The notes under the pieces are model-generated. The model saw nothing but the letters and a program-made list of their open reading frames with translations, did not search any database and had not been told where the DNA came from. The translations under genes were made by a program, and so were the position numbers. Positions 1 to 42,893 of a stretch of 42,893 nucleotides of DNA are shown here, piece by piece. How positions within the stretch are numbered: the first letter of the stretch is position 1; the number at the start of each line of letters is the position of its first letter. Source of the DNA: a virus; IMG/VR virus record IMGVR_UViG_3300037424_002455, positions 1-42,893 of that record, one strand, 5' to 3'.

Positions 1-127
1 TCCCCCAGGCGGTTGTCAGGTCGCTTTGTGCAAGCAAGCCGGTCGAGCCATCCAACACGCCGTCCCTGCCTCCCCTCCGCAGTAAGATGGACTGTGCCTT
101 GCCGGTGAACTCCAGCAACAACTCCTG
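1..127. repeat. Terminal direct repeat, copy 1 (circular assembly overlap)
   Basis: Bases 1-127 are identical to 42767-42893 by direct reading. A minus-strand ORF stays in frame across the join. Confidence 0.95.
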
Positions 128-268
128 TGTGCGACCGGTGAAATAGATCTGCAATCGCATCAACGCAACAAAAGCCGATTTATAGATCCGGTTCAACGCG
201 ATGGAATCGAGTTTATCCAGCAACTCGCTCTTCTTGATGCGCTCATTCAACAGGACAGGTGTAGCCAT
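1..268 (-). CDS. Head morphogenesis protein, Mu F / SPP1 gp7-like (5' part; gene wraps the circular junction and ends at 41859)
   Basis: ATG at 268-266 shares one base with the portal stop (TAATG). MATPVLLNERIKK... continues in frame through the overlap into ORF 41859-42887. Confidence 0.75.
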   Translation of the reverse strand, partial: MATPVLLNERIKKSELLDKLDSIALNRIYKSAFVALMRLQIYFTGRTQELLLEFTGKAQSILLRRGGRDGVLDGSTGLLAQSDLTTAWG

Positions 269-1563
269 TAGATGCTCAATCCTTTCAGGTTATTCGCAAA
301 CTGATCCACACTGAAACCGTTCGAGTTCAGGATGTCAACATCCACATCCCGCAGGAACGAAGCCATCAACACCTGAATGATCTCATCCTTCACACCCAGC
401 AGCTTCAAACGGGAACCGGCATCAGCCAGGTCGCGCAGGTCCGCAGGGCTAAGGGATTTCGCCTTGCGCCAGATGACCTTATATTCCACGCTGGCAGGCA
501 GGATACCCTGCATCAACCATTGGCGTTCCAGCAACGGCTGAATGATCTGGAGCGTGGTCCACTCACGTCCCTGGTTGAGGATCTCTTCGTATTGTTCCTT
601 CTTCTCGCCCAGGATGTCGCGGTTCATGTCACTGCCATAGGCGATCAACTCCATGGGCGTATCGCTGGCTGTGAACATGGTCGCAATGTGATGTTCCACG
701 TCTGCGATCTTATCGATGTTCCCATCGCCCTGATGGACGGTCAGGTTGCCCGTCTTGTTGCTAAAAAAGTCAACCACCGCCGCCAGTTTCCCCAACGCGG
801 CTTTGTTATTTTCCTTATACGCTTCCACATCCGAAGGCGCACCTTCGATGACATGCTGGCGAAGCTGTGCCCCGCCGATCTTCCGGCGCACTGCCACGTT
901 CAACTCACCGTCCTCCACATACCGGAAGTGCTTGCGCGCCGATTTCATCATCGGTCTGCCGTAGCGTTGTTCCTCGTCATGGTTCCAACGTGCATGGATG
1001 ATCTGCCAGGCGGGGAACCAAAGCGCATCCGCAGGCGGCTCCATGCCTGAATACATCGTCGCACCCATCCAGAACGCCTTCTGCGGATTATCGAACTTGT
1101 CAGCCGAGTTTGAATTGCGGTGCATCTGCAAGGTTGGCTTGCGCGTCACATCTGCGATCAACAGGGAATCGTCCACGGTGTTCTCAAGGAACGAATCGCC
1201 GTCACGCATGGTCAATCTCAACCAGTCTTCCAACCGTTGGTTCAGGCTCAATCGCCTCTGTAAATCCGATGCAACCTCCGCCGCCGCTTTATCTTCAGTC
1301 TTGATGATGAAACCATTCCGCAACAGGTCACGCGCATAATCCCGATGCATCTTCTCCACACGCGGGTCGCCGTCATACATCGCACGGCAATCCTTGATCA
1401 CCGCCGCACGCGTATGCTCCACCTGGAACTTGCTCATCACCGATTCAGGGATCACCGGCGCCGGTCCGCCCCCACTCGCGCTGAGCGGAGCCGTAGGCGA
1501 AGTCGAAGCGGAAGCGGAAGCGGGATTGAAAAACGCATTGATTCTTTGCATCAAGGTTGGCAT
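268..1563 (-). CDS. Putative portal protein
   Basis: 431 aa with AAGGA RBS 6 nt upstream of the ATG. It sits immediately upstream of, and is coupled to, the MuF-like gene (portal-MuF pairing as in SPP1). Size and acidic C-terminal region fit a portal. Confidence 0.6.
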   Translation of the reverse strand: MPTLMQRINAFFNPASASASTSPTAPLSASGGGPAPVIPESVMSKFQVEHTRAAVIKDCRAMYDGDPRVEKMHRDYARDLLRNGFIIKTEDKAAAEVASDLQRRLSLNQRLEDWLRLTMRDGDSFLENTVDDSLLIADVTRKPTLQMHRNSNSADKFDNPQKAFWMGATMYSGMEPPADALWFPAWQIIHARWNHDEEQRYGRPMMKSARKHFRYVEDGELNVAVRRKIGGAQLRQHVIEGAPSDVEAYKENNKAALGKLAAVVDFFSNKTGNLTVHQGDGNIDKIADVEHHIATMFTASDTPMELIAYGSDMNRDILGEKKEQYEEILNQGREWTTLQIIQPLLERQWLMQGILPASVEYKVIWRKAKSLSPADLRDLADAGSRLKLLGVKDEIIQVLMASFLRDVDVDILNSNGFSVDQFANNLKGLSI

Positions 1564-1566
1564 GAT

Positions 1567-2004
1567 CTATCCTTTGAAGACATCCTGAACCATCCGTTCA
1601 AGACCTGAAAGGTTCTTTTCCAGCGTGCTCATGACGATGGCATATTTGCCGCCGTTCGATAATTCCAAAAACTTGCCATAAAAAACGGTGTGACCCAGTG
1701 TGATGATCAACGTATTGGCATCACCGCTTTCGATGCCCACATCGCTCATCTCCGATTTCGATTCGGGTGTCACCTCACCGGTGATCGTGCCGAGACCAAA
1801 CCCGTCCACCGCAAAGAACAGACCACCGCGTGCATTGCCTGTCCGGTCTTCCCAGTTCGCATCCTTGCGCGCCTCATCCTGAACAGACTGTCCCCAATAA
1901 TTTGCCACAGCCTGGATCGCAACCAATGCCCGTTGACCATAGTCTTCAAGACCCTGTGCAATGACCTTCGGCGAAACAACCCACTCGAAACCAGAACCGT
2001 TCAT
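1567..2004 (-). CDS. Head-tail connector / neck protein, HK97 gp10-like
   Basis: NWEDRTGNARGGLF resembles the TGxL motif of the HK97 gp10 family. ATGA overlap with the upstream gene. Confidence 0.5.
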   Translation of the reverse strand: MNGSGFEWVVSPKVIAQGLEDYGQRALVAIQAVANYWGQSVQDEARKDANWEDRTGNARGGLFFAVDGFGLGTITGEVTPESKSEMSDVGIESGDANTLIITLGHTVFYGKFLELSNGGKYAIVMSTLEKNLSGLERMVQDVFKG

Positions 2005-2312
2005 TCCTCCACCACGCCTTCTGCGATCGTAGCCGTCAGCCGGTTCAACTGAATGAAAACGACCCTGATCAACCTGCCGTCATATGTGATCCGGTCTTCA
2101 TTCAGAATATTCATATCCGGCTCGCCCAAAATGAAGACAGCCTGGTTCGCTGCGCGTGCGGCGTCGCTTTGCAACCTGGACCCGCGTGCGCCTGCATACT
2201 CGATCCGCATGGGTTGGGCGGTCACAGTTGTAGCATCACGGCGGATCACAAGGCTCACTTCATTCCTTGCGCGGATCTTCCTCATGCGTGCCTGGTAGAA
2301 ACTCGTGTTCAT
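2001..2312 (-). CDS. Head-tail joining (head closure) protein, SPP1 gp16-like
   Basis: 103 aa, beta-rich, with the pattern ...ILGEPDMNILNEDRITYDGRLIRVVFI... ATGA overlaps on both sides within the connector cluster. Confidence 0.5.
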   Translation of the reverse strand: MNTSFYQARMRKIRARNEVSLVIRRDATTVTAQPMRIEYAGARGSRLQSDAARAANQAVFILGEPDMNILNEDRITYDGRLIRVVFIQLNRLTATIAEGVVEE

Positions 2313-2935
2313 GAATAGGTCCCATAGGTGCCGTTATAGGTCTTGCACGCATTTTCATATTCAGAATCGGATGTCTCACTGTCCTTTTGATACGAAGTGC
2401 TTGCGCCGCTCAGGTCTTCACTCACTGCACCGAAACTATATTTGATCGAATCGCCCGCCTGCGCATTGGATATCTTCGACAGGGCAATCGCCTTGGCTTT
2501 CAACAAAACGATCTGCGCTTCGTCCTCACCCATCGTAGTGTAATCGCCTGCCGTGGCTACCCAGCCCGCCTTGTATTTGAAATAACGCGTCAACGAATAG
2601 GCGGGCGTGGGATGGAACGTGATCTGTTTGTTTGCGATCGTCGACTCTTCCTGGAAGTCCTTGCTGATGGGTATGATGCCGTTGTCCGAGATGATCACAT
2701 TGTCGATACCCACGAGCGCATCCATAGAGATCAACTTCAAAAAGTCTGCGGGCAGGCTGTAGGTGGGGGTGCCTGAAACAATGGCAAGCGTCGAGAGCTT
2801 GATCAACCCGCAACGACGCGAAAAATCCAGCACAGCATCCTTTACCGCCTGCTCATACTGCGCAGACGTGGGCACACTGTCCACAGCGGGGACTTCCGAT
2901 TGCAACAGGGCAACCAGCGCGGCAAGCGTGGTCAT
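2309..2935 (-). CDS. Putative head-tail adaptor / structural protein
   Basis: 208 aa, translationally coupled (ATGA) on both sides, downstream of the capsid gene. No specific motif recognised. Confidence 0.4.
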   Translation of the reverse strand: MTTLAALVALLQSEVPAVDSVPTSAQYEQAVKDAVLDFSRRCGLIKLSTLAIVSGTPTYSLPADFLKLISMDALVGIDNVIISDNGIIPISKDFQEESTIANKQITFHPTPAYSLTRYFKYKAGWVATAGDYTTMGEDEAQIVLLKAKAIALSKISNAQAGDSIKYSFGAVSEDLSGASTSYQKDSETSDSEYENACKTYNGTYGTYS

Positions 2936-3204
2936 GATTTCTTCTTACCTCGTCTGCCAACTTTGGCTGGTCGAGTAGGCTGTGTACTCACAGCTGTATC
3001 GAGACCACCCGTCACAGTCGAAGCGTCAGAGAATGGATCAACTTCCGGCTGAGCCTGAGGCGGGGCATCTTCCTTGATCTCAAAATCCTGATCGCCTTCC
3101 AATAACTCTGCCTGCTTCGGTGTGATCTCCTTCGATTCGCCCGGTCGCAAGATTCGATCTGCAACCATTCGATCTTTTTTACCAATATTCGTGATCTTCG
3201 TCAT
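2932..3204 (-). CDS. Hypothetical small head-module protein
   Basis: Start chosen at MTKITNIG... with a strong AAGGAG RBS. Has a basic C-terminal tail. Confidence 0.5.
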   Translation of the reverse strand: MTKITNIGKKDRMVADRILRPGESKEITPKQAELLEGDQDFEIKEDAPPQAQPEVDPFSDASTVTGGLDTAVSTQPTRPAKVGRRGKKKS

Positions 3205-3283
3205 ATCGATCTCCTTCATCGATGGGAGCGGAGCCAGTAACCCCGCTCCCATTCGTCAATCCAAAATCGTCAATCGTAAAGCG

Positions 3284-5947
3284 TTACGCCTGGGTCGGGA
3301 CAACACTTGCCTTGCCGCCGATCGGCGCGAGCGAAGCGTTGTACTCCTCCGCATAGTATTGATCTGCCGCCACCAGTTTGCCGTTGCTGTAGGTGGGGTA
3401 TGGTCCCTTCACGATCATGGGCGAGAAGATGCGGTGCATCACGATCTCACGGTTCAACACCAGGTTGAAGGTATCGCGCATCTCGGGCGTCTCGAAGACA
3501 TCCAGCCCTTTGACCCTGCCCACGAAACCAGCGGCATTCAACATGGCATTCGGGAACCCGTCACGTGTGAACCCGTCCCAATTGCTCAGGTAATCCGAGT
3601 TCGTGGCGCTCATCAACAGGGAAGTGGGGTTGTAGAAGCGGTTGACCACCTTGACCTTTGCCTCACCGATACGCTTCACGAGATCAAGATAAACAGCATC
3701 GCTGATATCCCATGCGGCGGTCTTGTTGCTCGCCACCGACAATGCAGCCGCCAGAGCCTTTTCGATCAGGCGGCGGTCCTTGTCACGTCGCATCTCGCGG
3801 ATGATATTTGCCATCGTGCGACCGACTGCATCCCAGCCGATCTGTGAACGGCTGAACACGATCGCTTCACTGGTGATGTAATCAGCCAGGCGGTCAGCCG
3901 CGGCGGTGATGGTCTGGTATGCGAGCGTGGTCTTGGCGCGTTCGATCTCGGCATCCTCGCCCTTGCGGGTCGCGTGGTAGCTGTAATCCACCAGCACATC
4001 GTTTGCATCGATGGCACCTGCCGCAATCGCACGGATTTTACCGAGTTCATAATCGATCACGAAGTCGGTGCCTTCCACATAGGTGGTGCCTGCGGGGTTG
4101 CTGGTCACAACGACCGTGCCTGGGACGATGTTCTTTTGCGCCAGGTCGTACCAGGTATCCTCCGCACCGGCAGTTTCAACTTCATCGGTGATGGCAACCA
4201 GGAAACCGGTCTCGCCTGTGAATGTCTCGTAAAAGATATTCATCGGTGATTGTTCCATGATCCCAAAATCGAAGATGTTGGCGGCAACCAGGTTGGGGTA
4301 CGCCTCGGCGATCACAGTGCGGCTGACCGAATAGGGCAGGTTCAGGTCCGCAGTGGTCTCAGCCTCTTCGAACATCTTTGCCTCGTTCATCAACTGCCGC
4401 TTGTATTGCTTGTCGAATTGAGCCAGCAACATATCTGTCAAAACTGCGGCGGGAGATTCGGCGCGTAACACGAGCGTGCTTTTGGCGCGTTTCTCGTGCT
4501 TGCGCACGGATTCGGTCAGCTCGAAAGCCACACGTGCGAATTCCGGCGTGCCGGTCTCGTTCTCGAGCACATCGCCGATCACTTTGATCGACTTGCTTTT
4601 CTCATCAAAGCCCATGCCTTTGAGAACGCCTGCCGCCGCCATCTTGCTGAACTGCTTGCGCTGTGATTCGGCGAACTTCTTCACAACTTCAGCGTTCGGG
4701 AGTTCGGCTTCATCGATGCTCTCAACGAACATCTTGTTGAGCGTCGCGCCGAAAGGCAGGTCCTTCACGACTTCCTTCTTCGCCTCGTCAATCGCGGACT
4801 GGGCTTCCAGATCGTCGAACTTCTTCGCCTTGACCGCATTACCCTTCACGGCTTCAACGATGTTCATATCCGCGCCGATCCCCAATGTCGTGCGCAGATT
4901 TTCTTCCAGTTTCTTCAACTGCTTTTCATTCAACGCTTCCAACTGCGCTTCTGTCATGCCCCTGTTGAAAAGTTCAGGTTGTTCAGCGAGTAATTTCTTC
5001 AATTGTTCAAGTAACTCGTTCATGTCAATTTCTCCTTGATTGGATTCAAAATAGTTGATCGACCCATTGGGGTCGCTTTGTTCGTTCGGCGTGGTCCCGT
5101 CATAACCGGTGATCACCAGTTGAGTGATTTCCTCGACTGGGACACCGCCTTGCTTGACCTTCTTCGATTCACCGTATCCGCGCTGACTGATCCCAGGGAT
5201 CACACCGCCGCGCATCTGGGCATGGATGTCCTTGCCTGCACTCGTGCCAAGCAGGTTGCCTTCCAAAAGGACTTGTTTCCCATCGAACGAAACAGTGTCC
5301 CAGTTGAAGACAATTTCACTCAGCAAAGAACGCCGATTGCCCTTGTCTGCGGGATGGTCTGATTCCCCTGTCAGCGATAACATACGTCCCTGTCCGTTGC
5401 TCTCATGGAGATGACCCTTCAATTCCTTGATCGCTCTTTCAAGCACCGAAGCAGGATAACGCCGTCCGTTTCCATTGATAATGTCAGCCGTAATGCCTAC
5501 GGCTCGAATGCGCCACGGTCCATCGGGAGTTTCATTCTCTGAACTTTCCACCAACTGGACCGAGTTTGCCACTGTCTCTTCAAACCGTTTCCCCTTTTTC
5601 TTTACGCTCGGGGAAGCTACTGCACCCTCAGCCACAGCCGCTTCCTGCGCGGTTGTCTTGGGCTGATAAGCCAGCTCCACCACTTCCCATTCATCACGCG
5701 GAGCGAAGGTATATTGATCTCCGCTCTTCGTATACGTCACCATGTAATACTCGGATGGCATCAACTCCGAACCATAGGATTCAATGGTTACAAAGTCTGC
5801 GAATGAATCGATGACATAGAAATTCGGACCGCCATCCAGATACGGGAATTGCACGCGGAACTGCTTGCTGATCCACGCCTGGGTATATTCCAGTGACCCC
5901 TTTACCAGCTCCTCAAGCGCTTTCCCTTTTTGAATTTTATTTTTCAT
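3284..5947 (-). CDS. Fusion protein: N-terminal domain, T4 gp21-like prohead protease, coiled-coil scaffold, HK97-fold major capsid protein
   Basis: INGNGRRYPASVLERAI...GESDHP...GISQRGYG resembles the gp21/S77 protease pattern. A Lys/Glu/Leu-rich coiled coil follows (EQLKKLLAEQPELF...). The C-terminal ~400 aa is capsid-like. AGGAG RBS. Confidence 0.7.
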   Translation of the reverse strand: MKNKIQKGKALEELVKGSLEYTQAWISKQFRVQFPYLDGGPNFYVIDSFADFVTIESYGSELMPSEYYMVTYTKSGDQYTFAPRDEWEVVELAYQPKTTAQEAAVAEGAVASPSVKKKGKRFEETVANSVQLVESSENETPDGPWRIRAVGITADIINGNGRRYPASVLERAIKELKGHLHESNGQGRMLSLTGESDHPADKGNRRSLLSEIVFNWDTVSFDGKQVLLEGNLLGTSAGKDIHAQMRGGVIPGISQRGYGESKKVKQGGVPVEEITQLVITGYDGTTPNEQSDPNGSINYFESNQGEIDMNELLEQLKKLLAEQPELFNRGMTEAQLEALNEKQLKKLEENLRTTLGIGADMNIVEAVKGNAVKAKKFDDLEAQSAIDEAKKEVVKDLPFGATLNKMFVESIDEAELPNAEVVKKFAESQRKQFSKMAAAGVLKGMGFDEKSKSIKVIGDVLENETGTPEFARVAFELTESVRKHEKRAKSTLVLRAESPAAVLTDMLLAQFDKQYKRQLMNEAKMFEEAETTADLNLPYSVSRTVIAEAYPNLVAANIFDFGIMEQSPMNIFYETFTGETGFLVAITDEVETAGAEDTWYDLAQKNIVPGTVVVTSNPAGTTYVEGTDFVIDYELGKIRAIAAGAIDANDVLVDYSYHATRKGEDAEIERAKTTLAYQTITAAADRLADYITSEAIVFSRSQIGWDAVGRTMANIIREMRRDKDRRLIEKALAAALSVASNKTAAWDISDAVYLDLVKRIGEAKVKVVNRFYNPTSLLMSATNSDYLSNWDGFTRDGFPNAMLNAAGFVGRVKGLDVFETPEMRDTFNLVLNREIVMHRIFSPMIVKGPYPTYSNGKLVAADQYYAEEYNASLAPIGGKASVVPTQA

Positions 5948-5964
5948 TTTGCACTCTCCTAAAA

Positions 5965-5999
5965 GCTAATCGCTAAAAGCTAAGAGCTGATAGCTAAAT
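5965..5999. repeat. Tandem heptanucleotide array (GCTNANN x5)
   Basis: gctaatc gctaaaa gctaaga gctgata gctaaat read directly. Spans the terL stop and the capsid-gene leader. Confidence 0.85.
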
Positions 6000-7563
6000 C
6001 GAATAATTGCTCCGCACTCACCACAACCGCCTCACTGCTTGCGGTCTTACCGGTGCCGCTCACGTTATCGGCGATCATCTGATTTCCACCGCTCACTGAA
6101 TCAATCTGGTCATCGTGCCCTTTGGGGAAACCCACAGCCTCACGCTTAAATGTCAAATTCCAGGCACCTCGCACCAAATGCACCATCTTCTGTTTGGCGC
6201 GCAACCGCCATGATTGTGCCCATTGCGTTTTATCTCCTTCATCACTACTGCGTGTCATTTCGGTGATAGCGATCTTCGCCAAAGCCTTATCAGCCATAAA
6301 TTGCTTCACCACCAACGATTGAAAGGCATTCCCTTCAATGCCCCAGATCACACCATGCTCTTCATCCCTAAGCATCAATGCCTTCAGACTTCCCAAAAAC
6401 AGATCCAGATTACGTTCTCTCAACATGTCGCGGATATAAAGATCACCTCTCGTATCCATTGCCACTGCCCCGGTCGCATTGAAATCACTTTGTTGGGTCT
6501 TGCCCAATGCCAAGTCTACATAGCGATACCACTGTAAACTTTCCGGCGCACGCGGTATTACGTCAAAGTCGTCTTCATCGAAGAAATTACCGCTGGCGAG
6601 TTTGGGCATCTGTTGAAATTGCGCCTCGAATTCAAACTCATCCATGTTGGCTTTTTTGATTTTCAGAGCCTGTACATCGTGCTTGTGTTCCCACAGCGGT
6701 TCACCGGGGGCGCGTCCTAATTGATCGCCGTTCATTGGCAGGAAGACACCGCCCAATAAATTCTCAACATACTCTTCGTGTGTCTGCGGATATTCCTTTT
6801 CATCCGGTGCGATCGCAGGCATAAAGACAACATCCCATTCGTCCGCATCTTCATCTGACTCCATAGCATTCAAAAGCCGCCCTGAAAGGTCTTCCACATC
6901 CCAGCGCGTTTGAATCACAATGATCGCACCATGATCTTCCAAACGTGTATAAGCTGTGGACTTGTACCATTCGTATTGGTCGTCACTGATCGTCTCGGAA
7001 CTCGCTTCCTTTCGACCCTTGACCGGATCATCAATGATCAATAGATTCGCCCCGAACCCTGTGATACCGCCACCCACGCCCGCGGCTTGCATACCGCCCA
7101 TGCGGTCCGCGATATCCCATGAAGCCGATGCTTTACTTTCAGCATCCAGTTCCACTGGCTCATTCGTGGACGATAATTCACCGAACACCTGCGAATATTC
7201 TTCCGATTGGATCATGTCACGGACTGCCTTTGAATGTTTACTGGCAAGATCCGCATTATAGGATGTCAAAATTATTCGTAGATCTGGGTTCTTGCCCATC
7301 AACCAGGCAGGGAACTTGCGTGAGGCGGTCTGGCTTTTCCAATAACGCGGGGGCATGAACACCATCAAACGGGGGATGCCTTCCTTGCCGCCTGAAAGGA
7401 TGTACTTCGCAACCTGCTCCAACTTGTGCGCCAAAAACTGCACATGTTTTTCCTCGACCGGATGTTTACGGTCCACATGTTTGCAAAAGGATAGGAAGTC
7501 ACGCTCCGCCATGAGACGGTTCTTGATCTCCTGCTTGATCAAATCACGCGGATTACTCGACAT
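5980..7563 (-). CDS. terL: Terminase large subunit
   Basis: LMVFMPPRYWKSQ (Walker A-like PPRxGKS variant), LLIIDDP (Walker B) and a C-terminal nuclease-like region. 527 aa, directly upstream of head genes. Confidence 0.85.
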   Translation of the reverse strand: MSSNPRDLIKQEIKNRLMAERDFLSFCKHVDRKHPVEEKHVQFLAHKLEQVAKYILSGGKEGIPRLMVFMPPRYWKSQTASRKFPAWLMGKNPDLRIILTSYNADLASKHSKAVRDMIQSEEYSQVFGELSSTNEPVELDAESKASASWDIADRMGGMQAAGVGGGITGFGANLLIIDDPVKGRKEASSETISDDQYEWYKSTAYTRLEDHGAIIVIQTRWDVEDLSGRLLNAMESDEDADEWDVVFMPAIAPDEKEYPQTHEEYVENLLGGVFLPMNGDQLGRAPGEPLWEHKHDVQALKIKKANMDEFEFEAQFQQMPKLASGNFFDEDDFDVIPRAPESLQWYRYVDLALGKTQQSDFNATGAVAMDTRGDLYIRDMLRERNLDLFLGSLKALMLRDEEHGVIWGIEGNAFQSLVVKQFMADKALAKIAITEMTRSSDEGDKTQWAQSWRLRAKQKMVHLVRGAWNLTFKREAVGFPKGHDDQIDSVSGGNQMIADNVSGTGKTASSEAVVVSAEQLFDLAISS

Positions 7564-8278
7564 TCTCTTCCTCGCTCCCCTCTCCCTCAGGAGAGGGGAT
7601 GGGGGTGAGGTCGGAATCTTCCAACTCCTCCTCCAGCTCCTTCATCATCGTCAGTGCATCCGGTCCCAGCAACTCGATCAGATCCGCCGTGGTTTTCTTC
7701 TTCAGCTCGCCCAACACCTTGCGCCCAACCGTGGACCCTGAGTCGCCTTCGATCTTCTGGCGCGGTGTGTAATCTTTCGTCATCTCGAAGAAGAGACGCC
7801 GATCTGGGTTGGCACGGTAGCTGGGATCGGAGGCAACCGTCCCCAGGGCATGGAACGCACCCGGACGATATTCCAACATCGATTCAGCCTGCAACTGCGA
7901 GATCATCATGTCGATCTCTGGATATTTCTTGCGCCACGTGGCGATAGCACGGTCAGAAGTGAGACCGAGATATTCTTTCGCAAGGTTTTCCTGCGTGTCT
8001 GGGTAACGGAATTTCTTGGGCATCGTCGCCCAGGCGATATATGCCGCAATGCGCGGACGGACATTTGCATTCAATAAATTCTGATATACATCCGCCCAGG
8101 ACGGGATCTCCTCGCTTGCATCGATGACATTGTTTTCCACGAGAGTTTTACGAAAGAGGATTTCACGTGCCCGCACATCGGCAACGGAAAGCAAAACCTT
8201 CGCATCGGCTTCCTCAGCCAGCTCGATACCAAGCGCAAAATTTTCCAATTCCAACTGCGTAACTCGTTTGATGCTCAT
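7553..8278 (-). CDS. terS: Putative terminase small subunit
   Basis: Start at MSIKRVTQ with a GGAGAAGG RBS. Its 3' end overlaps the terL start by 11 nt. Call is by position. Confidence 0.55.
   Translation of the reverse strand: MSIKRVTQLELENFALGIELAEEADAKVLLSVADVRAREILFRKTLVENNVIDASEEIPSWADVYQNLLNANVRPRIAAYIAWATMPKKFRYPDTQENLAKEYLGLTSDRAIATWRKKYPEIDMMISQLQAESMLEYRPGAFHALGTVASDPSYRANPDRRLFFEMTKDYTPRQKIEGDSGSTVGRKVLGELKKKTTADLIELLGPDALTMMKELEEELEDSDLTPIPSPEGEGSEEENVE
7577..7610. repeat. GC hairpin element copy 1 (cccctctcc-N4-ggagagggg + gggggtgagg)
   Basis: Read directly. Lies inside the terS 3' end, where it encodes ...TPIPSPEGEGS... Confidence 0.85.
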
Positions 8279-8279
8279 A

Positions 8280-9014
8280 TCAATTGACCTTCTCCAGATC
8301 CGCCATCGGATACCACCAATGCTCAACAGTGATATACGGATACGGCACAGGGATCCCATCCAACTGTGGGAAGTTCCTGATCGTGCCTTCCTTGGTAATG
8401 ATCGTCGCCCACAAAACGCGTGGGTCTTTCAGCAGGTCCTTTGTCACAATCGGGAAAGGCTCAGAAACTAAAAAGCTATCAAGTTGCCCCATGAGCACAT
8501 CATACCGGTTCGTTTTCTCTTGCAAGACACGTACCCAATCGTCCACACATACCAGCGGCGCTTGCCGTGGATTCTCCTTGTCCTTGTTCTCGCCGGTGAT
8601 GTAATTGCGAAACTTGTCGGTCCCCTTGTCGTTCGTCACAAACTTATCGCTCAGCGTCATACCTTTGAAATCGGTGATGATTGCGTTTCGCCTTGTTTTA
8701 TCGAGATCCCGAAACAGCTTGCTGTGCAGAAATATGGACAATAGATCCACCCAGAAATATTGCACGGCTTCTGTCATGTCCGCCCATCGCCAATTTTTAT
8801 GATCGTCTATGTCGCCGGTATTCATCACAGCCGGGGCGGGAGCGGACTTACGCACACCGTTCGCCGCAACACCATCAGCCGAAAACTGGTACTGCGTGAA
8901 CTGGTCTCTCTTCACGCGATAAACCTTCCTAGGAACAGGGATGGGATTAGACTCCAATTCCAACACTCCGGTAAGTGGCTTGTGACCGTCAAGATTTAGG
9001 ATGAAGTTCGTCAT
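8280..9014 (-). CDS. Hypothetical protein (lysis/late region)
   Basis: 244 aa with an AGGAAAA RBS. No motif recognised. Its N-terminus shares a DGHKP motif with the C-terminus of ORF 9218-9679. Confidence 0.55.
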   Translation of the reverse strand: MTNFILNLDGHKPLTGVLELESNPIPVPRKVYRVKRDQFTQYQFSADGVAANGVRKSAPAPAVMNTGDIDDHKNWRWADMTEAVQYFWVDLLSIFLHSKLFRDLDKTRRNAIITDFKGMTLSDKFVTNDKGTDKFRNYITGENKDKENPRQAPLVCVDDWVRVLQEKTNRYDVLMGQLDSFLVSEPFPIVTKDLLKDPRVLWATIITKEGTIRNFPQLDGIPVPYPYITVEHWWYPMADLEKVN

Positions 9015-9258
9015 TGTACGTTTTCCTAAGTACCGTATATCCTTCGTTCACAATATCGAAATAAAACTTTGGTTGAAGCGTTCCATCTTCAACCAACTGT
9101 TCAACCAGTTCAAAACTCTCCTTATACGAAAGATTGAAATGACATTGAATCCAACTATGCGTGACATCGGTCTCTTTGCCGATCCAATACCGCATGACAT
9201 CCAGGCAGGGATGATCCTCATAGTTTTTCTGCTTCGCCTGCAAATGGTTTGTGTCCAT
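8989..9258 (-). CDS. Hypothetical small protein, possibly winged-helix
   Basis: WIQCHFNLSYKESFELVEQLVEDGTLQP resembles an FtsK-gamma-like wHTH. Start uncertain (ATG 9258 or 9195) and no clear RBS. Confidence 0.4.
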   Translation of the reverse strand: MDTNHLQAKQKNYEDHPCLDVMRYWIGKETDVTHSWIQCHFNLSYKESFELVEQLVEDGTLQPKFYFDIVNEGYTVLRKTYNDELHPKS

Positions 9259-9679
9259 CAAACGTGATCGTAAATGGCGTCGTTGTTTTCGGCGGCACGA
9301 CATCCACCAACTTCATGTATTGTGATAAAGCGCTCGCCCACCCATCCACGTTTGCAACAAAGCCGTTCACACGAACGATCTTTTGGAAGTGGATCCAATT
9401 GGTAACCGGGTCAAGCTCCCCATACACCTTGTCGCCTAACCACAGATCTCCGATATCTTTATACGTCGTGCCAGGTCCATTCCTGAAGTTCAAACCATTG
9501 GCATAAATGACAGTGCCTTCTTTCATCGCAACACCTCCATCATCGGGAATCGGCTCATCCTCATCCGGGAGAGTAGCCCCGCCATACTTCAAAATAAATT
9601 GTTGCTGGGTCATATTCGAATGATTGATATCGATCTCAGCCTGTGTATCGATGAACTCGGTCAGACGGGAATTCACCAT
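9218..9679 (-). CDS. SH3b-like domain protein (possible cell-wall binding / lysis accessory)
   Basis: GLNFRNGPGTTYKDIGDLWLGDKVY resembles a bacterial SH3 domain. ATG start at 9679; the longer ORF begins with GTG. Confidence 0.5.
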   Translation of the reverse strand: MVNSRLTEFIDTQAEIDINHSNMTQQQFILKYGGATLPDEDEPIPDDGGVAMKEGTVIYANGLNFRNGPGTTYKDIGDLWLGDKVYGELDPVTNWIHFQKIVRVNGFVANVDGWASALSQYMKLVDVVPPKTTTPFTITFDGHKPFAGEAEKL

Positions 9680-9921
9680 GTCGTGTGTATCGCGGCTTTG
9701 CACCCGCGTCTGTTCGGTTTTGATAACTTGTATATTCCTGTCGTGAAGGAGAACGAGATCGCGCTCAACACAAGGATGTCATCGTTGGGACGCAGATAAC
9801 TAAGACCAAGTACACCTAAAATTCCAATGATGCCCACGAACAGTGCGGCTTGCACATAATTAGGCGATCTTGAAACATTCAGGGCGGGGGCTGGGGATGG
9901 TTGTTTATTCATATCAATCAT
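9673..9921 (-). CDS. Small membrane protein
   Basis: One clear TM segment (AALFVGIIGILGVLGLSYL). ATGA overlap with the upstream gene. Confidence 0.55.
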   Translation of the reverse strand: MIDMNKQPSPAPALNVSRSPNYVQAALFVGIIGILGVLGLSYLRPNDDILVLSAISFSFTTGIYKLSKPNRRGCKAAIHTTW

Positions 9922-10265
9922 TTTCTCTTGATCGGCTTTATCTTTGGCTCAGTGTCCAAAGGGTCGAACTTCGGAACGGCATAACCGTTGTTCAATAATT
10001 CCTTTTCCAAAGCCTCGGCATAAGTTCGCCAATTCCTCTTCTCCTTGCGCTCCTCTTCCAGCCTTTTCATCAACAGATCATTGCTGATCTGTGCCCCCTG
10101 CATATTTGATTCAGCCGCCTCCGCAATGGATTCGGCTTTCTCAGCCTTCATCTTGGCGACTTCCTGCGGAAGTTTGCGCATCGTCTGAAACAGCAAAACA
10201 CCGAAGTTCAAAAGCGAAAGAAAAGTTACACCGTAGAATTGAAGTCGTTCATTGTCAATGTCCAT
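9918..10265 (-). CDS. Membrane-anchored coiled-coil protein (spanin-like by architecture)
   Basis: Start at MDIDNERLQ. N-terminal TM followed by a charged coiled coil (KMKAEKAESIAEAAE...EEERKEKRNW). Confidence 0.5.
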   Translation of the reverse strand: MDIDNERLQFYGVTFLSLLNFGVLLFQTMRKLPQEVAKMKAEKAESIAEAAESNMQGAQISNDLLMKRLEEERKEKRNWRTYAEALEKELLNNGYAVPKFDPLDTEPKIKPIKRK

Positions 10266-10545
10266 GTTTCCATGACCTATACACATACAATAATGGCACT
10301 GCTTGAGATAGACAGAGCACGATGATGGACGCCCGTACCATGTACGAGCGGAGTTGGATGTCAACGATAATGAACGAAAATCCTGAATAGATCAGAAGTT
10401 GAACGACGAACGCACCAGCAAATATCTTCGCCAGGTCCCAGATCGGCACGGGATAACGGATCAACCAGACCGATGCCCACATCGCCCCCGCGAACGAGAT
10501 CGCCAGCGCCACTATAAATGCAGTCAGATCAAAAAAGAATTGCAT
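10255..10545 (-). CDS. Multi-TM small membrane protein (holin-like)
   Basis: Start at MQFFFDLTAF. 96 aa with three hydrophobic segments. Confidence 0.55.
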   Translation of the reverse strand: MQFFFDLTAFIVALAISFAGAMWASVWLIRYPVPIWDLAKIFAGAFVVQLLIYSGFSFIIVDIQLRSYMVRASIIVLCLSQAVPLLYVYRSWKHGH

Positions 10546-10554
10546 GGTTATGTA

Positions 10555-10575
10555 GGGGCGGGGTCTCCCCGCCCC
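10555..10575. other. GC stem-loop between the two holin-like genes
   Basis: ggggcgggg tct ccccgcccc: 9-bp perfect stem, no U-tract. Confidence 0.6.
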
Positions 10576-10588
10576 CATACCAATCCAA

Positions 10589-10786
10589 CTATTTATTCTT
10601 CCTGGCACGGTTCGCAAGAAAGCTCTTGACAGGTGCGCCCACAACTTCAACACCCAGCTTCAACAGAACGTAGACCAGGAAGGCAAGCAACACTTCTGCC
10701 GAGATGGGGAAATCGGGAAAGAACTGTGTGATCAAGCCATACACCAACGCCAAAAAAAGAGCCAACAGGGAATATTCAACTTTCAT
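10589..10786 (-). CDS. Holin-like protein (two TM segments, basic C-terminus)
   Basis: 65 aa with an AAAGGAG RBS. First gene after the late terminator. Confidence 0.6.
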   Translation of the reverse strand: MKVEYSLLALFLALVYGLITQFFPDFPISAEVLLAFLVYVLLKLGVEVVGAPVKSFLANRARKNK

Positions 10787-10809
10787 TTCAAATCTCCTTT
10801 TTGATAATC

Positions 10810-10837
10810 GCTCATAGCTATCAGCTAAAAGCTACTT
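10810..10837. repeat. Tandem heptanucleotide array (GCTNNNN x4)
   Basis: gctcata gctatca gctaaaa gctactt read directly. Confidence 0.8.
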
Positions 10838-10873
10838 AAACGCAAAACGCCCGATGTCAAAAGACATCGGGCG
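10836..10873 (-). terminator. Rho-independent terminator (minus strand)
   Basis: RNA reads CGCCCGAUGUC-UUUU-GACAUCGGGCG followed by UUUUGCGUUUAA: 11-bp stem, 4-nt loop, U-tract. Confidence 0.75.
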
Positions 10874-10929
10874 CTACACGACAAGCCATCTGCCACACAA
10901 GGCAGTTTGCGCTTCTTTACCTGCCCTGA

Positions 10930-10958
10930 ATTTTAAATCCCCTCATCGCGATTGTCAA
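10930..10958 (-). promoter_or_regulatory. Near-consensus sigma70-type promoter (candidate late promoter)
   Basis: On the minus strand: cccTTGACA, 17 nt, TAAAAT. About 50-85 nt upstream of the terminator at 10836-10873. Confidence 0.6.
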
Positions 10959-10982
10959 GGGTACTTGACGCGCCCCCTAACA

Positions 10983-11003
10983 GCTAAAAGCCAACAGCTA
11001 AAA
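10983..11003. repeat. Heptanucleotide array, left half (interrupted by the IS-like insertion)
   Basis: gctaaaa gccaaca gctaaaa. Phase continues at 12034 once the insertion and one TSD copy are removed. Confidence 0.8.
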
Positions 11004-11012
11004 GATAGGGAC

Positions 11013-11264
11013 TTATATACATGTCTCTTTATCAAGACCAATCGGACTATGCTCAAAGATAGTGCCAACCTTGACACTAAATTGTTTCTTGCAGGTTTTG
11101 CATTTCCACGTTTTGCGGGTGGTGAGATATGAGTGCTCAGTCCCCTTGCAGTTTGGGCATACAACACCATCAGACCAACGCATATCAACGAGGTATTGAT
11201 GAGCGATGTCTTTATCTGCAAAAAACACGATTGCTTGCTGGAGTGTCTGCGGTTTGGATGTCAT
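11013..11264 (-). pseudogene. Truncated IS1595-type transposase (N-terminal zinc-ribbon domain only)
   Basis: CPNCKGTEHSYLTTRKTWKCKTCKKQFSVKVGTIFEHSPIGLDK matches the ISXO2/IS1595 N-terminal Zn-ribbon pattern. The ORF runs straight into the left IR (..ETCI stop). No DDE domain. Confidence 0.7.
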
Positions 11265-11266
11265 AG

Positions 11267-11548
11267 TTAGGCTTTCTTTGTTTTGGGGCGTCCGCCAAGT
11301 TTGCCGTTGTTGGCAGACGATTGAGCTTTTCGAGTGGACTTGATCGAGCCGAGGGCAGCGCCTGCACGTCGTGCATCAAGCCATTTACCATCAAGGGCAT
11401 TTTGTACAGCCTCAATATCAGCAAGGATGCTGTGATTGTTTGTAACAAGTTCCGCTCTGCCATCGGTGGACATCCTGTTGAGCATTATGCGGGCGTCGGT
11501 CATGGCTTGGGTGGCTTTGAGCAACAGTTGAGTATCTTTTGTGTTCAT
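11267..11548 (-). CDS. Hypothetical passenger protein with a basic GGRPK C-terminal tail
   Basis: Start at MNTKDTQLL with a GGAG RBS. 93 aa, ending ...NNGKLGGRPKTKKA. Confidence 0.6.
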   Translation of the reverse strand: MNTKDTQLLLKATQAMTDARIMLNRMSTDGRAELVTNNHSILADIEAVQNALDGKWLDARRAGAALGSIKSTRKAQSSANNGKLGGRPKTKKA

Positions 11549-11599
11549 GATTTTCTCCAAGTAGAGAGGGGGGGCTTTCGCCCTCCCCAATCTAGTTGT

Positions 11600-11878
11600 T
11601 TATCCGTATCTATTCCTGAGCCAGTCCACATCAATATGATCGCCGTCGTTGTCGATAATCACGTGGCTAAACTCGCTCTCTCGGTCATGGATTTCCAAAG
11701 CCTCTTCGGGGGTCTCGCACGTGTAGTAGAGATTGTTACCGTAGTAGGCGGCGAGCACGATTGCGTATTTGTGCCCATCAGGAAAAATGATGTCCCGGTC
11801 AAAGTGCTCGCTTGCAGTATCGTGGATGGTTCCAGTGCCTGACATTTTTGCTTCGATTGTTACCGTTGTTTCGCTCAT
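11600..11878 (-). CDS. Hypothetical passenger protein
   Basis: Start at MSETTVTIE with an AAAGGAG RBS. 92 aa, acidic. Confidence 0.6.
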   Translation of the reverse strand: MSETTVTIEAKMSGTGTIHDTASEHFDRDIIFPDGHKYAIVLAAYYGNNLYYTCETPEEALEIHDRESEFSHVIIDNDGDHIDVDWLRNRYG

Positions 11879-11928
11879 TTCGATCTCCTTTTTGATTTTG
11901 TTGATACCTCGTACCAACTTATACCACT

Positions 11929-11958
11929 ATAATAACCTAACGTTAGGTTATTGTCAAG
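11929..11958 (-). promoter_or_regulatory. Near-consensus promoter with a 22-bp perfect palindromic operator inside the IS-like element
   Basis: On the minus strand: cccTTGACA, 18 nt, TATTAT. The spacer is the palindrome aataacctaacgttaggttatt (11931-11952). Confidence 0.6.
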
Positions 11959-12033
11959 GGTTGGAGAACACCAGTTTTTATGCCAATTTAGGAGGCTCAG
12001 GTGAGATATGTATATAAGTCCCAAAAGATAATA

Positions 12034-12054
12034 GCTAATCGCTAATAGCTAAAA
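12034..12054. repeat. Heptanucleotide array, right half
   Basis: gctaatc gctaata gctaaaa read directly. Confidence 0.8.
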
Positions 12055-12863
12055 GCCCTCACCACCACCGGCACCCACATCAACACCACAACCCCCAACA
12101 ACTCCAACGGACTATCCAACAAATACACCAACACCGCGCTCCACGTAAACTGCAACACATACGGAGCCAGCAACGGGCTCGAAGCCATCGCCAGCCGCGC
12201 ATTCCCCTTGCGGATCGCCCTCACCAAAACCACCCACCCCAACGCCATCCCATACCACCCCAGGCTCGTATTATCAACGCTCCACGCCAAAGTCTGCCCG
12301 AAGCGCAAAACCCAAACCCCATACACAACAAAAGAAACCAGCGTCAAAACCGTCACCGGCAAAAACGTCCTCACCATCGCCCAAAACCCCCGCTCGTTCC
12401 AGATACACACAAACCAGAAAACACCCAACCCAACCCCCACCTGAGGCTTCACCGCCAGCAAGACCAACCCCCACTGCGGCGGCAGCACCAACCCCAACAA
12501 CGGCATCCACTCGATATTCCCATTATTCAAACAACCTACCACAGCCGCCGAACACAAGAACAACACCAGCGTCCACCGCCTCGCCCCCAACTGAAAAGCC
12601 GTAAACGCAAACGCACACAACCCCACCACGAACATCCCAGCCCGCCCCACCTCCAACGGCAACAAAGCCAGCGGCACCAACGGCAACACCGCCCACGGAG
12701 CCGCATAATAGATCTCCACCGAAAACGGGCTCTCACCACTCCACACAGCCAGAGCCGCAGGTCGATACGTATTCTGCCAGTCCACCCCCACCGGCAAAAC
12801 GAACACCATCGCAACAAAAGCGATAATGAAAAGTACCACCAAAACGACCTGCTTCACGCCCAT
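12042..12863 (-). CDS. Polytopic membrane protein, DUF2029 / GT-C-like glycosyltransferase (putative)
   Basis: 273 aa with about 8 TM segments. The N-terminal pattern DWQNTYRPAALAVWSGESPF...YYAAPWAVLPLVPL and ...LLAVKPQVG resemble the GT87/DUF2029 family. Confidence 0.55.
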   Translation of the reverse strand: MGVKQVVLVVLFIIAFVAMVFVLPVGVDWQNTYRPAALAVWSGESPFSVEIYYAAPWAVLPLVPLALLPLEVGRAGMFVVGLCAFAFTAFQLGARRWTLVLFLCSAAVVGCLNNGNIEWMPLLGLVLPPQWGLVLLAVKPQVGVGLGVFWFVCIWNERGFWAMVRTFLPVTVLTLVSFVVYGVWVLRFGQTLAWSVDNTSLGWYGMALGWVVLVRAIRKGNARLAMASSPLLAPYVLQFTWSAVLVYLLDSPLELLGVVVLMWVPVVVRAFSY

Positions 12864-13204
12864 TAGATTCTCGCCCGGTTAGCCTTTCTCTGCACCTTCC
12901 GCACGCGACCCTTCGCCACCCGAGCCTGCAACTGCACCAACTGCTCCTGCCTCAGCCCCAATATCAACTCTGCCAACGCCTCAACGCTGATATCCCAGAA
13001 AGACACATGATCACAACTCTCACAACGGATCGACACCTGCCCGATCAGCGGACCGAACACCTCCACCTCCGCAGGCACATCATTGCTCATATCGATCGAA
13101 TGTCTCAACATCATCAACGTCGGGCTATCCTGCTGATTCCATCGGATCATCCCCAACACCGCACCACACCTCTTATTCTGACAACGCCATTGCTTCTCTC
13201 TCAT
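12863..13204 (-). CDS. Zinc-ribbon protein, hypothetical
   Basis: Start at MREKQWRCQNKRCG with ATGA overlap. Second Cys pair at CESCDH. Confidence 0.5.
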   Translation of the reverse strand: MREKQWRCQNKRCGAVLGMIRWNQQDSPTLMMLRHSIDMSNDVPAEVEVFGPLIGQVSIRCESCDHVSFWDISVEALAELILGLRQEQLVQLQARVAKGRVRKVQRKANRARI

Positions 13205-13686
13205 GATATGCCTCCAACCAAAACACACCGATCCAAAGCCCAATCCGCCTCCAACAACACCAACCCCTCTCCCCCCATCGCGCTAACAGCTAACTGCTGA
13301 CCGCTAATCGCTTCCCTCGGCAACCTCCTCATAAACACATACCCCGCCCTCCGATGCGTCTGCACAAAAAACCACTCAGCCAAAAACTCGATCACCTCAC
13401 TCACCCGAAACCCCTCCTCCGGCACCAACCGCCAAACCGCCAGCCTGCGAAACTTCCCCTCGCGACAAGCCGCAAACGGAAACTCCACCACCTCCCGCAC
13501 CGGATACACCACCTCCCCATAAAACAAACCCAGCGCGGACGTGGGATAACACCTCACAACCTCCAACCCACGCGCCGCCCCCGGCAAAAACCGCCGCATC
13601 CGCGCCACACTCACCGGAGCATCCGAAACCACCCTCACCTCCCGCATCCCATCCTCACTGATCGAATTACGAACTATCTCTTCCAT
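13201..13686 (-). CDS. Hypothetical protein
   Basis: 161 aa, ATG start, coupled to its neighbours. Contains an in-frame heptamer array (AISGQQLAVSA). Confidence 0.5.
   Translation of the reverse strand: MEEIVRNSISEDGMREVRVVSDAPVSVARMRRFLPGAARGLEVVRCYPTSALGLFYGEVVYPVREVVEFPFAACREGKFRRLAVWRLVPEEGFRVSEVIEFLAEWFFVQTHRRAGYVFMRRLPREAISGQQLAVSAMGGEGLVLLEADWALDRCVLVGGIS
13282..13316. repeat. Tandem heptanucleotide array (GCTNANN x5) inside a coding region
   Basis: gctaaca gctaact gctgacc gctaatc gcttccc read directly. Confidence 0.8.
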
Positions 13687-14303
13687 CGTGGCACCCTCTC
13701 CCTCGGCTCAAGCCACCCCAACCCAAGCAGGTTCAGAAAATCGATCTCCTCCGGCATCGGAAGATGGTTCACATCAGTCAACAGCTTCAACGCCTTTGCC
13801 TGGTCATCAGGGACTTCATTCTTCTTGATATCCATATCGACCCAAACCACCTGATGCTTCACAAAATAACCATCCGGCAATGCGCCGCCATACCTCCTCT
13901 GCGTGACACACCAGTGACCGAACTCCTTCGGACCCGTGCGGATCACCATCTGCACCCCCCAATGCGAAGGCGGGATGTTGATGAACAGATCCACCCAGAT
14001 CCCCGCATACTTCAAATACAACTTCTTGAAGCGGTCTCCATTCATCTTCACATCGATGTCCCCTGATACCTTCATATCCGAAACCATCTTATCCAGCAGA
14101 GTCTTATGGCTCTTCGGGATTGGCTTCCCAAACTCCAATCTTGGCGCAGGCATAGGCGAAAGGTCAGGCACACAAACGATCTCAATATCCTTCACCTCAG
14201 GCTTCGAGCGCCGCATCGAACCCGCGATCTCGATCCGCACGCACGCCGGTCGCAAATGCTCCACCAAAGCTTCAGTAGTCTTCAAAGCAACATCAAGTTT
14301 CAT
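13674..14303 (-). CDS. Minimal PolX-like (Pol beta superfamily) nucleotidyltransferase / DNA polymerase
   Basis: IAGSMRRSKPEVKDIEIVCV plus WVDLF plus TGPKEF...LGLGWLEPRER are collinear with ASFV Pol X / Pol beta palm-thumb motifs as I recall them. GGAGG RBS. Confidence 0.6.
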   Translation of the reverse strand: MKLDVALKTTEALVEHLRPACVRIEIAGSMRRSKPEVKDIEIVCVPDLSPMPAPRLEFGKPIPKSHKTLLDKMVSDMKVSGDIDVKMNGDRFKKLYLKYAGIWVDLFINIPPSHWGVQMVIRTGPKEFGHWCVTQRRYGGALPDGYFVKHQVVWVDMDIKKNEVPDDQAKALKLLTDVNHLPMPEEIDFLNLLGLGWLEPRERVPRWKR

Positions 14304-14724
14304 GATGTACCTCCACGTGTTCCCCTCTCCCATCGGGAGAGGGGTTAGGGGTAAGGGAAACATCCCTCCAATAAATCATCTCCAACTCAAACTCCAACAC
14401 CTCAGGCGGATACAGCTTGAAAAACTCGAAAAACTCCATGTGATTGGAAAACCCATCCCGCACCGCCAAACGCAAAGTCTCATCCAAAGACAACATCCTG
14501 CCATTCAAAACCACCCGCCCCAACTTCGGATAGATCTTCACCGGAACCACAGACGTACAAACCGCATCCATGATCAACCTGCACTTCTTCGTCCGCATTC
14601 CCGTATACAGCCAAAGCAATTGACCAGGCTTAGTCGGGTTCTTCCTCATCCTGCGGATCGTATGCACCTTCGCCCCCTCCTCGATCAACTTCACAAACTG
14701 CACCTTAAAACTATAAGCTGGCAT
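14293..14724 (-). CDS. ASCH-domain-like protein
   Basis: N-terminal FKVQFVKLIEEGAKVHTIRR fits the ASCH/PUA-like pattern. The C-terminus reads through GC hairpin element copy 2. Confidence 0.5.
   Translation of the reverse strand: MPAYSFKVQFVKLIEEGAKVHTIRRMRKNPTKPGQLLWLYTGMRTKKCRLIMDAVCTSVVPVKIYPKLGRVVLNGRMLSLDETLRLAVRDGFSNHMEFFEFFKLYPPEVLEFELEMIYWRDVSLTPNPSPDGRGEHVEVHHET
14322..14357. repeat. GC hairpin element copy 2
   Basis: cccctctccc atc gggagagggg ttaggggtaaggg read directly. Confidence 0.85.
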
Positions 14725-14733
14725 AATGAACCT

Positions 14734-15252
14734 CTACCCCTTCGCACTCTTCATGGCTTCATCATAGGCAACTCGCAGGCGTTTGAAATCTTCCTCGTCG
14801 CCGCCAGAATCAGGATGATGAACCTTCGATAAAGCCCGGAACGCATTGCGAATATCAGCCTTCTTCGCAGTGGGATGCACACCCATCACTTGCCACCACA
14901 GTTGTTTTCCACTACCCAATAACAAAGCTGTGTCATCAGGCGTAGCTAGAAACCCGCCGAAGATGGTGTTGAACTCCTGATCGAAATTCGTCTCACTCAT
15001 ATCAACCCCATAAAGTTCAAGCGCACGATAGAGATAATCAATCTGCAAACCGATTGCTCGCAAATTATCGATTGATTCATCCCATCGTTTACACTCTCGG
15101 ATATATCGCATCCCAGCCCGATCAAATATCACCTTCACACCTCCGCCCATTACATCCTGCTCAATGCGTAAAGACGTTGCGCCGATATTTGTCATCACTC
15201 GTTGCAAATCTTTCACCGTTGATTGTTGTGTTGCCGTAAATCTTCTAGCCAT
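14734..15252 (-). CDS. J-domain (DnaJ-like) protein
   Basis: C-terminal WWQVMGVHPTAKKADIRNAFRALSKVHHPDSGGDEEDFKRLRVAYDEA contains the HPD motif. GAAAGGAG RBS. Confidence 0.75.
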   Translation of the reverse strand: MARRFTATQQSTVKDLQRVMTNIGATSLRIEQDVMGGGVKVIFDRAGMRYIRECKRWDESIDNLRAIGLQIDYLYRALELYGVDMSETNFDQEFNTIFGGFLATPDDTALLLGSGKQLWWQVMGVHPTAKKADIRNAFRALSKVHHPDSGGDEEDFKRLRVAYDEAMKSAKG

Positions 15253-15265
15253 CTCAAACTCCTTT

Positions 15266-15328
15266 CACTGATAACTTCTAACTGATCACTGATCACTTTT
15301 CACTCATCATTCAACACTCATCACTTAC
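15266..15328. repeat. Tandem heptanucleotide array (CACTNAT-type x9), intergenic
   Basis: cactgat aacttct aactgat cactgat cactttt cactcat cattcaa cactcat cacttac read directly. Confidence 0.85.
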
Positions 15329-15447
15329 AACTACTCCCCTCCCCCACACGTGAGGGCTGCCCATCCAAACCACCTGTCCGAACGCACGCAAAATACTTGG
15401 CGGTTAAGAATAGGTTTTCATTCTTGACGGTTAAGAATTCAACCTGC

Positions 15448-15497
15448 TCCCCTCTCCCAGCGGGAGAGGCTGCCGAAGGCGTGGGGGTGAGGGAGAG
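15448..15497. repeat. GC hairpin element copy 3 (variant)
   Basis: tcccctctccc agc gggagagg ctgccgaaggcgtgggggtgagggagag. Intergenic. Confidence 0.8.
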
Positions 15498-15501
15498 AAC
15501 C

Positions 15502-15795
15502 CTACTCCACCACAAAGTTCGCCATGATATCCTTCGCCGCCTCCACCTGCTTCGCCAGCTCACTGTCATCCACACTCATCGCCTCGATCAACCCGCCCCC
15601 GATCAAGCGTGCGATCACAGAAGGGAACTTTTTCCGTGGTGGCAGTCCATTCAACCACGCCAGAACCTTATCCACCTCCGGGTCCACGCCTGGCTTCAAA
15701 TACCCATCCAACCGCACCCGCACCGACTGCACTGCATCCTTACGTCTCGCCATCACCAGCTCCAAATTCTGCACTCTGCATTTTGCATCCTGCAT
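15502..15795 (-). CDS. ParR-like adaptor (putative, by position downstream of parM)
   Basis: 97 aa. ATG follows the parM stop directly (TAAATG). The beta-helix-helix start (QSVRVRLDGY...) is compatible with a ribbon-helix-helix fold. Confidence 0.4.
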   Translation of the reverse strand: MQDAKCRVQNLELVMARRKDAVQSVRVRLDGYLKPGVDPEVDKVLAWLNGLPPRKKFPSVIARLIGGGLIEAMSVDDSELAKQVEAAKDIMANFVVE

Positions 15796-16773
15796 TTATT
15801 TCTTCATCACACTCAACTTCCACAACCCGCGGGCAATCGCCAGCACCGTGTCATCCGGCACCCACGCCTTATGCGCGAACTGCACAGTCAACGCATCCCG
15901 CAACAACAACGCCCCGCCGCCCACGATCAGCACCTTCGCAAAACGCCGGTGACTCATCCCCCACACCTTCTCGATCTCACCGTTCACCTCGCGGCTCCAC
16001 ACTGGCATGGCAGTCTTCAACTCAGCCTTCATCAAACCCGCACGGATCTTCGCATCCAACTCCCCCAGGCTGAACAAATTATCCCGGTTCATCAACTCCA
16101 ACAGACGGCGCACACCCAGCGTATTCCCGCGTGTGAAACGTTCCACTGCCCCGCGCTCCTTCACCACCAGCAACTCCACGGTGTTGAAACCCACGCTGAT
16201 CACACCCACCTCATCCAGCAAAGCCGAACCGCGCTCACCGATCATCTGCCCGCGGTGATCCAGCACATAATCGAACAACGCACCCACCGGTTGTGAAGTT
16301 TGTTTTACATCCTCCACCTCCACAGTGTGCGTCATCCCATCCACCTCGAACACATGCGATCCCTTCAACCAATTCTTCACACCCTTCTGATAATCCTTCG
16401 CCGAATCGCCAGTCATCATCTGCAATGGCAAACCCACCATCAGCGACAGCGGCTCATCGAACGGACCATGCTCAGCCTGGTACTGTGCCAAAGCCGCATA
16501 CAACAACACACGCATCTCCGGCGCACCTGTCAACCGGTCAAAATCCAAATTCTCAACCGGGCGCCCATGCTCATGCGCCCCATCCCCCACATAGAATGAA
16601 CCGAACTCCCCGCTCACCAACATCGGACGCCTGCGGTTCTTCAACCCCAGGATCCCATCCGAAAGATGACCATGACCGTTACTCGCCACCTGGCTCACCA
16701 ACTGCCACCCCCCCGGCGAACTCCATAACTTCAAAGCCCCCATCCCCATATCGAAACCAAAATTGATAGACAT
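15796..16773 (-). CDS. parM: Actin-like segregation ATPase, ParM/Alp family
   Basis: FGFDMGMGALKL (phosphate 1), MVGLP, VISVGFNTVELLVV (phosphate 2) and LIVGGGA (adenosine). Strong AAGGAG RBS. Confidence 0.75.
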   Translation of the reverse strand: MSINFGFDMGMGALKLWSSPGGWQLVSQVASNGHGHLSDGILGLKNRRRPMLVSGEFGSFYVGDGAHEHGRPVENLDFDRLTGAPEMRVLLYAALAQYQAEHGPFDEPLSLMVGLPLQMMTGDSAKDYQKGVKNWLKGSHVFEVDGMTHTVEVEDVKQTSQPVGALFDYVLDHRGQMIGERGSALLDEVGVISVGFNTVELLVVKERGAVERFTRGNTLGVRRLLELMNRDNLFSLGELDAKIRAGLMKAELKTAMPVWSREVNGEIEKVWGMSHRRFAKVLIVGGGALLLRDALTVQFAHKAWVPDDTVLAIARGLWKLSVMKK

Positions 16774-16846
16774 AATGTTCTCCTTTTTTTACATGTCGTT
16801 GCGAGCGGAGCGAAGCAATCTCATCGCACCACCCAAATAAAATGTT

Positions 16847-17659
16847 TTATGAACCGTGCATCCTTGCCTTCATCTCAGCCGTCTGCTCCAACCCCTCCAA
16901 CGCCTTCTCGATCACATTCGGAAGATGATAAGCATCGCCTCGTACCACGCCCGAACCTGCTTCTGCCTTCGACTGCGCCCTCACCACAGCCTTCATCGCC
17001 TCACTCATCGCCTCCTCCACCCCATACCCCCCCCCATCCAACCCAAACCGATGACGAAGCAGCTCCGCAGTCCACGGCGGCAACAACTGCGGAGCCTGAT
17101 TCCCGAATGCCTGCGTGATCATCAACTTGCTCTGCATCAAATGGATCAAGGCATCGTACTGCTCATAATCAGTCACCAGTCCATCCGGGTCGTACTGCCT
17201 GCTCCCATCACTCAAAAAACGCTTCGGCATGATCGACCCGTTCGAATGATCCAGCACGAAATCCACGAACCCCGCGTGGACGTTTGGAGCCTCATCCAGA
17301 ACCCAGTCCACAACATCCTTCAGCGGTATGTACTTCACGCGCCATATCGTTCTACGATGCACCAGCAAAGCCTTCACAGCCTCCGGGTGCATCCCCTTCG
17401 CCGCCTCGAACATCCGCACCTCAGGTGTCGAATTCCTAGCCGCCTGCACATTGGCAAAAATATCCGAATTATGGTCCTGCAAATACAGATACAGATTCAC
17501 ACACGCCGCCACAAACAGGATCACCAACAACACCGCAGGGATGATCGCCAGGTCAGCATACACTCCCCCACTCATAGACCAATCATTCCACCACACCAGG
17601 CACGGAGCGATCAACGCCGCAGGCACCATCCACTTCCAATTCCGAGGTCTATCGAACAT
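16847..17659 (-). CDS. Membrane protein (two N-terminal TM segments plus a soluble domain), hypothetical
   Basis: ATG at 17659 overlaps the upstream stop (TGATG). No recognised domain. Confidence 0.55.
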   Translation of the reverse strand: MFDRPRNWKWMVPAALIAPCLVWWNDWSMSGGVYADLAIIPAVLLVILFVAACVNLYLYLQDHNSDIFANVQAARNSTPEVRMFEAAKGMHPEAVKALLVHRRTIWRVKYIPLKDVVDWVLDEAPNVHAGFVDFVLDHSNGSIMPKRFLSDGSRQYDPDGLVTDYEQYDALIHLMQSKLMITQAFGNQAPQLLPPWTAELLRHRFGLDGGGYGVEEAMSEAMKAVVRAQSKAEAGSGVVRGDAYHLPNVIEKALEGLEQTAEMKARMHGS

Positions 17660-18180
17660 CACGCACCTCCTTTCAACTGACCCGTGTAGTATCGAAACGG
17701 ATGTTCTTCAACTGCCTCCCCTAAAATGATTTCAGGTTTTTCATCAACCGCAGGAATATCAAACATCGAGTATCCAGGGTTATAGACACCGCTTGCTGTT
17801 ACATGCGAATTACCATGCTGATCGGTCACAACATCCCGCCACACGATATGACCATTTGAGTCATAAGACTCTGTCCGTTGTGCAAACGCACGCATGTGCT
17901 CGACATAATTTGCATCCTCCTGCGCCTGAAGTTGCGAAAGTTCCTGCATGGTGTAGTCACCGGCAACGTCACGCCGGAAGGATTCCCGATCCGCTCGAGT
18001 GCCCAGCAATCCGTCACGGGTAGAAGATCCCGTCATCAGCGGAAACAGAAAGACCAGGACTGCCAGCGGAACCAACCCACACACACCCACAGCGTGCACA
18101 TAGAGAGGTAACGCCTCCCAGCCTGCCAGTCCCAACCCAAGCCCCGCAAGAACGATGGAAATCACAATAGATCTCATCAT
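17659..18180 (-). CDS. Membrane protein (two TM segments plus a soluble domain), hypothetical
   Basis: Start at MMRSIVISIV with ATGA overlap and GGGAGG upstream. Confidence 0.55.
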   Translation of the reverse strand: MMRSIVISIVLAGLGLGLAGWEALPLYVHAVGVCGLVPLAVLVFLFPLMTGSSTRDGLLGTRADRESFRRDVAGDYTMQELSQLQAQEDANYVEHMRAFAQRTESYDSNGHIVWRDVVTDQHGNSHVTASGVYNPGYSMFDIPAVDEKPEIILGEAVEEHPFRYYTGQLKGGA

Positions 18181-18371
18181 CCACCTCCCGACAGCCACGC
18201 TGTCAAAGCCTTTGCAACCAGAACGATCACAGTCACCAACCCGATTCCAGCAAACACATCACCCAACTGGCGGCGTAACTTCTTCACCCCAACTACAAAG
18301 TTATCCTGCAACCGATCCAACAGACCGCCTCCTGCCTTCCGCCTTCTGCTGACTGTCCGATTTTTCTTCAT
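18177..18371 (-). CDS. Small basic membrane protein
   Basis: MKKNRTVSRRRKAGGG...GIGLVTVIVLVAKAL. ATGA overlaps at both ends. Confidence 0.45.
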   Translation of the reverse strand: MKKNRTVSRRRKAGGGLLDRLQDNFVVGVKKLRRQLGDVFAGIGLVTVIVLVAKALTAWLSGGG

Positions 18372-18442
18372 ATCGCACGCACCGCAAGCAAAAACAGGAT
18401 CAACGTAAACGCACCCAATACAGCCCACAAAATCTCCATCAT
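18368..18442 (-). CDS. Candidate 24-aa hydrophobic micro-ORF (MMEILWAVLGAFTLILFLLAVRAI)
   Basis: AAGGAAGG RBS. Start overlaps the upstream stop and its stop overlaps the next ATG. Not in the supplied track (<60 aa). Confidence 0.3.
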   Translation of the reverse strand: MMEILWAVLGAFTLILFLLAVRAI

Positions 18443-18744
18443 TCACCTTCCTTTCCGCAAACACGGCACCTGGAAACTTGAAACTTGAAACCTGAAACTT
18501 CCGTACCCTTCAAGGGACGGACCCCACTCCAAACATCGTGACGACTCATCCCAAAACAACCCATGCAATACCTCTCCTCCATCTTCACAGAGACCGTCTG
18601 AAACCCGTTCCCTGGCTTATGCACCTGCCTCACCCCCCGCACCAGCTCAACAAACTGCAGGACAACCAAAGAAGTCTCATGAGAAGGAGAAGAAGACGCT
18701 TCCCCTCCCGAAAACTGGCTTCCACCGACAATATGGCTATGCAC
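18439..18744 (-). CDS. Hypothetical zinc-ribbon-like protein
   Basis: CMGC...CRVC pairs. GTG start. First ORF after the ori-like region. Confidence 0.4.
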   Translation of the reverse strand: MHSHIVGGSQFSGGEASSSPSHETSLVVLQFVELVRGVRQVHKPGNGFQTVSVKMEERYCMGCFGMSRHDVWSGVRPLKGTEVSGFKFQVSRCRVCGKEGE

Positions 18745-18779
18745 GAAATTTACTCCCTAGGCTGTGAAGCCTAAAACAT

Positions 18780-19110
18780 GGGGGTACCCCCCACAGGTGG
18801 ATAAAGTTGTCTGACAACAGTGAACGTTGATGTTCACTTAGTGAAGATCTCTGGCATGAGATCTTCACTATTGCCAGAACACTTATTCTAAAATTTTCTA
18901 TATATATATACTTACAAGATATAATGTTCACTTTGCTTCACTTTTCGATGCTTATCCGCAATTTTTGACCAAAAACGCCTCGCGCCGGGCTCATATGAGA
19001 CCCTAAAAAGCGCCGGTGAACGTCGGTGAACATCTTTTGGGGGTTTGAGACCCATAAAAAAAATTTTTTCACCAGTAGAAAGTGCCAAAAGATGTTCACC
19101 GTGCTTCACT
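18780..19110. other. Candidate origin of replication (iterons, inverted repeats, AT-rich tract)
   Basis: 11 copies of GTGAA/TTCAC cores, including the 19-bp unit atgttcacNNNgcttcac at 18924 and 19092 and inverted at 19015-19033. A 13-bp IR at 18839-18851/18858-18870. Tract tatatatata at 18901. Confidence 0.55.
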
Positions 19111-20938
19111 CCTTGTCCATAAACGTGGTTTTTTGCCACTTTTCACGCAATTCGGCATGACCTTCAGAGCCTTTCATCGGGTCTATAACCTGCGGGCGGG
19201 GGATACTTCCCCTCTCACGCCACTCTACAGCCCACCGTTCACACAGACCCTTTACCCGTTCCATTTCCAGTGTCATGTTCACGTAATTCGTCCCCTTATA
19301 TTGAGCGATACCGTCAGTCGAACGGATCGTCTTGAGATTCAGGTAGGTCTTCATCGTATGAGATAGCTTCCTGCTCTTTGCCTTGAACCGGTTCTTGTTT
19401 CCTTCCTTTTCATCATCTTCTTCATCCCCCTCACCCATTTGCTTGTTCTGATCGTCAACAACCTGGTTGGTTGCCGTAGAGATATCCTTCAAATAGATTC
19501 TGTTTTCATCTTCCATTCTGTCGCTCACCGGTCCCCACGCCCAAGCCAGCATGATTCCCTCCAGCACGCGTGCCGTGAAGGTCGCATACCGTTCACCCTT
19601 GCGTTCCTCGGTTACATTCTTCAGGTAATTGCGCACCAGGTCACGCCCCTTCTCACTCTTCATCACTGTCAAAAGGCTCACCGTCACCTGCGCAGTTCTT
19701 GAATCCATGGCTCTATCGATTGCACCAAGGTCAACCTGGCAATCCTTTTGGATGTTGTGCATCATGTAAGTGAAAAGCCCATTACGGATACCCAGGCATT
19801 CCCTTTCGTAGATCTCCACAGGCGGCAGGTCCAGTGGGATGCGTGGATGCGGCATGATCGGAAGCATCTCCTTTGTCAAACATCGGCTCGAAGTTGCCGG
19901 GTCTTGGAAATCCTTACGCATCCCAATCACCTTGGGACCGAACACATCGAATGCCGCCGCATCGAAGTTCCCCATCGCGTTCTTTTCGGACCTGAGGATG
20001 GGTTGCCCCTTCTCGTTCCCACCATTCAGGATCTTCGCGATCATCGAAGCCTCATCCGAATTGGAGAAATCAGCTTCATCCAGGACCAGTGTGCTGTTGG
20101 TAAATAGGTCAAGGATTCGGAACAACGAAGAAGATGATGAACCCGCATTCGTCATGATCGGTTGGAAACAAATGGGACCGATCGTCTTCAACAAACGGCT
20201 CTTACCCGTCCCATAATCGCCCAATGCCCGCAGGTATGGCACTGTCCTGAACTGTTTTGCAAGATACGTGAAGAACGGATAGATCATGCACAACTGTTCG
20301 AAAGTTTCATCCGCGCCGAAGTCGAAATACCTTGCATTGTGCGATTTGATCGCAAATAACAGGTCGCTTTCCTCCGCCAATTCGATCATTTGCGAAGGTA
20401 GCAATATCACTCTCTTGCGGATGATATTATTCGCTGGCATCGGCAGGTACTTTTGTTTGCCGATCATCAAACGTTCCAGCCGGTCTTCCACACTTCCGTC
20501 GGGGAAGCGCACTGCAAAATAAGTTTTGTCTTGCTCGGCGTCATATTCCAAACCGATGAAATGCTCAAACAACCATCCACCTGTGATGAACATCGGTTCC
20601 TGGTCGTCGTCATCCTGCCCCTTTTTCTTATGACCGTTCAAATTCTTTAGGCGCTCTGTCCATTGTGTGCTTTTGATCTCAGCCGCCATGCATAATGCAT
20701 CCTTGAAACCGGCTCGATCATCAGGACTCAACAACGCCACACCGTTCTTGAAGAAATCGTTCAACGCATCGGTCTTATCGGTCATGTTATGGATCTCCCC
20801 GATCTCCTCAGCCCAATGTACGATGAAAGGCTTGGCGCCAACCATCCATGCTTCTACCTGGCGCGCCTGTTCGTCGGGTTGAACATCTTTCTTCACCCAC
20901 TCCTGCAATTGCGCATTCGCATCCTTGATCTTAGGCAT
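19106..20938 (-). CDS. P-loop NTPase, putative replicative helicase-type ATPase
   Basis: GDYGTGKS (Walker A) and LVLDEADF (Walker B). Start at MPKIKD with a GAGGAG RBS, overlapping the primase stop. Confidence 0.65.
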   Translation of the reverse strand: MPKIKDANAQLQEWVKKDVQPDEQARQVEAWMVGAKPFIVHWAEEIGEIHNMTDKTDALNDFFKNGVALLSPDDRAGFKDALCMAAEIKSTQWTERLKNLNGHKKKGQDDDDQEPMFITGGWLFEHFIGLEYDAEQDKTYFAVRFPDGSVEDRLERLMIGKQKYLPMPANNIIRKRVILLPSQMIELAEESDLLFAIKSHNARYFDFGADETFEQLCMIYPFFTYLAKQFRTVPYLRALGDYGTGKSRLLKTIGPICFQPIMTNAGSSSSSLFRILDLFTNSTLVLDEADFSNSDEASMIAKILNGGNEKGQPILRSEKNAMGNFDAAAFDVFGPKVIGMRKDFQDPATSSRCLTKEMLPIMPHPRIPLDLPPVEIYERECLGIRNGLFTYMMHNIQKDCQVDLGAIDRAMDSRTAQVTVSLLTVMKSEKGRDLVRNYLKNVTEERKGERYATFTARVLEGIMLAWAWGPVSDRMEDENRIYLKDISTATNQVVDDQNKQMGEGDEEDDEKEGNKNRFKAKSRKLSHTMKTYLNLKTIRSTDGIAQYKGTNYVNMTLEMERVKGLCERWAVEWRERGSIPRPQVIDPMKGSEGHAELREKWQKTTFMDKE

Positions 20939-22109
20939 CTTGCGACTCCTCGCCCTGGTTTCTCGCATCTTCCCTCGTCCATTGCCTGCTCATCCTAAGG
21001 ATCTGTATCTTGGGTCCCAGCAGTTTTGCCGCCACATGCAAAGCCTTTTGCCCTGCCTCATCGTCATCCAGCGATAGAAACACAGCCGGATGCTTCTTGA
21101 TGAAGCCTGCCAGCTTGCGCATTCTCTCCCCATCCTCAGGGCTCATCTGTGTAGGGTCTCCCAACAGCCCACAGAACGCCATGCTTCCCTGTCCCCATTG
21201 TCCGAATGTGATCGCATCCCCCTGCCCCTCCACACATACCAACGCCCTGTCTGTCCGATGTGCATGGTTGAAATAAGGCTGTTTGGGTCCAGCCAGTAGC
21301 TTGTACGGGTTGAAAGATTTCCATTCCCGTTGCTTTCCATTGTCTTTGATTTTGTCGAAGCCAGGCAATTGCCTTCGGCTCAAATAATTCACGCCTCCAC
21401 GATGCTGGTGTGAATAGATCAATCCCGGCTTATCCATCAACCCGTGGATGCGACCCTTATTCGTCCATTCCATATCGAAGTCTTCATGATCAAGAAGATT
21501 ATGTTTTATTCCCCATGTGCCCACGTCCCCATCGAAGCCAAATATAGCCACGCCTGCAGGAGATAACGGGTCTATCCCATAGAGCGAAAATTCGCCCTTC
21601 ATGTCGTTGATTTGTTTCTCAGTCTTCCGCCCCGAGAACCCCAACACAGCCGCATTGATCGTCACATCATACCAGCCGCGCCCGTGTGCATAAGCCAAAG
21701 CCTCATCATCTGGCTTGATGCCTTTTTCTTCATCCCCCATCAACCATCGGTGAAAAACGCTCGCCGCCACCGAAAATACATCAGCAGTAGCACGTTGTCG
21801 TTTTACTTCACTCTCGTTCACCGCCTGGAAGCGTGGCATCTCTATATTGGCACGCCGCGCCAGGATGTTCACTGCATCCATAAACTCGATGCCCTTCTCA
21901 TGCATCACCCACCCGAACACATCCCCGTTCCAGTTCTGTGAATACCAGAACACGCGTTGCATGTCTGTGCGAACCTTCATCGAATCGTGCTTTGTTGCCG
22001 TTCTCAGCCTGCCATGCCCGCGCAGGTGAATACCGCTTTCAGCGAGCACATCCTCGATCGGGTTTGCGTCTCGAACCTTCTCAATGAAATCATCAAAGTT
22101 GTCTGCCAT
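20931..22109 (-). CDS. DnaG-like DNA primase (Toprim)
   Basis: LVCVEGQGDAITF (Toprim EGxxD) and FLSLDDDEAGQKA (DxD). The N-terminal region is primase-like. Confidence 0.7.
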   Translation of the reverse strand: MADNFDDFIEKVRDANPIEDVLAESGIHLRGHGRLRTATKHDSMKVRTDMQRVFWYSQNWNGDVFGWVMHEKGIEFMDAVNILARRANIEMPRFQAVNESEVKRQRATADVFSVAASVFHRWLMGDEEKGIKPDDEALAYAHGRGWYDVTINAAVLGFSGRKTEKQINDMKGEFSLYGIDPLSPAGVAIFGFDGDVGTWGIKHNLLDHEDFDMEWTNKGRIHGLMDKPGLIYSHQHRGGVNYLSRRQLPGFDKIKDNGKQREWKSFNPYKLLAGPKQPYFNHAHRTDRALVCVEGQGDAITFGQWGQGSMAFCGLLGDPTQMSPEDGERMRKLAGFIKKHPAVFLSLDDDEAGQKALHVAAKLLGPKIQILRMSRQWTREDARNQGEESQDA

Positions 22110-22223
22110 TAGCCTTTACCCGTTTTTCCAGAAATTTATTACCTATATGAGCCTGCCCGCCGCGCGGACCTGCCCAAAACCAAGAGATCTTCGCCGCCTA
22201 CCCCCACCCCCCTCCCCCCATGC

Positions 22224-22305
22224 CTTATGCGACAAATAATCAATGCCCTATGACCCAATCTGGCGGTCAATAATGGGGTGTAGGGGTGGGTATTTGTCGC
22301 ATAAG
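22224..22305. repeat. 15-bp perfect inverted repeat pair in a 358-bp non-coding spacer
   Basis: cttatgcgacaaata (22224-22238) and tatttgtcgcataag (22291-22305). Interleaved with complementary C-rich (22203-22210) and G-rich (22283-22290) runs. Confidence 0.8.
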
Positions 22306-22467
22306 AACTGTTTTGCGACAGCCACACCCGTTTTGCACAGCACACCCCCCCAGGGCACATAACGCAGATGAATAAGGTGAAGAATGCGAATCTTTCTTCT
22401 ACTGATAAACAAGTGTGTGCGCCACCTTGCTGGTGGCAGGCTGGTGACCTGGGATGAGTTGACATTC

Positions 22468-24087
22468 TCAGTTACCATTTCTAAACGTATCCATACAACG
22501 CTTGATAATCATTTCCATAACAGGTGGTGTGACAGCATTCCCGTATTGCTTCACCATCTCCCTCTTGGTTCCAAGAACAACATATGACTTGGGGAATGCC
22601 ATCGCCTTGCCTATCTCGTGTGGATGCAACATACGGAAGTAAAGGTCTTCAACGGTGAGACTATCTAGGGAATGGATCAGCGCAGCTCTATCAAGCCCTG
22701 TCACTGTATGGATTGGATCTCCCATGCCACTGGCTTGTGTTGTGCCGTAATAATAGGAAAGGAAAGAGCCTGCTGATAACACTGCATGATGGCTCCCAGT
22801 CGATGTGACAAACATCAGGGGTTCATCAATCCCACGAGAGTGTGAGGTACCACGCATCTCAACGATAAAGGATGGATTGATCAAGCCAAATGATTTCTGA
22901 ATTTCAGGGGGGACGGTGAGAATCGATTGATTCCCACTGGTTGTCATTGTGCCGGTTGCTTCATCCAAACCACTGGGCATGAATTCAGGTTTGGCAGCTC
23001 CACCATTGTTTCTAGTTAGGAAACCAGCAACAATACCCAGTGTTTGAGCAGTTGTCTGCGTGGGGGTGGAATCTGCACTACTGGTGACATACTTTCCGTT
23101 GCCCTGGCTGTGTGCAGTCTCTACCATCCAAGGCAACACAACTGCATGACTTGCATCACCTGGTTGAGTTGGAAGTGGTTCACGATATGCGTCCTTGACA
23201 CGGCATTCTAGTCCGCTTGTGTAGCGACCGGTGACTATCATGACCTGCCTGCCGTATTGCTCAAGCCCATATTCAATCCGGGCAAGGGTTTTTGGTTTTA
23301 GTGGAGTTTTGCGATCTCCAATCCGTTTTGCTTCGATGGTCCAATCAATAGCGTTGAATGCGGCAAAGTGGTATGGAGTTACTTGATCATGACACGTTGG
23401 GCATCGATAATAATATTGAGATTTATATCTTCCCCACTTTGTTCTGCGCTTCCACGTCTGGATCGTCTCGACATCACCACCGCATTTCATACAGTGAGCG
23501 ACAGGGCGAAAATCGAGATCTGGCTTGCGATTCCCTCTCTTCCAGAAGACAACATAAATTCGGTCACGGCTCTGTGGAGTTGGGAATGCAAACATGGAAT
23601 TGAAGTAAACAACTTCATGTTCATAACCCAGTGCGTGCATTGCACTCAGCCAGGCATCCCACATACGCCACTTGACAGCATCTACAACGTTCTCGGTGAT
23701 GATGATGTTGTAATCATGGTATTCTGCAAAGCGTGGAACATCCCACATGGTGGCACGGCTGCGCTCTTCGGATGGATCTATCAACACATCACCGAATAGG
23801 TTTTTCTCATAGTACCGGCGCGGCTTGCCTTTTGCCAACGAATGGTTTGTGCATTCGGGACTGGTGAGAAGAATATCCGTGGACGGATACTTGCGTGGGT
23901 TCACAGCAGAGATATCCGCGCAGTCATGATCAACTTTGGGGAAGTTGGTGTTGTGTGTCTCAATTGCCAGCTTCCAATGGTTCATCGCCAGGCGCACTTC
24001 TGCACCCGCCATTGTTGCACCAATTGAAGAGCCACCAGCCCCACAGAATTGATCTGTGAGCGTAATGAACGATCTCTTTCGTGCCAT
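22468..24087 (-). CDS. DNA (cytosine-5) methyltransferase with an internal Zn-ribbon insertion
   Basis: FCGAGGSS (motif I), SPECTNHS (motif IV PC), ITENV (motif VI) and QYGNAVTPPV (motif X). Insert carries CMKCGG...CPTCH. Confidence 0.85.
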   Translation of the reverse strand: MARKRSFITLTDQFCGAGGSSIGATMAGAEVRLAMNHWKLAIETHNTNFPKVDHDCADISAVNPRKYPSTDILLTSPECTNHSLAKGKPRRYYEKNLFGDVLIDPSEERSRATMWDVPRFAEYHDYNIIITENVVDAVKWRMWDAWLSAMHALGYEHEVVYFNSMFAFPTPQSRDRIYVVFWKRGNRKPDLDFRPVAHCMKCGGDVETIQTWKRRTKWGRYKSQYYYRCPTCHDQVTPYHFAAFNAIDWTIEAKRIGDRKTPLKPKTLARIEYGLEQYGRQVMIVTGRYTSGLECRVKDAYREPLPTQPGDASHAVVLPWMVETAHSQGNGKYVTSSADSTPTQTTAQTLGIVAGFLTRNNGGAAKPEFMPSGLDEATGTMTTSGNQSILTVPPEIQKSFGLINPSFIVEMRGTSHSRGIDEPLMFVTSTGSHHAVLSAGSFLSYYYGTTQASGMGDPIHTVTGLDRAALIHSLDSLTVEDLYFRMLHPHEIGKAMAFPKSYVVLGTKREMVKQYGNAVTPPVMEMIIKRCMDTFRNGN

Positions 24088-25019
24088 TACATTACTCCTT
24101 CAACAGCGGATTGGAGTTCTTGAATTGACGATCGCAGGTAGCGGCGGGTGGTTTCGATGGATTCGTGTCCGAGCAGGTCGCGGATGGTTTCGATGGGGGT
24201 TCCGTTGGCTTCGAGCCGTTTGGCGAAGGTGTAGCGGAGCCAGTGGCATGTAAGGTCAGGGACGCCGATCTGTGCGCCCAGGGATGAGATCTCTCGTTGG
24301 AGGGTGCGGACACAGATTTGGAAAAGGACGGTTGTTGTGGATGCAGGTCGAAGGTGGAGATGGGAGGCGAGGGCTTTGCGTCCGATCAGGTTGATGGGGA
24401 CTGTGCGTTCTTTATGTCCTTTTCCGTCGCGGACTATGACATATCCAGAGCGTTCGTTGATGGTGATATCTTCGGTGCATAGACTTGCGGCTTCGTCGAC
24501 GCGCAGTCCGTGGAGCATGATGAGGGTGGATGCCCAGGCTCGGACGGCGTTGTTGTATTCGAACAGGGTGACGGCTCGTTTGGTGTTTTGTTCGATGGCG
24601 TGGATGAGGCGGTGGTATTCGTCGTTTGTGAGGGCGCGGTGTTTGGTGGAGCCGCGTGAGCCGGTTTTGCCTTCGATATCGGTTATGAGTCCTGGATCGC
24701 CGATGTAGCTGGTGAGGTGTGTGAGCGCCCAGAGTCGGGAGTTCCATGTTGCGGCTTTGACCTTTTCCTGTTCGAGCGAATGTGCGCGGTAGAGGTGGAG
24801 GTCGTAGTTGGTGAGCAGGGATGGGATGAATGCCTGGTTGAATTTGTTTGTGTACCAGCCTGCAAAGACGCGGATGTGTTGCATGGCAAGTTTGATGCTG
24901 GCGGGGTCGAGCCGTGGTTTGCGGTTGAAGAGGTGGGTTTGGAGTTCCACGTGCCAGGTCACGTGTTGCAGGTCGGTTGCAGGGACGGTAAGAGGATGTT
25001 GAGTTGTATTGGTATTCAT
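24087..25019 (-). CDS. Tyrosine recombinase, XerC/D-like
   Basis: GLRVDE (Arg), GKGHKER (Lys), HWLRYTF (HxxR) and LLGHESIETTRRY (His, Tyr). Its stop shares a base with the methyltransferase ATG (TAATG). Confidence 0.85.
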   Translation of the reverse strand: MNTNTTQHPLTVPATDLQHVTWHVELQTHLFNRKPRLDPASIKLAMQHIRVFAGWYTNKFNQAFIPSLLTNYDLHLYRAHSLEQEKVKAATWNSRLWALTHLTSYIGDPGLITDIEGKTGSRGSTKHRALTNDEYHRLIHAIEQNTKRAVTLFEYNNAVRAWASTLIMLHGLRVDEAASLCTEDITINERSGYVIVRDGKGHKERTVPINLIGRKALASHLHLRPASTTTVLFQICVRTLQREISSLGAQIGVPDLTCHWLRYTFAKRLEANGTPIETIRDLLGHESIETTRRYLRSSIQELQSAVEGVM

Positions 25020-25031
25020 GTTGATTTTCCT

Positions 25032-25047
25032 AACGGGGCGCGAGATA
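25032..25047. repeat. Inverted repeat A, left copy (aacggggcgcgagata)
   Basis: Perfect 16-bp reverse complement of 25391-25406. Lies 12 nt upstream of the recombinase ATG. Confidence 0.95.
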
Positions 25048-25099
25048 AGCGGCGGGCGATGGGGCGGGTGCTTGCGTCACTCATCTCGTGCTCCACTAA

Positions 25100-25354
25100 T
25101 CAATCTTCGGTACGGAGAGTTTTAGGAGACTCTTCCGCCCCTTCCCCGACGGCTTCATCTCGTTGTTCGACGACGCGGGTCAAGGTACTGGACTTTGTAA
25201 TCATGTAATGAGCCAGTCGAGAACACTCTCCCGATAATTCAACGAGTCGGGCAATTGTCACGTCTGGCGGGACTGAATTATCCATAAAGAAGTTATTCAG
25301 TGCCTCTACCATTGCATTCCATAACATTTGATTTTTACTTAGATTTTCAGGCAT
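25100..25354 (-). CDS. Hypothetical 84-aa protein (enclosed by inverted repeat A)
   Basis: GAAAGGAAAA RBS and ATG start. Possible helix-turn-helix (TIARLVELSGECSRLAHYM). Confidence 0.55.
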   Translation of the reverse strand: MPENLSKNQMLWNAMVEALNNFFMDNSVPPDVTIARLVELSGECSRLAHYMITKSSTLTRVVEQRDEAVGEGAEESPKTLRTED

Positions 25355-25390
25355 GTCTTTTTTCCTTTCAGCTAGTCGAGCATCGAGATG

Positions 25391-25406
25391 TATCTCGCGC
25401 CCCGTT
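25391..25406. repeat. Inverted repeat A, right copy (tatctcgcgccccgtt)
   Basis: Perfect 16-bp partner of 25032-25047. Overlaps the left arm of hairpin 25402-25455. Confidence 0.95.
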
Positions 25407-25455
25407 CGACGACCAAGCCCCCCGCACTTTGGGGGAGCGCAGCGTCGTCGAACGG
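25402..25455. other. Compound stem-loop (12-bp outer stem plus inner C5/G5 stem)
   Basis: ccgttcgacgac ... gtcgtcgaacgg with inner ccccc gcacttt ggggg. Directly after the stop of ORF 25462-25800. No U-tract. Confidence 0.75.
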
Positions 25456-25461
25456 TTTGCG

Positions 25462-25800
25462 TTACTGGCGGGCGGCTTTGGAGCCGCCTTTGCCATTTAC
25501 AGACTTTGATTTTGCGCCACGTTTCGCCCGTCCAGTGGACACTGTGTTAGCTGGCTTCAAGGGGATGAAGTAAGCAAGGCAGGCACGAACCGAAACCATG
25601 CCGTTGTAATTCAGCTTGTAATCGAGAGAGATAAATTTAGGATTACCCTCGAAAACTTCCACTTTTGCGAACGGATCACCGACCTCTAAAACTTTTGCTT
25701 TGAATGTTCCCTTTCGGCTATCCCTAATTTCGTATAATTCACCGACAATCGGCGGAGTGCCTTTCGGCTTGCCTGCCACTACCCAAATATCTTCTGACAT
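25462..25800 (-). CDS. Hypothetical 112-aa protein with a beta-rich core and a lysine/glycine-rich basic tail
   Basis: Start at MSEDIWVV with a GAAAGG RBS; the longer ORF uses TTG. Tail reads RAKRGAKSKSVNGKGGSKAARQ. Confidence 0.55.
   Translation of the reverse strand: MSEDIWVVAGKPKGTPPIVGELYEIRDSRKGTFKAKVLEVGDPFAKVEVFEGNPKFISLDYKLNYNGMVSVRACLAYFIPLKPANTVSTGRAKRGAKSKSVNGKGGSKAARQ
25546..25558. repeat. Inverted repeat B, left copy (gttagctggcttc)
   Basis: Perfect 13-bp reverse complement of 25823-25835. Inside the 3' part of ORF 25462-25800. Confidence 0.95.
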
Positions 25801-25822
25801 ATTAGACCTTTCCGCTGGCAAG

Positions 25823-25835
25823 GAAGCCAGCTAAC
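25823..25835. repeat. Inverted repeat B, right copy (gaagccagctaac)
   Basis: Directly abuts the stop codon (25836-25838) of the IntI-like gene. Confidence 0.95.
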
Positions 25836-26822
25836 TCATGATTCAACAGCAGTGTGCTGTTTAATAACGGACTTTCCATCTAGCGGACTTACCACTCCGC
25901 TCCCCTTCATCGTCACGTGGGTATAGATCATTGTTGTTTTTACGTCCTTATGTCCAAGTAACTCCTGAATGGTGCGGATATCGTATCCATCTTGCAATAG
26001 CTTAGTGGCGAACGAATGACGAAATGTATGCGGACCAACATTCTTATGGATAGCCGCCTTCCCTACCGCTTTTTTGACTGCTTTTTGCACACTCGTTTCA
26101 TAGATATGATGTCTGCGTACATGACCGCTTCGTGGATCTGTTGAGAATTGACCAGCCGGAAATACATATTGCCAAGCCCACTCAAAAGGCGCATTTGGGT
26201 ATTTTCGATCCAGCGCAAATGGCAGTTCGACTTCACCGCGACCATCTGTGAGATCAATCGTATGCTGAGCCTTGACTTTGGCAATATGCAACATCAAAGC
26301 GGGGACTACAGATTCAGGCAGAACAGTCACCCTATCCCGGTTGGATTTCGTGTCCCTAAGTGTTATTGTTCGGTTTCCGAAATCGATATCCTTTACCCTC
26401 ACACGCAAACACTCCATCAAACGCAGACCAGCACCATACATCAACTGAGCCATGATCCGGTATTGACCGTTCAATTGTTCGATGACTCTCATTGCTTCTT
26501 CGTGGGTCAAAACGACAGGTAGCCACGTGGATTTCTTCGCGCGGACAATATCCAAACTGCCAAGATCAACTTCATATAATTTGTACAAAAACAATAATGC
26601 CGCTAATGCCTGGTTTTGCGTGGTTGCACTGACATGCAAATCAACTGCCAGGTGTGTCAAAAATCGTTTCACGCCTTCAGAGCCAGCTTCACGGGGATGG
26701 ATCGGCTTGATAAAATTTACATAGCGCTTGACCCAATGCAGATATGTTTTTTCTGTCTTATAGGCATAATGCCTGGTTCGCAAAGCATCCCGAACGGTGT
26801 CGAATAATCCTGCTTTTTTCAT
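25836..26822 (-). CDS. intI: Integron-type tyrosine integrase (IntI-like)
   Basis: Collinear with IntI1 as I recall it: [47 protein letters not shown], the IntI-specific insert [45 protein letters not shown] and [16 protein letters not shown]. Confidence 0.8.
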
Positions 26823-27355
26823 CGTGGCTCCACCTGGGAGATCTTGCGGTTCATGAATTGGTATTGGATTTCGACCGGGACGGTTTCTTCGTGGCGTGTG
26901 AAGGTGCCGCGCTGGTTGTTGGCTTTGGCATGTTCAACAAGTTTCTTGAGGGGTTTGAGGTTCTCGTCAAGGTCTGTGGATTTGATCAAGCCGTAGGCGA
27001 AGGTGGCGGATGCGCCGTTCTCGCGGAAGTTGTTTTGGATGCGCTGGCAGAGGAGGAGCGGGTCTGCGTGTTCGCCGGTGCGTTCGGTGACGATGACTGC
27101 GAATTCGTCGCCTGAGAGGATCTGTCCGATGACGTAATCAGTGGAACGGACAGAGATGGAGCGTTTGATCAGTTCGGAGGTTTCATCCCAGGAGCCGCGG
27201 CTGTTCAAGCCTTTCATATCGTCTATGTCGAAGAAGATGAGCCATACGGCACTGCCTGCGACTTTATCCCAGACTACGTGTTGGAATCCCTGCCGGGTGT
27301 AGCACCCGAGTTCTTTGTTCCATTTGAGCAGGTCGATCAGTTCTTGTGTTGTCAT
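26819..27355 (-). CDS. Stand-alone GGDEF-fold nucleotide cyclase-like protein (SGDEF variant)
   Basis: [13 protein letters not shown]...SGDEFAVIV...ATFAYGLI...HAKANNQRG is collinear with the GGDEF domain. Start at [10 protein letters not shown] with an AAAGGA RBS. Its stop overlaps the intI ATG (ATGA). Confidence 0.65.
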
Positions 27356-27512
27356 CAGTAATCCTTTCCTCGCCGTGGATTGTTGCCACGGATGGGGACT
27401 ATGGGTTTTTGATAAAGTGCCAGCAGTGTCCAATTTTGCAATCATTCGATTTATGTTTTGTAGGTCTCACCACTCACCTGCTGGCGCATGAGGGTGGATG
27501 TTGGTAACATGC

Positions 27513-27758
27513 TCACAAAGTCTTTTCATAAAAATCAAAACGGCTTGTGTTGCTGTCCGCTGTGATGTCTTTTTCAGACTCGGTCATGTTGATCCCATGT
27601 AAAGGTTCTTTTACAACGCTGAGAATAATTTCGTTCATCAGTTTCATTGCCAGGTCCCAGCTTGCGCGGTGTTCGGGCGGGAGGGGGATGAAGCGGATCT
27701 CAAACTCGTGATCATTTCCTTGTTTCGTTTTTGCGTTTGTCAGGTTGGTTGGTGTCAT
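27513..27758 (-). CDS. Hypothetical 81-aa protein
   Basis: ATG start. Overlaps the upstream gene's 3' end by 47 nt. No motif. Confidence 0.45.
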   Translation of the reverse strand: MTPTNLTNAKTKQGNDHEFEIRFIPLPPEHRASWDLAMKLMNEIILSVVKEPLHGINMTESEKDITADSNTSRFDFYEKTL

Positions 27759-28047
27759 AACTTTGTGGTGTGGAGCGCACCTGGCGTAAACGCTCTGTCA
27801 GTTGGTTGATACGTGTGTCTGTGTAGGCGTGGACGGCTTCCTGTTCGTTGATGATGTCGAGCGCGATGGCGATGGCGTCTTCGATGCCTGCCTGGGCGGG
27901 GTAGGGAAGCCTGCGGCGATCGGCGATGTCTTTGAGTTCAGCGACCTGTTTCTCCAGTTGTTGCTGGCGTTCGATCAATTTGCGGATGTGCCAGCCAAGG
28001 AAACTGCCTGCAAGTATTGCGATGCCGATCAAGAGTGCCTGGTTCAT
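27712..28047 (-). CDS. Membrane-anchored coiled-coil protein
   Basis: Start at MNQALLIGIAILAGSFLGW (TM), then ERQQQLEKQVAELKDI (coiled coil). Confidence 0.5.
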   Translation of the reverse strand: MNQALLIGIAILAGSFLGWHIRKLIERQQQLEKQVAELKDIADRRRLPYPAQAGIEDAIAIALDIINEQEAVHAYTDTRINQLTERLRQVRSTPQSYDTNQPDKRKNETRK

Positions 28048-28133
28048 GGAGTGCCTTTCGTAAGAACATTGATAAGTAAAAGAATGAGACTGATCATGAG
28101 GACTGCGTAGGCGATCAAGATTTTTATTTTCAT
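28044..28133 (-). CDS. Candidate 29-aa hydrophobic micro-ORF (MKIKILIAYAVLMISLILLLINVLTKGTP)
   Basis: ATG start. Its stop overlaps the next ATG (ATGA). Weak RBS. Not in the supplied track. Confidence 0.3.
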   Translation of the reverse strand: MKIKILIAYAVLMISLILLLINVLTKGTP

Positions 28134-28228
28134 GCCGTTTCTGGTTCAAAAGTTTGTGCAGGGCTCGTGGGGTTCTGTTACTATCGGCGTTGAAGAGCAA
28201 CGCCATTGCTTCTTTACCCAATTCCCTG

Positions 28229-28260
28229 CCCATCCGTCCGAGCCAAGAAGGACGGATGGG
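28229..28260. other. Stem-loop downstream of ORF 28275-28598
   Basis: cccatccgtcc gagccaagaa ggacggatggg: 11-bp perfect stem, no U-tract. Confidence 0.6.
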
Positions 28261-28274
28261 ACTAGGGCGCAGGG

Positions 28275-28598
28275 TTACTTTGACTTGACCAGTTTGGAAG
28301 CCTTCAACGACCAAACCAGACCTTGGAAACCCCAGATATGGGGTCTTTTTATTGCGAGAACTCGCAGGGCAAAGCGAAAACGCCGATCACCAGTCGGATA
28401 GACACTCATGATGTCTTCCAAAATCTCGTTTTTCGGCGCTTTGCCATGGACTCGCATATTGACGATCGTTGCATGACTGCGGATGTAGTTATCACCTTCT
28501 GGGGAAAGGCTTTCGTTCAGAAACTCCAGAAATTGGCGGTCGTTCTTTCCCAACACCTGCATTTCATTTTCTGTAAGGTTTTTGATCTCTTCGCTCAT
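28275..28598 (-). CDS. First early-operon protein (Cro position), hypothetical
   Basis: Start at MSEEIKNL with a GGAG RBS. First ORF downstream of the PR-like promoter. No HTH recognised. Confidence 0.55.
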   Translation of the reverse strand: MSEEIKNLTENEMQVLGKNDRQFLEFLNESLSPEGDNYIRSHATIVNMRVHGKAPKNEILEDIMSVYPTGDRRFRFALRVLAIKRPHIWGFQGLVWSLKASKLVKSK

Positions 28599-28624
28599 GT
28601 AAATCTCCGTCACACTTCTTGTTT

Positions 28625-28688
28625 TGGTCACGTTTGTGACCATGTGACCATTATATACAGTGTGACCAATCTGTCAAGGGTTTGACCA
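28625..28688. promoter_or_regulatory. Operator cluster of the lysogeny switch (TGGTCAC / GTGACCA half-sites)
   Basis: tggtcac (28625) is inverted relative to gtgacca at 28636, 28644 and 28662 and ttgacca at 28682. Confidence 0.6.
28650..28677 (-). promoter_or_regulatory. Near-consensus early promoter (PR-like)
   Basis: On the minus strand: cccTTGACA, 16 nt, TATAAT. Operator half-sites lie in the spacer and just downstream of -10. Confidence 0.65.
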
Positions 28689-28689
28689 A

Positions 28690-29115
28690 ATGCAAAAGGT
28701 TACGGATATAATCCCCAAAATGGACGAAGAAAAAGCACATCAACTACTTGAAGATGCACTTGTTATCTGGAGATCAATTCAGACCAGAGCCAGGGAGAGC
28801 GTATCCCTTCAGAAGTTTGCAAACTACTTGGGTGTCAGTAAATCGCTTTTCATAGCATGGCAAAATAAAGAGAGATCCATGACCTATGAAAGCAGAAAAA
28901 TAATTGCTAAACCTATAGCTGATCTTGTTGGGAACTATGCTTATGAAGTATTGGAAGTCAATCCCCAAAATCCGTTTTTGCAAAGTATCATTTCCCGATT
29001 TGAAAACATCCCACCTGAGAAACAACAACAACTTGCCGATGAAGCCGAACAATATGAAGTGAAAAATGAGCGATCTAAGAAAGCACTTACAGAGCGAAAG
29101 ACTACACCGCGTTGA
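28690..29115 (+). CDS. HTH (XRE/CI-like) repressor candidate
   Basis: SLQKFANYLGVSKSLFIAWQNKERSMT looks like a helix-turn-helix. Divergent from the early operon. ATG lies 1 nt after the last operator half-site. Confidence 0.65.
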   Translation: MQKVTDIIPKMDEEKAHQLLEDALVIWRSIQTRARESVSLQKFANYLGVSKSLFIAWQNKERSMTYESRKIIAKPIADLVGNYAYEVLEVNPQNPFLQSIISRFENIPPEKQQQLADEAEQYEVKNERSKKALTERKTTPR

Positions 29116-29272
29116 ACGGGCGTGGCAATACCTATCCCCCACTCAACAGATATGGGTCTATGTCCGCGCCATGTGGTGGAGCCTGCCCACTGCCATCGAG
29201 TTGATCGAGCGGGTGCAAGTCCGCGTGGAAGTGTGGGTCTTAGAGATGATCTATCAGGCACATTGGGTTTAG
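29066..29272 (+). CDS. Possible small ORF (68 aa) overlapping the repressor 3' end
   Basis: Non-repetitive sequence (RAWQYLSPTQQIWVYVRAMWWSLPTAIELIER) that ends just before the RBS of the next gene. Weak RBS and a 50-nt overlap. Confidence 0.3.
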   Translation: MSDLRKHLQSERLHRVERAWQYLSPTQQIWVYVRAMWWSLPTAIELIERVQVRVEVWVLEMIYQAHWV

Positions 29273-29284
29273 GAAGGGGGCGAT

Positions 29285-29875
29285 ATGCCTTTTCGCTTTC
29301 GTAAAATATTTTCGTTGGGCAAGGGGATGCGGATCAATCTCAGCAAGGGCGGAGTCAGCACATCTGCAACCAGCAATGTCATCGTCATCGTTATTATCGG
29401 CGTCATCGTATTATGTCTCATCATCTTCTGTTGTATCGGTCTGTTATTTTGGAACACAGATACGGTCACTTCCACAGCCACACCGACAACCGCCATTATT
29501 GACGTTTCAACGATCATCATTCAAACTGCCAATGCCGCCATCATCCAAACAAGAGCGGCAAGTTCGCCCACACCGAACATCACCGCCACTACACTACCAA
29601 CGTTGACACAACCGGTGATCCCCACACCCATCACAATTCCGACGTCGGAAAATCCGGTCATCGTTCCCACCAACACGGTGATCTTCATTCTGCCAACTCT
29701 TCCCGCATCTTCAGGCGGCACATGTTCCTGTAATGCAGATACCTATAATTGCGGCGATTTTTCAAGTCAATCTCAAGCACAGTCTTGCTTCAATTCCTGT
29801 GTTTCCAGTGGCGCTGGAGATATTCATAATCTGGATGGTGATGGCAATGGGCTTGCCTGCGAGAGTTTGCCATAA
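29285..29875 (+). CDS. Membrane protein: DUF4236-like N-terminus, TM, Thr/Pro linker, Excalibur Ca-binding domain
   Basis: FRFRKIFSLGKGMRINLSKGG (DUF4236 pattern), one TM, and a C-terminal CGDF...NLDGDGNGLACESL (Excalibur DxDxDGxxCE). GGAAGGGGG RBS. Confidence 0.7.
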   Translation: MPFRFRKIFSLGKGMRINLSKGGVSTSATSNVIVIVIIGVIVLCLIIFCCIGLLFWNTDTVTSTATPTTAIIDVSTIIIQTANAAIIQTRAASSPTPNITATTLPTLTQPVIPTPITIPTSENPVIVPTNTVIFILPTLPASSGGTCSCNADTYNCGDFSSQSQAQSCFNSCVSSGAGDIHNLDGDGNGLACESLP

Positions 29876-31485
29876 TGAACCTACTCCCGCCACCATCCAC
29901 ACTTCTTCCCGGCTCCACGGTCTGGGCATACCTGCGCGATAGCGGCGGCGAAGGGCAGGACAGATCCATTGCGCGCCAGCTCGAATCCATTCAATCCTTC
30001 TGCAAGACCCACCAACTGCAACTCATCCACATCTTCAAGGACGAAGCCAAGAGCGGGACCACCACCGCCGGTCGTGACGACTTCCAACGTATGATCAACC
30101 TGTCTGACCGGGCAGAGAAAAAACCACACGGACTTTTGCTTTGGAGTTTTTCCCGATTTGGTCGAAATTTTGAAGACACACAATGGAACAAAGCCCGCAT
30201 ACGTCATAACGACATCATCATCCATTCACTGACCGACCCCATCCCCGATGGTCCCTACTCGCGCTTTGTCGAAACGGTCGTGGATATCTCCAACGAAGAA
30301 CGCTCACGACAAACCTCAGTGGATGCCAAGGACGGACTGCGCTCCATCGTCAGCCAGGGCGCGGTGCCCGGCACACCCCCACTCGGCTTTCGGCGCAAAC
30401 CGATCATCACCATCAATCCACGCACAGGCGAACCACGCAAAAATCATAGTTGGGTAATCGATAAACGCCTCGCCCCCAGAATACGCAAAGCTTTTGAAAT
30501 GCGGTCCGCTGGTTCCACCCTGCGCGAGATCCACAAATCCACACGGTTGTACGGCTCCATCAACTCCTACCGCACATTCTTCAACAACCGCATCTACATC
30601 GGCATCCTAGAATTCGGCGACATGGTCGTGGAAGAATACTGCGAAGCGCTCATCCCCATGAAAACATGGAACACCGTCCAAAAGAAACTCAAAGACACCG
30701 CACAAAAGAAATTCAAAGAGAAACATCCACGCCGCGCCAACTCGGTCTATTTGCTGAGCGGCATGGTCAAATGCGCCAGGTGCGGGTCCCCCATGAACGG
30801 CAACACCGTCAGCCGCGACACAAAGCATGGTAGAGATGAAGCCTACCGTTGTTCACGCGCCAAACGCCGCCTTGATTGTGACGCGGGGCGCATCACACGT
30901 CACAAACTCGAAGCGCTGGTACTCTCCACGCTCACCGACTACATCCTCATCCCCGAATCGCTCAGCGCCCAACAAGAGATCGCCATCCACAACCAGACCG
31001 AAGGCGAGATCGAGCACGGAGAAAAAAAATCCGTGCTCCACGGGGAACGCACGGAACTTTCACGGCAGATCGCAAACATCACCAAAGCCATTGCCGATAC
31101 GGGACATTCGGAAGCCTTATTGGACGCGCTCAAACAAAAGGAAACGCAACGCACCCAGGTGCGGACCGAACTCGACGAGCTCGACATCCCCATCCAGCGC
31201 GTCCCGCATCTCACCACGCCGGAAATTGAAGCCGCCTCCCAAGCCATCATCCAGGCTCTCAACAACTCCCCCCCCGAAACCCAACGCCAGATCCTGCGCG
31301 GCTTCGTCAGCGAAGTCACCGCAGAAAGGGATGGCAATATCATTCGTGGTATGATTACCTACTTCTACCCGCCCCCTTTTGACCCCGCCCCCACAGACCC
31401 GTTGCCTATAGAGTCTGCCCCTGTGGGGGCACATCTCTATAGACAACAATTCACTTATGCGTTTGAGGGGAAAATGAAATCATGA
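29875..31485 (+). CDS. Large serine recombinase (integrase)
   Basis: VWAYLRDSGGEGQDRSIARQ (catalytic Ser region), LLLWSFSRFGRN, a recombinase domain, the Zn ribbon CARCGSPMNG...YRCSRAKRRLDC and a coiled coil. 536 aa. Confidence 0.9.
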   Translation: MNLLPPPSTLLPGSTVWAYLRDSGGEGQDRSIARQLESIQSFCKTHQLQLIHIFKDEAKSGTTTAGRDDFQRMINLSDRAEKKPHGLLLWSFSRFGRNFEDTQWNKARIRHNDIIIHSLTDPIPDGPYSRFVETVVDISNEERSRQTSVDAKDGLRSIVSQGAVPGTPPLGFRRKPIITINPRTGEPRKNHSWVIDKRLAPRIRKAFEMRSAGSTLREIHKSTRLYGSINSYRTFFNNRIYIGILEFGDMVVEEYCEALIPMKTWNTVQKKLKDTAQKKFKEKHPRRANSVYLLSGMVKCARCGSPMNGNTVSRDTKHGRDEAYRCSRAKRRLDCDAGRITRHKLEALVLSTLTDYILIPESLSAQQEIAIHNQTEGEIEHGEKKSVLHGERTELSRQIANITKAIADTGHSEALLDALKQKETQRTQVRTELDELDIPIQRVPHLTTPEIEAASQAIIQALNNSPPETQRQILRGFVSEVTAERDGNIIRGMITYFYPPPFDPAPTDPLPIESAPVGAHLYRQQFTYAFEGKMKS

Positions 31486-31493
31486 CTTTGCTT

Positions 31494-31934
31494 CTACTCC
31501 GGCAGTCTTGGAAAAGTTCGATCTCGCAAAGCGATCACCAGGCGCCCCATCTTCATAACAGCATCAATCAATACCCCCACCAGGTCGATCAGCGCAATGA
31601 ATACAGGCTTGATTGCCGCAAGCGTTCCAGCAGCGACTGCTTGTGTCCGAATGGTTGCCAATGGGGCGACAAGATTGGTGTTTGCCCATTCCCCCGCCTG
31701 CTGTGCGTCCCACATTGCCCACCCTGGGATTTGCTTGGCATTGGACTCTGCATTGGTTGTACGGTCACTGATACGTTGATAGGCTTCCATATCCACCACG
31801 CAATCAGCAAGATCCGCTTCGGTAAGATTAGGCTGGGAGGGACAGACCAACTGATCGCCATCAACATGAAATTCAACATCTCCGAATTTTGCAATAAACT
31901 TATCGCCGTCAAAATTGAATGGAATGGTTATCAT
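31494..31934 (-). CDS. Hypothetical protein downstream of the fibre gene (hydrophobic C-terminus)
   Basis: 146 aa. ATG directly follows the fibre stop. Last gene of the late operon, convergent with the integrase. Confidence 0.55.
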   Translation of the reverse strand: MITIPFNFDGDKFIAKFGDVEFHVDGDQLVCPSQPNLTEADLADCVVDMEAYQRISDRTTNAESNAKQIPGWAMWDAQQAGEWANTNLVAPLATIRTQAVAAGTLAAIKPVFIALIDLVGVLIDAVMKMGRLVIALRDRTFPRLPE

Positions 31935-33998
31935 TTATAAAATCTCCTTGACTAATAACCCTGGCGACCTGCCCGCGGTGAGTGTGTTCTGCGCCGTTCC
32001 CTCATTGTGTTTTATATAGAGTTCAACATAATCGTCAATGGCGGCTTGATACAGCTTCGGACCCGCTTGTGTAGTTTCATCATTATTCGTTCCGGTAAAT
32101 GATGACCACATTACATTTCGCCAAAATTCTGCCGCATTGACATAAGTGAGAGCTTGTAAGTTTTCTCCACCCTCCAGTCCGGCAATTGATGTAAGTCCGG
32201 TGATTTCATAATTTCCAGCACGACGGATGTTGATCCTGTCATTCGTGGTCACGTCTACAATATTGCCTCTGTCAATGACAGATGCGTCAAGGGCAATTTT
32301 TGTGAGAGTGTTATGATTGATATTTTGCGCCGCCTGGCGTTCGGCATAACCAAGACACGGAATCCGCCCATCCACTTCCATCTTCCAATCGCCTGCGCCA
32401 GTGCCGTGCGAAACAAAAGACATATACTCGTTGGCAATAAATATGCGTGTGAGTTCAACTGCATTCGCTTTGATGATGAGTTCATAAGTATCATCGCCAT
32501 CCAAAACGCGCAAGGCGATCCGCTCGCCCGCCGCCGCTGGTGTAGGGAGATTGAAATCCCTGTCCGCCGTCATTCCTGCAATTGTGCAATCATAGAAGTT
32601 CTCTTTTACCGCCGTGACATTTCCCGTCGTCACTGTTGTTGCATTGTAGGTCAGTCCCCCGCCTGCGCCCATCGTCTCTATTTTATCTCTTACCGCGTTC
32701 TTTGTCGGAGGTTCAAGGCTCCCATTCCATGCCGTTGCATCATAGGCTTCATCGGGGATGATTGGGTCGCTCGAAAATGTTTTCACGCCTGCAACGGTTT
32801 GGTTTCCCGTGAGAGCAACATAGAGCGTAGTAAGCCATGTTTTGAGGTTTGCAAAATATACATATTTGAGAGATGCGTCATCTGAGTCAAGAATACTAAT
32901 CCTGTCCAGATCGTCAGGAGTTGTTTTATTGCCTGCCAACAAGTATGCTACTGCAATAATCGACTCTATTGTCCCGGCATCTTCTAGTATCCTGCCCGAC
33001 GTATCGCTGAATTTAGCGATGTTTGCTCCTGTGGTTGCAGGTCCATTCACCGTCTTGTCAATTCTCCACGATGTACCAACAGTGGCTTGATCACCCGAAG
33101 CTGTCCCGTCTGCAATACACAGCACGGTATCGCCAGCTTGTACACTTGTTCCCGATGCACCGCCGATCTTTCCGGCAACACTGACGCGATAATAATCACC
33201 AGCGTCTGCGGCTGGATAGTTTGGATTGGCAGAGCAATCTATCTGTCCTTTGAATTCTGTTCCACCACCCCCACCACCGCCTCCTGAAGTCAACGAACGG
33301 ACATCCACGAAGTCGTTGATGGATTTTGGATCTCGATAGAGTTGTTCCTGACTGTCATACAGACGCACCGCACAGGATGCCTTACGACCACTTGTCTTGG
33401 CGGGGATATTGGCAGGAGTGAGAAGTTCCTTGGCTTCGATCGGCGTGCCCTCGATGACATAGATCACACCATCATCATCGGCTTCGATCAAGACATATAA
33501 AGCGCCTGCAGTGGGAACATAGGAAGAGAGATCGAGCTGTTGGTTCTCGATCCAGCCAAAGGTTTCATCTGCTTTTTCTATCACATCGCCATAGATCTGT
33601 ACGGTATGCGCACCTCCTTCGATGGGCATGACCAGGAATGGCAGGAACCGGTCTCGACCGATGAACAACCCGTCGTGTGTATGACGCGAGAGCTGTCCAC
33701 CACCTGCAGGAACGCCATAGGAATCACGCATCCCTTTGACGCGATAGATTGATTCACCCACCAGCCTTCCAACTTTCACCTGCAATCCTGGACGATCTGT
33801 TGGTGCAATGGAATTGTAAGCGGTCAACACCTGACCATTCTTTGGATCACGGACATATATGATGCCATCGATGCCTGTGAGGATGGTGGCATCCGCTTTG
33901 CCAACAACGAAATCAGAAACATCCATCCAGCCGGTCTGCGGCTTTTGAACTTGTTTCAACACTTTTCTCAATCGGGATTTTGTTCGTGGTTGTGCCAT
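31935..33998 (-). CDS. Tail fibre / receptor-binding protein candidate
   Basis: 687 aa, last large gene of the tail module. Has an internal Gly8 linker (SGGGGGGGGTEF). AGGA RBS. Confidence 0.6.
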   Translation of the reverse strand: MAQPRTKSRLRKVLKQVQKPQTGWMDVSDFVVGKADATILTGIDGIIYVRDPKNGQVLTAYNSIAPTDRPGLQVKVGRLVGESIYRVKGMRDSYGVPAGGGQLSRHTHDGLFIGRDRFLPFLVMPIEGGAHTVQIYGDVIEKADETFGWIENQQLDLSSYVPTAGALYVLIEADDDGVIYVIEGTPIEAKELLTPANIPAKTSGRKASCAVRLYDSQEQLYRDPKSINDFVDVRSLTSGGGGGGGGTEFKGQIDCSANPNYPAADAGDYYRVSVAGKIGGASGTSVQAGDTVLCIADGTASGDQATVGTSWRIDKTVNGPATTGANIAKFSDTSGRILEDAGTIESIIAVAYLLAGNKTTPDDLDRISILDSDDASLKYVYFANLKTWLTTLYVALTGNQTVAGVKTFSSDPIIPDEAYDATAWNGSLEPPTKNAVRDKIETMGAGGGLTYNATTVTTGNVTAVKENFYDCTIAGMTADRDFNLPTPAAAGERIALRVLDGDDTYELIIKANAVELTRIFIANEYMSFVSHGTGAGDWKMEVDGRIPCLGYAERQAAQNINHNTLTKIALDASVIDRGNIVDVTTNDRINIRRAGNYEITGLTSIAGLEGGENLQALTYVNAAEFWRNVMWSSFTGTNNDETTQAGPKLYQAAIDDYVELYIKHNEGTAQNTLTAGRSPGLLVKEIL

Positions 33999-34030
33999 TT
34001 TATCATCCTGTCACAATAATTTTCTGTTGT

Positions 34031-37030
34031 TCATTGCCCTGATATTCCCGGAACAATAATTTTTCTGATCACCATGCCAACGGGTATCAGATAGCCCAGA
34101 TTACCTTCTTTGTTCAACCAATCTTCTGCGCCAAAGGCATTGTTTGAATACCGAACCACACCGCGTGCCGCGATCCATCGACTATCCACTCCTGCGCCTC
34201 CGGCGTAGGCAAACGCATATTCCCCCCCTGCAGGAAGATTTGGTAATCCAGACCATGAAGTACCACCATCGGATGATTTACCTCTCTTACCTGAAGCATT
34301 ATCCCAGCCTGCTAATATATATTGACCTCCTGGATGCACTGCAAAATTCCTGTGAAATGATTTGGTCACATCAAAATCAGAAAAAGTTGCCCCGCCGTCG
34401 GTTGAAACTGAAATTGTATTTCCGTCACCATTATAGGCAATAATAATTTTACTTGTACCCGCCCTCCAATGTCCCGGGGTTGCGCCGCTTGCTGTTACAT
34501 TGGTAATATCCACAGCCGTCAATTGAGACGAACCATCCCCGGCAAAACGCCTGAATGTCTTTGTTGAACCTCCATTGTTGGATGTAATATGTCCCCATTC
34601 ATTGTTCCCGTAAGTAATTGGATTGGCGAATTGACCCAAAAACGTGAGCGCTGTTTTTTGTATAAATCCGTTCCTGTTACCGATCCACAAATGACGCCCT
34701 GTTTGAGCCGCTGAACAATTTCCAGCAATAAATGCGATCTCTTCCGGCTTATTCGGGTTATATCCCATGCCGCTGATACCGACCACTCCACCCGGTTCGT
34801 TTGCATCAAGCCACGCCTGGTCTATCACCTTTGTAAACAATGCACCAAGGGCAGGCGCAAAATAAATTGTGTCGATCCATCGCTCGAATACCTTTTCAAA
34901 AACAGCCATCCATACAGATCCGCCTGGGGTAATAAATACCTCAGGTATCCTGGCGAGACTGGCTGTTGTAATATATTCCAAATCAGCCGTATCTATCCCT
35001 GAATTCCAGAACTGCCATGTCACATCACCGGCTACAGGCTCGTTGAAATTTTTCGACAGAAGTAATCCCTTTATTTCATCGACCATCAAGACAGTAGGCG
35101 GTCCATCGGGAGCGGATGAAATGTCACCCGGAAAGAGCGTCGTGAGGTCCGGAATCTCGGGAAAGCTGCCCAGGCCAGGGAAAGCCGGGATTGATGTATC
35201 GTCAACATCTGGGATGTCGCCATCGGTGTTGACCTGTTCGAAGGTCTCGGATTCGAAGCTGAATTCGGGGTGCATGTACCCGCTTTCGGCATCGAATAAA
35301 AGGGTCATACGGCGCGGGATGAGGTTGCCATCGAAGGCGATCTCACGCGGGTTGTCTGTTGTTTCCATATCCAGTGAACAGAACTGGCGTGGGAAAAGGT
35401 CGATCATGCGGTTGTTCTGCGCAAGGATCACCGGCACATCGGGGAATTCGTTGATGTACCAGCCCAGCGCCAGACCTGCTAACTCGTTCGATTCAGCCTG
35501 CGATGCCGCCAGTAGTCTATCGATGCCCATCGGTTCACCGTAACGCCGCGGCACATGACCAGGTGAAAGGCTGTAGAGAGTTATGACGCTTCCCGATTCA
35601 TCCACCTGCTGGGATGAAAGCGTGATGAGCGAAACATCTTCCACCGTGACGCGTTGCAGGTCGATGCCTTCCTGCCAGTCGTCATCGGTGAGCGCCATCA
35701 CGGTTGCCCAGGTTCGGTCTGCTTCAGGGACCATTTGCGGATCGATTTCGACGAACAACCTGCCGAAGCGGTCGAAGCCGGGTGAAGCCAGCAAACGAGA
35801 CTGTGCAATATCGGCAAGTTGTCCCCAGATCGTGGAGGCAAGCGTTTTGCCATCCGGCAGGAGACGCGTATCTTCGGGCGGGTAAAAGTCCATGGTCTCG
35901 ATGGCGGTCGAATGCCAGTATAGGATGTGCCAGAGCACGCGGTCAACGGTCATGGAGGGGATCACCGACCACGAATCAGGTGTGTTGGTGGCGAAGGTCA
36001 ATTCGATAGGGAAGGCTTTGATCTTGTTGAGCCAATACTGCGGACCCTGCACCGTAAAATGGACCTGACCCGTTTCACGATCCCAGCGGATGGATTCGCC
36101 CATGATGCGCCCCACGCAAACGATGTTCTCGCGTCCTTCGATGGGACCGATCGACTGCTTCGTCTCCCCATACCAATCCTCAGCGAAGAGCACCACCAGC
36201 GACCGGTCACGGATCTCTCCCAGTCCCGCTTCGGCTTCCATTGCCATATCGAACATCCAGCCGCCCGTGTCGTAATCTGCAATGCATTGCGCCAATTGGA
36301 AGACCGTGGCTGGCTGGTTGGCATCGCGGTCATAGATAAAGACGTGCCGCACGCCCACTGTGGTTTTTGCGTTCGCGGCTGTGACTGTGCAAAAGACACG
36401 GTAAATACCGACTGCGTTATAGGTGATCGTGGGGGTGGCAGTGGACATGCCGCTCGATGCGCTCGAACCCGGCGCGGTCCACGCGTAGGCTGAGATGGTG
36501 GAACCAGGCACCCATGAGTCTGATGCGTCGAATGTCACATCGACGGTAGCCTCATCCAGCCAGGCAACGGCGTGCGGACCCAGAACAGGCACGGGATTGA
36601 AATCCGTATGCTGGTCATCGTATTCCACGTCCACGTCCATCACGAGCGCGGAATCGGCGATGACCGCGTGTTTTGCCCACAGGTCGAAGTCATCCACAAC
36701 GGTGAGATGACATTCTGCCTGCCAGTTGATCTCGCTGGTCAGACCAATGTAGAACCAACCAGAGATCGGGTCTTTGCGGATGCGGCACATACCGAGATCG
36801 AACGCGCCTGCGGTTGTGCCCACATAAAGGGTCATGCCGGGCTTCACATCGCCAAGCGTGCCGGAGCCGGTGTCGAATGCGATCTGTGCGACAAGGTCTG
36901 TGTAGGTTGGCACCACATCCAGCCGCGCCGTGTAGATGGTGTTCGGCTTGAAGATAGCCAGATATAACTTGCTCCACTGACCATCGCCGCGGAGCAATGC
37001 CAGTTCGGGGGCAGTGATTGCACGCGCCAT
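34031..37030 (-). CDS. Large distal tail / host-specificity protein with a C-terminal BNR (Asp-box) region
   Basis: 999 aa, follows the tape measure and a small tail protein. Asp-boxes STDGGATFS (34379-34405) and SSDGGTSWS (34250-34276). Confidence 0.65.
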   Translation of the reverse strand: MARAITAPELALLRGDGQWSKLYLAIFKPNTIYTARLDVVPTYTDLVAQIAFDTGSGTLGDVKPGMTLYVGTTAGAFDLGMCRIRKDPISGWFYIGLTSEINWQAECHLTVVDDFDLWAKHAVIADSALVMDVDVEYDDQHTDFNPVPVLGPHAVAWLDEATVDVTFDASDSWVPGSTISAYAWTAPGSSASSGMSTATPTITYNAVGIYRVFCTVTAANAKTTVGVRHVFIYDRDANQPATVFQLAQCIADYDTGGWMFDMAMEAEAGLGEIRDRSLVVLFAEDWYGETKQSIGPIEGRENIVCVGRIMGESIRWDRETGQVHFTVQGPQYWLNKIKAFPIELTFATNTPDSWSVIPSMTVDRVLWHILYWHSTAIETMDFYPPEDTRLLPDGKTLASTIWGQLADIAQSRLLASPGFDRFGRLFVEIDPQMVPEADRTWATVMALTDDDWQEGIDLQRVTVEDVSLITLSSQQVDESGSVITLYSLSPGHVPRRYGEPMGIDRLLAASQAESNELAGLALGWYINEFPDVPVILAQNNRMIDLFPRQFCSLDMETTDNPREIAFDGNLIPRRMTLLFDAESGYMHPEFSFESETFEQVNTDGDIPDVDDTSIPAFPGLGSFPEIPDLTTLFPGDISSAPDGPPTVLMVDEIKGLLLSKNFNEPVAGDVTWQFWNSGIDTADLEYITTASLARIPEVFITPGGSVWMAVFEKVFERWIDTIYFAPALGALFTKVIDQAWLDANEPGGVVGISGMGYNPNKPEEIAFIAGNCSAAQTGRHLWIGNRNGFIQKTALTFLGQFANPITYGNNEWGHITSNNGGSTKTFRRFAGDGSSQLTAVDITNVTASGATPGHWRAGTSKIIIAYNGDGNTISVSTDGGATFSDFDVTKSFHRNFAVHPGGQYILAGWDNASGKRGKSSDGGTSWSGLPNLPAGGEYAFAYAGGAGVDSRWIAARGVVRYSNNAFGAEDWLNKEGNLGYLIPVGMVIRKIIVPGISGQ

Positions 37031-37402
37031 TTATACCGCCACCAGATTCCGAAACGTGACCACGTAATTCTTGCGGTTTCCATACCAGCGACCCATGCCA
37101 TCGTTGGGGACGATCATATTCGCTTGAAATACATCATAGTTATCGTCATCGATGCGTGTGCGTATAAATACCTCAGCAGATGCACCTGCGCAGAAGGTTC
37201 TCAACATCGTGTATTCTTCGATGGTGAGCAATTGGAACGTCCATGTGGCGACAGGCGAGCCAACGCCGCGCGTGCCACCACTGCCCTTATTCACGACGCG
37301 TGCAAAAGGCTGGAAGTCGAACTGCGGCAAAGGGAGTGGCGTTGCCAGTGATTCGATATTTGTCATGCCGCCTTCTGTTGTGCCTATCTCAAAGTCTGCC
37401 AT
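37031..37402 (-). CDS. Minor tail protein (position of lambda gpM / distal tail protein)
   Basis: 123 aa. ATG overlaps the tape-measure stop (TAATG). Call is by position only. Confidence 0.5.
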   Translation of the reverse strand: MADFEIGTTEGGMTNIESLATPLPLPQFDFQPFARVVNKGSGGTRGVGSPVATWTFQLLTIEEYTMLRTFCAGASAEVFIRTRIDDDNYDVFQANMIVPNDGMGRWYGNRKNYVVTFRNLVAV

Positions 37403-39234
37403 TAACTTGCTCCTCCGAGCGCGTTGATCAGTGTGTTCATCATCTGCTCATTGTTCTCGGCGATCATGCCCTGCACCTGGCGTGTTGTGATCCCGCCGCT
37501 GAATTGCATGGTGATATTCTGCTGTTGTGTGCTGTTGTTATTCACCAGGGGTTTTGCCATCATCTGAGCCACGTCATCCGGGTTCATGCCCTGTTGCCAG
37601 CCTTTTGCATAACCTAGTGCGCTCCAGATGCCGCGCTTTTCCATTACACCTGAAGGCGAGTGCATATCCAGCTTGTCGTCAAATGTTTTCAAGACCGCTT
37701 CGACCGCCTTCGTTGCGGCAAGGATAAGGCTGGGGATGCCCAGCAACATGCCGTTCGCGAGACCCAATAAAATACTTTTACCCACATCCATCCAGTTGGT
37801 GTTTTTGAAGGCGGTGACGATGTAATCACGGAGACGCGGCAGGGCATTGCGCAGAAAGTTCGTGAAGTTGTTCCAGGCGGTGACGATCCAACCGAACCAG
37901 TTCTGCCAGCGTTCCTGAATTTTATCCACGAGCGTGTTCCAGGCTTCCTGCAGGTATTCGGTGGCGGCTTCCGTGTCTCCCCGCAGGAAGGCTGTCAGCG
38001 CCCCCCACAACGACTTGATAACGCTCACAAACGTCTTCCAGGTGCCCTGGATATCGAAGATGTTCGACTTCCACAATACCGCCCACCAGACGACCACAGC
38101 CGCAATCGCCAGCAGAATGACAATGATCGGGAATAACGCCGCGCCTGTTCCAGCAATGGCTGTGTTCAATCCGAGAATGCCCGTTCCGAGCGGACCCAAT
38201 GAAACGCCAAAGAATGAGAGAACTTTTACAACGATTGCGAGAACCGAAACAAGTTTCACAAAACCGAATACTAATCCAAATATCCCGCCTGAAAAGGGAT
38301 TGAGACTTTTGGTCGTAAAATGAATCATTGGAAGTAACGTCCCCATTAATATAAGCAAGGGTCCAAGTATTGCCACAAAAGCCAGAAAACCAACGATGAC
38401 CTTTTGTTGAAAGGGAGATAGATTTTTGAATTTCTCAAGCCATTCATTCAAGATCGTAACGAATATCTTGGCGACAGGTAATAAATTTTGACCAAGGATT
38501 GCCAGGATGTCCTTCCAATTTGCGTTCAAGGTCTTTAATTGTCCTGCTAATTCCCCACCTGTTCGAGCTATATCACCCTGGGCAACACTGGTTTGCTCAA
38601 GGATAATGGCATAACGTGCGGCGATCAGATCGCCTTGTGTGAATTGACCATTGAGTTTCTGGAAACCCATTTCCATTGCTTTGGCTTCCACAGTCGTAGC
38701 ACGTAGATCGATACCCAGATCGCGCACCGCTTCCGTTTCACCGACAATGCCAGATTTCAATTTCACCAGAACAAGAGACGGGTCCATATTGTTGATGGAG
38801 CCAAGATCTCCAGCTAATTGCACCAACACTGTTGACATCTCAGCCGCATCTTTTTTGCCGATCTTCATGGCAATAAAAAGATTTCCAAATGTGCCCGCCG
38901 CCTCGAGTGCCTGCTGTTGTGACAACTGCATGGATTTGGCGGAACCTTCCGACCATTGTTCGACATAATCAGCCATGTCCCCAAATACTACTTTGACCTT
39001 GCTTTTGGTTTCCACCATATCGGAAGCCATTTTTATGGATGCAGTTCCCAATGCCAGAATGGGCAAGGTCAAACCAACTGTCAACTTTTGTCCAACATCC
39101 TTCATCTGCGCGCCAAGTTGTTTTGCGGATGTTTCTAGTGAGCTCAGGCTTGCTTTGCCTTTATCTACACCCTGCACTAGTCCCTTGGTATCAAGCGCGA
39201 CCTTCCCATAGGCGGAACCTAGATTGATAGCCAT
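37402..39234 (-). CDS. Tail tape measure protein
   Basis: Start at MAINLGSAYG with GGAGG upstream. N-terminal TP901-type region, long hydrophobic central segments. 610 aa. Confidence 0.85.
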   Translation of the reverse strand: MAINLGSAYGKVALDTKGLVQGVDKGKASLSSLETSAKQLGAQMKDVGQKLTVGLTLPILALGTASIKMASDMVETKSKVKVVFGDMADYVEQWSEGSAKSMQLSQQQALEAAGTFGNLFIAMKIGKKDAAEMSTVLVQLAGDLGSINNMDPSLVLVKLKSGIVGETEAVRDLGIDLRATTVEAKAMEMGFQKLNGQFTQGDLIAARYAIILEQTSVAQGDIARTGGELAGQLKTLNANWKDILAILGQNLLPVAKIFVTILNEWLEKFKNLSPFQQKVIVGFLAFVAILGPLLILMGTLLPMIHFTTKSLNPFSGGIFGLVFGFVKLVSVLAIVVKVLSFFGVSLGPLGTGILGLNTAIAGTGAALFPIIVILLAIAAVVVWWAVLWKSNIFDIQGTWKTFVSVIKSLWGALTAFLRGDTEAATEYLQEAWNTLVDKIQERWQNWFGWIVTAWNNFTNFLRNALPRLRDYIVTAFKNTNWMDVGKSILLGLANGMLLGIPSLILAATKAVEAVLKTFDDKLDMHSPSGVMEKRGIWSALGYAKGWQQGMNPDDVAQMMAKPLVNNNSTQQQNITMQFSGGITTRQVQGMIAENNEQMMNTLINALGGAS

Positions 39235-39249
39235 GCCGCCTCCGTGTTG

Positions 39250-39304
39250 AAAACAAAACAGACGTTCGACCTGCACCCGGCTGGGGGTGAGGTCAGAATG
39301 TCTG
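39250..39304 (-). terminator. Rho-independent terminator after ORF 39326-39628
   Basis: Imperfect long hairpin (cagac..ttc..gacct..caccc / gggtg..aggtc..gaa..gtctg) followed on the minus strand by UUUUGUUUU. Confidence 0.55.
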
Positions 39305-39325
39305 CCTTATTGAATTGCATTGATT

Positions 39326-39628
39326 TTACTTTTCGAGCAACGCTCCAAATCCGAGCGCAACGATATCGTAGCTCACCGAGCCAATCGATTCGGCGATGCC
39401 CTGATTGTCGACCCAGTCTGCTTTCTCTTTCTTCGCATCGTAACCTGTCAACAGGATCAGATCGTCGAGCAGGCGCAGGGCTTCCGGTCGGGCTTGAGCA
39501 ATCTCCATATATTTTCGCAACGCTTCGTAGGTGGCATCTGCCATCATATGAACCAGTTGCGGTGAAAACATGGGTCTTTCCTGTGGCGCCATTAGAACCA
39601 TTCCTTGTATTTTTTGTTGCGGTAACAT
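39326..39628 (-). CDS. Hypothetical 100-aa protein (moron between chaperone and tape measure genes)
   Basis: Start at MLPQQKIQ with an AAGGAG RBS 6 nt upstream. Has its own promoter and terminator. Confidence 0.55.
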   Translation of the reverse strand: MLPQQKIQGMVLMAPQERPMFSPQLVHMMADATYEALRKYMEIAQARPEALRLLDDLILLTGYDAKKEKADWVDNQGIAESIGSVSYDIVALGFGALLEK

Positions 39629-39804
39629 GGACGTCTCCTTTAACAAAGTTCTGCCACAGAACGAACACTGTCGGGAGACGTCCATCTCGGCGGCAACTTC
39701 TTTTTCTGTGGCAGAACCCTGCCATGAATATGGAATTGAATACAGTGTTACTTAAAAGCGAACTGCCGCCTTCATGGATGAGATTGGACGTCTCGTATGA
39801 GACG
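39627..39804 (-). promoter_or_regulatory. Structured ~170-nt leader with alternative pairings that can sequester the RBS and ATG of ORF 39326-39628
   Basis: The motif ggacgtctc occurs three times: 39628-39637, 39785-39794 (same sense) and 39675-39684 (complementary). A 14-bp pair at 39648-39661/39704-39717 is interleaved with them. A 5' hairpin lies at 39789-39804. Confidence 0.5.
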
Positions 39805-39833
39805 AGTATAAAACTCTTGAATGTTGCTGTCAA
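39805..39833 (-). promoter_or_regulatory. Near-consensus promoter inside the tail module
   Basis: On the minus strand: TTGACA, 17 nt, TATACT. Starts 1 nt after the stop codon at 39835-39837. Confidence 0.6.
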
Positions 39834-39834
39834 G

Positions 39835-40209
39835 TTACCAGATACCATTTGCGGGCACTTTCATCTTCCTGACGGGATATTTTCCCTTGATGGCGGCATA
39901 GCCTTTCGATTTTGTAGAGACGGGCAGTACAAATCCGTCGAAGGCGCTCCGTCCATTGCTGAGGTTATTTTCGACCTGCCTGCCCACCACCAGGCAGGCT
40001 TCATCCAATTGCCAGGCTCCCAGCTCCGTTTCGAAGTCGAAGAACTGGCTGGGCTTCTTTCCATAAGAGATCGCGGCGTTATACAACCGCCAGAGGTTCG
40101 TCCTGTCCTTCGCGAAAGGATTTGACCTGCTCCACCTCCCGATTGACAAAGGTGAAGATGTCCATCTTATCGTCTGCCGGAATTTCTCCGAGCAGGATGT
40201 GCTCGTCAT
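39835..40209 (-). CDS. Tail assembly chaperone extension (gpT-like) in the +1 frame, or an independent small ORF
   Basis: Overlaps the 3' end of the chaperone gene. The plausible protein sequence begins only near the overlap end (...LYNAAISYGKKPSQFFDFETELGAWQLDEACLVVG). Confidence 0.45.
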   Translation of the reverse strand: MTSTSCSEKFRQTIRWTSSPLSIGRWSRSNPFAKDRTNLWRLYNAAISYGKKPSQFFDFETELGAWQLDEACLVVGRQVENNLSNGRSAFDGFVLPVSTKSKGYAAIKGKYPVRKMKVPANGIW

Positions 40210-40534
40210 CTGCCTGTGTGCCGATCTTTGGCTCCACCAGGCACAACTCCACCAGCGTATTCAACATCTGGTTGAAGTCCGCGGTGTTCTTGGTAAGCTC
40301 GTTCAGATCGAATTCCTGGTTGCCGTTATTCGATGTTTCCTTCGCCATGTTGATGATGGCATCCGGCAGTTTTCCTGTGAACATCAAGTCAGTCATGGTC
40401 ACGTCGCGCAGTTTTACCTGCAAGCCGCTCGGCAAAGTCCGCTCATGGACTCTCCCGGCTCTCCACTCGGCAAGGCTTTTTCGCTTCGCCAATTCCGATT
40501 GCTTCAATGAAGCAGTTCCATTATTCTTTGACAT
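40079..40534 (-). CDS. Tail assembly chaperone (gpG-like)
   Basis: 151 aa, acidic, between the major tail and tape measure genes. GGAG RBS. Confidence 0.6.
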   Translation of the reverse strand: MSKNNGTASLKQSELAKRKSLAEWRAGRVHERTLPSGLQVKLRDVTMTDLMFTGKLPDAIINMAKETSNNGNQEFDLNELTKNTADFNQMLNTLVELCLVEPKIGTQADDEHILLGEIPADDKMDIFTFVNREVEQVKSFREGQDEPLAVV

Positions 40535-40546
40535 AATTCTCCAATT

Positions 40547-40589
40547 CCCCCTCTCCTAAAGGAGAGGGGTTAGGGGTGAGGTAAGGGGG
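40547..40589. repeat. GC hairpin element copy 4
   Basis: ccccctctcc taaa ggagagggg ttaggggtgaggtaaggggg. Intergenic, directly after the major tail stop. Confidence 0.85.
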
Positions 40590-41432
40590 TTACGCGGCGG
40601 TCGTAAAGTCCACGACCGTATCTGTGAGCGTCTGACCGAACACATCGGTCACACCTGCGACGATCAACAGGTAATCAGTTGCGGCTCCCAACGACGCTGT
40701 TGGGTTAAGCGTCACGACCTTGCGCGCGGCGTCGATCGTGCGGGCGACTGCCACCGGCACACCTGCCGCAGTGGTCAGGATGATGCCAGACTCCGCTCCG
40801 CTTGCCAGCTCATTGTTGAAGGTGGCGGTCAGGTTTGCGGTGATCACTACATCGGTCGCCGCATCTGCGGGAACCGTGATCACGCTGAGCACATCGGGTG
40901 TATCAGGCAGTGCGGGCAGGGTTGTAGCGGTCTCATTGGCGACCACGTCGTATGCCTTGCCGCTCACCTTCACGCCGGTGAACTCGGTCTCGAGCATGAA
41001 GAACTCGGCGCGCTTGAACGTGCCTTTCGGCGCGGCGGTGAGCTTTGCCTTGAAGATCTTCACGTGAATATCGTCGCCTTCATCGCCCAGGCTCTTCCCG
41101 TAGATCTTGAAGTACGGGTACGTGGCAGAATCGCCCTGAAGCGTGGCGACCTGGTTCGGTGTGGTGCCGGTCAATGCGTAATCGTGACCCGTCATCAGCG
41201 AAAGCGCGCTGAGCGGATATCCGCCCTGCTTGAATGTGCCCTTCAACCCGATGGGTTGCGTCACCACACCTTGCAGATCATCGTTGCCGTAGAACTCGCC
41301 GGTCACGATCATCTCTTCGAAACCAAGCTCGAGCGCGGCGGGCAGGCTCACTCTCACCGTGCCAGCCATGTTCTCGATGATGATCTCTTTCAATCCAAAC
41401 GGTTTATCATTTTGCCCAGGTGTTGCAGTCAT
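40590..41432 (-). CDS. Major tail protein with a C-terminal Ig-like domain
   Basis: Start at MTATPGQNDKPFG with a GGAG RBS 8 nt upstream. C-terminus VITANLTATFNNEL...LLIVAGVTDVFGQTL is typical of bacterial Ig-like domains. Confidence 0.7.
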   Translation of the reverse strand: MTATPGQNDKPFGLKEIIIENMAGTVRVSLPAALELGFEEMIVTGEFYGNDDLQGVVTQPIGLKGTFKQGGYPLSALSLMTGHDYALTGTTPNQVATLQGDSATYPYFKIYGKSLGDEGDDIHVKIFKAKLTAAPKGTFKRAEFFMLETEFTGVKVSGKAYDVVANETATTLPALPDTPDVLSVITVPADAATDVVITANLTATFNNELASGAESGIILTTAAGVPVAVARTIDAARKVVTLNPTASLGAATDYLLIVAGVTDVFGQTLTDTVVDFTTAA

Positions 41433-41448
41433 AGCAATTTCTCCTTTT

Positions 41449-41862
41449 TTATAATTGGCGTACAGCCATAAATCGCAACGACCCAAGCGGGCAATCCAAA
41501 GCCTGGTCTCGTTGTTGATACACAGCGCCTGTGTATTCGATATTCCAAACCCGCGTCCCGATCTGCTTTTCATTCACATCTGCAAACGCAAGGGTCATGG
41601 CAGGTTCGATCACGTTGTATCCCTGCCGTTGATAAAAATAGATAACGAAGGAGGTCCGCACACTGGTCAGGTACGGACCCGTTGGGTTTTCATTCGGGAC
41701 CTTGATCAGCGCGCACGGTTTGATCTCCTTGTTTGAATCGAAGGCGGCGGCGGGGTTATACCTGCTGATCTCTTCGATGTCCGCATGGATGCCGCCCGTC
41801 AGGAGTGCCATCAAAGCGGAATCTGCCTGCAATGCGGTTTGAATGGATGCGCCAAGAGTCAT
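41449..41862 (-). CDS. Tail terminator / tail completion protein (DUF3168-like)
   Basis: MTLGASIQTALQADSALMALLTGGIH... matches the N-terminal pattern of the family. ATGA overlap with the MuF stop. Confidence 0.55.
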   Translation of the reverse strand: MTLGASIQTALQADSALMALLTGGIHADIEEISRYNPAAAFDSNKEIKPCALIKVPNENPTGPYLTSVRTSFVIYFYQRQGYNVIEPAMTLAFADVNEKQIGTRVWNIEYTGAVYQQRDQALDCPLGSLRFMAVRQL

Positions 41863-42893
41863 TTCAACCACTCCTCCAGCTTGTCACTGAACAGCCACAC
41901 CGCCAGATTGATCACCGCAGGTCGCAGGGATGTGGAAAGGTCCACGCCCAGGTCGGAAGCATACGCATCCATCTCAGCCCATTCCTGCTTCCCTTTCAAC
42001 CAGCCGTTCAACTGGCTTGTGAATTCCTTCTCCGGCATCAACACAGCGGTCTTGTAGCACAGGCATTCGGGGTGCAACGGCAGTTCTATCTCACCCACCT
42101 CATAAATGCCCTGTCCTTCACGCCCTGCCCCAACCACGTCATCACAGATGTCGGTCTCAGGATGCGCCTGGCTCAAATGGATCTGCTCTTCCTTCACCCA
42201 CGGCTGAGCCGCCATCATCCTGTCAGTGGCGAGATTGTGTATCTTCTGAATCTCGTTGCGCGCCAGCCTCAGCGCCTTATACGACACACCCTGACCGTTG
42301 CAATCGTCACCGCTCAACAGACCGGTCGTATCGCCGCCAGCGATCTGCGATTTTGTCCTGCCATACAGCCGTGTGGATGTCCAGCGCGGGCAATCTTCAT
42401 TTGCCCCAAGGAACTGCTCCAACTGTTTCGCAATATTGAAAGCCGAATCCCCTTTCTGGATGCCGTTCAGCAAGACAGCATTGATCCCGTCACGCGCCTC
42501 ACGGTCGATGCGGAAGACACGCCCCGAAAGGTTCATGTTGTCGCCATACAAATATTCGCCCGCCACCTGCAACAACAAATCCAACTGCGGCGTGAAGACA
42601 CCGTCAATGACGTTTTCGGTAAGCATCGCCTCGCTGACTGCTGACTGCTCACTGATCACTGTCTCCATCACCAACCGATCATGAAACACAGCCGTCACAC
42701 CAAAAGCGATCATGCCCGCCTCACGGCGCACGCGCAGGAATTCCTCTGTCCAGTCAGACCAGCTGTTCCCCCAGGCGGTTGTCAGGTCGCTTTGTGCAAG
42801 CAAGCCGGTCGAGCCATCCAACACGCCGTCCCTGCCTCCCCTCCGCAGTAAGATGGACTGTGCCTTGCCGGTGAACTCCAGCAACAACTCCTG
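41859..42893 (-). CDS. Head morphogenesis protein, Mu F / SPP1 gp7-like (3' part of the wrapped gene)
   Basis: C-terminal ...GEIELPLHPECLCYKTAV matches the HPxCxC signature I associate with the Phage_Mu_F domain. Follows the portal. Confidence 0.75.
   Translation of the reverse strand, partial: QELLLEFTGKAQSILLRRGGRDGVLDGSTGLLAQSDLTTAWGNSWSDWTEEFLRVRREAGMIAFGVTAVFHDRLVMETVISEQSAVSEAMLTENVIDGVFTPQLDLLLQVAGEYLYGDNMNLSGRVFRIDREARDGINAVLLNGIQKGDSAFNIAKQLEQFLGANEDCPRWTSTRLYGRTKSQIAGGDTTGLLSGDDCNGQGVSYKALRLARNEIQKIHNLATDRMMAAQPWVKEEQIHLSQAHPETDICDDVVGAGREGQGIYEVGEIELPLHPECLCYKTAVLMPEKEFTSQLNGWLKGKQEWAEMDAYASDLGVDLSTSLRPAVINLAVWLFSDKLEEWLK
42633..42660. repeat. Tandem heptanucleotide array inside the MuF coding region
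   Basis: gctgact gctgact gctcact gatcact, translated in frame as ..VISEQSAVSEA.. Confidence 0.8.
42767..42893. repeat. Terminal direct repeat, copy 2
   Basis: Identical to 1-127. Confidence 0.95.

Follow-up and report, generated by a model that had tools for sequence, protein, structure and literature searches.

The element and its insertion site

The window (the whole 42,893-nucleotide stretch of DNA that we analysed) is from a temperate phage, and positions 11008-12022 of it are occupied by a 1,015-bp element. What remains of the element's operon lies on the minus strand, in the order promoter with palindrome, 5' hairpin, ORF-B, second hairpin, ORF-A, and the zinc-ribbon stub of a transposase gene (Table 1). 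An earlier reading of the letters alone (the sequence-only reading) had described two passenger ORFs of about 92 amino acids, one with a basic GGRPK end, and both are present (92 and 93 amino acids).

Table 1. Features of the element and of the phage DNA around it (positions in the window)
Feature	Coordinates	Strand	Description
Phage repeat array, left half	10976..11007		AGCTAA at 14-nt spacing; target site, outside the element
Target-site duplication, left copy	11000..11007		AAAAGATA; adjoins the inverted repeat; read from the sequence
Terminal inverted repeat, transposase side	11008..11027		GGGACTTATATACATGTCTC, 20 nt; inner 3-4 nt (ACCT) of relatives absent
Transposase stub, 83 aa	11013..11264	-	Pfam PF12760 (Zn_ribbon_IS1595); N-terminal zinc ribbon at residues 1-79
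ORF-A, 93 aa	11267..11548	-	Basic (pI 10.5), all-helical; ends ..GGRPKTKKA; conserved C-terminal tail LGSIKSTRKAQSSANNGKLGGRPKTKKA
Inter-cistronic hairpin, stable	11558..11598	-	Core GGGGAGGGC-GAAA-GCCCCCCC, between ORF-B and ORF-A
ORF-B, 92 aa	11600..11878	-	Acidic (pI 4.5, net charge -13); predicted alpha/beta fold; variable cargo gene
5'-UTR hairpin	11900..11918	-	GUUGGUAC-GAG-GUAUCAAC; near the predicted transcript 5' end; MFE fold
Sigma-70-type promoter, near-consensus	11929..11957	-	TTGACA (11957..11952), 17 nt, TATTAT (11934..11929); 11/12 consensus positions
Perfect palindrome, 22 bp, candidate operator	11931..11952		AATAACCTAACGTTAGGTTATT; across the promoter spacer
Terminal inverted repeat, promoter side	11999..12022		Reverse complement GGGACTTATATACATATCTC plus ACCT extension
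Target-site duplication, right copy	12023..12030		AAAAGATA; perfect 8 bp
Phage repeat array, right half	12023..12056		Other side of the interrupted array

The sequence-only reading had also claimed terminal inverted repeats and a perfect 8-bp target duplication, and direct reading and a search for inverted repeats bear this out: the arms at 11008-11027 and 12003-12022 (inverted) match at 19 of 20 positions. These are the only two copies of the repeat in the window with up to 3 mismatches allowed (0 expected, from 100 shuffles). We compared the ends with those of three related elements (L130, L131, and L261). The promoter-side repeat is 24 nt long and, like those of the relatives, includes the ACCT (at 11999-12002), while the zinc-ribbon-side repeat stops at 20 nt.

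The element interrupts an AT-rich array of 14-nt repeats, and a phage promoter follows 50 bp downstream of the insertion. With the element in place, the two halves of the array are out of phase with each other. Removing 11008-12030 in silico gives a single array with a 7-nt period (8.1 copies) in which every GCTAA is in one phase and four AGCTAA are spaced at 14 nt; the empty site would read CAGCTAAAAGATAATAGCTAATCGC. Because removing the element brings the array back into phase, the proposal of a clean insertion holds. In a search for a related phage with an empty site, the 273-aa membrane protein beside the insertion had a single relative (L210, 58% identity), in which synteny does not continue downstream. 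BLASTN of 10000-13000 against GenBank phages gave no match, and an Rfam scan of 10500-12500 found no RNA family. Downstream of the insertion are, in order, a sigma-70-like promoter, a terminator-like hairpin, and holin-like genes. The sequence-only reading had placed a candidate late promoter here, and this is plausible.

A truncated IS1595-family transposase

The 83-aa stub matches the zinc ribbon family well above the cut-off (E = 2.5e-15, 56.6 bits versus a cut-off of 25.4). Its ORF is intact and keeps all four cysteines, and its final 4 codons and stop are encoded by the inverted repeat. In an alignment with the 319-aa transposase of a related element (L004), the stub has 79% identity over residues 3-78 of that protein, and the homology stops at 11028. 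The deletion junction joins GATAAA to GAGACATG (longer sequence: GATAAAGAGACATGTATATAAGTCCC). The element no longer has the conserved region downstream of the zinc ribbon, and it has lost both the basic tail ORF and the DDE domain. In relatives, the conserved region past the end of the stub (residues 80-125) has the form WMIANAKNGISS.EI.RALGVTQKTAWF.LHRIR, which reads as a probable helix-turn-helix. Pfam searches found no DDE domain in the element or in the whole window, which also contains no second transposase of the IS1595 type.

The IS1595 family is characterized by a zinc ribbon, a DDE_Tnp_IS1595 domain, 8-bp duplications, and inverted repeats that start with GG (PMC8101967). The element has the zinc ribbon, the 8-bp duplication, and short inverted repeats beginning with GG. 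Because the C-terminal DDE_Tnp_IS1595 domain is absent, this copy is an IS1595 derivative and not an autonomous member. Its ends (GGGACTTAT and GGTAACTAT) resemble ggnnatTAT, which we take to be the end consensus of the ISNwi1 subgroup. We also considered a MITE, a class of small, non-coding, multi-copy elements, and ruled it out, as the element is 1,015 bp long with three intact ORFs and is present in a single copy.

Intact relatives and the origin of the deletion

Other phage contigs contain intact relatives of the element (L004, L012, and L131), which are 1.8-2.0 kb long and have 8-bp duplications. Their transposases, of about 320 amino acids, have both the zinc ribbon and the DDE domain (320 amino acids in L012; with PF12762 in L004), and their inverted repeats match those of the window element at 14-17 of 20 positions. 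Repeats of the form GG.A..TATATAC are found in L004, L012, and about ten more relatives, and all 12 of the 12 relatives with both boundaries have an 8/8 duplication. The lineage was found mainly on phage contigs. In the intact relatives, the transposase gene directly follows ORF-A, inspection by eye shows no promoter of its own, and a small basic ORF is coupled to its 3' end. The sequence-only reading had made its proposal depend on a search for parents or other copies, and this search yielded full-length relatives with related repeats (L004, L012, and L131) as well as L261, a second and independent DDE-less derivative whose repeats are 19/20 identical. Together with the zinc ribbon, the inverted repeats, and the 8-bp duplication, these relatives confirm the assignment to the IS1595 family.

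The window element aligns to L004 over the inverted repeat and promoter and again over ORF-A and the zinc ribbon, and homology stops at the edge of the inverted repeat. An element of the parental type inserted and duplicated 8 bp. Lost by deletion were every transposase codon from 80 onward, the small basic ORF found behind the transposase gene in relatives, and 3-4 nt on the inner side of one inverted repeat. The element is an internally deleted copy of a phage-borne "transporter IS" of the IS1595 family, and it cannot move by itself.

Truncated transposases that keep the first 71-87 residues are found in the window, L261, L001, and L263. The idea that deletions tend to end directly behind the zinc ribbon was dropped, because the list of homologs contained short proteins only and this bias means that clustering cannot be claimed.

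Did the short form ever transpose? The sequence-only reading supposed that it was mobilized in trans. Alternatively, the insertion was that of a full-length transporter IS whose DDE region was lost afterwards at this site, so that the short form never moved and is a decaying fossil. We give the latter an even chance. The two inverted repeats and the duplication are equally expected from loss of the DDE region in place and from mobilization in trans. The deletion junction is known from one copy: the element is single-copy in the window, and scans for its exact inverted repeats in viral and genome contigs found no other copy and no exact parent with these repeats. Loss in place would also account for the clipped inner ACCT, which relatives keep, and it fits with the lack of a helper transposase in the window and with the one-ended fossils in the same lineage (L001 and L135). 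On the other hand, both repeats retain their outer 20 nt (19/20) beside a perfect duplication, which means that decay, if any, is very recent; and the L261 contig terminates exactly at its inverted repeat, as would be expected of a multi-copy DDE-less relative. Both of these observations discriminate weakly.

The promoter, the palindrome, and the RNA hairpins

The promoter had been described as near-consensus with an 18-nt spacer that is itself a perfect palindrome. The hexamers match the consensus at 11 of 12 positions, as claimed, and the spacer is 17 nt, not 18. The 22-bp palindrome is perfect and is located where it was reported, but it does not coincide with the spacer: at one end it takes in 1 nt of the -35 hexamer and, at the other, 4 nt of the -10 hexamer. 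The promoter frame TCTCCAA(N)CCCTTGACA is kept in eight other loci (L004, L012, L130, L224, L228, L230, L246, and L256), and an identical palindrome core is found in L004, L212, L213, and L033. Furthermore, a 25-nt stretch of promoter and palindrome is 100% conserved at loci where the coding DNA of the adjacent ORF-A homologs has an identity of only about 71%. This supports the earlier proposal that the promoter is controlled by an operator. The same 25 nt are found in L212 and L213, where there is no IS. Judging from this conservation, the promoter and palindrome very probably form an operator-controlled promoter.

The leader and the space between the two ORFs each contain an RNA hairpin. Across 6 elements, 97.9% of the cells in the alignment of the 5'-UTR hairpin are paired, versus 23-52% in slid controls, and 3 pairs show compensatory changes. 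The inter-cistronic hairpin (MFE of -23.6 kcal/mol, z = -3.7) is conserved in L004, L012, and L211. It is also the right boundary of the exchangeable segment that contains ORF-B, as homology to L004 resumes at 11589.

ORF-B is an exchangeable cargo gene

ORF-B has 73 homologs. Its structure was modelled with a pLDDT of 81 and a pTM of 0.69, and it has no match in PDB, BFVD, Pfam, PHROG, or NCBIfam (a PDB sequence search gave nothing below E = 0.4). In L004, L012, L211, and L212, ORF-B is replaced by unrelated genes, and across the operons we found 12 first-gene products that are mutually unrelated. The boundaries of the swaps are at about codon 4 of ORF-B and at the inter-ORF hairpin, not at the palindrome. 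Elsewhere, an ORF-B homolog may stand by itself between a promoter and a terminator of its own, or be accompanied by another small regulator, FitA-like and of the RHH type. Searches of Pfam, NCBIfam, PHROGs, and structures did not link any cargo to a known anti-defence, toxin, or other family; the other cargo proteins gave two weak PHROG matches, both of unknown function.

The sequence-only reading suggested that the two ORFs might be an autoregulated toxin-antitoxin pair. In such a reading, ORF-B would be the toxin, and the pair, autoregulated through the palindrome, would stabilize the element or cause abortive infection. A pair of small neighbouring genes under a promoter controlled by an operator, with acidic and basic products, would fit. 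However, homologs of ORF-A (61-84% identity) follow at least four first genes that are unrelated to one another, homologs of ORF-B occur alone or with the FitA-like regulator, and we found no toxin or antitoxin domain in either protein (Pfam, NCBIfam, and PHROG) and no structural match. A toxin-antitoxin pair is highly improbable. The other suggestion of the sequence-only reading, an anti-defence pair, stands in part: the architecture is like that of acr-aca operons, but no cargo matches a known function.

ORF-A is the candidate regulator

ORF-A ends 2 nt before the start codon of the stub. Its structure model is of moderate confidence (pLDDT of 72, pTM of 0.36), and its tail is predicted to be disordered. 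Pfam, the structure model, and structure and PDB sequence searches indicated no HTH or RHH domain, and there was no Pfam, NCBIfam, or PHROG match. The only hit from a PDB sequence search was a designed helical repeat (E = 8e-4), and Foldseek searches of PDB and BFVD with ORF-A and ORF-B gave nothing below E = 0.05. The tail, LGSIKS..K..SSA.NGKLGGRPK (also LGSIKS..K..SSA.NGK.GGRP.K), is present in at least 1,468 clusters of uncharacterized proteins and corresponds to no Pfam family. A literature search for the GGRPRK/GGRPK tail returned unrelated peptides only. The tail (about 30 amino acids) resembles an AT-hook.

The palindrome tends to accompany this tail. We found CCTAA-N0-6-TTAGG upstream of 7 of 44 tail proteins, versus 0.17 expected, and 0 in a downstream control. 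In L033, the identical palindrome core is upstream of a 45-aa protein that has only the tail in common with ORF-A. The association suggests that ORF-A is a likely autorepressor of the cassette. That just 7-8 of about 45 tail proteins have the palindrome upstream counts against the operator model, as do the lack of an HTH or RHH domain, the moderate confidence of the structure model, and the predicted disorder of the tail.

Alternatively, the zinc-ribbon stub might be the functional regulator, binding the inverted repeats or the palindrome and repressing transcription or transposition, with another role for ORF-A; this would explain why independent derivatives have kept it. There is a precedent in IS1, whose InsA product (an N-terminal zinc finger plus HTH) binds the inverted repeats and inhibits transposition; the stub is likewise an N-terminal zinc-binding fragment of a transposase, minus the catalytic domain. 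The stub's ORF and its four cysteines are intact, and residues 1 to 71-87 are spared in several truncations of independent origin. As explained above, the list of short homologs is biased, so the latter point cannot be taken as clustering. Whereas InsA is a product of programmed frameshifting, the stub arose by deletion; it ends at residue 79 and so is missing the HTH-like region of its relatives (residues 80-125). Furthermore, five loci (L212, L033, L029, L049, and L230) combine the palindrome with a tail protein and lack a zinc-ribbon gene. We consider a regulatory stub to be very unlikely.

The palindrome might also be something other than the operator of ORF-A, such as a site for a host or phage factor or a recombination site for the exchange of cargo. 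The half-sites, ACCTAAC and GTTAGGT, agree in form with the integron core-site consensus, RYYYAAC/GTTRRRY; exchange of the cargo genes is clear, and binding by ORF-A is a prediction. But the palindrome is located between the -35 and -10 hexamers, the swaps have their boundaries elsewhere, the type of palindrome changes along with the second-gene protein (see below), and no recombinase is associated with the module. Another role for the palindrome therefore seems unlikely, and we retain ORF-A as the candidate autorepressor.

The cassette is also found without the insertion sequence

The two ORFs had been taken for cargo peculiar to a defective copy. They are not: the cassette is present in the intact parental lineage and also without any IS. 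In L212 and L230, the promoter, palindrome, a variable ORF, and ORF-A form a module that has neither inverted repeats nor a transposase. In L130, L224, and L228, the same promoter frame has a palindrome of the ACACGTTGTACAACGTGT type together with a second-gene protein of the K.SRKAPRTH type. Overall, there are 3 types of second gene, at least 2 of which have their own type of palindrome. Operator and regulator thus appear to switch together, at the handful of independent loci on which this comparison rests. We also considered whether the second gene of L246 encodes an RHH protein; Pfam gave no confirmation.

The upstream flanks of the free-standing cassettes, compared with tblastx, have no neighbour gene in common. 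We also asked if these cassettes are bounded by inverted repeats of their own. They are not; the motif upstream of them is a direct repeat that precedes many genes. The window phage lacks this intergenic motif, which is typical of the phages that have free-standing cassettes, and this suggests that its cassette arrived with the IS.

Comparison with known systems

Insertion sequences with passenger genes have been termed transporter IS, or tIS (Siguier, Gagnevin and Chandler 2009, as cited in PMC3129680). Like a tIS, the relatives of the element encode the zinc ribbon and DDE_Tnp_IS1595, have repeats that start with GG and 8-bp duplications, and carry extra genes within the repeats. L004, L012, and L131 have the intact transposase of a tIS, whereas the window element lacks the DDE domain. 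The lineage differs from a tIS in being mainly on phage contigs, in that its passenger, placed ahead of the transposase gene, is a full operon with its own promoter, operator, cargo, and regulator, and in the extra small basic ORF at the 3' end of the transposase gene. Mobile insertion cassettes, such as MIC231/IS231 of Bacillus cereus (De Palmenaer et al. 2004, as cited in PMC3129680), also have IS-type repeats around passenger genes, no working transposase, and the potential to be mobilized in trans. The window element shares the repeats, the passenger genes, and the lack of a working transposase, though a 79-residue stub of its transposase remains, and a cognate transposase could potentially mobilize it; it differs in its IS family, in keeping the stub, and in being known from one copy.

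The operon itself most resembles the acr-aca operons (with Aca1, Aca2, or the RHH-type Aca14; PMC9410906, PMC13551039). In both, a strong promoter with an inverted-repeat operator (here recognized from the DNA sequence) and a structured 5' UTR precede hypervariable small first genes, whose products are often acidic, and a conserved small regulator gene lies downstream; both are located on mobile elements. In contrast to the Aca proteins, ORF-A is without an HTH or RHH domain and is a predicted regulator only, and no cargo is a known Acr. Also, the operon lies inside an IS, and in the intact relatives the transposase gene directly follows it. By analogy, we infer that the operon follows the anti-defence logic of acr-aca. 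What is new here is the cargo module with its regulator, whereas mobile elements of this kind are known.

A proposed mechanism and its implications

We favour, with somewhat better than even confidence, a deleted transporter IS that carries an acr-aca-like operon in which ORF-A is the autorepressor and ORF-B is variable cargo. Under this proposal, the strong promoter would fire when the DNA enters a cell that is free of repressor. ORF-A would accumulate, bind the CCTAAC/GTTAGG palindrome, and shut the promoter down. ORF-B would be an interchangeable acidic cargo protein and may have an anti-defence function. In the intact relatives, the same switch would gate transposition too, since the transposase gene directly follows ORF-A and no separate promoter is apparent. 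The window copy is dead in this respect, and could be moved only by a related transposase acting in trans.

A broader version of this proposal is speculative, and we think it rather unlikely as a whole: a lineage of IS1595 elements specialized to phages would shuttle acr-aca-like cassettes between unrelated phages; a new class of non-HTH repressor, with an AT-hook-like tail, would recognize CCTAAC/GTTAGG; and in intact elements the transposase would be under the same promoter, so that transposition would come in a burst upon infection and then be turned off.

Phage genomes are generally regarded as poor in insertion sequences. A lineage found mainly on phage contigs that carries a complete regulated accessory operon would be a route for such operons between unrelated phages, and the lack in the window phage of the intergenic motif of phages with free-standing cassettes fits with such a route. 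If the cargo proves to be ordinary, this is still a clean and well-bounded cassette derived from IS1595 in a phage. With CCTAAC/GTTAGG as the predicted operator, the proposed regulation lends itself to a direct test. Finally, the tail of ORF-A would provide a handle for guilt by association, as aca genes do: the variable genes that precede members of the 1,468 or more clusters with this tail are candidates for new anti-defence or host-takeover functions.

Insertion of an IS1595-type element into a repeat array

The window is a temperate phage, with genes for a large terminase, a prohead protease, a primase, a C5-methylase, and a large serine recombinase. There is good evidence that its 1,015-bp element is a true insertion with an 8-bp target duplication. 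As a reading of the sequence alone had claimed, the 20-bp terminal inverted repeats (IRs) match at 19/20 positions and the same 8-mer adjoins both of them. With up to 3 mismatches allowed, these are the only IR copies in the window (0 expected from 100 dinucleotide-preserving shuffles). In-silico removal of 11008-12030 leaves a single tandem array (7-nt period, 8.1 copies), in which all GCTAA motifs share a common phase and 4 AGCTAA are spaced by 14 nt; in the occupied sequence, the halves of the array are mutually out of phase. The claim that excision restores the repeat phase was thus correct.

Short arrays of AGCTAA at 14-nt spacing lie in two or more intergenic regions of this phage genome: one is between the terminase and prohead-protease genes, and one four-unit array is split by the insertion. 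These arrays may be sites bound by a phage regulator. Also, when the promoter-side IR is read outward, it appears by eye to contain a strong Shine-Dalgarno sequence and then a start codon (AGGAGG-CTCAG-GTG in the window; AGGAGG..ATG CGT GCC AAG TAT ATA in L004 and L012). (L-numbers are comparison loci from other contigs, many of them phage-borne.) This feature is kept in four elements (the window's and the left ends of L004, L012, and L130), and it could direct translation into the flanking DNA or could merely be conserved subterminal sequence for transposase binding.

Features of the element and its surroundings in the window
Feature	Position	Strand	Description
AGCTAA motif sites	5964-5997, 10823-10828, 10976-11007, 12023-12056		
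Holin-like ORFs	10786..10589, 10653..10255	minus	small, hydrophobic
Phage promoter and terminator-like hairpin	10958-10846	minus	promoter sigma-70-like; TTGACA, 17 nt, TAAAAT; 11/12
Target duplication	11000-11007 and 12023-12030		AAAAGATA; adjoins both IRs
IR, stub side	11008-11027		GGGACTTATATACATGTCTC; 19/20 match to inverse at 12003-12022
Zinc-ribbon stub	11264..11013	minus	83 aa; stop codon within IR
ORF-A	11548..11267	minus	93 aa; C-terminus GGRPKTKKA
ORF-B	11878..11600	minus	92 aa
Palindrome	11931-11952		22 bp, perfect; overlaps both promoter hexamers
Element promoter	11957..11929	minus	TTGACA, 17 nt, TATTAT; 11/12 consensus match
Shared 12-mer	11950-11961 and 10951-10962	minus	ACCCTTGACAAT; around -35 hexamer of element and phage promoters
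Outward Shine-Dalgarno and start	11990-12022	plus	within promoter-side IR

A deletion derivative of a transporter IS

The 83-aa stub was taken to be the N-terminal zinc ribbon of a transposase, and it does match Pfam's Zn_ribbon_IS1595 (E = 2.5e-15); no other IS1595-type transposase was found within the window. Protein searches initially gave only short zinc-ribbon proteins (77-146 aa), which genomic context clarified. Most of these arose from one and the same gene by separate truncations or by internal deletion, and some may be cut by contig ends. In L004, an ORF-A homolog (81% identity) is directly followed by a 319-aa protein with Zn_ribbon_IS1595 and DDE_Tnp_IS1595, and IRs (GGTAACTATATACTTGGCACGC) enclose the unit, with a duplicated 8-mer (AAATCTTT) outside them. 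The IMG/VR contig L012 contains an element of 1,784 bp. Its 26-nt IRs are perfect, its duplication reads ATACAAAA, its transposase has 320 aa, and it carries a related promoter and palindrome. The search for full-length parents, which the sequence-only reading had proposed, thus led to IS1595 relatives with both domains. A full-length transposase is present in 127 of 166 further loci scanned, and in all 12 distinct bounded elements the duplication matches at 8/8 positions and the IRs follow the pattern GG.A..TATATAC. These agree with the published hallmarks of the IS1595 family: the target duplication is 8 bp long, and the transposase has a zinc finger at its N-terminus and DDE_Tnp_IS1595 at its C-terminus (PMC8101967). 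The sequence-only reading had likewise named an 8-bp duplication for this family.

According to PMC3129680, transporter ISs (IS copies with passenger genes) were first reported from the IS1595 family, and MICs are IR-flanked cassettes without a transposase. Given the family definition, the relatives, and the missing DDE domain, we are nearly certain that the element is an IS1595 deletion derivative, that is, a MIC-like derivative of a transporter IS. This type of element is already known, and this copy is a further example.

The window and L004 align in two blocks, one with the IR and promoter (12025..11867, 79%) and one with ORF-A and the zinc ribbon (11589..11035, 76%), and the transposase homology ends at 11028, which is the inner edge of the IR. 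The deletion (junction GATAAA|GAGACATG) took transposase codons 80 to the end, a downstream small basic ORF, and the inner ACCT of the IR. Either a full-length copy inserted here and lost this part later, at the same site, or the deleted form itself transposed into the site. We give these about even odds: the two IRs and the duplication are equally expected under in-place deletion and hence do not discriminate, and neither a second copy with this junction nor an exact parent was found in the window or in the viral or genome contigs searched. L261, found in two samples, is a second derivative that lacks the DDE domain; its IRs match the window's at 19/20 positions, it has another operator and other cargo, and its contig terminates exactly at the IR.

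The small, very basic ORF (43-57 aa, e.g. MPNSSKKPNTNKPDSFDKFNDLMKKLIKVPPKKKAKPKKRIKKK..) that was deleted in the window is present in every bounded full-length relative (L012 3497-5280, at 1630-1779 of the element; L004, L130, L131, L137, L157, L195, L203, L204, and L209). Either this ORF lies in the +1 frame and overlaps the final ~17 codons of the transposase gene, or it is coupled to the stop codon of that gene (ATGA); it reaches or enters the right IR. Because it is kept across transposases whose identity in the zinc-ribbon region has fallen to ~40%, it is probably a genuine additional gene of this IS group. In L130 (2998-4308), the transposase gene is interrupted by an insertion that encodes a 100-aa cysteine-rich ORF, and in L263 (783-1317) a homolog of this ORF lies between a forward IR-like GGCAACAACATACTTGACACACAA and an IRR, which points to a nested mini-element of this family whose only content is cargo.

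An exchangeable cassette

Comparison of the elements reveals a fixed frame with exchangeable parts, which we call the module. The first gene (ORF-B in the window) is wholly different among the window, L004, L012, L211, L212, L130, L224, L228, L230, L246, and L256: in pairwise BLASTP of 12 first-gene products, no match went below E = 0.28. Most of the products are acidic (10 of the 12 with a pI below 6.1), and ORF-B has a pI of 4.5 and a net charge of -13. Homology between the window and L004 is lost just past the start codon of ORF-B and is regained at a stable hairpin before ORF-A, so ORF-B behaves like a swapped segment. Neither ORF-A nor ORF-B had any match in Pfam, NCBIfam, or PHROGs.

The module is also found outside of insertion sequences. 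L212/L213 has the identical 25-nt TTGACAATAACCTAACGTTAGGTT, then a different 92-aa ORF, a homolog of ORF-A (61% identity in protein, about 71% in DNA), and lastly a terminator; neither IR nor transposase was found for this module. A scan with the conserved promoter leader gave further free-standing units. The two ORFs had been proposed to be an autoregulated cargo such as a toxin-antitoxin or anti-defense pair. We disfavor a toxin-antitoxin pair because the partners are not conserved together: ORF-A homologs (61-84% identity) sit behind four unrelated first genes, while among the 73 homologs of ORF-B, some stand alone with their own promoter and terminator and some precede a FitA-like RHH protein, often with integrases nearby. 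In L214-L217 (2501-3284), an ORF-B homolog known from at least 24 contigs precedes a FitA-like RHH protein of 50 aa, so this cargo family has a different small regulator there; an ASCH-domain protein follows the RHH gene in 2 of these 4 loci.

Phages with free-standing cassettes (L224, L230, L246, L256) have 6-8 copies per locus, mostly within ~4 kb, of a 17-nt intergenic motif, GGTAA[CA]GC[AG]AACCGTTA. It is oriented with the genes, precedes many small ORFs, and is several times just upstream of the ribosome binding site; in many copies, short arms that complement each other but vary in sequence flank the motif, which yields a hairpin whose loop is conserved. The motif resembles a modular intergenic element. 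No enrichment of the motif was found in the window, and its absence from the window phage suggests that the cassette arrived there inside the IS.

A candidate autorepressor and its putative operator

The sequence-only reading was right about the near-consensus hexamers and the perfect palindrome, but the palindrome extends into both hexamers and does not coincide exactly with the spacer. Across three groups of loci, the operator and the second gene co-vary within one promoter frame. A CCTAA..TTAGG palindrome goes with a GGRP-tail protein (window, L004, L212, L230), a ACACGTTGTACAACGTGT-type palindrome with a 64-70-aa K.SRKAPRTH protein (L130, L224/L259, L228), and a differing imperfect repeat with a third protein type (L246). 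From this pattern we infer that the second gene of the module encodes a putative autorepressor. ORF-A itself is a reasonable, somewhat favored candidate for an autorepressor that acts on the palindrome.

The C-terminal 30 residues of ORF-A (LGSIKS..K..SSA.NGKLGGRP.K) are invariant among its homologs. A profile of this tail, compared to 1.84 billion representatives, gave 1,468 matching clusters (E <= 0.001), and almost all of these are small proteins with the match restricted to the tail. Just 4 of 140 sampled tail proteins had any Pfam match, and none of those matches covered the tail. CCTAA-N0-6-TTAGG occurs within 700 nt upstream of 7 of the 44 distinct tail proteins in the fetched loci, as compared to 0.17 in shuffles and 0 in the downstream control; L212/L213, which our tail motif pattern missed, would otherwise be an eighth locus. 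Three of the palindrome-associated proteins (L029, L033, L049) have just 45-49 aa, comprising a CPHCGK knuckle and the tail, and the palindrome core of L033 is the same as the window's. The tail may thus be part of the second-gene protein's DNA recognition. The predicted structure of ORF-A is all-helical with a disordered tail (pLDDT 72), and no relative was found in PDB by structure or by sequence. The 5'-UTR hairpin is conserved (97.9% of cells paired versus 23-52% in slid controls), with compensatory changes that alter both sides of three pairs.

The half-sites of the palindrome (ACCTAAC / GTTAGGT) formally match RYYYAAC/GTTRRRY, the consensus of integron core sites. This is probably a coincidence because the boundaries of cargo swaps sit elsewhere.

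In intact relatives, with the transposase gene 2-3 nt after ORF-A and no separate promoter seen by eye, the cassette's switch would also gate transposase expression. In the window, the IS sits 50 bp upstream of a phage promoter, and an identical 12-mer surrounds the -35 hexamers of both promoters. About 55 nt downstream of the phage promoter is a GC-rich, 13-bp terminator-like hairpin, and the holin-like ORFs lie beyond it; this layout resembles a lambdoid late promoter and terminator under antitermination control. Inside the element, prediction gave no terminator-like site beyond ORF-B, so read-through into this region is possible.

Resemblance to acr-aca operons

The module resembles acr-aca operons in several respects: its promoter is strong and has an inverted-repeat operator, its first genes are hypervariable and mainly code for acidic products, the small regulator is conserved, and the 5' UTR is structured. 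In acr-aca operons, the strong promoter is needed at an early stage of infection and is repressed by Aca proteins, which are of the HTH type or, for Aca14, the RHH type; Aca2 and Aca1 bind RNA of the 5' UTR as well (PMC13551039, PMC9410906). In contrast, ORF-A contains neither an HTH nor an RHH domain, and none of the cargo proteins matches a known anti-defense protein. Thus, of the proposal of an anti-defense pair, the architectural parallel stands, while membership in this class is at most putative; that ORF-B is an anti-defense protein is a tentative and rather unlikely reading. Among the 140 sampled tail proteins, one has a Pfam match to Lar restriction alleviation (Lar_restr_allev), a faint link to anti-defense. 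By eye, Lar-like proteins (CPFCG...AWN.R) are fused to the GGRP tail in L010 (3782-4150) and L014 (3830-4156), and one is encoded just upstream of a tail protein in L027 (3531-3899).

In summary, what the sequence-only reading observed is confirmed, and its interpretation is partly supported. What is new is the embedded regulated cassette, a candidate family of non-HTH repressors, and their link with a phage-borne IS lineage; all of these merit experimental follow-up.

What the first reader, a model, noticed from the sequence alone, without database searches (positions are those of the whole stretch)
12042..18744. Blocks of extreme keto/amino strand asymmetry with opposite sign in genes on the same strand
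From about 12042 to 18744 the plus strand is almost only A and C. For example, 12061-12120 contains 4 G and 4 T in 60 nt. The minus-strand genes here therefore use almost exclusively G/T-ending codons (gtg agg gtg gtt tcg gat gct ccg gtg ...). The J-domain gene (14734-15252) and part of 17700-18000 are balanced islands.

Other genes show the opposite bias, with A/C-rich coding strands and C/A-ending codons (acc aat aca act caa cat cct ctt acc gtc ...). These are the XerC/D-like gene (24087-25019), the GGDEF-like gene (26819-27355), ORF 27712-28047 (all also on the minus strand) and the plus-strand serine integrase (29875-31485). Structural genes, the methyltransferase and intI are roughly balanced.

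Gene direction therefore does not explain the pattern. It suggests a mosaic of segments with different mutational histories. Possibilities include strand-specific deamination during single-stranded phases, segment inversion relative to replication from the ori-like site at ~18.9 kb, or acquisition from different donors. A side effect is very long spurious antisense ORFs in the skewed block.
Basis: seen in the sequence. Interest (0 to 1): 0.6.

Follow-up and report, generated by a model that had tools for sequence, protein, structure and literature searches.

The report
Extreme G+T/A+C strand-skew blocks in phage
In this temperate phage of Anaerolineae bacteria, several gene blocks have one DNA strand almost stripped of A and C at freely changeable sites; the pattern is real, was built inside the phage lineage and resembles mitochondrial strand bias or the 'GRINS' elements, but its cause is not settled.

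Summary
Over 12020-13658 the minus strand has a keto skew of +0.45, and 95-97% of four-fold sites are G or T. Over 13659-18795 the skew is +0.23. The XerC-like gene, the GGDEF-like gene and ORF 27712-28314 show the mirror image. Holding the proteins fixed and drawing codons from whole-phage usage gives z = +10.7 to -13.6.

One correction: on the DNA strand, the serine-integrase block has the same sign as the 12-18.7 kb block. Only about 24-28.7 kb is truly reversed.

Host codon usage does not explain it. Sampled Anaerolineales host genes have a third-position skew of 0.01 +/- 0.11. Orthologues in related phages share the early-block skew, and first and second codon positions and amino acids shift with it.

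My best reading (about 0.4) is a strand-asymmetric substitution pressure acting in place. Its signs fit forks diverging near the primase gene and meeting at the lysis-lysogeny switch. Recently imported genes form the balanced islands.

The closest described phenomenon is GRINS, whose mechanism is unknown; its repeat criterion is not met here. The scan has noted similar patches in other phages and archaea.

The parts
12020..13658 (-). Block K1, the most extreme keto block. It holds three genes: a GT87-like membrane protein (12042-12863), ORF 12863-13243 and ORF 13201-13686.
   Evidence: Minus-strand keto skew is +0.45. k3 is +0.61 to +0.80. Four-fold sites are 95-97% G/T over 12045-12762. z = +10.7, +5.8 and +8.5. 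The Atlas lead for 12042 is a Chloroflexota membrane protein family, with GT87 in a related cluster.
13659..18795 (-). Block K2, the distal early operon. It includes ORF 13674-14363, ORF 14293-14724, ORF 15502-15795 (called ParR-like by an earlier scan note; no family match here), the actin-like ParM/ALP gene (15796-16773) and ORFs up to 18744.
   Evidence: Minus-strand keto skew is +0.23. k3 is +0.32 to +0.64. ALP_N and MreB-like_C Pfam hits. Orthologues in 14 viral contigs also have positive k3.
14734..15252 (-). Balanced island: the J-domain gene, probably a recent recombinational import.
   Evidence: k3 is +0.27. DnaJ Pfam hit. It is 82% identical in DNA and 87% in protein to L007, whose copy has k3 0.16, against 70-77% DNA identity for the flanks.
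17790..18030 (-). Balanced island inside gene 17659-18198.
   Evidence: k3 is +0.25 against +0.4 to +0.7 beside it.
11082..12019 (-). IS1595-like insertion that abuts block K1. It has the opposite, mild skew.
Evidence: Minus-strand keto skew is -0.15, with a break at 12020 (likelihood-ratio statistic 149).
18796..23798 (-). Nearly balanced stretch: iteron-rich ori candidate, 620-aa replication protein, DnaG-type primase, a small ORF and a C5 DNA methyltransferase. The cumulative keto-skew minimum lies at 22412.
   Evidence: Keto skew is +0.02. k3 is +0.17, +0.18, -0.05 and +0.03. Pfam hits. Cumulative minimum.
24087..25019 (-). XerC/D-like tyrosine recombinase with an A+C-rich coding strand. 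This is the strongest reversed block.
   Evidence: k3 is -0.63 (C3 56%, A3 26%), z = -13.6. The steps at both gene ends are sharp. Orthologue k3: G005/L004 0.03, G006/L005 -0.45, G007 -0.26, L040 -0.35.
25078..26744 (-). Balanced integron part: two cassettes and intI.
   Evidence: Keto skew is +0.01. intI k3 is +0.10. The integron reading comes from earlier notes e1-3297805 and e1-3297804.
26745..28684 (-). Reversed block of immediate-early genes: the GGDEF-like gene 26819-27445 and ORF 27712-28314.
   Evidence: Minus-strand keto skew is -0.17. k3 is -0.48 and -0.26; z = -8.8 and -5.1.
28650..28677 (-). Perfect sigma-70 consensus promoter of the leftward early operon. It lies in the divergent switch region where the strand skew changes sign (28685).
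   Evidence: TTGACA-16-TATAAT, 12 of 12 matches. Break at 28685. Local cumulative maximum.
28685..31605 (+). Lysogeny module on the plus strand, including the large serine integrase 29875-31485. The coding strand is A+C-rich, so the minus strand is G+T-rich, as in K1 and K2.
   Evidence: Minus-strand keto skew is +0.16. Integrase k3 is -0.37, z = -10.2. Integrase k3 is negative in all 5 genomes that have it, where it lies opposite to the lytic genes.

Best explanation
The blocks record a strand-asymmetric substitution pressure that acts inside this phage lineage. One DNA strand is driven towards G and T, so that G >> A and T > C, and its complement towards C and A.

The pressure is tied to the DNA strand and to fixed places on the phage map, not to the reading direction of genes. 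The strand that carries the lytic genes is G+T-rich from the replication module leftwards, most strongly in the distal early operon (18.8 to 12.0 kb). It stays G+T-rich under the oppositely oriented integrase. The polarity is reversed only between the primase gene (about 22.4 kb) and the lysis-lysogeny switch (28.69 kb).

These are the signs expected if the G+T-rich strand is the one most often single-stranded or copied discontinuously. On that view, forks diverge from the replication module and meet at the switch, where the rightward fork runs head-on into the strongest early promoter.

Genes brought in recently by recombination are still balanced. These include the J-domain gene, the methyltransferase, intI with its cassettes, and the IS element. 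They give the mosaic look.

Shown: the pressure exists, arose in place, reaches amino acids, and does not come from the host. Inferred: replication or single-strand exposure is its physical cause.
For: 1. Size and discreteness.
2. Not host-derived. 356 ORFs sampled from a 1.75-Mb contig of an Anaerolineales genome that carries a related prophage have k3 0.01 +/- 0.11 (range -0.38 to 0.37) and GC skew under 0.1. Ribosomal-protein operons of two such genomes have k3 about 0 to +0.2.
3. Arose in place.
   - Early-block orthologues in the related viral contigs have k3 +0.13 to +0.61, apart from the reversed L012.
   - The ALP tree puts all skewed copies in one phage clade, rising to the window.
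   - The window and G005 are colinear at 73% DNA identity through methylase and XerC. Yet XerC k3 is -0.63 against 0.03, with synonymous differences T>C 37:2 and G>A 20:3.
4. It behaves like a mutation pressure.
   - First and second codon positions follow k3 across 40 ALP orthologues (r = 0.81 and 0.77).
   - Gly+Val+Cys+Trp against Pro+Thr+His+Gln content shifts as expected.
   - Gene 12042 against its L015 homologue shows A>G plus C>T 46:7 at first positions.
   - Four non-coding gaps between skewed genes in three genomes are all skewed the same way (mean +0.13 over 886 nt).
5. Linked to the DNA strand. The serine integrase, opposite to the lytic genes, has negative k3 in 5 of 5 genomes.
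6. The reversed block is a mirror image. XerC has C 0.56, A 0.26, T 0.09, G 0.10. K1 has G 0.66, T 0.24, A 0.01, C 0.09.
7. Anchors. The cumulative plus-strand keto skew has its minimum at 22412, beside the primase gene, and a local maximum at the switch. Both anchors recur in G005, G006 and G007 although the genes between them differ.
8. No sequence-context preference and no enriched k-mer, so a site-specific enzyme or a motif is unlikely.
Against: - Genes that the same fork would copy differ widely: tail genes have k3 about 0, K1 has +0.8.
- The steps are sharp at gene borders.
- The skew is highest farthest from the replication module, which simple single-strand-time models do not predict.
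- The iteron-rich ori candidate (18.8-19.1 kb) is not at the cumulative minimum.
- The reversal is absent from the more distant relatives G009-G011. The four genomes that share it are close kin, so they are not independent.
- The XerC-like gene alone is reversed in distant L040, between positively skewed neighbours. That looks gene-specific.
- Many differences are of the C>G type (55:1), which deamination cannot make in one step.
- The two short non-coding pieces inside the window's own block are barely skewed.
- No replication data exist for this phage.
Confidence: 0.4

Rival explanations
1. GRINS-type process. [quoted passage not shown] Recombination or gene conversion between related phages drives recoding towards a strand of G+T, for example because a G/T-rich invading strand forms only G-T wobble mismatches with diverged partners. 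Block borders are then conversion-tract ends.
For: - Every compositional hallmark in PMC8256042 is present: correlated GC and TA skews above 0.15, strongest at third positions, the Gly/Val/Cys/Trp against Pro/Thr/His/Gln shift, and abrupt sign flips on one strand.
- That paper reports GRINS overlapping transposases, integrases and phage genes, and also single-copy skewed regions.
- The most reversed genes here are two recombinases.
- Borders are sharp and coincide with genes, which are the usual phage recombination modules.
Against: - The defining repeat is missing. The only internal duplicate is the 127-bp assembly overlap.
- Identity to relatives is not raised in the skewed genes.
- No recombination-hotspot-like k-mer is enriched.
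- The mechanism of GRINS is itself unknown, so this names the phenomenon more than it explains it.
Confidence: 0.2
2. Each block acquired its skew elsewhere, in another phage, orientation or host, and was brought in by horizontal exchange. No process acts in this genome.
For: - Balanced islands match segments that are unusually similar to other relatives.
- Steps coincide with gene borders.
- XerC-like alleles with A+C-rich coding strands occur in distant relatives (L040, L005) between differently skewed neighbours.
- One relative, G004/L012, is reversed throughout.
Against: - The early-block skew is shared by a whole clade at the same map position.
- Syntenic, colinear orthologues differ in skew.
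- The host shows no such skew.
- A source for the skew is still needed, so this only moves the question.
Confidence: 0.2
3. Selection on transcripts. G/U-rich, C-poor mRNAs of the long distal early operon escape Rho-dependent termination. C/A-rich, unstructured mRNAs of the immediate-early and recombinase genes are strong Rho substrates and are kept silent unless antiterminated. Alternatively, codon choice tunes translation.
For: - A coding-strand rule covers both the XerC-like gene (minus strand) and the serine integrase (plus strand), and both operons that diverge from 28685.
- The XerC-like gene is reversed gene-specifically in L040.
- Rho is present in three Anaerolineales genomes.
Against: - The TA skew is as strong as the GC skew, which Rho avoidance does not require.
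- Amino acids shift with the skew.
- Host ribosomal genes show no such codon preference.
- The structural genes are the least skewed, although late structural genes are usually the most highly expressed (my assumption).
- Opposite-strand genes in skewed genomes are always negative, as a DNA-strand effect predicts.
Confidence: 0.1
4. Transcription-associated or R-loop-associated damage to the non-template strand of heavily transcribed operons.
For: - The keto-rich strand of 12-18.8 kb is the non-template strand.
- G-rich non-template DNA favours R-loops, which could make the effect self-reinforcing (my inference from general knowledge of R-loops; that GC skew predisposes DNA to R-loop formation is stated in the abstract of PMC3787257).
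Against: - The genes directly behind the strongest promoter have the opposite sign.
- The integrase sign would need antisense read-through.
- Few G-quadruplex motifs are present.
Confidence: 0.07

Closest known systems
[quoted passage not shown] 2021, PMC8256042)
   Same: - Stretches of hundreds of bases to kilobases are written mostly in G+T or in C+A.
- GC and TA skews go together and are strongest at third codon positions.
- The encoded proteins are functional but shifted in amino-acid content.
- The sign flips abruptly on one strand.
- They have been reported in integrases, transposases and phage genes.
- The mechanism is unknown.
   Different: - GRINS are defined as duplicated regions (over 500 bp, over 80% identity) that undergo gene conversion. 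No duplicate exists in this genome.
- Here the blocks are up to 6.7 kb long, span many unrelated genes, and keep a fixed place on the phage map across relatives.
Heavy/light strand asymmetry of vertebrate mitochondrial DNA
   Same: - One strand is G+T-rich and the other A+C-rich.
- The rarest base at silent sites falls to a few percent.
- Proteins shift with it (abstract of PMC2779903, seen).
- It is ascribed to deamination of A and C on the strand that stays single-stranded during replication (my knowledge).
   Different: - Here the asymmetry is patchy within one genome, changes sign three times, is stronger at four-fold sites (95-97% G/T) and favours G far above T.
- The gradient does not follow a simple single-strand-time model.
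Replication-associated GC/AT skew of bacterial chromosomes and plasmids
   Same: - The G+T-rich strand behaves like a leading strand.
- The cumulative skew has one minimum beside the replication genes and one maximum.
   Different: - The amplitude is many times larger. Host GC skew is under 0.1, against 0.47 here.
- The two arms are 6 kb and 36 kb.
- Most of the long arm is nearly unskewed.

Membership tests
GRINS (Nivina et al. 2021) | Region longer than 500 bp with mean absolute GC skew and TA skew above 0.15 (150-nt windows, 30-nt step) | tested here: met
   Mean absolute GC/TA skew: K1 0.49/0.39; XerC-like 0.35/0.27; GGDEF block 0.19/0.27; serine integrase 0.21/0.25. K2 is 0.34/0.14, just under the line for TA.
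GRINS (Nivina et al. 2021) | Duplicated: over 80% DNA identity to another region of the same cluster or genome | tested here: not met
   Self-BLAST of the window finds only the 127-bp terminal overlap.
GRINS (Nivina et al. 2021) | GC and TA skews correlated, strongest at third codon positions, with a Gly/Val/Cys/Trp against Pro/Thr/His/Gln shift | tested here: met
   Genome-wide r(GC, TA) = 0.44, p = 3e-67. k3 far exceeds k1 and k2. GVCW is 0.24-0.33 in the K1 and ALP proteins; PTHQ is 0.19-0.23 in the reversed genes.
Replication-associated strand asymmetry | Sign of the skew follows the DNA strand, not gene orientation | tested here: inconclusive
   The opposite-strand serine integrase is negative in 5 of 5 genomes. 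However, three same-strand genes in the window are also negative.
Replication-associated strand asymmetry | Sign change located at the replication origin and terminus | not testable with these tools
   The cumulative minimum is at 22412 beside the primase gene and the maximum at the 28.69 kb switch. The origin and fork directions of this phage are unknown. The iteron candidate at 18.8-19.1 kb lies 3.4 kb away from the minimum.
Host-adapted codon usage / translational selection | Codon choice of the blocks matches host genes, above all highly expressed ones | tested here: not met
   Host ORFs have k3 0.01 +/- 0.11. Ribosomal-protein operons have k3 about 0 to +0.2.

The most novel reading that the evidence does not exclude
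Phages of Chloroflexota, and the other phages and archaea in which this scan saw the same patches, are subject to an undescribed site-anchored process that recodes kilobases of working genes into a near two-letter alphabet on one strand. Candidates are a biased-conversion drive favouring G/T-rich invading strands, or long-lived single-stranded intermediates at fixed points of the phage cycle. Such a process would both mark and promote modular recombination. If so, GRINS and these phage blocks are one phenomenon with one mechanism.
Probability: 0.2. Interest if true: 0.85.

Novelty: new variant of a known kind. Interest (0 to 1): 0.6.

Why it matters
- Strand skews of this size, with 95-97% G/T at four-fold sites, exceed those of animal mitochondria, the textbook extreme. 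They change protein composition in working genes.
- In phages such blocks distort codon-usage-based host prediction, gene calling (long false antisense ORFs), phylogeny (convergent composition raises apparent similarity, as seen for XerC between the window and L005) and tests of selection.
- If the anchors mark fork directions or single-stranded intermediates, the skew gives a sequence-only read-out of how an uncultured phage replicates.
- If it is the GRINS process, phages offer a much simpler system than polyketide synthase clusters in which to find its mechanism.

Tried and rejected
- Host replication skew or host codon usage: rejected.
- A repeated motif or Chi-like site as the cause: no k-mer exceeds a synonymous-shuffle null (maximum z about 3), and E. 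coli Chi occurs once in the block.
- Context-specific deaminase signature: none. G/(G+A) is 0.85-0.96 in every neighbour context.
- G-quadruplex clustering: only three strict motifs on the minus strand of the whole genome. Relaxed two-tetrad motifs merely follow G content.
- Phage-encoded deaminase or mutator: none among the Pfam and PHROG hits of the 29 window proteins searched.
These genomes may be incomplete.
- Physical genome ends: only Logan contigs were available (X1 is probably the source sample; X2 holds a small share). No molecule ends were reported, and no RNA holder was listed.
- Literature: no paper was found that describes such blocks in phages ('keto skew' + phage, and strand asymmetry + phage). 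The five papers that mention 'intense nucleotide skews' all concern assembly-line synthases: four PKS, one NRPS.
- A viral-contig scan with the XerC-like protein found nothing. The scan with gene 12042 found one relative.
- Simple strand-displacement and end-resection timing models were worked through by hand. Neither reproduces both the sign and the position of the maximum.


Full report
WHAT THE WINDOW IS

The window is a whole virus record of 42,893 bases. Its first and last 127 bases are identical, so it is a circular assembly. It is a temperate tailed phage. Nearly all genes lie on the minus strand.

Reading the minus strand from the divergent switch at about 28.69 kb, the order is:
- immediate-early genes;
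- an integron integrase with two cassettes (earlier notes);
- a XerC/D-like recombinase;
- a C5 methyltransferase;
- a DnaG-type primase and a 620-aa replication protein;
- an early block with an actin-like ParM/ALP gene and a J-domain gene;
- the late operon, which runs through coordinate 1 into the tail genes.

A lysogeny module with a large serine integrase lies on the plus strand at 28.69-31.9 kb.

Relatives of the ALP gene are found almost only in Anaerolineae (Chloroflexota) assemblies. This names the host group.

CHECK OF THE OBSERVATION

The skew is real and large.
- The plus-strand keto skew (G+T-A-C)/N is -0.30 to -0.56 over 12.0-13.8 kb. It stays at -0.12 to -0.38 on to 18.9 kb, apart from one near-balanced window.
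- On the coding strand, the third-position keto skew (k3) is +0.80 for 12042-12863, where A3 is 1% and C3 9%.
- k3 is +0.78 for 13201-13686 and +0.32 to +0.64 for the rest of the block.
- k3 is +0.27 for the J-domain gene and mostly 0 to +0.24 for structural genes.
- k3 is -0.63 for the XerC-like gene, -0.48 for the GGDEF-like gene, -0.26 for 27712-28314 and -0.37 for the serine integrase.
- In 12045-12762, 95-97% of four-fold degenerate sites are G or T.

A likelihood segmentation gives ten discrete segments. In minus-strand keto skew they are:
- 1-11081: +0.04
- 11082-12019: -0.15
- 12020-13658: +0.45
- 13659-18795: +0.23
- 18796-23798: +0.02
- 23799-25077: -0.27
- 25078-26744: +0.01
- 26745-28684: -0.17
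- 28685-31605: +0.16
- 31606-42893: +0.01

I also kept each protein fixed and drew its codons from whole-phage usage. The observed k3 then lies at z = +10.7, +8.5, +8.5 and +8.1 for block genes. It lies at -13.6, -10.2 and -8.8 for the XerC-like, integrase and GGDEF-like genes. Amino-acid composition therefore does not explain the blocks.

The long plus-strand ORFs inside the block have no family match. They are what a T-poor strand produces.

A CORRECTION

On its coding strand that is true. On the DNA strand it is not: under the integrase the minus strand is G+T-rich, as in the 12-18.8 kb block. Only the stretch from about 24 kb to 28.7 kb is truly reversed.

The reversed genes are a close mirror of the main block. 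XerC has C 0.56, A 0.26, T 0.09, G 0.10. K1 has G 0.66, T 0.24, A 0.01, C 0.09. This points to one process acting on either strand.

NOT THE HOST, NOT TRANSLATION

One Anaerolineales genome carries a decayed relative of this phage on a 1.75-Mb contig. I sampled 356 ORFs along that contig. Their k3 is 0.01 +/- 0.11, never beyond +/-0.38, and the regional GC skew is under 0.1. The ribosomal-protein operons of two such genomes have k3 of about 0 to +0.2. Neither block type copies host usage.

THE SKEW WAS BUILT IN THE PHAGE LINEAGE

Fourteen related viral contigs were found. Seven were fetched whole or as far as their records go.
- In most relatives, orthologues of the early-block genes have k3 of +0.2 to +0.6. 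Their structural genes have 0 to +0.4.
- One relative, G004/L012, is reversed throughout.
- On a protein tree of 36 ALP genes, all skewed copies fall in one clade of phage contigs. k3 rises towards the window. A second clade of copies in Anaerolineae assemblies is unskewed.
- The window and G005 are colinear at 73% DNA identity from the ori region through most of the XerC-like gene. In G005 that gene has k3 0.03; in the window, -0.63. The synonymous differences are T>C 37:2, G>A 20:3 and G>C 18:1.
- Gene 12042 (k3 +0.80) has a single homologue, in L015, with k3 -0.12 at 58-59% protein identity.

IT BEHAVES AS A PRESSURE ON DNA, NOT ONLY ON CODON CHOICE

- Across 40 ALP orthologues, first and second codon positions follow the third (r = 0.81 and 0.77). 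Relatedness inflates these values.
- The content of Gly+Val+Cys+Trp against Pro+Thr+His+Gln follows k3 (Spearman 0.71).
- Between gene 12042 and its homologue, first positions differ by A>G or C>T 46 times against 7 the other way.
- Non-coding gaps between skewed genes are few. All four found, in three genomes, lean the same way (mean +0.13 over 886 nt).
- The window's own short gaps, which hold hairpin repeats, are nearly flat.
- There is no neighbour-base preference and no enriched k-mer.
- Not all differences are transitions. C>G type differences are the most frequent class at third positions (55:1). The end state is G >> T > C > A, which simple deamination does not fully explain.

WHERE THE SIGN CHANGES

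The cumulative plus-strand keto skew falls to a minimum at 22412, just upstream of the primase gene. It rises to a local maximum at the switch, then falls again through the integrase module. A perfect TTGACA-16-TATAAT promoter for the leftward early operon sits at 28677-28650.

The same two anchors are seen in G005, G006 and G007, although the genes between them differ. These four genomes are close kin. The more distant G009-G011 show only a weaker positive skew before the primase gene, not a reversal.

The serine integrase, opposite to the lytic genes, has negative k3 in all five genomes that have it. This favours a DNA-strand effect.

Against a purely positional effect, the XerC-like gene alone is reversed in the distant relative L040, between positively skewed neighbours.

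READING

The best-supported account is a strand-asymmetric substitution pressure acting in place.
- The strand that carries the lytic genes is driven to G+T from the replication module leftwards and around to the integrase.
- The other strand is driven to G+T between the primase gene and the switch.
- These are the signs expected for forks that leave the replication module in both directions and meet at the switch. On this view the rightward fork is slowed by head-on early transcription.
- Recently imported genes are still balanced. The J-domain gene is 82% identical in DNA to L007, against 70-77% for its flanks. The methyltransferase is 84% identical in protein to G005.

I give this about 0.4. 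It does not explain why the amplitude differs so much among genes copied by the same fork. It does not explain why the maximum lies at the far end of the early operon, nor why the steps are so sharp at gene borders.

The closest described phenomenon is GRINS (PMC8256042). It shares every compositional hallmark, and its authors saw it in integrases and phage genes. Its defining repeat is absent here, and its mechanism is unknown.

The other rivals are:
- a mosaic of imported pre-skewed segments;
- selection on transcript composition, for example Rho avoidance; Rho is present in the hosts;
- transcription-linked damage.
Each is scored in its own section.

EARLIER NOTES OF THIS SCAN

Earlier notes report comparable kilobase patches in other phages and archaea, including a Chloroflexota prophage remnant. 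I took from them the pointer to GRINS and the NucS idea. NucS does not apply here: the hosts have MutS and no NucS match.

Noticed in passing
window 1-127 and 42767-42893: The two ends of the record are identical over 127 bases. The record is therefore a circular assembly with about 42,766 unique bases, and a gene runs across the junction.
   Followed up: yes
window 14312-14344 and 15439-15469: There are two copies of a short hairpin element (CCCCTCTCCCAnCGGGAGAGG) at gene ends. Many metagenome contigs break or diverge exactly there (loose ends at 14320-14357). It therefore looks like a dispersed REP-like repeat of the Chloroflexota host that the phage has picked up.
   Followed up: partly
window 15393-15438: Two 19-nt direct repeats (ATACTTGGCGGTTAAGAAT and ATTCTTGACGGTTAAGAAT) lie 27 nt apart, start to start. 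They sit in the non-coding gap just beyond the 3' end of ORF 15502-15795, which follows the ALP gene. They are a candidate centromere-like site of the partition cassette.
   Followed up: no
L012 / G004 (IMGVR_UViG_3300043399_000686), whole 36.6 kb: This relative has A+C-rich coding strands in both of its convergent gene sets (ALP k3 -0.34, C3 52%). This is the reverse of the rest of the clade. It would be a natural test case for what sets the sign.
   Followed up: partly
G002 (Anaerolineales UBA5195), contigs C7, C9, C56, C80: One assembly holds five copies of the actin-like ALP gene (49-59% identical to the phage's), two of them on one 129-kb contig. This points to several related elements in one host.
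   Followed up: no
window 12042-12863: The most skewed gene encodes a multi-pass membrane protein. Its Atlas look-alikes are Chloroflexota proteins, and one related cluster carries the GT87 glycosyltransferase family in about half of its members. It may be a surface-modifying moron at the end of the early operon.
   Followed up: partly

Follow-up and report, generated by a model that had tools for sequence, protein, structure and literature searches.

Integrons are regarded as devices of bacterial chromosomes or plasmids. The integron as described in 2016 (PMC4889954) has an integrase with an IntI-specific domain, attC sites composed of R''/L''/L'/R' boxes with bulged bases, and an array on the intI strand, 3′ of the gene, with boundaries at G|TT, and all of these traits recur in the locus reported here. 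The setting differs, as the present locus is resident in a phage, sits inside an early operon and has an attI that overlaps coding sequence; the phage arrays are also very short (1–6 sites) and the phage locus adds a second kind of cassette, whose ORF is enclosed by the site. Phage genomes carrying intI and/or attC, some with DNA methyltransferase ORFs nearby, have been reported (Qi et al. 2023, PMC9892861), the cases being a fragment of the host Vibrio chromosomal integron, a class 1 integron on a P1 phage-plasmid and attC clusters without intI. This was the only paper found in the literature for a described phage-native integron lineage, and its cases differ from ours, in which what appears to be a dedicated IntI lineage with its own conserved attI extends across many phage backbones. 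The nearest cellular IntIs (63% identity) belong to a Chloroflexi MAG (L012, JACRLC010000039.1) and an Anaerolineales MAG (L013), which share with the phage loci both the attC type GCCCAACACAGCGTGCA...GTAACGCAAACCGTTGGGC and the co-orientation of array and intI. Unlike these, the phage IntIs form a separate tight cluster of 74–86% identity, and the attCs of the Chloroflexi arrays are uniformly 129 nt long, as is typical of sedentary arrays.

The window, a stretch of 42,893 nucleotides from the IMG/VR record IMGVR_UViG_3300037424_002455, assembles as a circular phage genome and encodes portal, TerL, prohead protease and adaptor; the same phage is present in SRR12684511. Its minus strand encodes a 328-aa integron integrase (intI, 25836–26822), assigned from the TIGR02249 profile, an alignment to VchIntIA and the catalytic residues. 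The protein scores 420.9 bits against TIGR02249 (cutoff 265), whereas XerC (130.4 bits, cutoff 335) and XerD (124.7 bits, cutoff 330) both stay far under theirs; PHROGs returned generic ‘integrase’ matches only. Collinearity with VchIntIA (2a3v) extends over positions 9–315 at 282.6 bits, and the catalytic set R134, K159, H265, R268, H291 and Y300 is complete (6/6). The original prediction had called the ORF collinear with integron integrases over its whole length and had pointed to an extra segment between the catalytic Lys region and HxxR. Indeed, this IntI-specific segment (residues 204–239) aligns gap-free to VchIntIA 206–241 and is missing from the Xer-like outgroups in the segment alignment, and a neighbour-joining tree with these outgroups nests the window protein within IntI. 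The protein is a genuine integron integrase and a member of the IntI clade. VchIntIA residues W219, P232, H240 and H241, which contact the extrahelical bases, are conserved as W217, P230, H238 and H239, while the equivalent of VchIntIA W157 is Arg. Long tblastn spans in seven relatives (L093, L107, L112, L116, L118, L126, L127) had raised the possibility of insertions inside intI, which was rejected because the IntI match is uninterrupted in 7/7; the additional length in L093, L112 and L116 comes from weak similarity to a separate tyrosine-recombinase gene that immediately precedes intI.

Neither attI nor attC had been recognisable in the original prediction, and the context was judged not to be an integron for want of a cassette array. 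This part does not hold. An attC covariance model (R1) was trained on 30 attCs of other loci, with the window sequence excluded; the training alignment shows 93.6% pairing in helix 2, and compensatory changes at 13/17 pairs. The model finds a 106-nt attC at 25447–25552 on the minus strand (63.9 bits, E = 2.4e-15; the runner-up in the window reaches 9 bits), with R'' AGCTAAC at 25552–25546 and R' GTTCGAC at 25453–25447. The site lies 284 nt from intI, and so within 4 kb, and is somewhat degenerate, with GTGT for GCGT and 64 bits compared with 80–108 for the best sites. The heptamer GTTAGCT that directly follows the intI stop equals, letter for letter, the reverse complement of the attC R'' AGCTAAC. 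Together with copies in two other loci, this boundary match delimits a canonical cassette of 382 nt (cassette 1, 25453–25834, minus strand) of the form TTAGCT...ORF...attC...G, whose 112-aa ORF (25462–25800, minus strand) belongs to no known family in ORF and family searches. The same complementarity between the first-cassette boundary and R'' was seen at 16 of the 22 related loci with a detected first attC, and within the arrays of L095, L009, L011, L012, L013 and L186 the R' of each site is reverse-complementary to the R'' of the site that follows it. As the distal half of R' in an array comes from the neighbouring cassette, it need not match the R'' of its own site. A simple scan for NNNNAAC...GTTNNNN, the invariant AAC/GTT cores of RYYYAAC...GTTRRRY, with R''/R' complementarity and a good fold required, returned 11 candidates against 5–14 in shuffled sequence and did not pick up the real site. 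Co-oriented arrays 3′ of intI, and attCs with an R' unlike their own R'', are easily missed by eye or by such pattern scans. The two other copies of cassette 1 lie between two attCs in L187 and L188, in arrays unrelated to that of the window, with 85% nucleotide identity beginning at cassette position 1 (GTT). Judged by these copies, cassette 1 is a mobile unit that is found in different arrays.

On the other side of the first boundary, comparison of related loci places an attI region over the 3′ end of intI (25829–25866, minus strand), recognised by a conserved end and by divergence after GTT. The crossover GTT (25835–25833, the first three letters of GTTAGCT at 25835–25829) stands immediately 3′ of the TGA stop (25838–25836), so that attI overlaps coding sequence. 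The conserved end ...GCTGTTGAATCATGA|GTT is present in 36/38 related loci, with divergence right after GTT, and the core common to the relatives reads ...GAATCATGA|GTT. Conservation at third codon positions reaches 0.92 over the final 10 codons of intI, compared with 0.46–0.73 elsewhere and about 0.57 gene-wide, and past the stop it drops to about 0.4 from +4. By this pattern of conservation, attI overlaps the last ~30 nt of intI, with the crossover G|TT directly after the stop.

Cassette 1 is followed by a 419-nt unit of a second type (cassette 2, 25034–25452, minus strand), which was delimited by junction comparisons. It is composed, in order, of TTCGAC, a short hairpin, R''-L'' (GTCGAAC GGGGCGCGAGAT, 25410–25392), a leader, an ORF, L' (ATCTCGCGCCCC, 25046–25035) and the G of a GTT at 25034–25032. 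The ORF encodes 84 aa of no known family (25100–25354, minus strand), the N-terminal part being 46% identical to a cassette ORF of the relative L006. Units of the same type occur in L006 (3 junctions), L126 (2), L143, L101, L100 and L128; three different left contexts meet the same GTT, and L''/L' changes are compensatory. The site is built without the unpaired spacer and the extrahelical bases of canonical attCs, and model R1 gives no match at it. These comparisons suggest a cassette-like unit with its ORF between R''-L'' and L'-R', and make it a candidate substrate of IntI. The hairpin that opens the cassette (GTTCGACGAC...GTCGTCGAAC, 25404–25453, minus strand) was identified from single-stranded DNA folding and conservation: the 76-nt segment that contains it (25385–25460) folds with z-scores of -3.4 on the minus and -4.0 on the plus strand, and the hairpin is conserved in L006, L101, L126, L128 and L100. 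A terminator or an unrelated palindrome was considered and rejected, as there is no T-run and the arms consist of the left-boundary R' and the R'' of the same cassette, for which reason the hairpin was kept as part of the second cassette type. Rfam has no match anywhere in the window.

Array and intI are co-oriented, the attC of the window lying on the intI strand and downstream of the gene, as is characteristic of the inverted integron-integrase group; the locus is of the ‘inverted’ integron type. In related loci 77 attC matches were found, all but 4 of them on the intI strand (the exceptions are L187 3816–3923, L039, L023 and L145/L146). Nearly all attCs of intI-bearing relatives are downstream of intI, with extra upstream sites on the same strand in L011. 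The presence of an attC and two cassettes also removes In0, an intI without cassettes, as a description. Most probably, then, the genome of this temperate phage harbours a small and complete integron. With recombination sites of its own and two cassettes behind the IntI, this phage and many relatives carry what looks, from sequence comparison, like a working gene-capture device, one that may be active at present.

The original prediction rightly placed intI in the phage early operon. A consensus sigma-70-type promoter, TTGACA-16-TATAAT, was found by pattern scan at 28650–28677 on the minus strand (12/12 matches) and heads an early operon made up of the GGDEF gene, intI and the cassettes. From this promoter (28677–28650) to the array, a pattern scan of the minus strand detected no terminator-like site, and no dedicated Pc or PintI promoter for intI or the cassettes was identified, likewise by pattern scan only. 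As the module lies within the early operon downstream of a consensus promoter, the promoterless cassettes and IntI would be expressed by read-through from the early promoter, near the immunity region, upon phage induction or infection. The replicating phage DNA would then offer single strands for attC folding. By the established integron mechanism, IntI would excise cassettes through attC x attC recombination and insert them at attI, and small accessory genes might in this way be exchanged among co-infecting or resident phages and integrons.

Expression of intI together with replication genes would also suit an enzyme that serves the phage itself, for example by dimer resolution or by integration or excision at a hairpin site, with attC-like sites as by-products. 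Xer-type recombinases are the ancestors of IntI, a descent that agrees with such a role, and the phage encodes a ParM-like actin, which makes a plasmid-like state in need of dimer resolution conceivable. However, those tasks have other candidates. A serine integrase, as had been noted from the start, is encoded at 29875–31485 on the plus strand, and a second tyrosine recombinase, Xer-like and without the IntI segment, lies directly after the array (24087–25019, minus strand); homologues of the latter are found immediately upstream of intI in related phages. Moreover, boundary rule, array structure and cassette mobility all match precisely what integron cassette recombination produces, and we regard a purely phage-serving IntI as highly improbable.

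A small complete integron could still have come to the phage by accident. Homologues of the window IntI number roughly 8000. IntIs 74–86% identical to that of the window recur in many phage-like contigs, which are short metagenome contigs whose phage assignment is indirect; at 76–85% identity they fall into more than 100 distinct clusters (90% identity) in different phage backbones. Among 185,579 species genomes, a single one has an IntI copy above 64% identity, and megablast of the 20–32 kb part of the window against GenBank phages gave no match. In the relative L006, a backbone 93% identical to that of the window carries different cassettes. The related loci combine the conserved intI end with variable first cassettes, which indicates, as far as sequence comparison can tell, ongoing use. 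A piece of the host's chromosomal integron, acquired when a prophage excised imprecisely and now inert and without function in the phage, fits this distribution poorly and seems unlikely. Such captures are documented in Vibrio anguillarum phages (Qi et al. 2023, PMC9892861), and decayed copies do exist among the relatives: an internal deletion of intI removes the Tyr box in L006/L110, and only an N-terminal intI remnant is left in L186. Decay of the module has thus occurred in some lineages, and the copy in the window may be inactive too. Against an inert fragment stand the intact intI of the window with all its catalytic residues, the recurrence of over 100 IntI clusters across different phage backbones set beside the single species genome, and the conserved attI end with its variable first cassettes.

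Whether the resident integron of the window also stands for a phage-native lineage, as opposed to an occasional capture, we consider evenly balanced. Such a lineage would comprise an IntI clade (74–86% identity, hundreds of metagenome variants) that moves between unrelated backbones, with attI fused to the intI stop, driven by the early operon, and with a second, undescribed cassette architecture that has the ORF inside the site; with it, the phages would have their own means of exchanging anti-restriction methyltransferases and further small genes of counter-defence. DNA methyltransferases are the recurrent cassette cargo in the relatives, where the identifiable genes are mostly of this kind, that is, probably anti-restriction functions. 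A phage-resident lineage, if real, is distinguished by a conserved attI of its own, by integron expression coupled to the early transcription of the phage and by a recurrent methyltransferase cargo. Phages would then reshuffle accessory and anti-restriction genes by site-specific cassette exchange, and a direct route for cassette flow would connect phages and bacterial integrons.

The gene before intI encodes a stand-alone GGDEF-fold protein of 178 aa (26819–27355, minus strand), and the two ORFs share the 4-nt ATGA overlap that had been described. An alternative in-frame ATG at 27445 would give 208 aa; gene callers and homologues favour 178. The overlap, present in the window and in L005 and kept in L006, had been taken as a sign of specific coupling, and a functional pair, in which a signalling nucleotide governs recombination or is governed by it, in an element without cassettes, would account for it. 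The pairing is limited to one lineage, however, and each gene occurs without the other in relatives. The GGDEF-like gene is present in related early operons without intI (L007, L001–4, L183–4), where other genes follow it, as they do in L185–6, in which they separate it from a decayed intI; conversely, close homologues of IntI follow unrelated upstream genes in L008, L009, L093, L112 and L126. As cassettes are present too, a functional pair is the most improbable of the explanations considered, and hardly credible. The GGDEF-fold gene belongs to the early backbone genes of the phage and not to the integron, and since relatives without intI also have it, its coupling to intI is incidental. The ATGA overlap would then stem from the close packing of genes in the operon and not from a conserved functional pairing.

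The GGDEF fold itself was correctly predicted, together with SGDEF (residues 81–85) and RGSWDETS. An AF2 model (pLDDT 87.7) was matched to PDB structures, and all 50 best matches are GGDEF domains with a TM of about 0.6; the profile search against PDB with this protein gave DosC (E = 6e-10). There is no Pfam match, TIGR00254 scores 16.9 bits, under its cutoff of 37.4, and PHROGs has two unknown families for the protein. The suggested link to mCpol/Cas10 Palm or to defence was not borne out, as none appears among the 50 best structural matches, and neither IntI nor the GGDEF-like protein nor any cassette ORF was recognised by PADLOC. Residues were mapped to PleD and DosC by profile alignment. 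D43, N51, S81-G82-D83-E84-F85, K144 and R149 are invariant in 22 homologues, so the putative metal- and phosphate-binding residues (D43 as the first Asp of DxD, D83/E84 of the GG[DE]EF motif, K144 and R149 of the AK..GR helix) are kept, and the protein is probably a nucleotide cyclase. The guanine-recognising Asp (PleD D344, GacA position 348) is replaced by Ser in the subgroup of the window, S60 or S55 given an uncertain helix alignment, and by Asn or retained as Asp in others. The best structural match is the Hypr GGDEF protein GacA of Geobacter (6D9M, E = 5e-9; PMC6456294), which likewise combines Ser at the guanine-recognising position with G-D-E-F. Unlike GacA, the phage protein is without a receiver or sensor domain and has SGDEF instead of GGDEF; its GH..GD helix is remodelled, identity is only 22%, and it falls below GGDEF family cutoffs. 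A family of stand-alone Ser/SGDEF cyclases in phage early operons would be a separate lead on the manipulation of cyclic-dinucleotide signalling by phages.

The 328-aa recombinase encoded by intI (25836-26822, minus strand) is an integron integrase. The model TIGR02249 matches it with 420.9 bits (cutoff 265) over a single stretch, residues 7-315, and the XerC and XerD models give 130 and 125 bits, both far under their own cutoffs. The protein is also collinear with crystallised Vibrio cholerae IntIA (2a3v; 282.6 bits, E 4e-83) in an alignment that includes the IntI-specific segment (residues 204-239), and catalytic R134, K159, H265, R268, H291 and Y300 are all there. When a neighbour-joining tree was rooted on the Xer-like recombinases of the same phages, which are without the IntI-specific segment, the window recombinase nested within IntI, beside the IntIs of Chloroflexi MAGs. 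The original prediction of an IntI-type recombinase with an extra segment, for which an integron-integrase profile and a phylogeny with Xer-like outgroups were the suggested checks, is thus borne out by score, collinearity and tree. Its two-gene description also agrees with the window, where ORFs of 178 aa (26819-27355) and 328 aa lie on the minus strand with an ATGA overlap, and every motif that it quoted is found in the window proteins.

The same prediction saw no attI, no attC sites or cassette array, and a context that was not an integron. A crude scan for RYYYAAC...GTTRRRY hairpins gave nothing above shuffles. When the flanks of close IntI homologues were compared, many loci proved to carry short conserved blocks 3′ of intI, which match in type a four-site array beside the 63%-identical IntI of a Chloroflexi MAG. 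We aligned 30 of these sites, all taken from loci other than the window and its twin contigs. In order, they hold R″ (nnnnAAC), a spacer, an L″ stem with one-sided bulged bases, a variable loop, L′, a spacer and R′ (GTTnnnn), which is classic attC anatomy. The inner helix is 93.6% paired, with compensatory changes in 13 of 17 pairs; none of 500 shuffles matched this pairing and covariation, and slid controls collapse. Run across the whole window with filters off, a covariance model of this alignment has a sole match, at 25447-25552 on the minus strand (63.9 bits, E 2.4e-15; next best 9 bits). This attC contradicts the supposed absence of attC sites and of an array and, with the cassettes following intI, the non-integron context.

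An attI can likewise be proposed. In 36 of the 38 loci of the clade intI ends ...GCTGTTGAATCATGA followed by GTT, and the sequences diverge directly afterwards. In a set of 30 non-redundant genes, the last ten codons show a third-position conservation of 0.92, compared with 0.46-0.73 in all other ten-codon bins, and per-base conservation is 1.0 at the GTT and falls to about 0.4 at +4. Together these values indicate constraint at the DNA level on the last ~30 nt of intI, up to the crossover, which points to an attI (25829-25866, minus strand) that would overlap the intI coding sequence. Many metagenome contigs with close intI homologues (among loci L103-L128 of those compared with the window) break 20-130 nt past the intI stop, for example L104, L105, L108, L113, L114, L119, L121, L122 and L123. 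These ends are consistent with assembly breaks at a cassette array that varies in the population.

The boundaries of cassette 1 follow from short complementary sequences. A circular cassette pairs its R′ and R″ halves, and once it is inserted the TTnnnn half forms its left end. Directly after the intI stop TGA (25838-25836) stands GTTAGCT, and the attC at 25447-25552 starts with the exact reverse complement, AGCTAAC, a signature of a cassette inserted at attI. Of 22 related loci in which the model detects a first attC, 16 have a 7-mer behind the stop codon that matches the R″ of this attC exactly. Successive sites of an array are linked in a similar way, R′ of one being the reverse complement of R″ of the following one (all six sites of L095, and also L009, L011, L012, L013 and L186). 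Cassette 1 is therefore 25834-25453 on the minus strand (382 nt), and it encodes a 112-aa protein for which no known family was found. In L187 and L188 a copy with 85% DNA identity sits between two attCs; its homology begins exactly at the GTT, and its own R″, AGCCAAC, agrees with the left boundary of the same copy, GTTGGCT. L189 has the gene as an ordinary phage gene with no attC. As judged by these sequence comparisons, cassette 1 is mobile.

A second type of unit begins after the attC GTT (25453-25451) with CGACGAC, a short hairpin, GTCGTCGAAC, GGGGCGCGAGAT and a leader with a ribosome-binding site, and continues through an 84-aa ORF (25354-25100) and ATCTCGCGCCCC to a GTT at 25034-25032. 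This layout is also seen in L006 (three junctions), L126 (two), L143, L128, L101 and L100. To the left of the GTT-plus-hairpin stands the intI stop (L006, L126, L128, L101), a canonical attC (window, L100) or the ATCTCGCGCCCC block (L006, L126), and three left contexts at one such junction are the pattern expected from recombination at that GTT. Two 12-nt blocks of the unit are complementary over a distance of 300-400 nt and covary (GAGAT/ATCTC, GGGAT/ATCCC, and GGGCGAGCG/CGCTCGCCC with AAT/ATT). We interpret the second units as cassettes that have their ORF within the recombination site, flanked by L″ and L′, and not ahead of it. This interpretation is less certain, because these sites show neither the unpaired spacer nor the bulges of canonical attCs and were not detected by the attC covariance model.

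In sequence terms the window locus belongs to the integrons, with every testable defining feature present. intI and all window attCs are co-oriented, the arrangement known as ‘inverted integron-integrase’ (PMC4889954). The best 120 of 8000 IntI homologues in the protein database are 76-85% identical and all fall in distinct 90% clusters; among 185,579 species-representative genomes, one contig alone reaches 76%, and the next ones are at 63% (Chloroflexi). The close homologues, which include IMG/VR contigs L091-L095 and L101, are located in phage or prophage regions with differing backbones. For example, intI is flanked by helicase/RNase T genes and a Dam-type methylase in L008, and by replication genes and HNH-TerL-portal in L009/L010. 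Related arrays hold 1-6 attCs. The cargo that can be identified is mainly DNA methyltransferases, of C5 (L008, L009, L011), MT-A70 (L095) and N6_N4 (L120) types. Whole methyltransferase genes are packaged as cassettes (L009 11950-12743, L120 5262-6507, L095 10018-10706, L011 11525-12749), and their 3′ ends often extend into the attC. Small CxxCxGxG zinc-finger proteins are also carried, and several attCs (L009 11532-11662, L095 9158-9288) encode part of such a peptide within the site. The window and L006 have backbones that are 93% identical and different cassettes; intI of L006 is internally deleted, and in L186 only 45 N-terminal intI codons remain, ahead of six attCs. Phages thus acquire the module, use it and lose it.

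The integron is constantly accompanied by an Xer-like tyrosine recombinase that lacks the IntI segment and may act in dimer resolution or be linked to the integron. In the window it directly follows the array (24087-25019, minus strand). In several relatives it immediately precedes intI, with a stop/start overlap (L093 7182-8171, L112 7518-8438, L126 7563-8474), the order there being serine recombinase (seen in L126), Xer-like recombinase, intI, array and primase (seen in L093 and L112). In L186 it (1300-2220) precedes the intI remnant and the six attCs.

Published cases of integron parts on phages comprise fragments captured from a host, a class 1 integron on P1, and orphan attC clusters (PMC9892861), whereas here a dedicated IntI clade spans many backbones. 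Literature searches returned no description of such a clade, of an attI fused to a stop codon, of operon-embedded co-oriented mini-arrays carrying methyltransferases, or of the second cassette architecture.

A perfect-consensus promoter, TTGACA-16-TATAAT (28650-28677, minus strand), lies in a divergent region and adjoins a probable repressor gene; a divergent 141-aa gene (28690-29115, plus strand) faces it. The region looks like the immunity/early switch of the phage. The operon that it heads comprises, in order, three small genes, the GGDEF-like gene, intI, the cassettes, the second tyrosine recombinase, a C5 methyltransferase and primase, and a pattern scan showed no terminator-like site on the operon strand between the promoter and the array. 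IntI and the cassettes would be expressed by read-through at induction or infection.

The 178-aa product of the GGDEF-like gene has no Pfam match and only sub-threshold matches to NCBIfam GGDEF models. A profile of 22 homologues matches PDB diguanylate cyclases (DosC, E 6e-10), and the top 50 matches of its AlphaFold model (pLDDT 87.7) are exclusively GGDEF domains, led by the Geobacter Hypr GGDEF 6D9M, of a cGAMP-making class. Profile and predicted structure support the GGDEF fold originally proposed, for which structure prediction had been the suggested check. D43, N51, SGDEF, K144 and R149 are invariant in the family, and the guanine-recognising Asp position (S55/S60) is Ser in the window subgroup and Asn or Asp in others. 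In the literature, Ser together with G-D-E-F marks the Hypr enzymes, which can use ATP as well (PMC6456294); since the helix alignment is uncertain, this likeness is a lead and not a result. A link to mCpol/Cas10 or defence systems found no support in the top 50 structural matches or PADLOC. The family (32 members, 160-205 aa) recurs in early operons of temperate phages sharing a serine integrase, an HTH repressor and a divergent early operon. Downstream of it lie a membrane protein (L007), small ORFs (L001-4), small ORFs and ParB (L183/4), or small ORFs and an Xer-like recombinase (L185/6). The intI overlap is thus confined to one lineage, and we treat it as incidental. Of the original prediction, then, the two genes, the IntI identity and the GGDEF fold stand, the missing array is contradicted, and the mCpol link and the specific IntI-GGDEF pairing are unsupported.

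The window is a circular assembly with a 127-nt identical terminal direct repeat (1-127 = 42767-42893) and a unit of ~42,766 bp. It encodes portal, prohead protease, large terminase, adaptor, primase, a ParM-like actin and, as originally stated, a serine integrase. The ParM/actin-like protein (ALP_N, MreB-like_C; 15796-16773, minus strand), in a phage also bearing a serine integrase, makes a plasmid-like segregation stage possible. A small palindromic repeat, CCCCTCTCCCATCGGGAGAGGGGTTAGGGGTRAGG, occurs in the window (14312-14359, 15439-15492, 40561-40584, 7590-7613) and in L021 (558-591, 13037-13070); its similarity to one present twice in the chromosome of Cyanobacteria bacterium LVE1205-1 may hint at the host. 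Repeats of 7-nt period, TAAAAGCTAATCGCTAAAAGC, lie at 5960-6001, 10805-10832, 10978-11005, 12029-12056 and 13284-13311. Finally, a 76-nt palindrome (19025-19100) with a perfect 19-bp stem, GGTGAACATCTTTTGG...CCAAAAGATGTTCACC, separates two ORFs with ends at 18744 and 19106 and may function as an origin or as a terminator.
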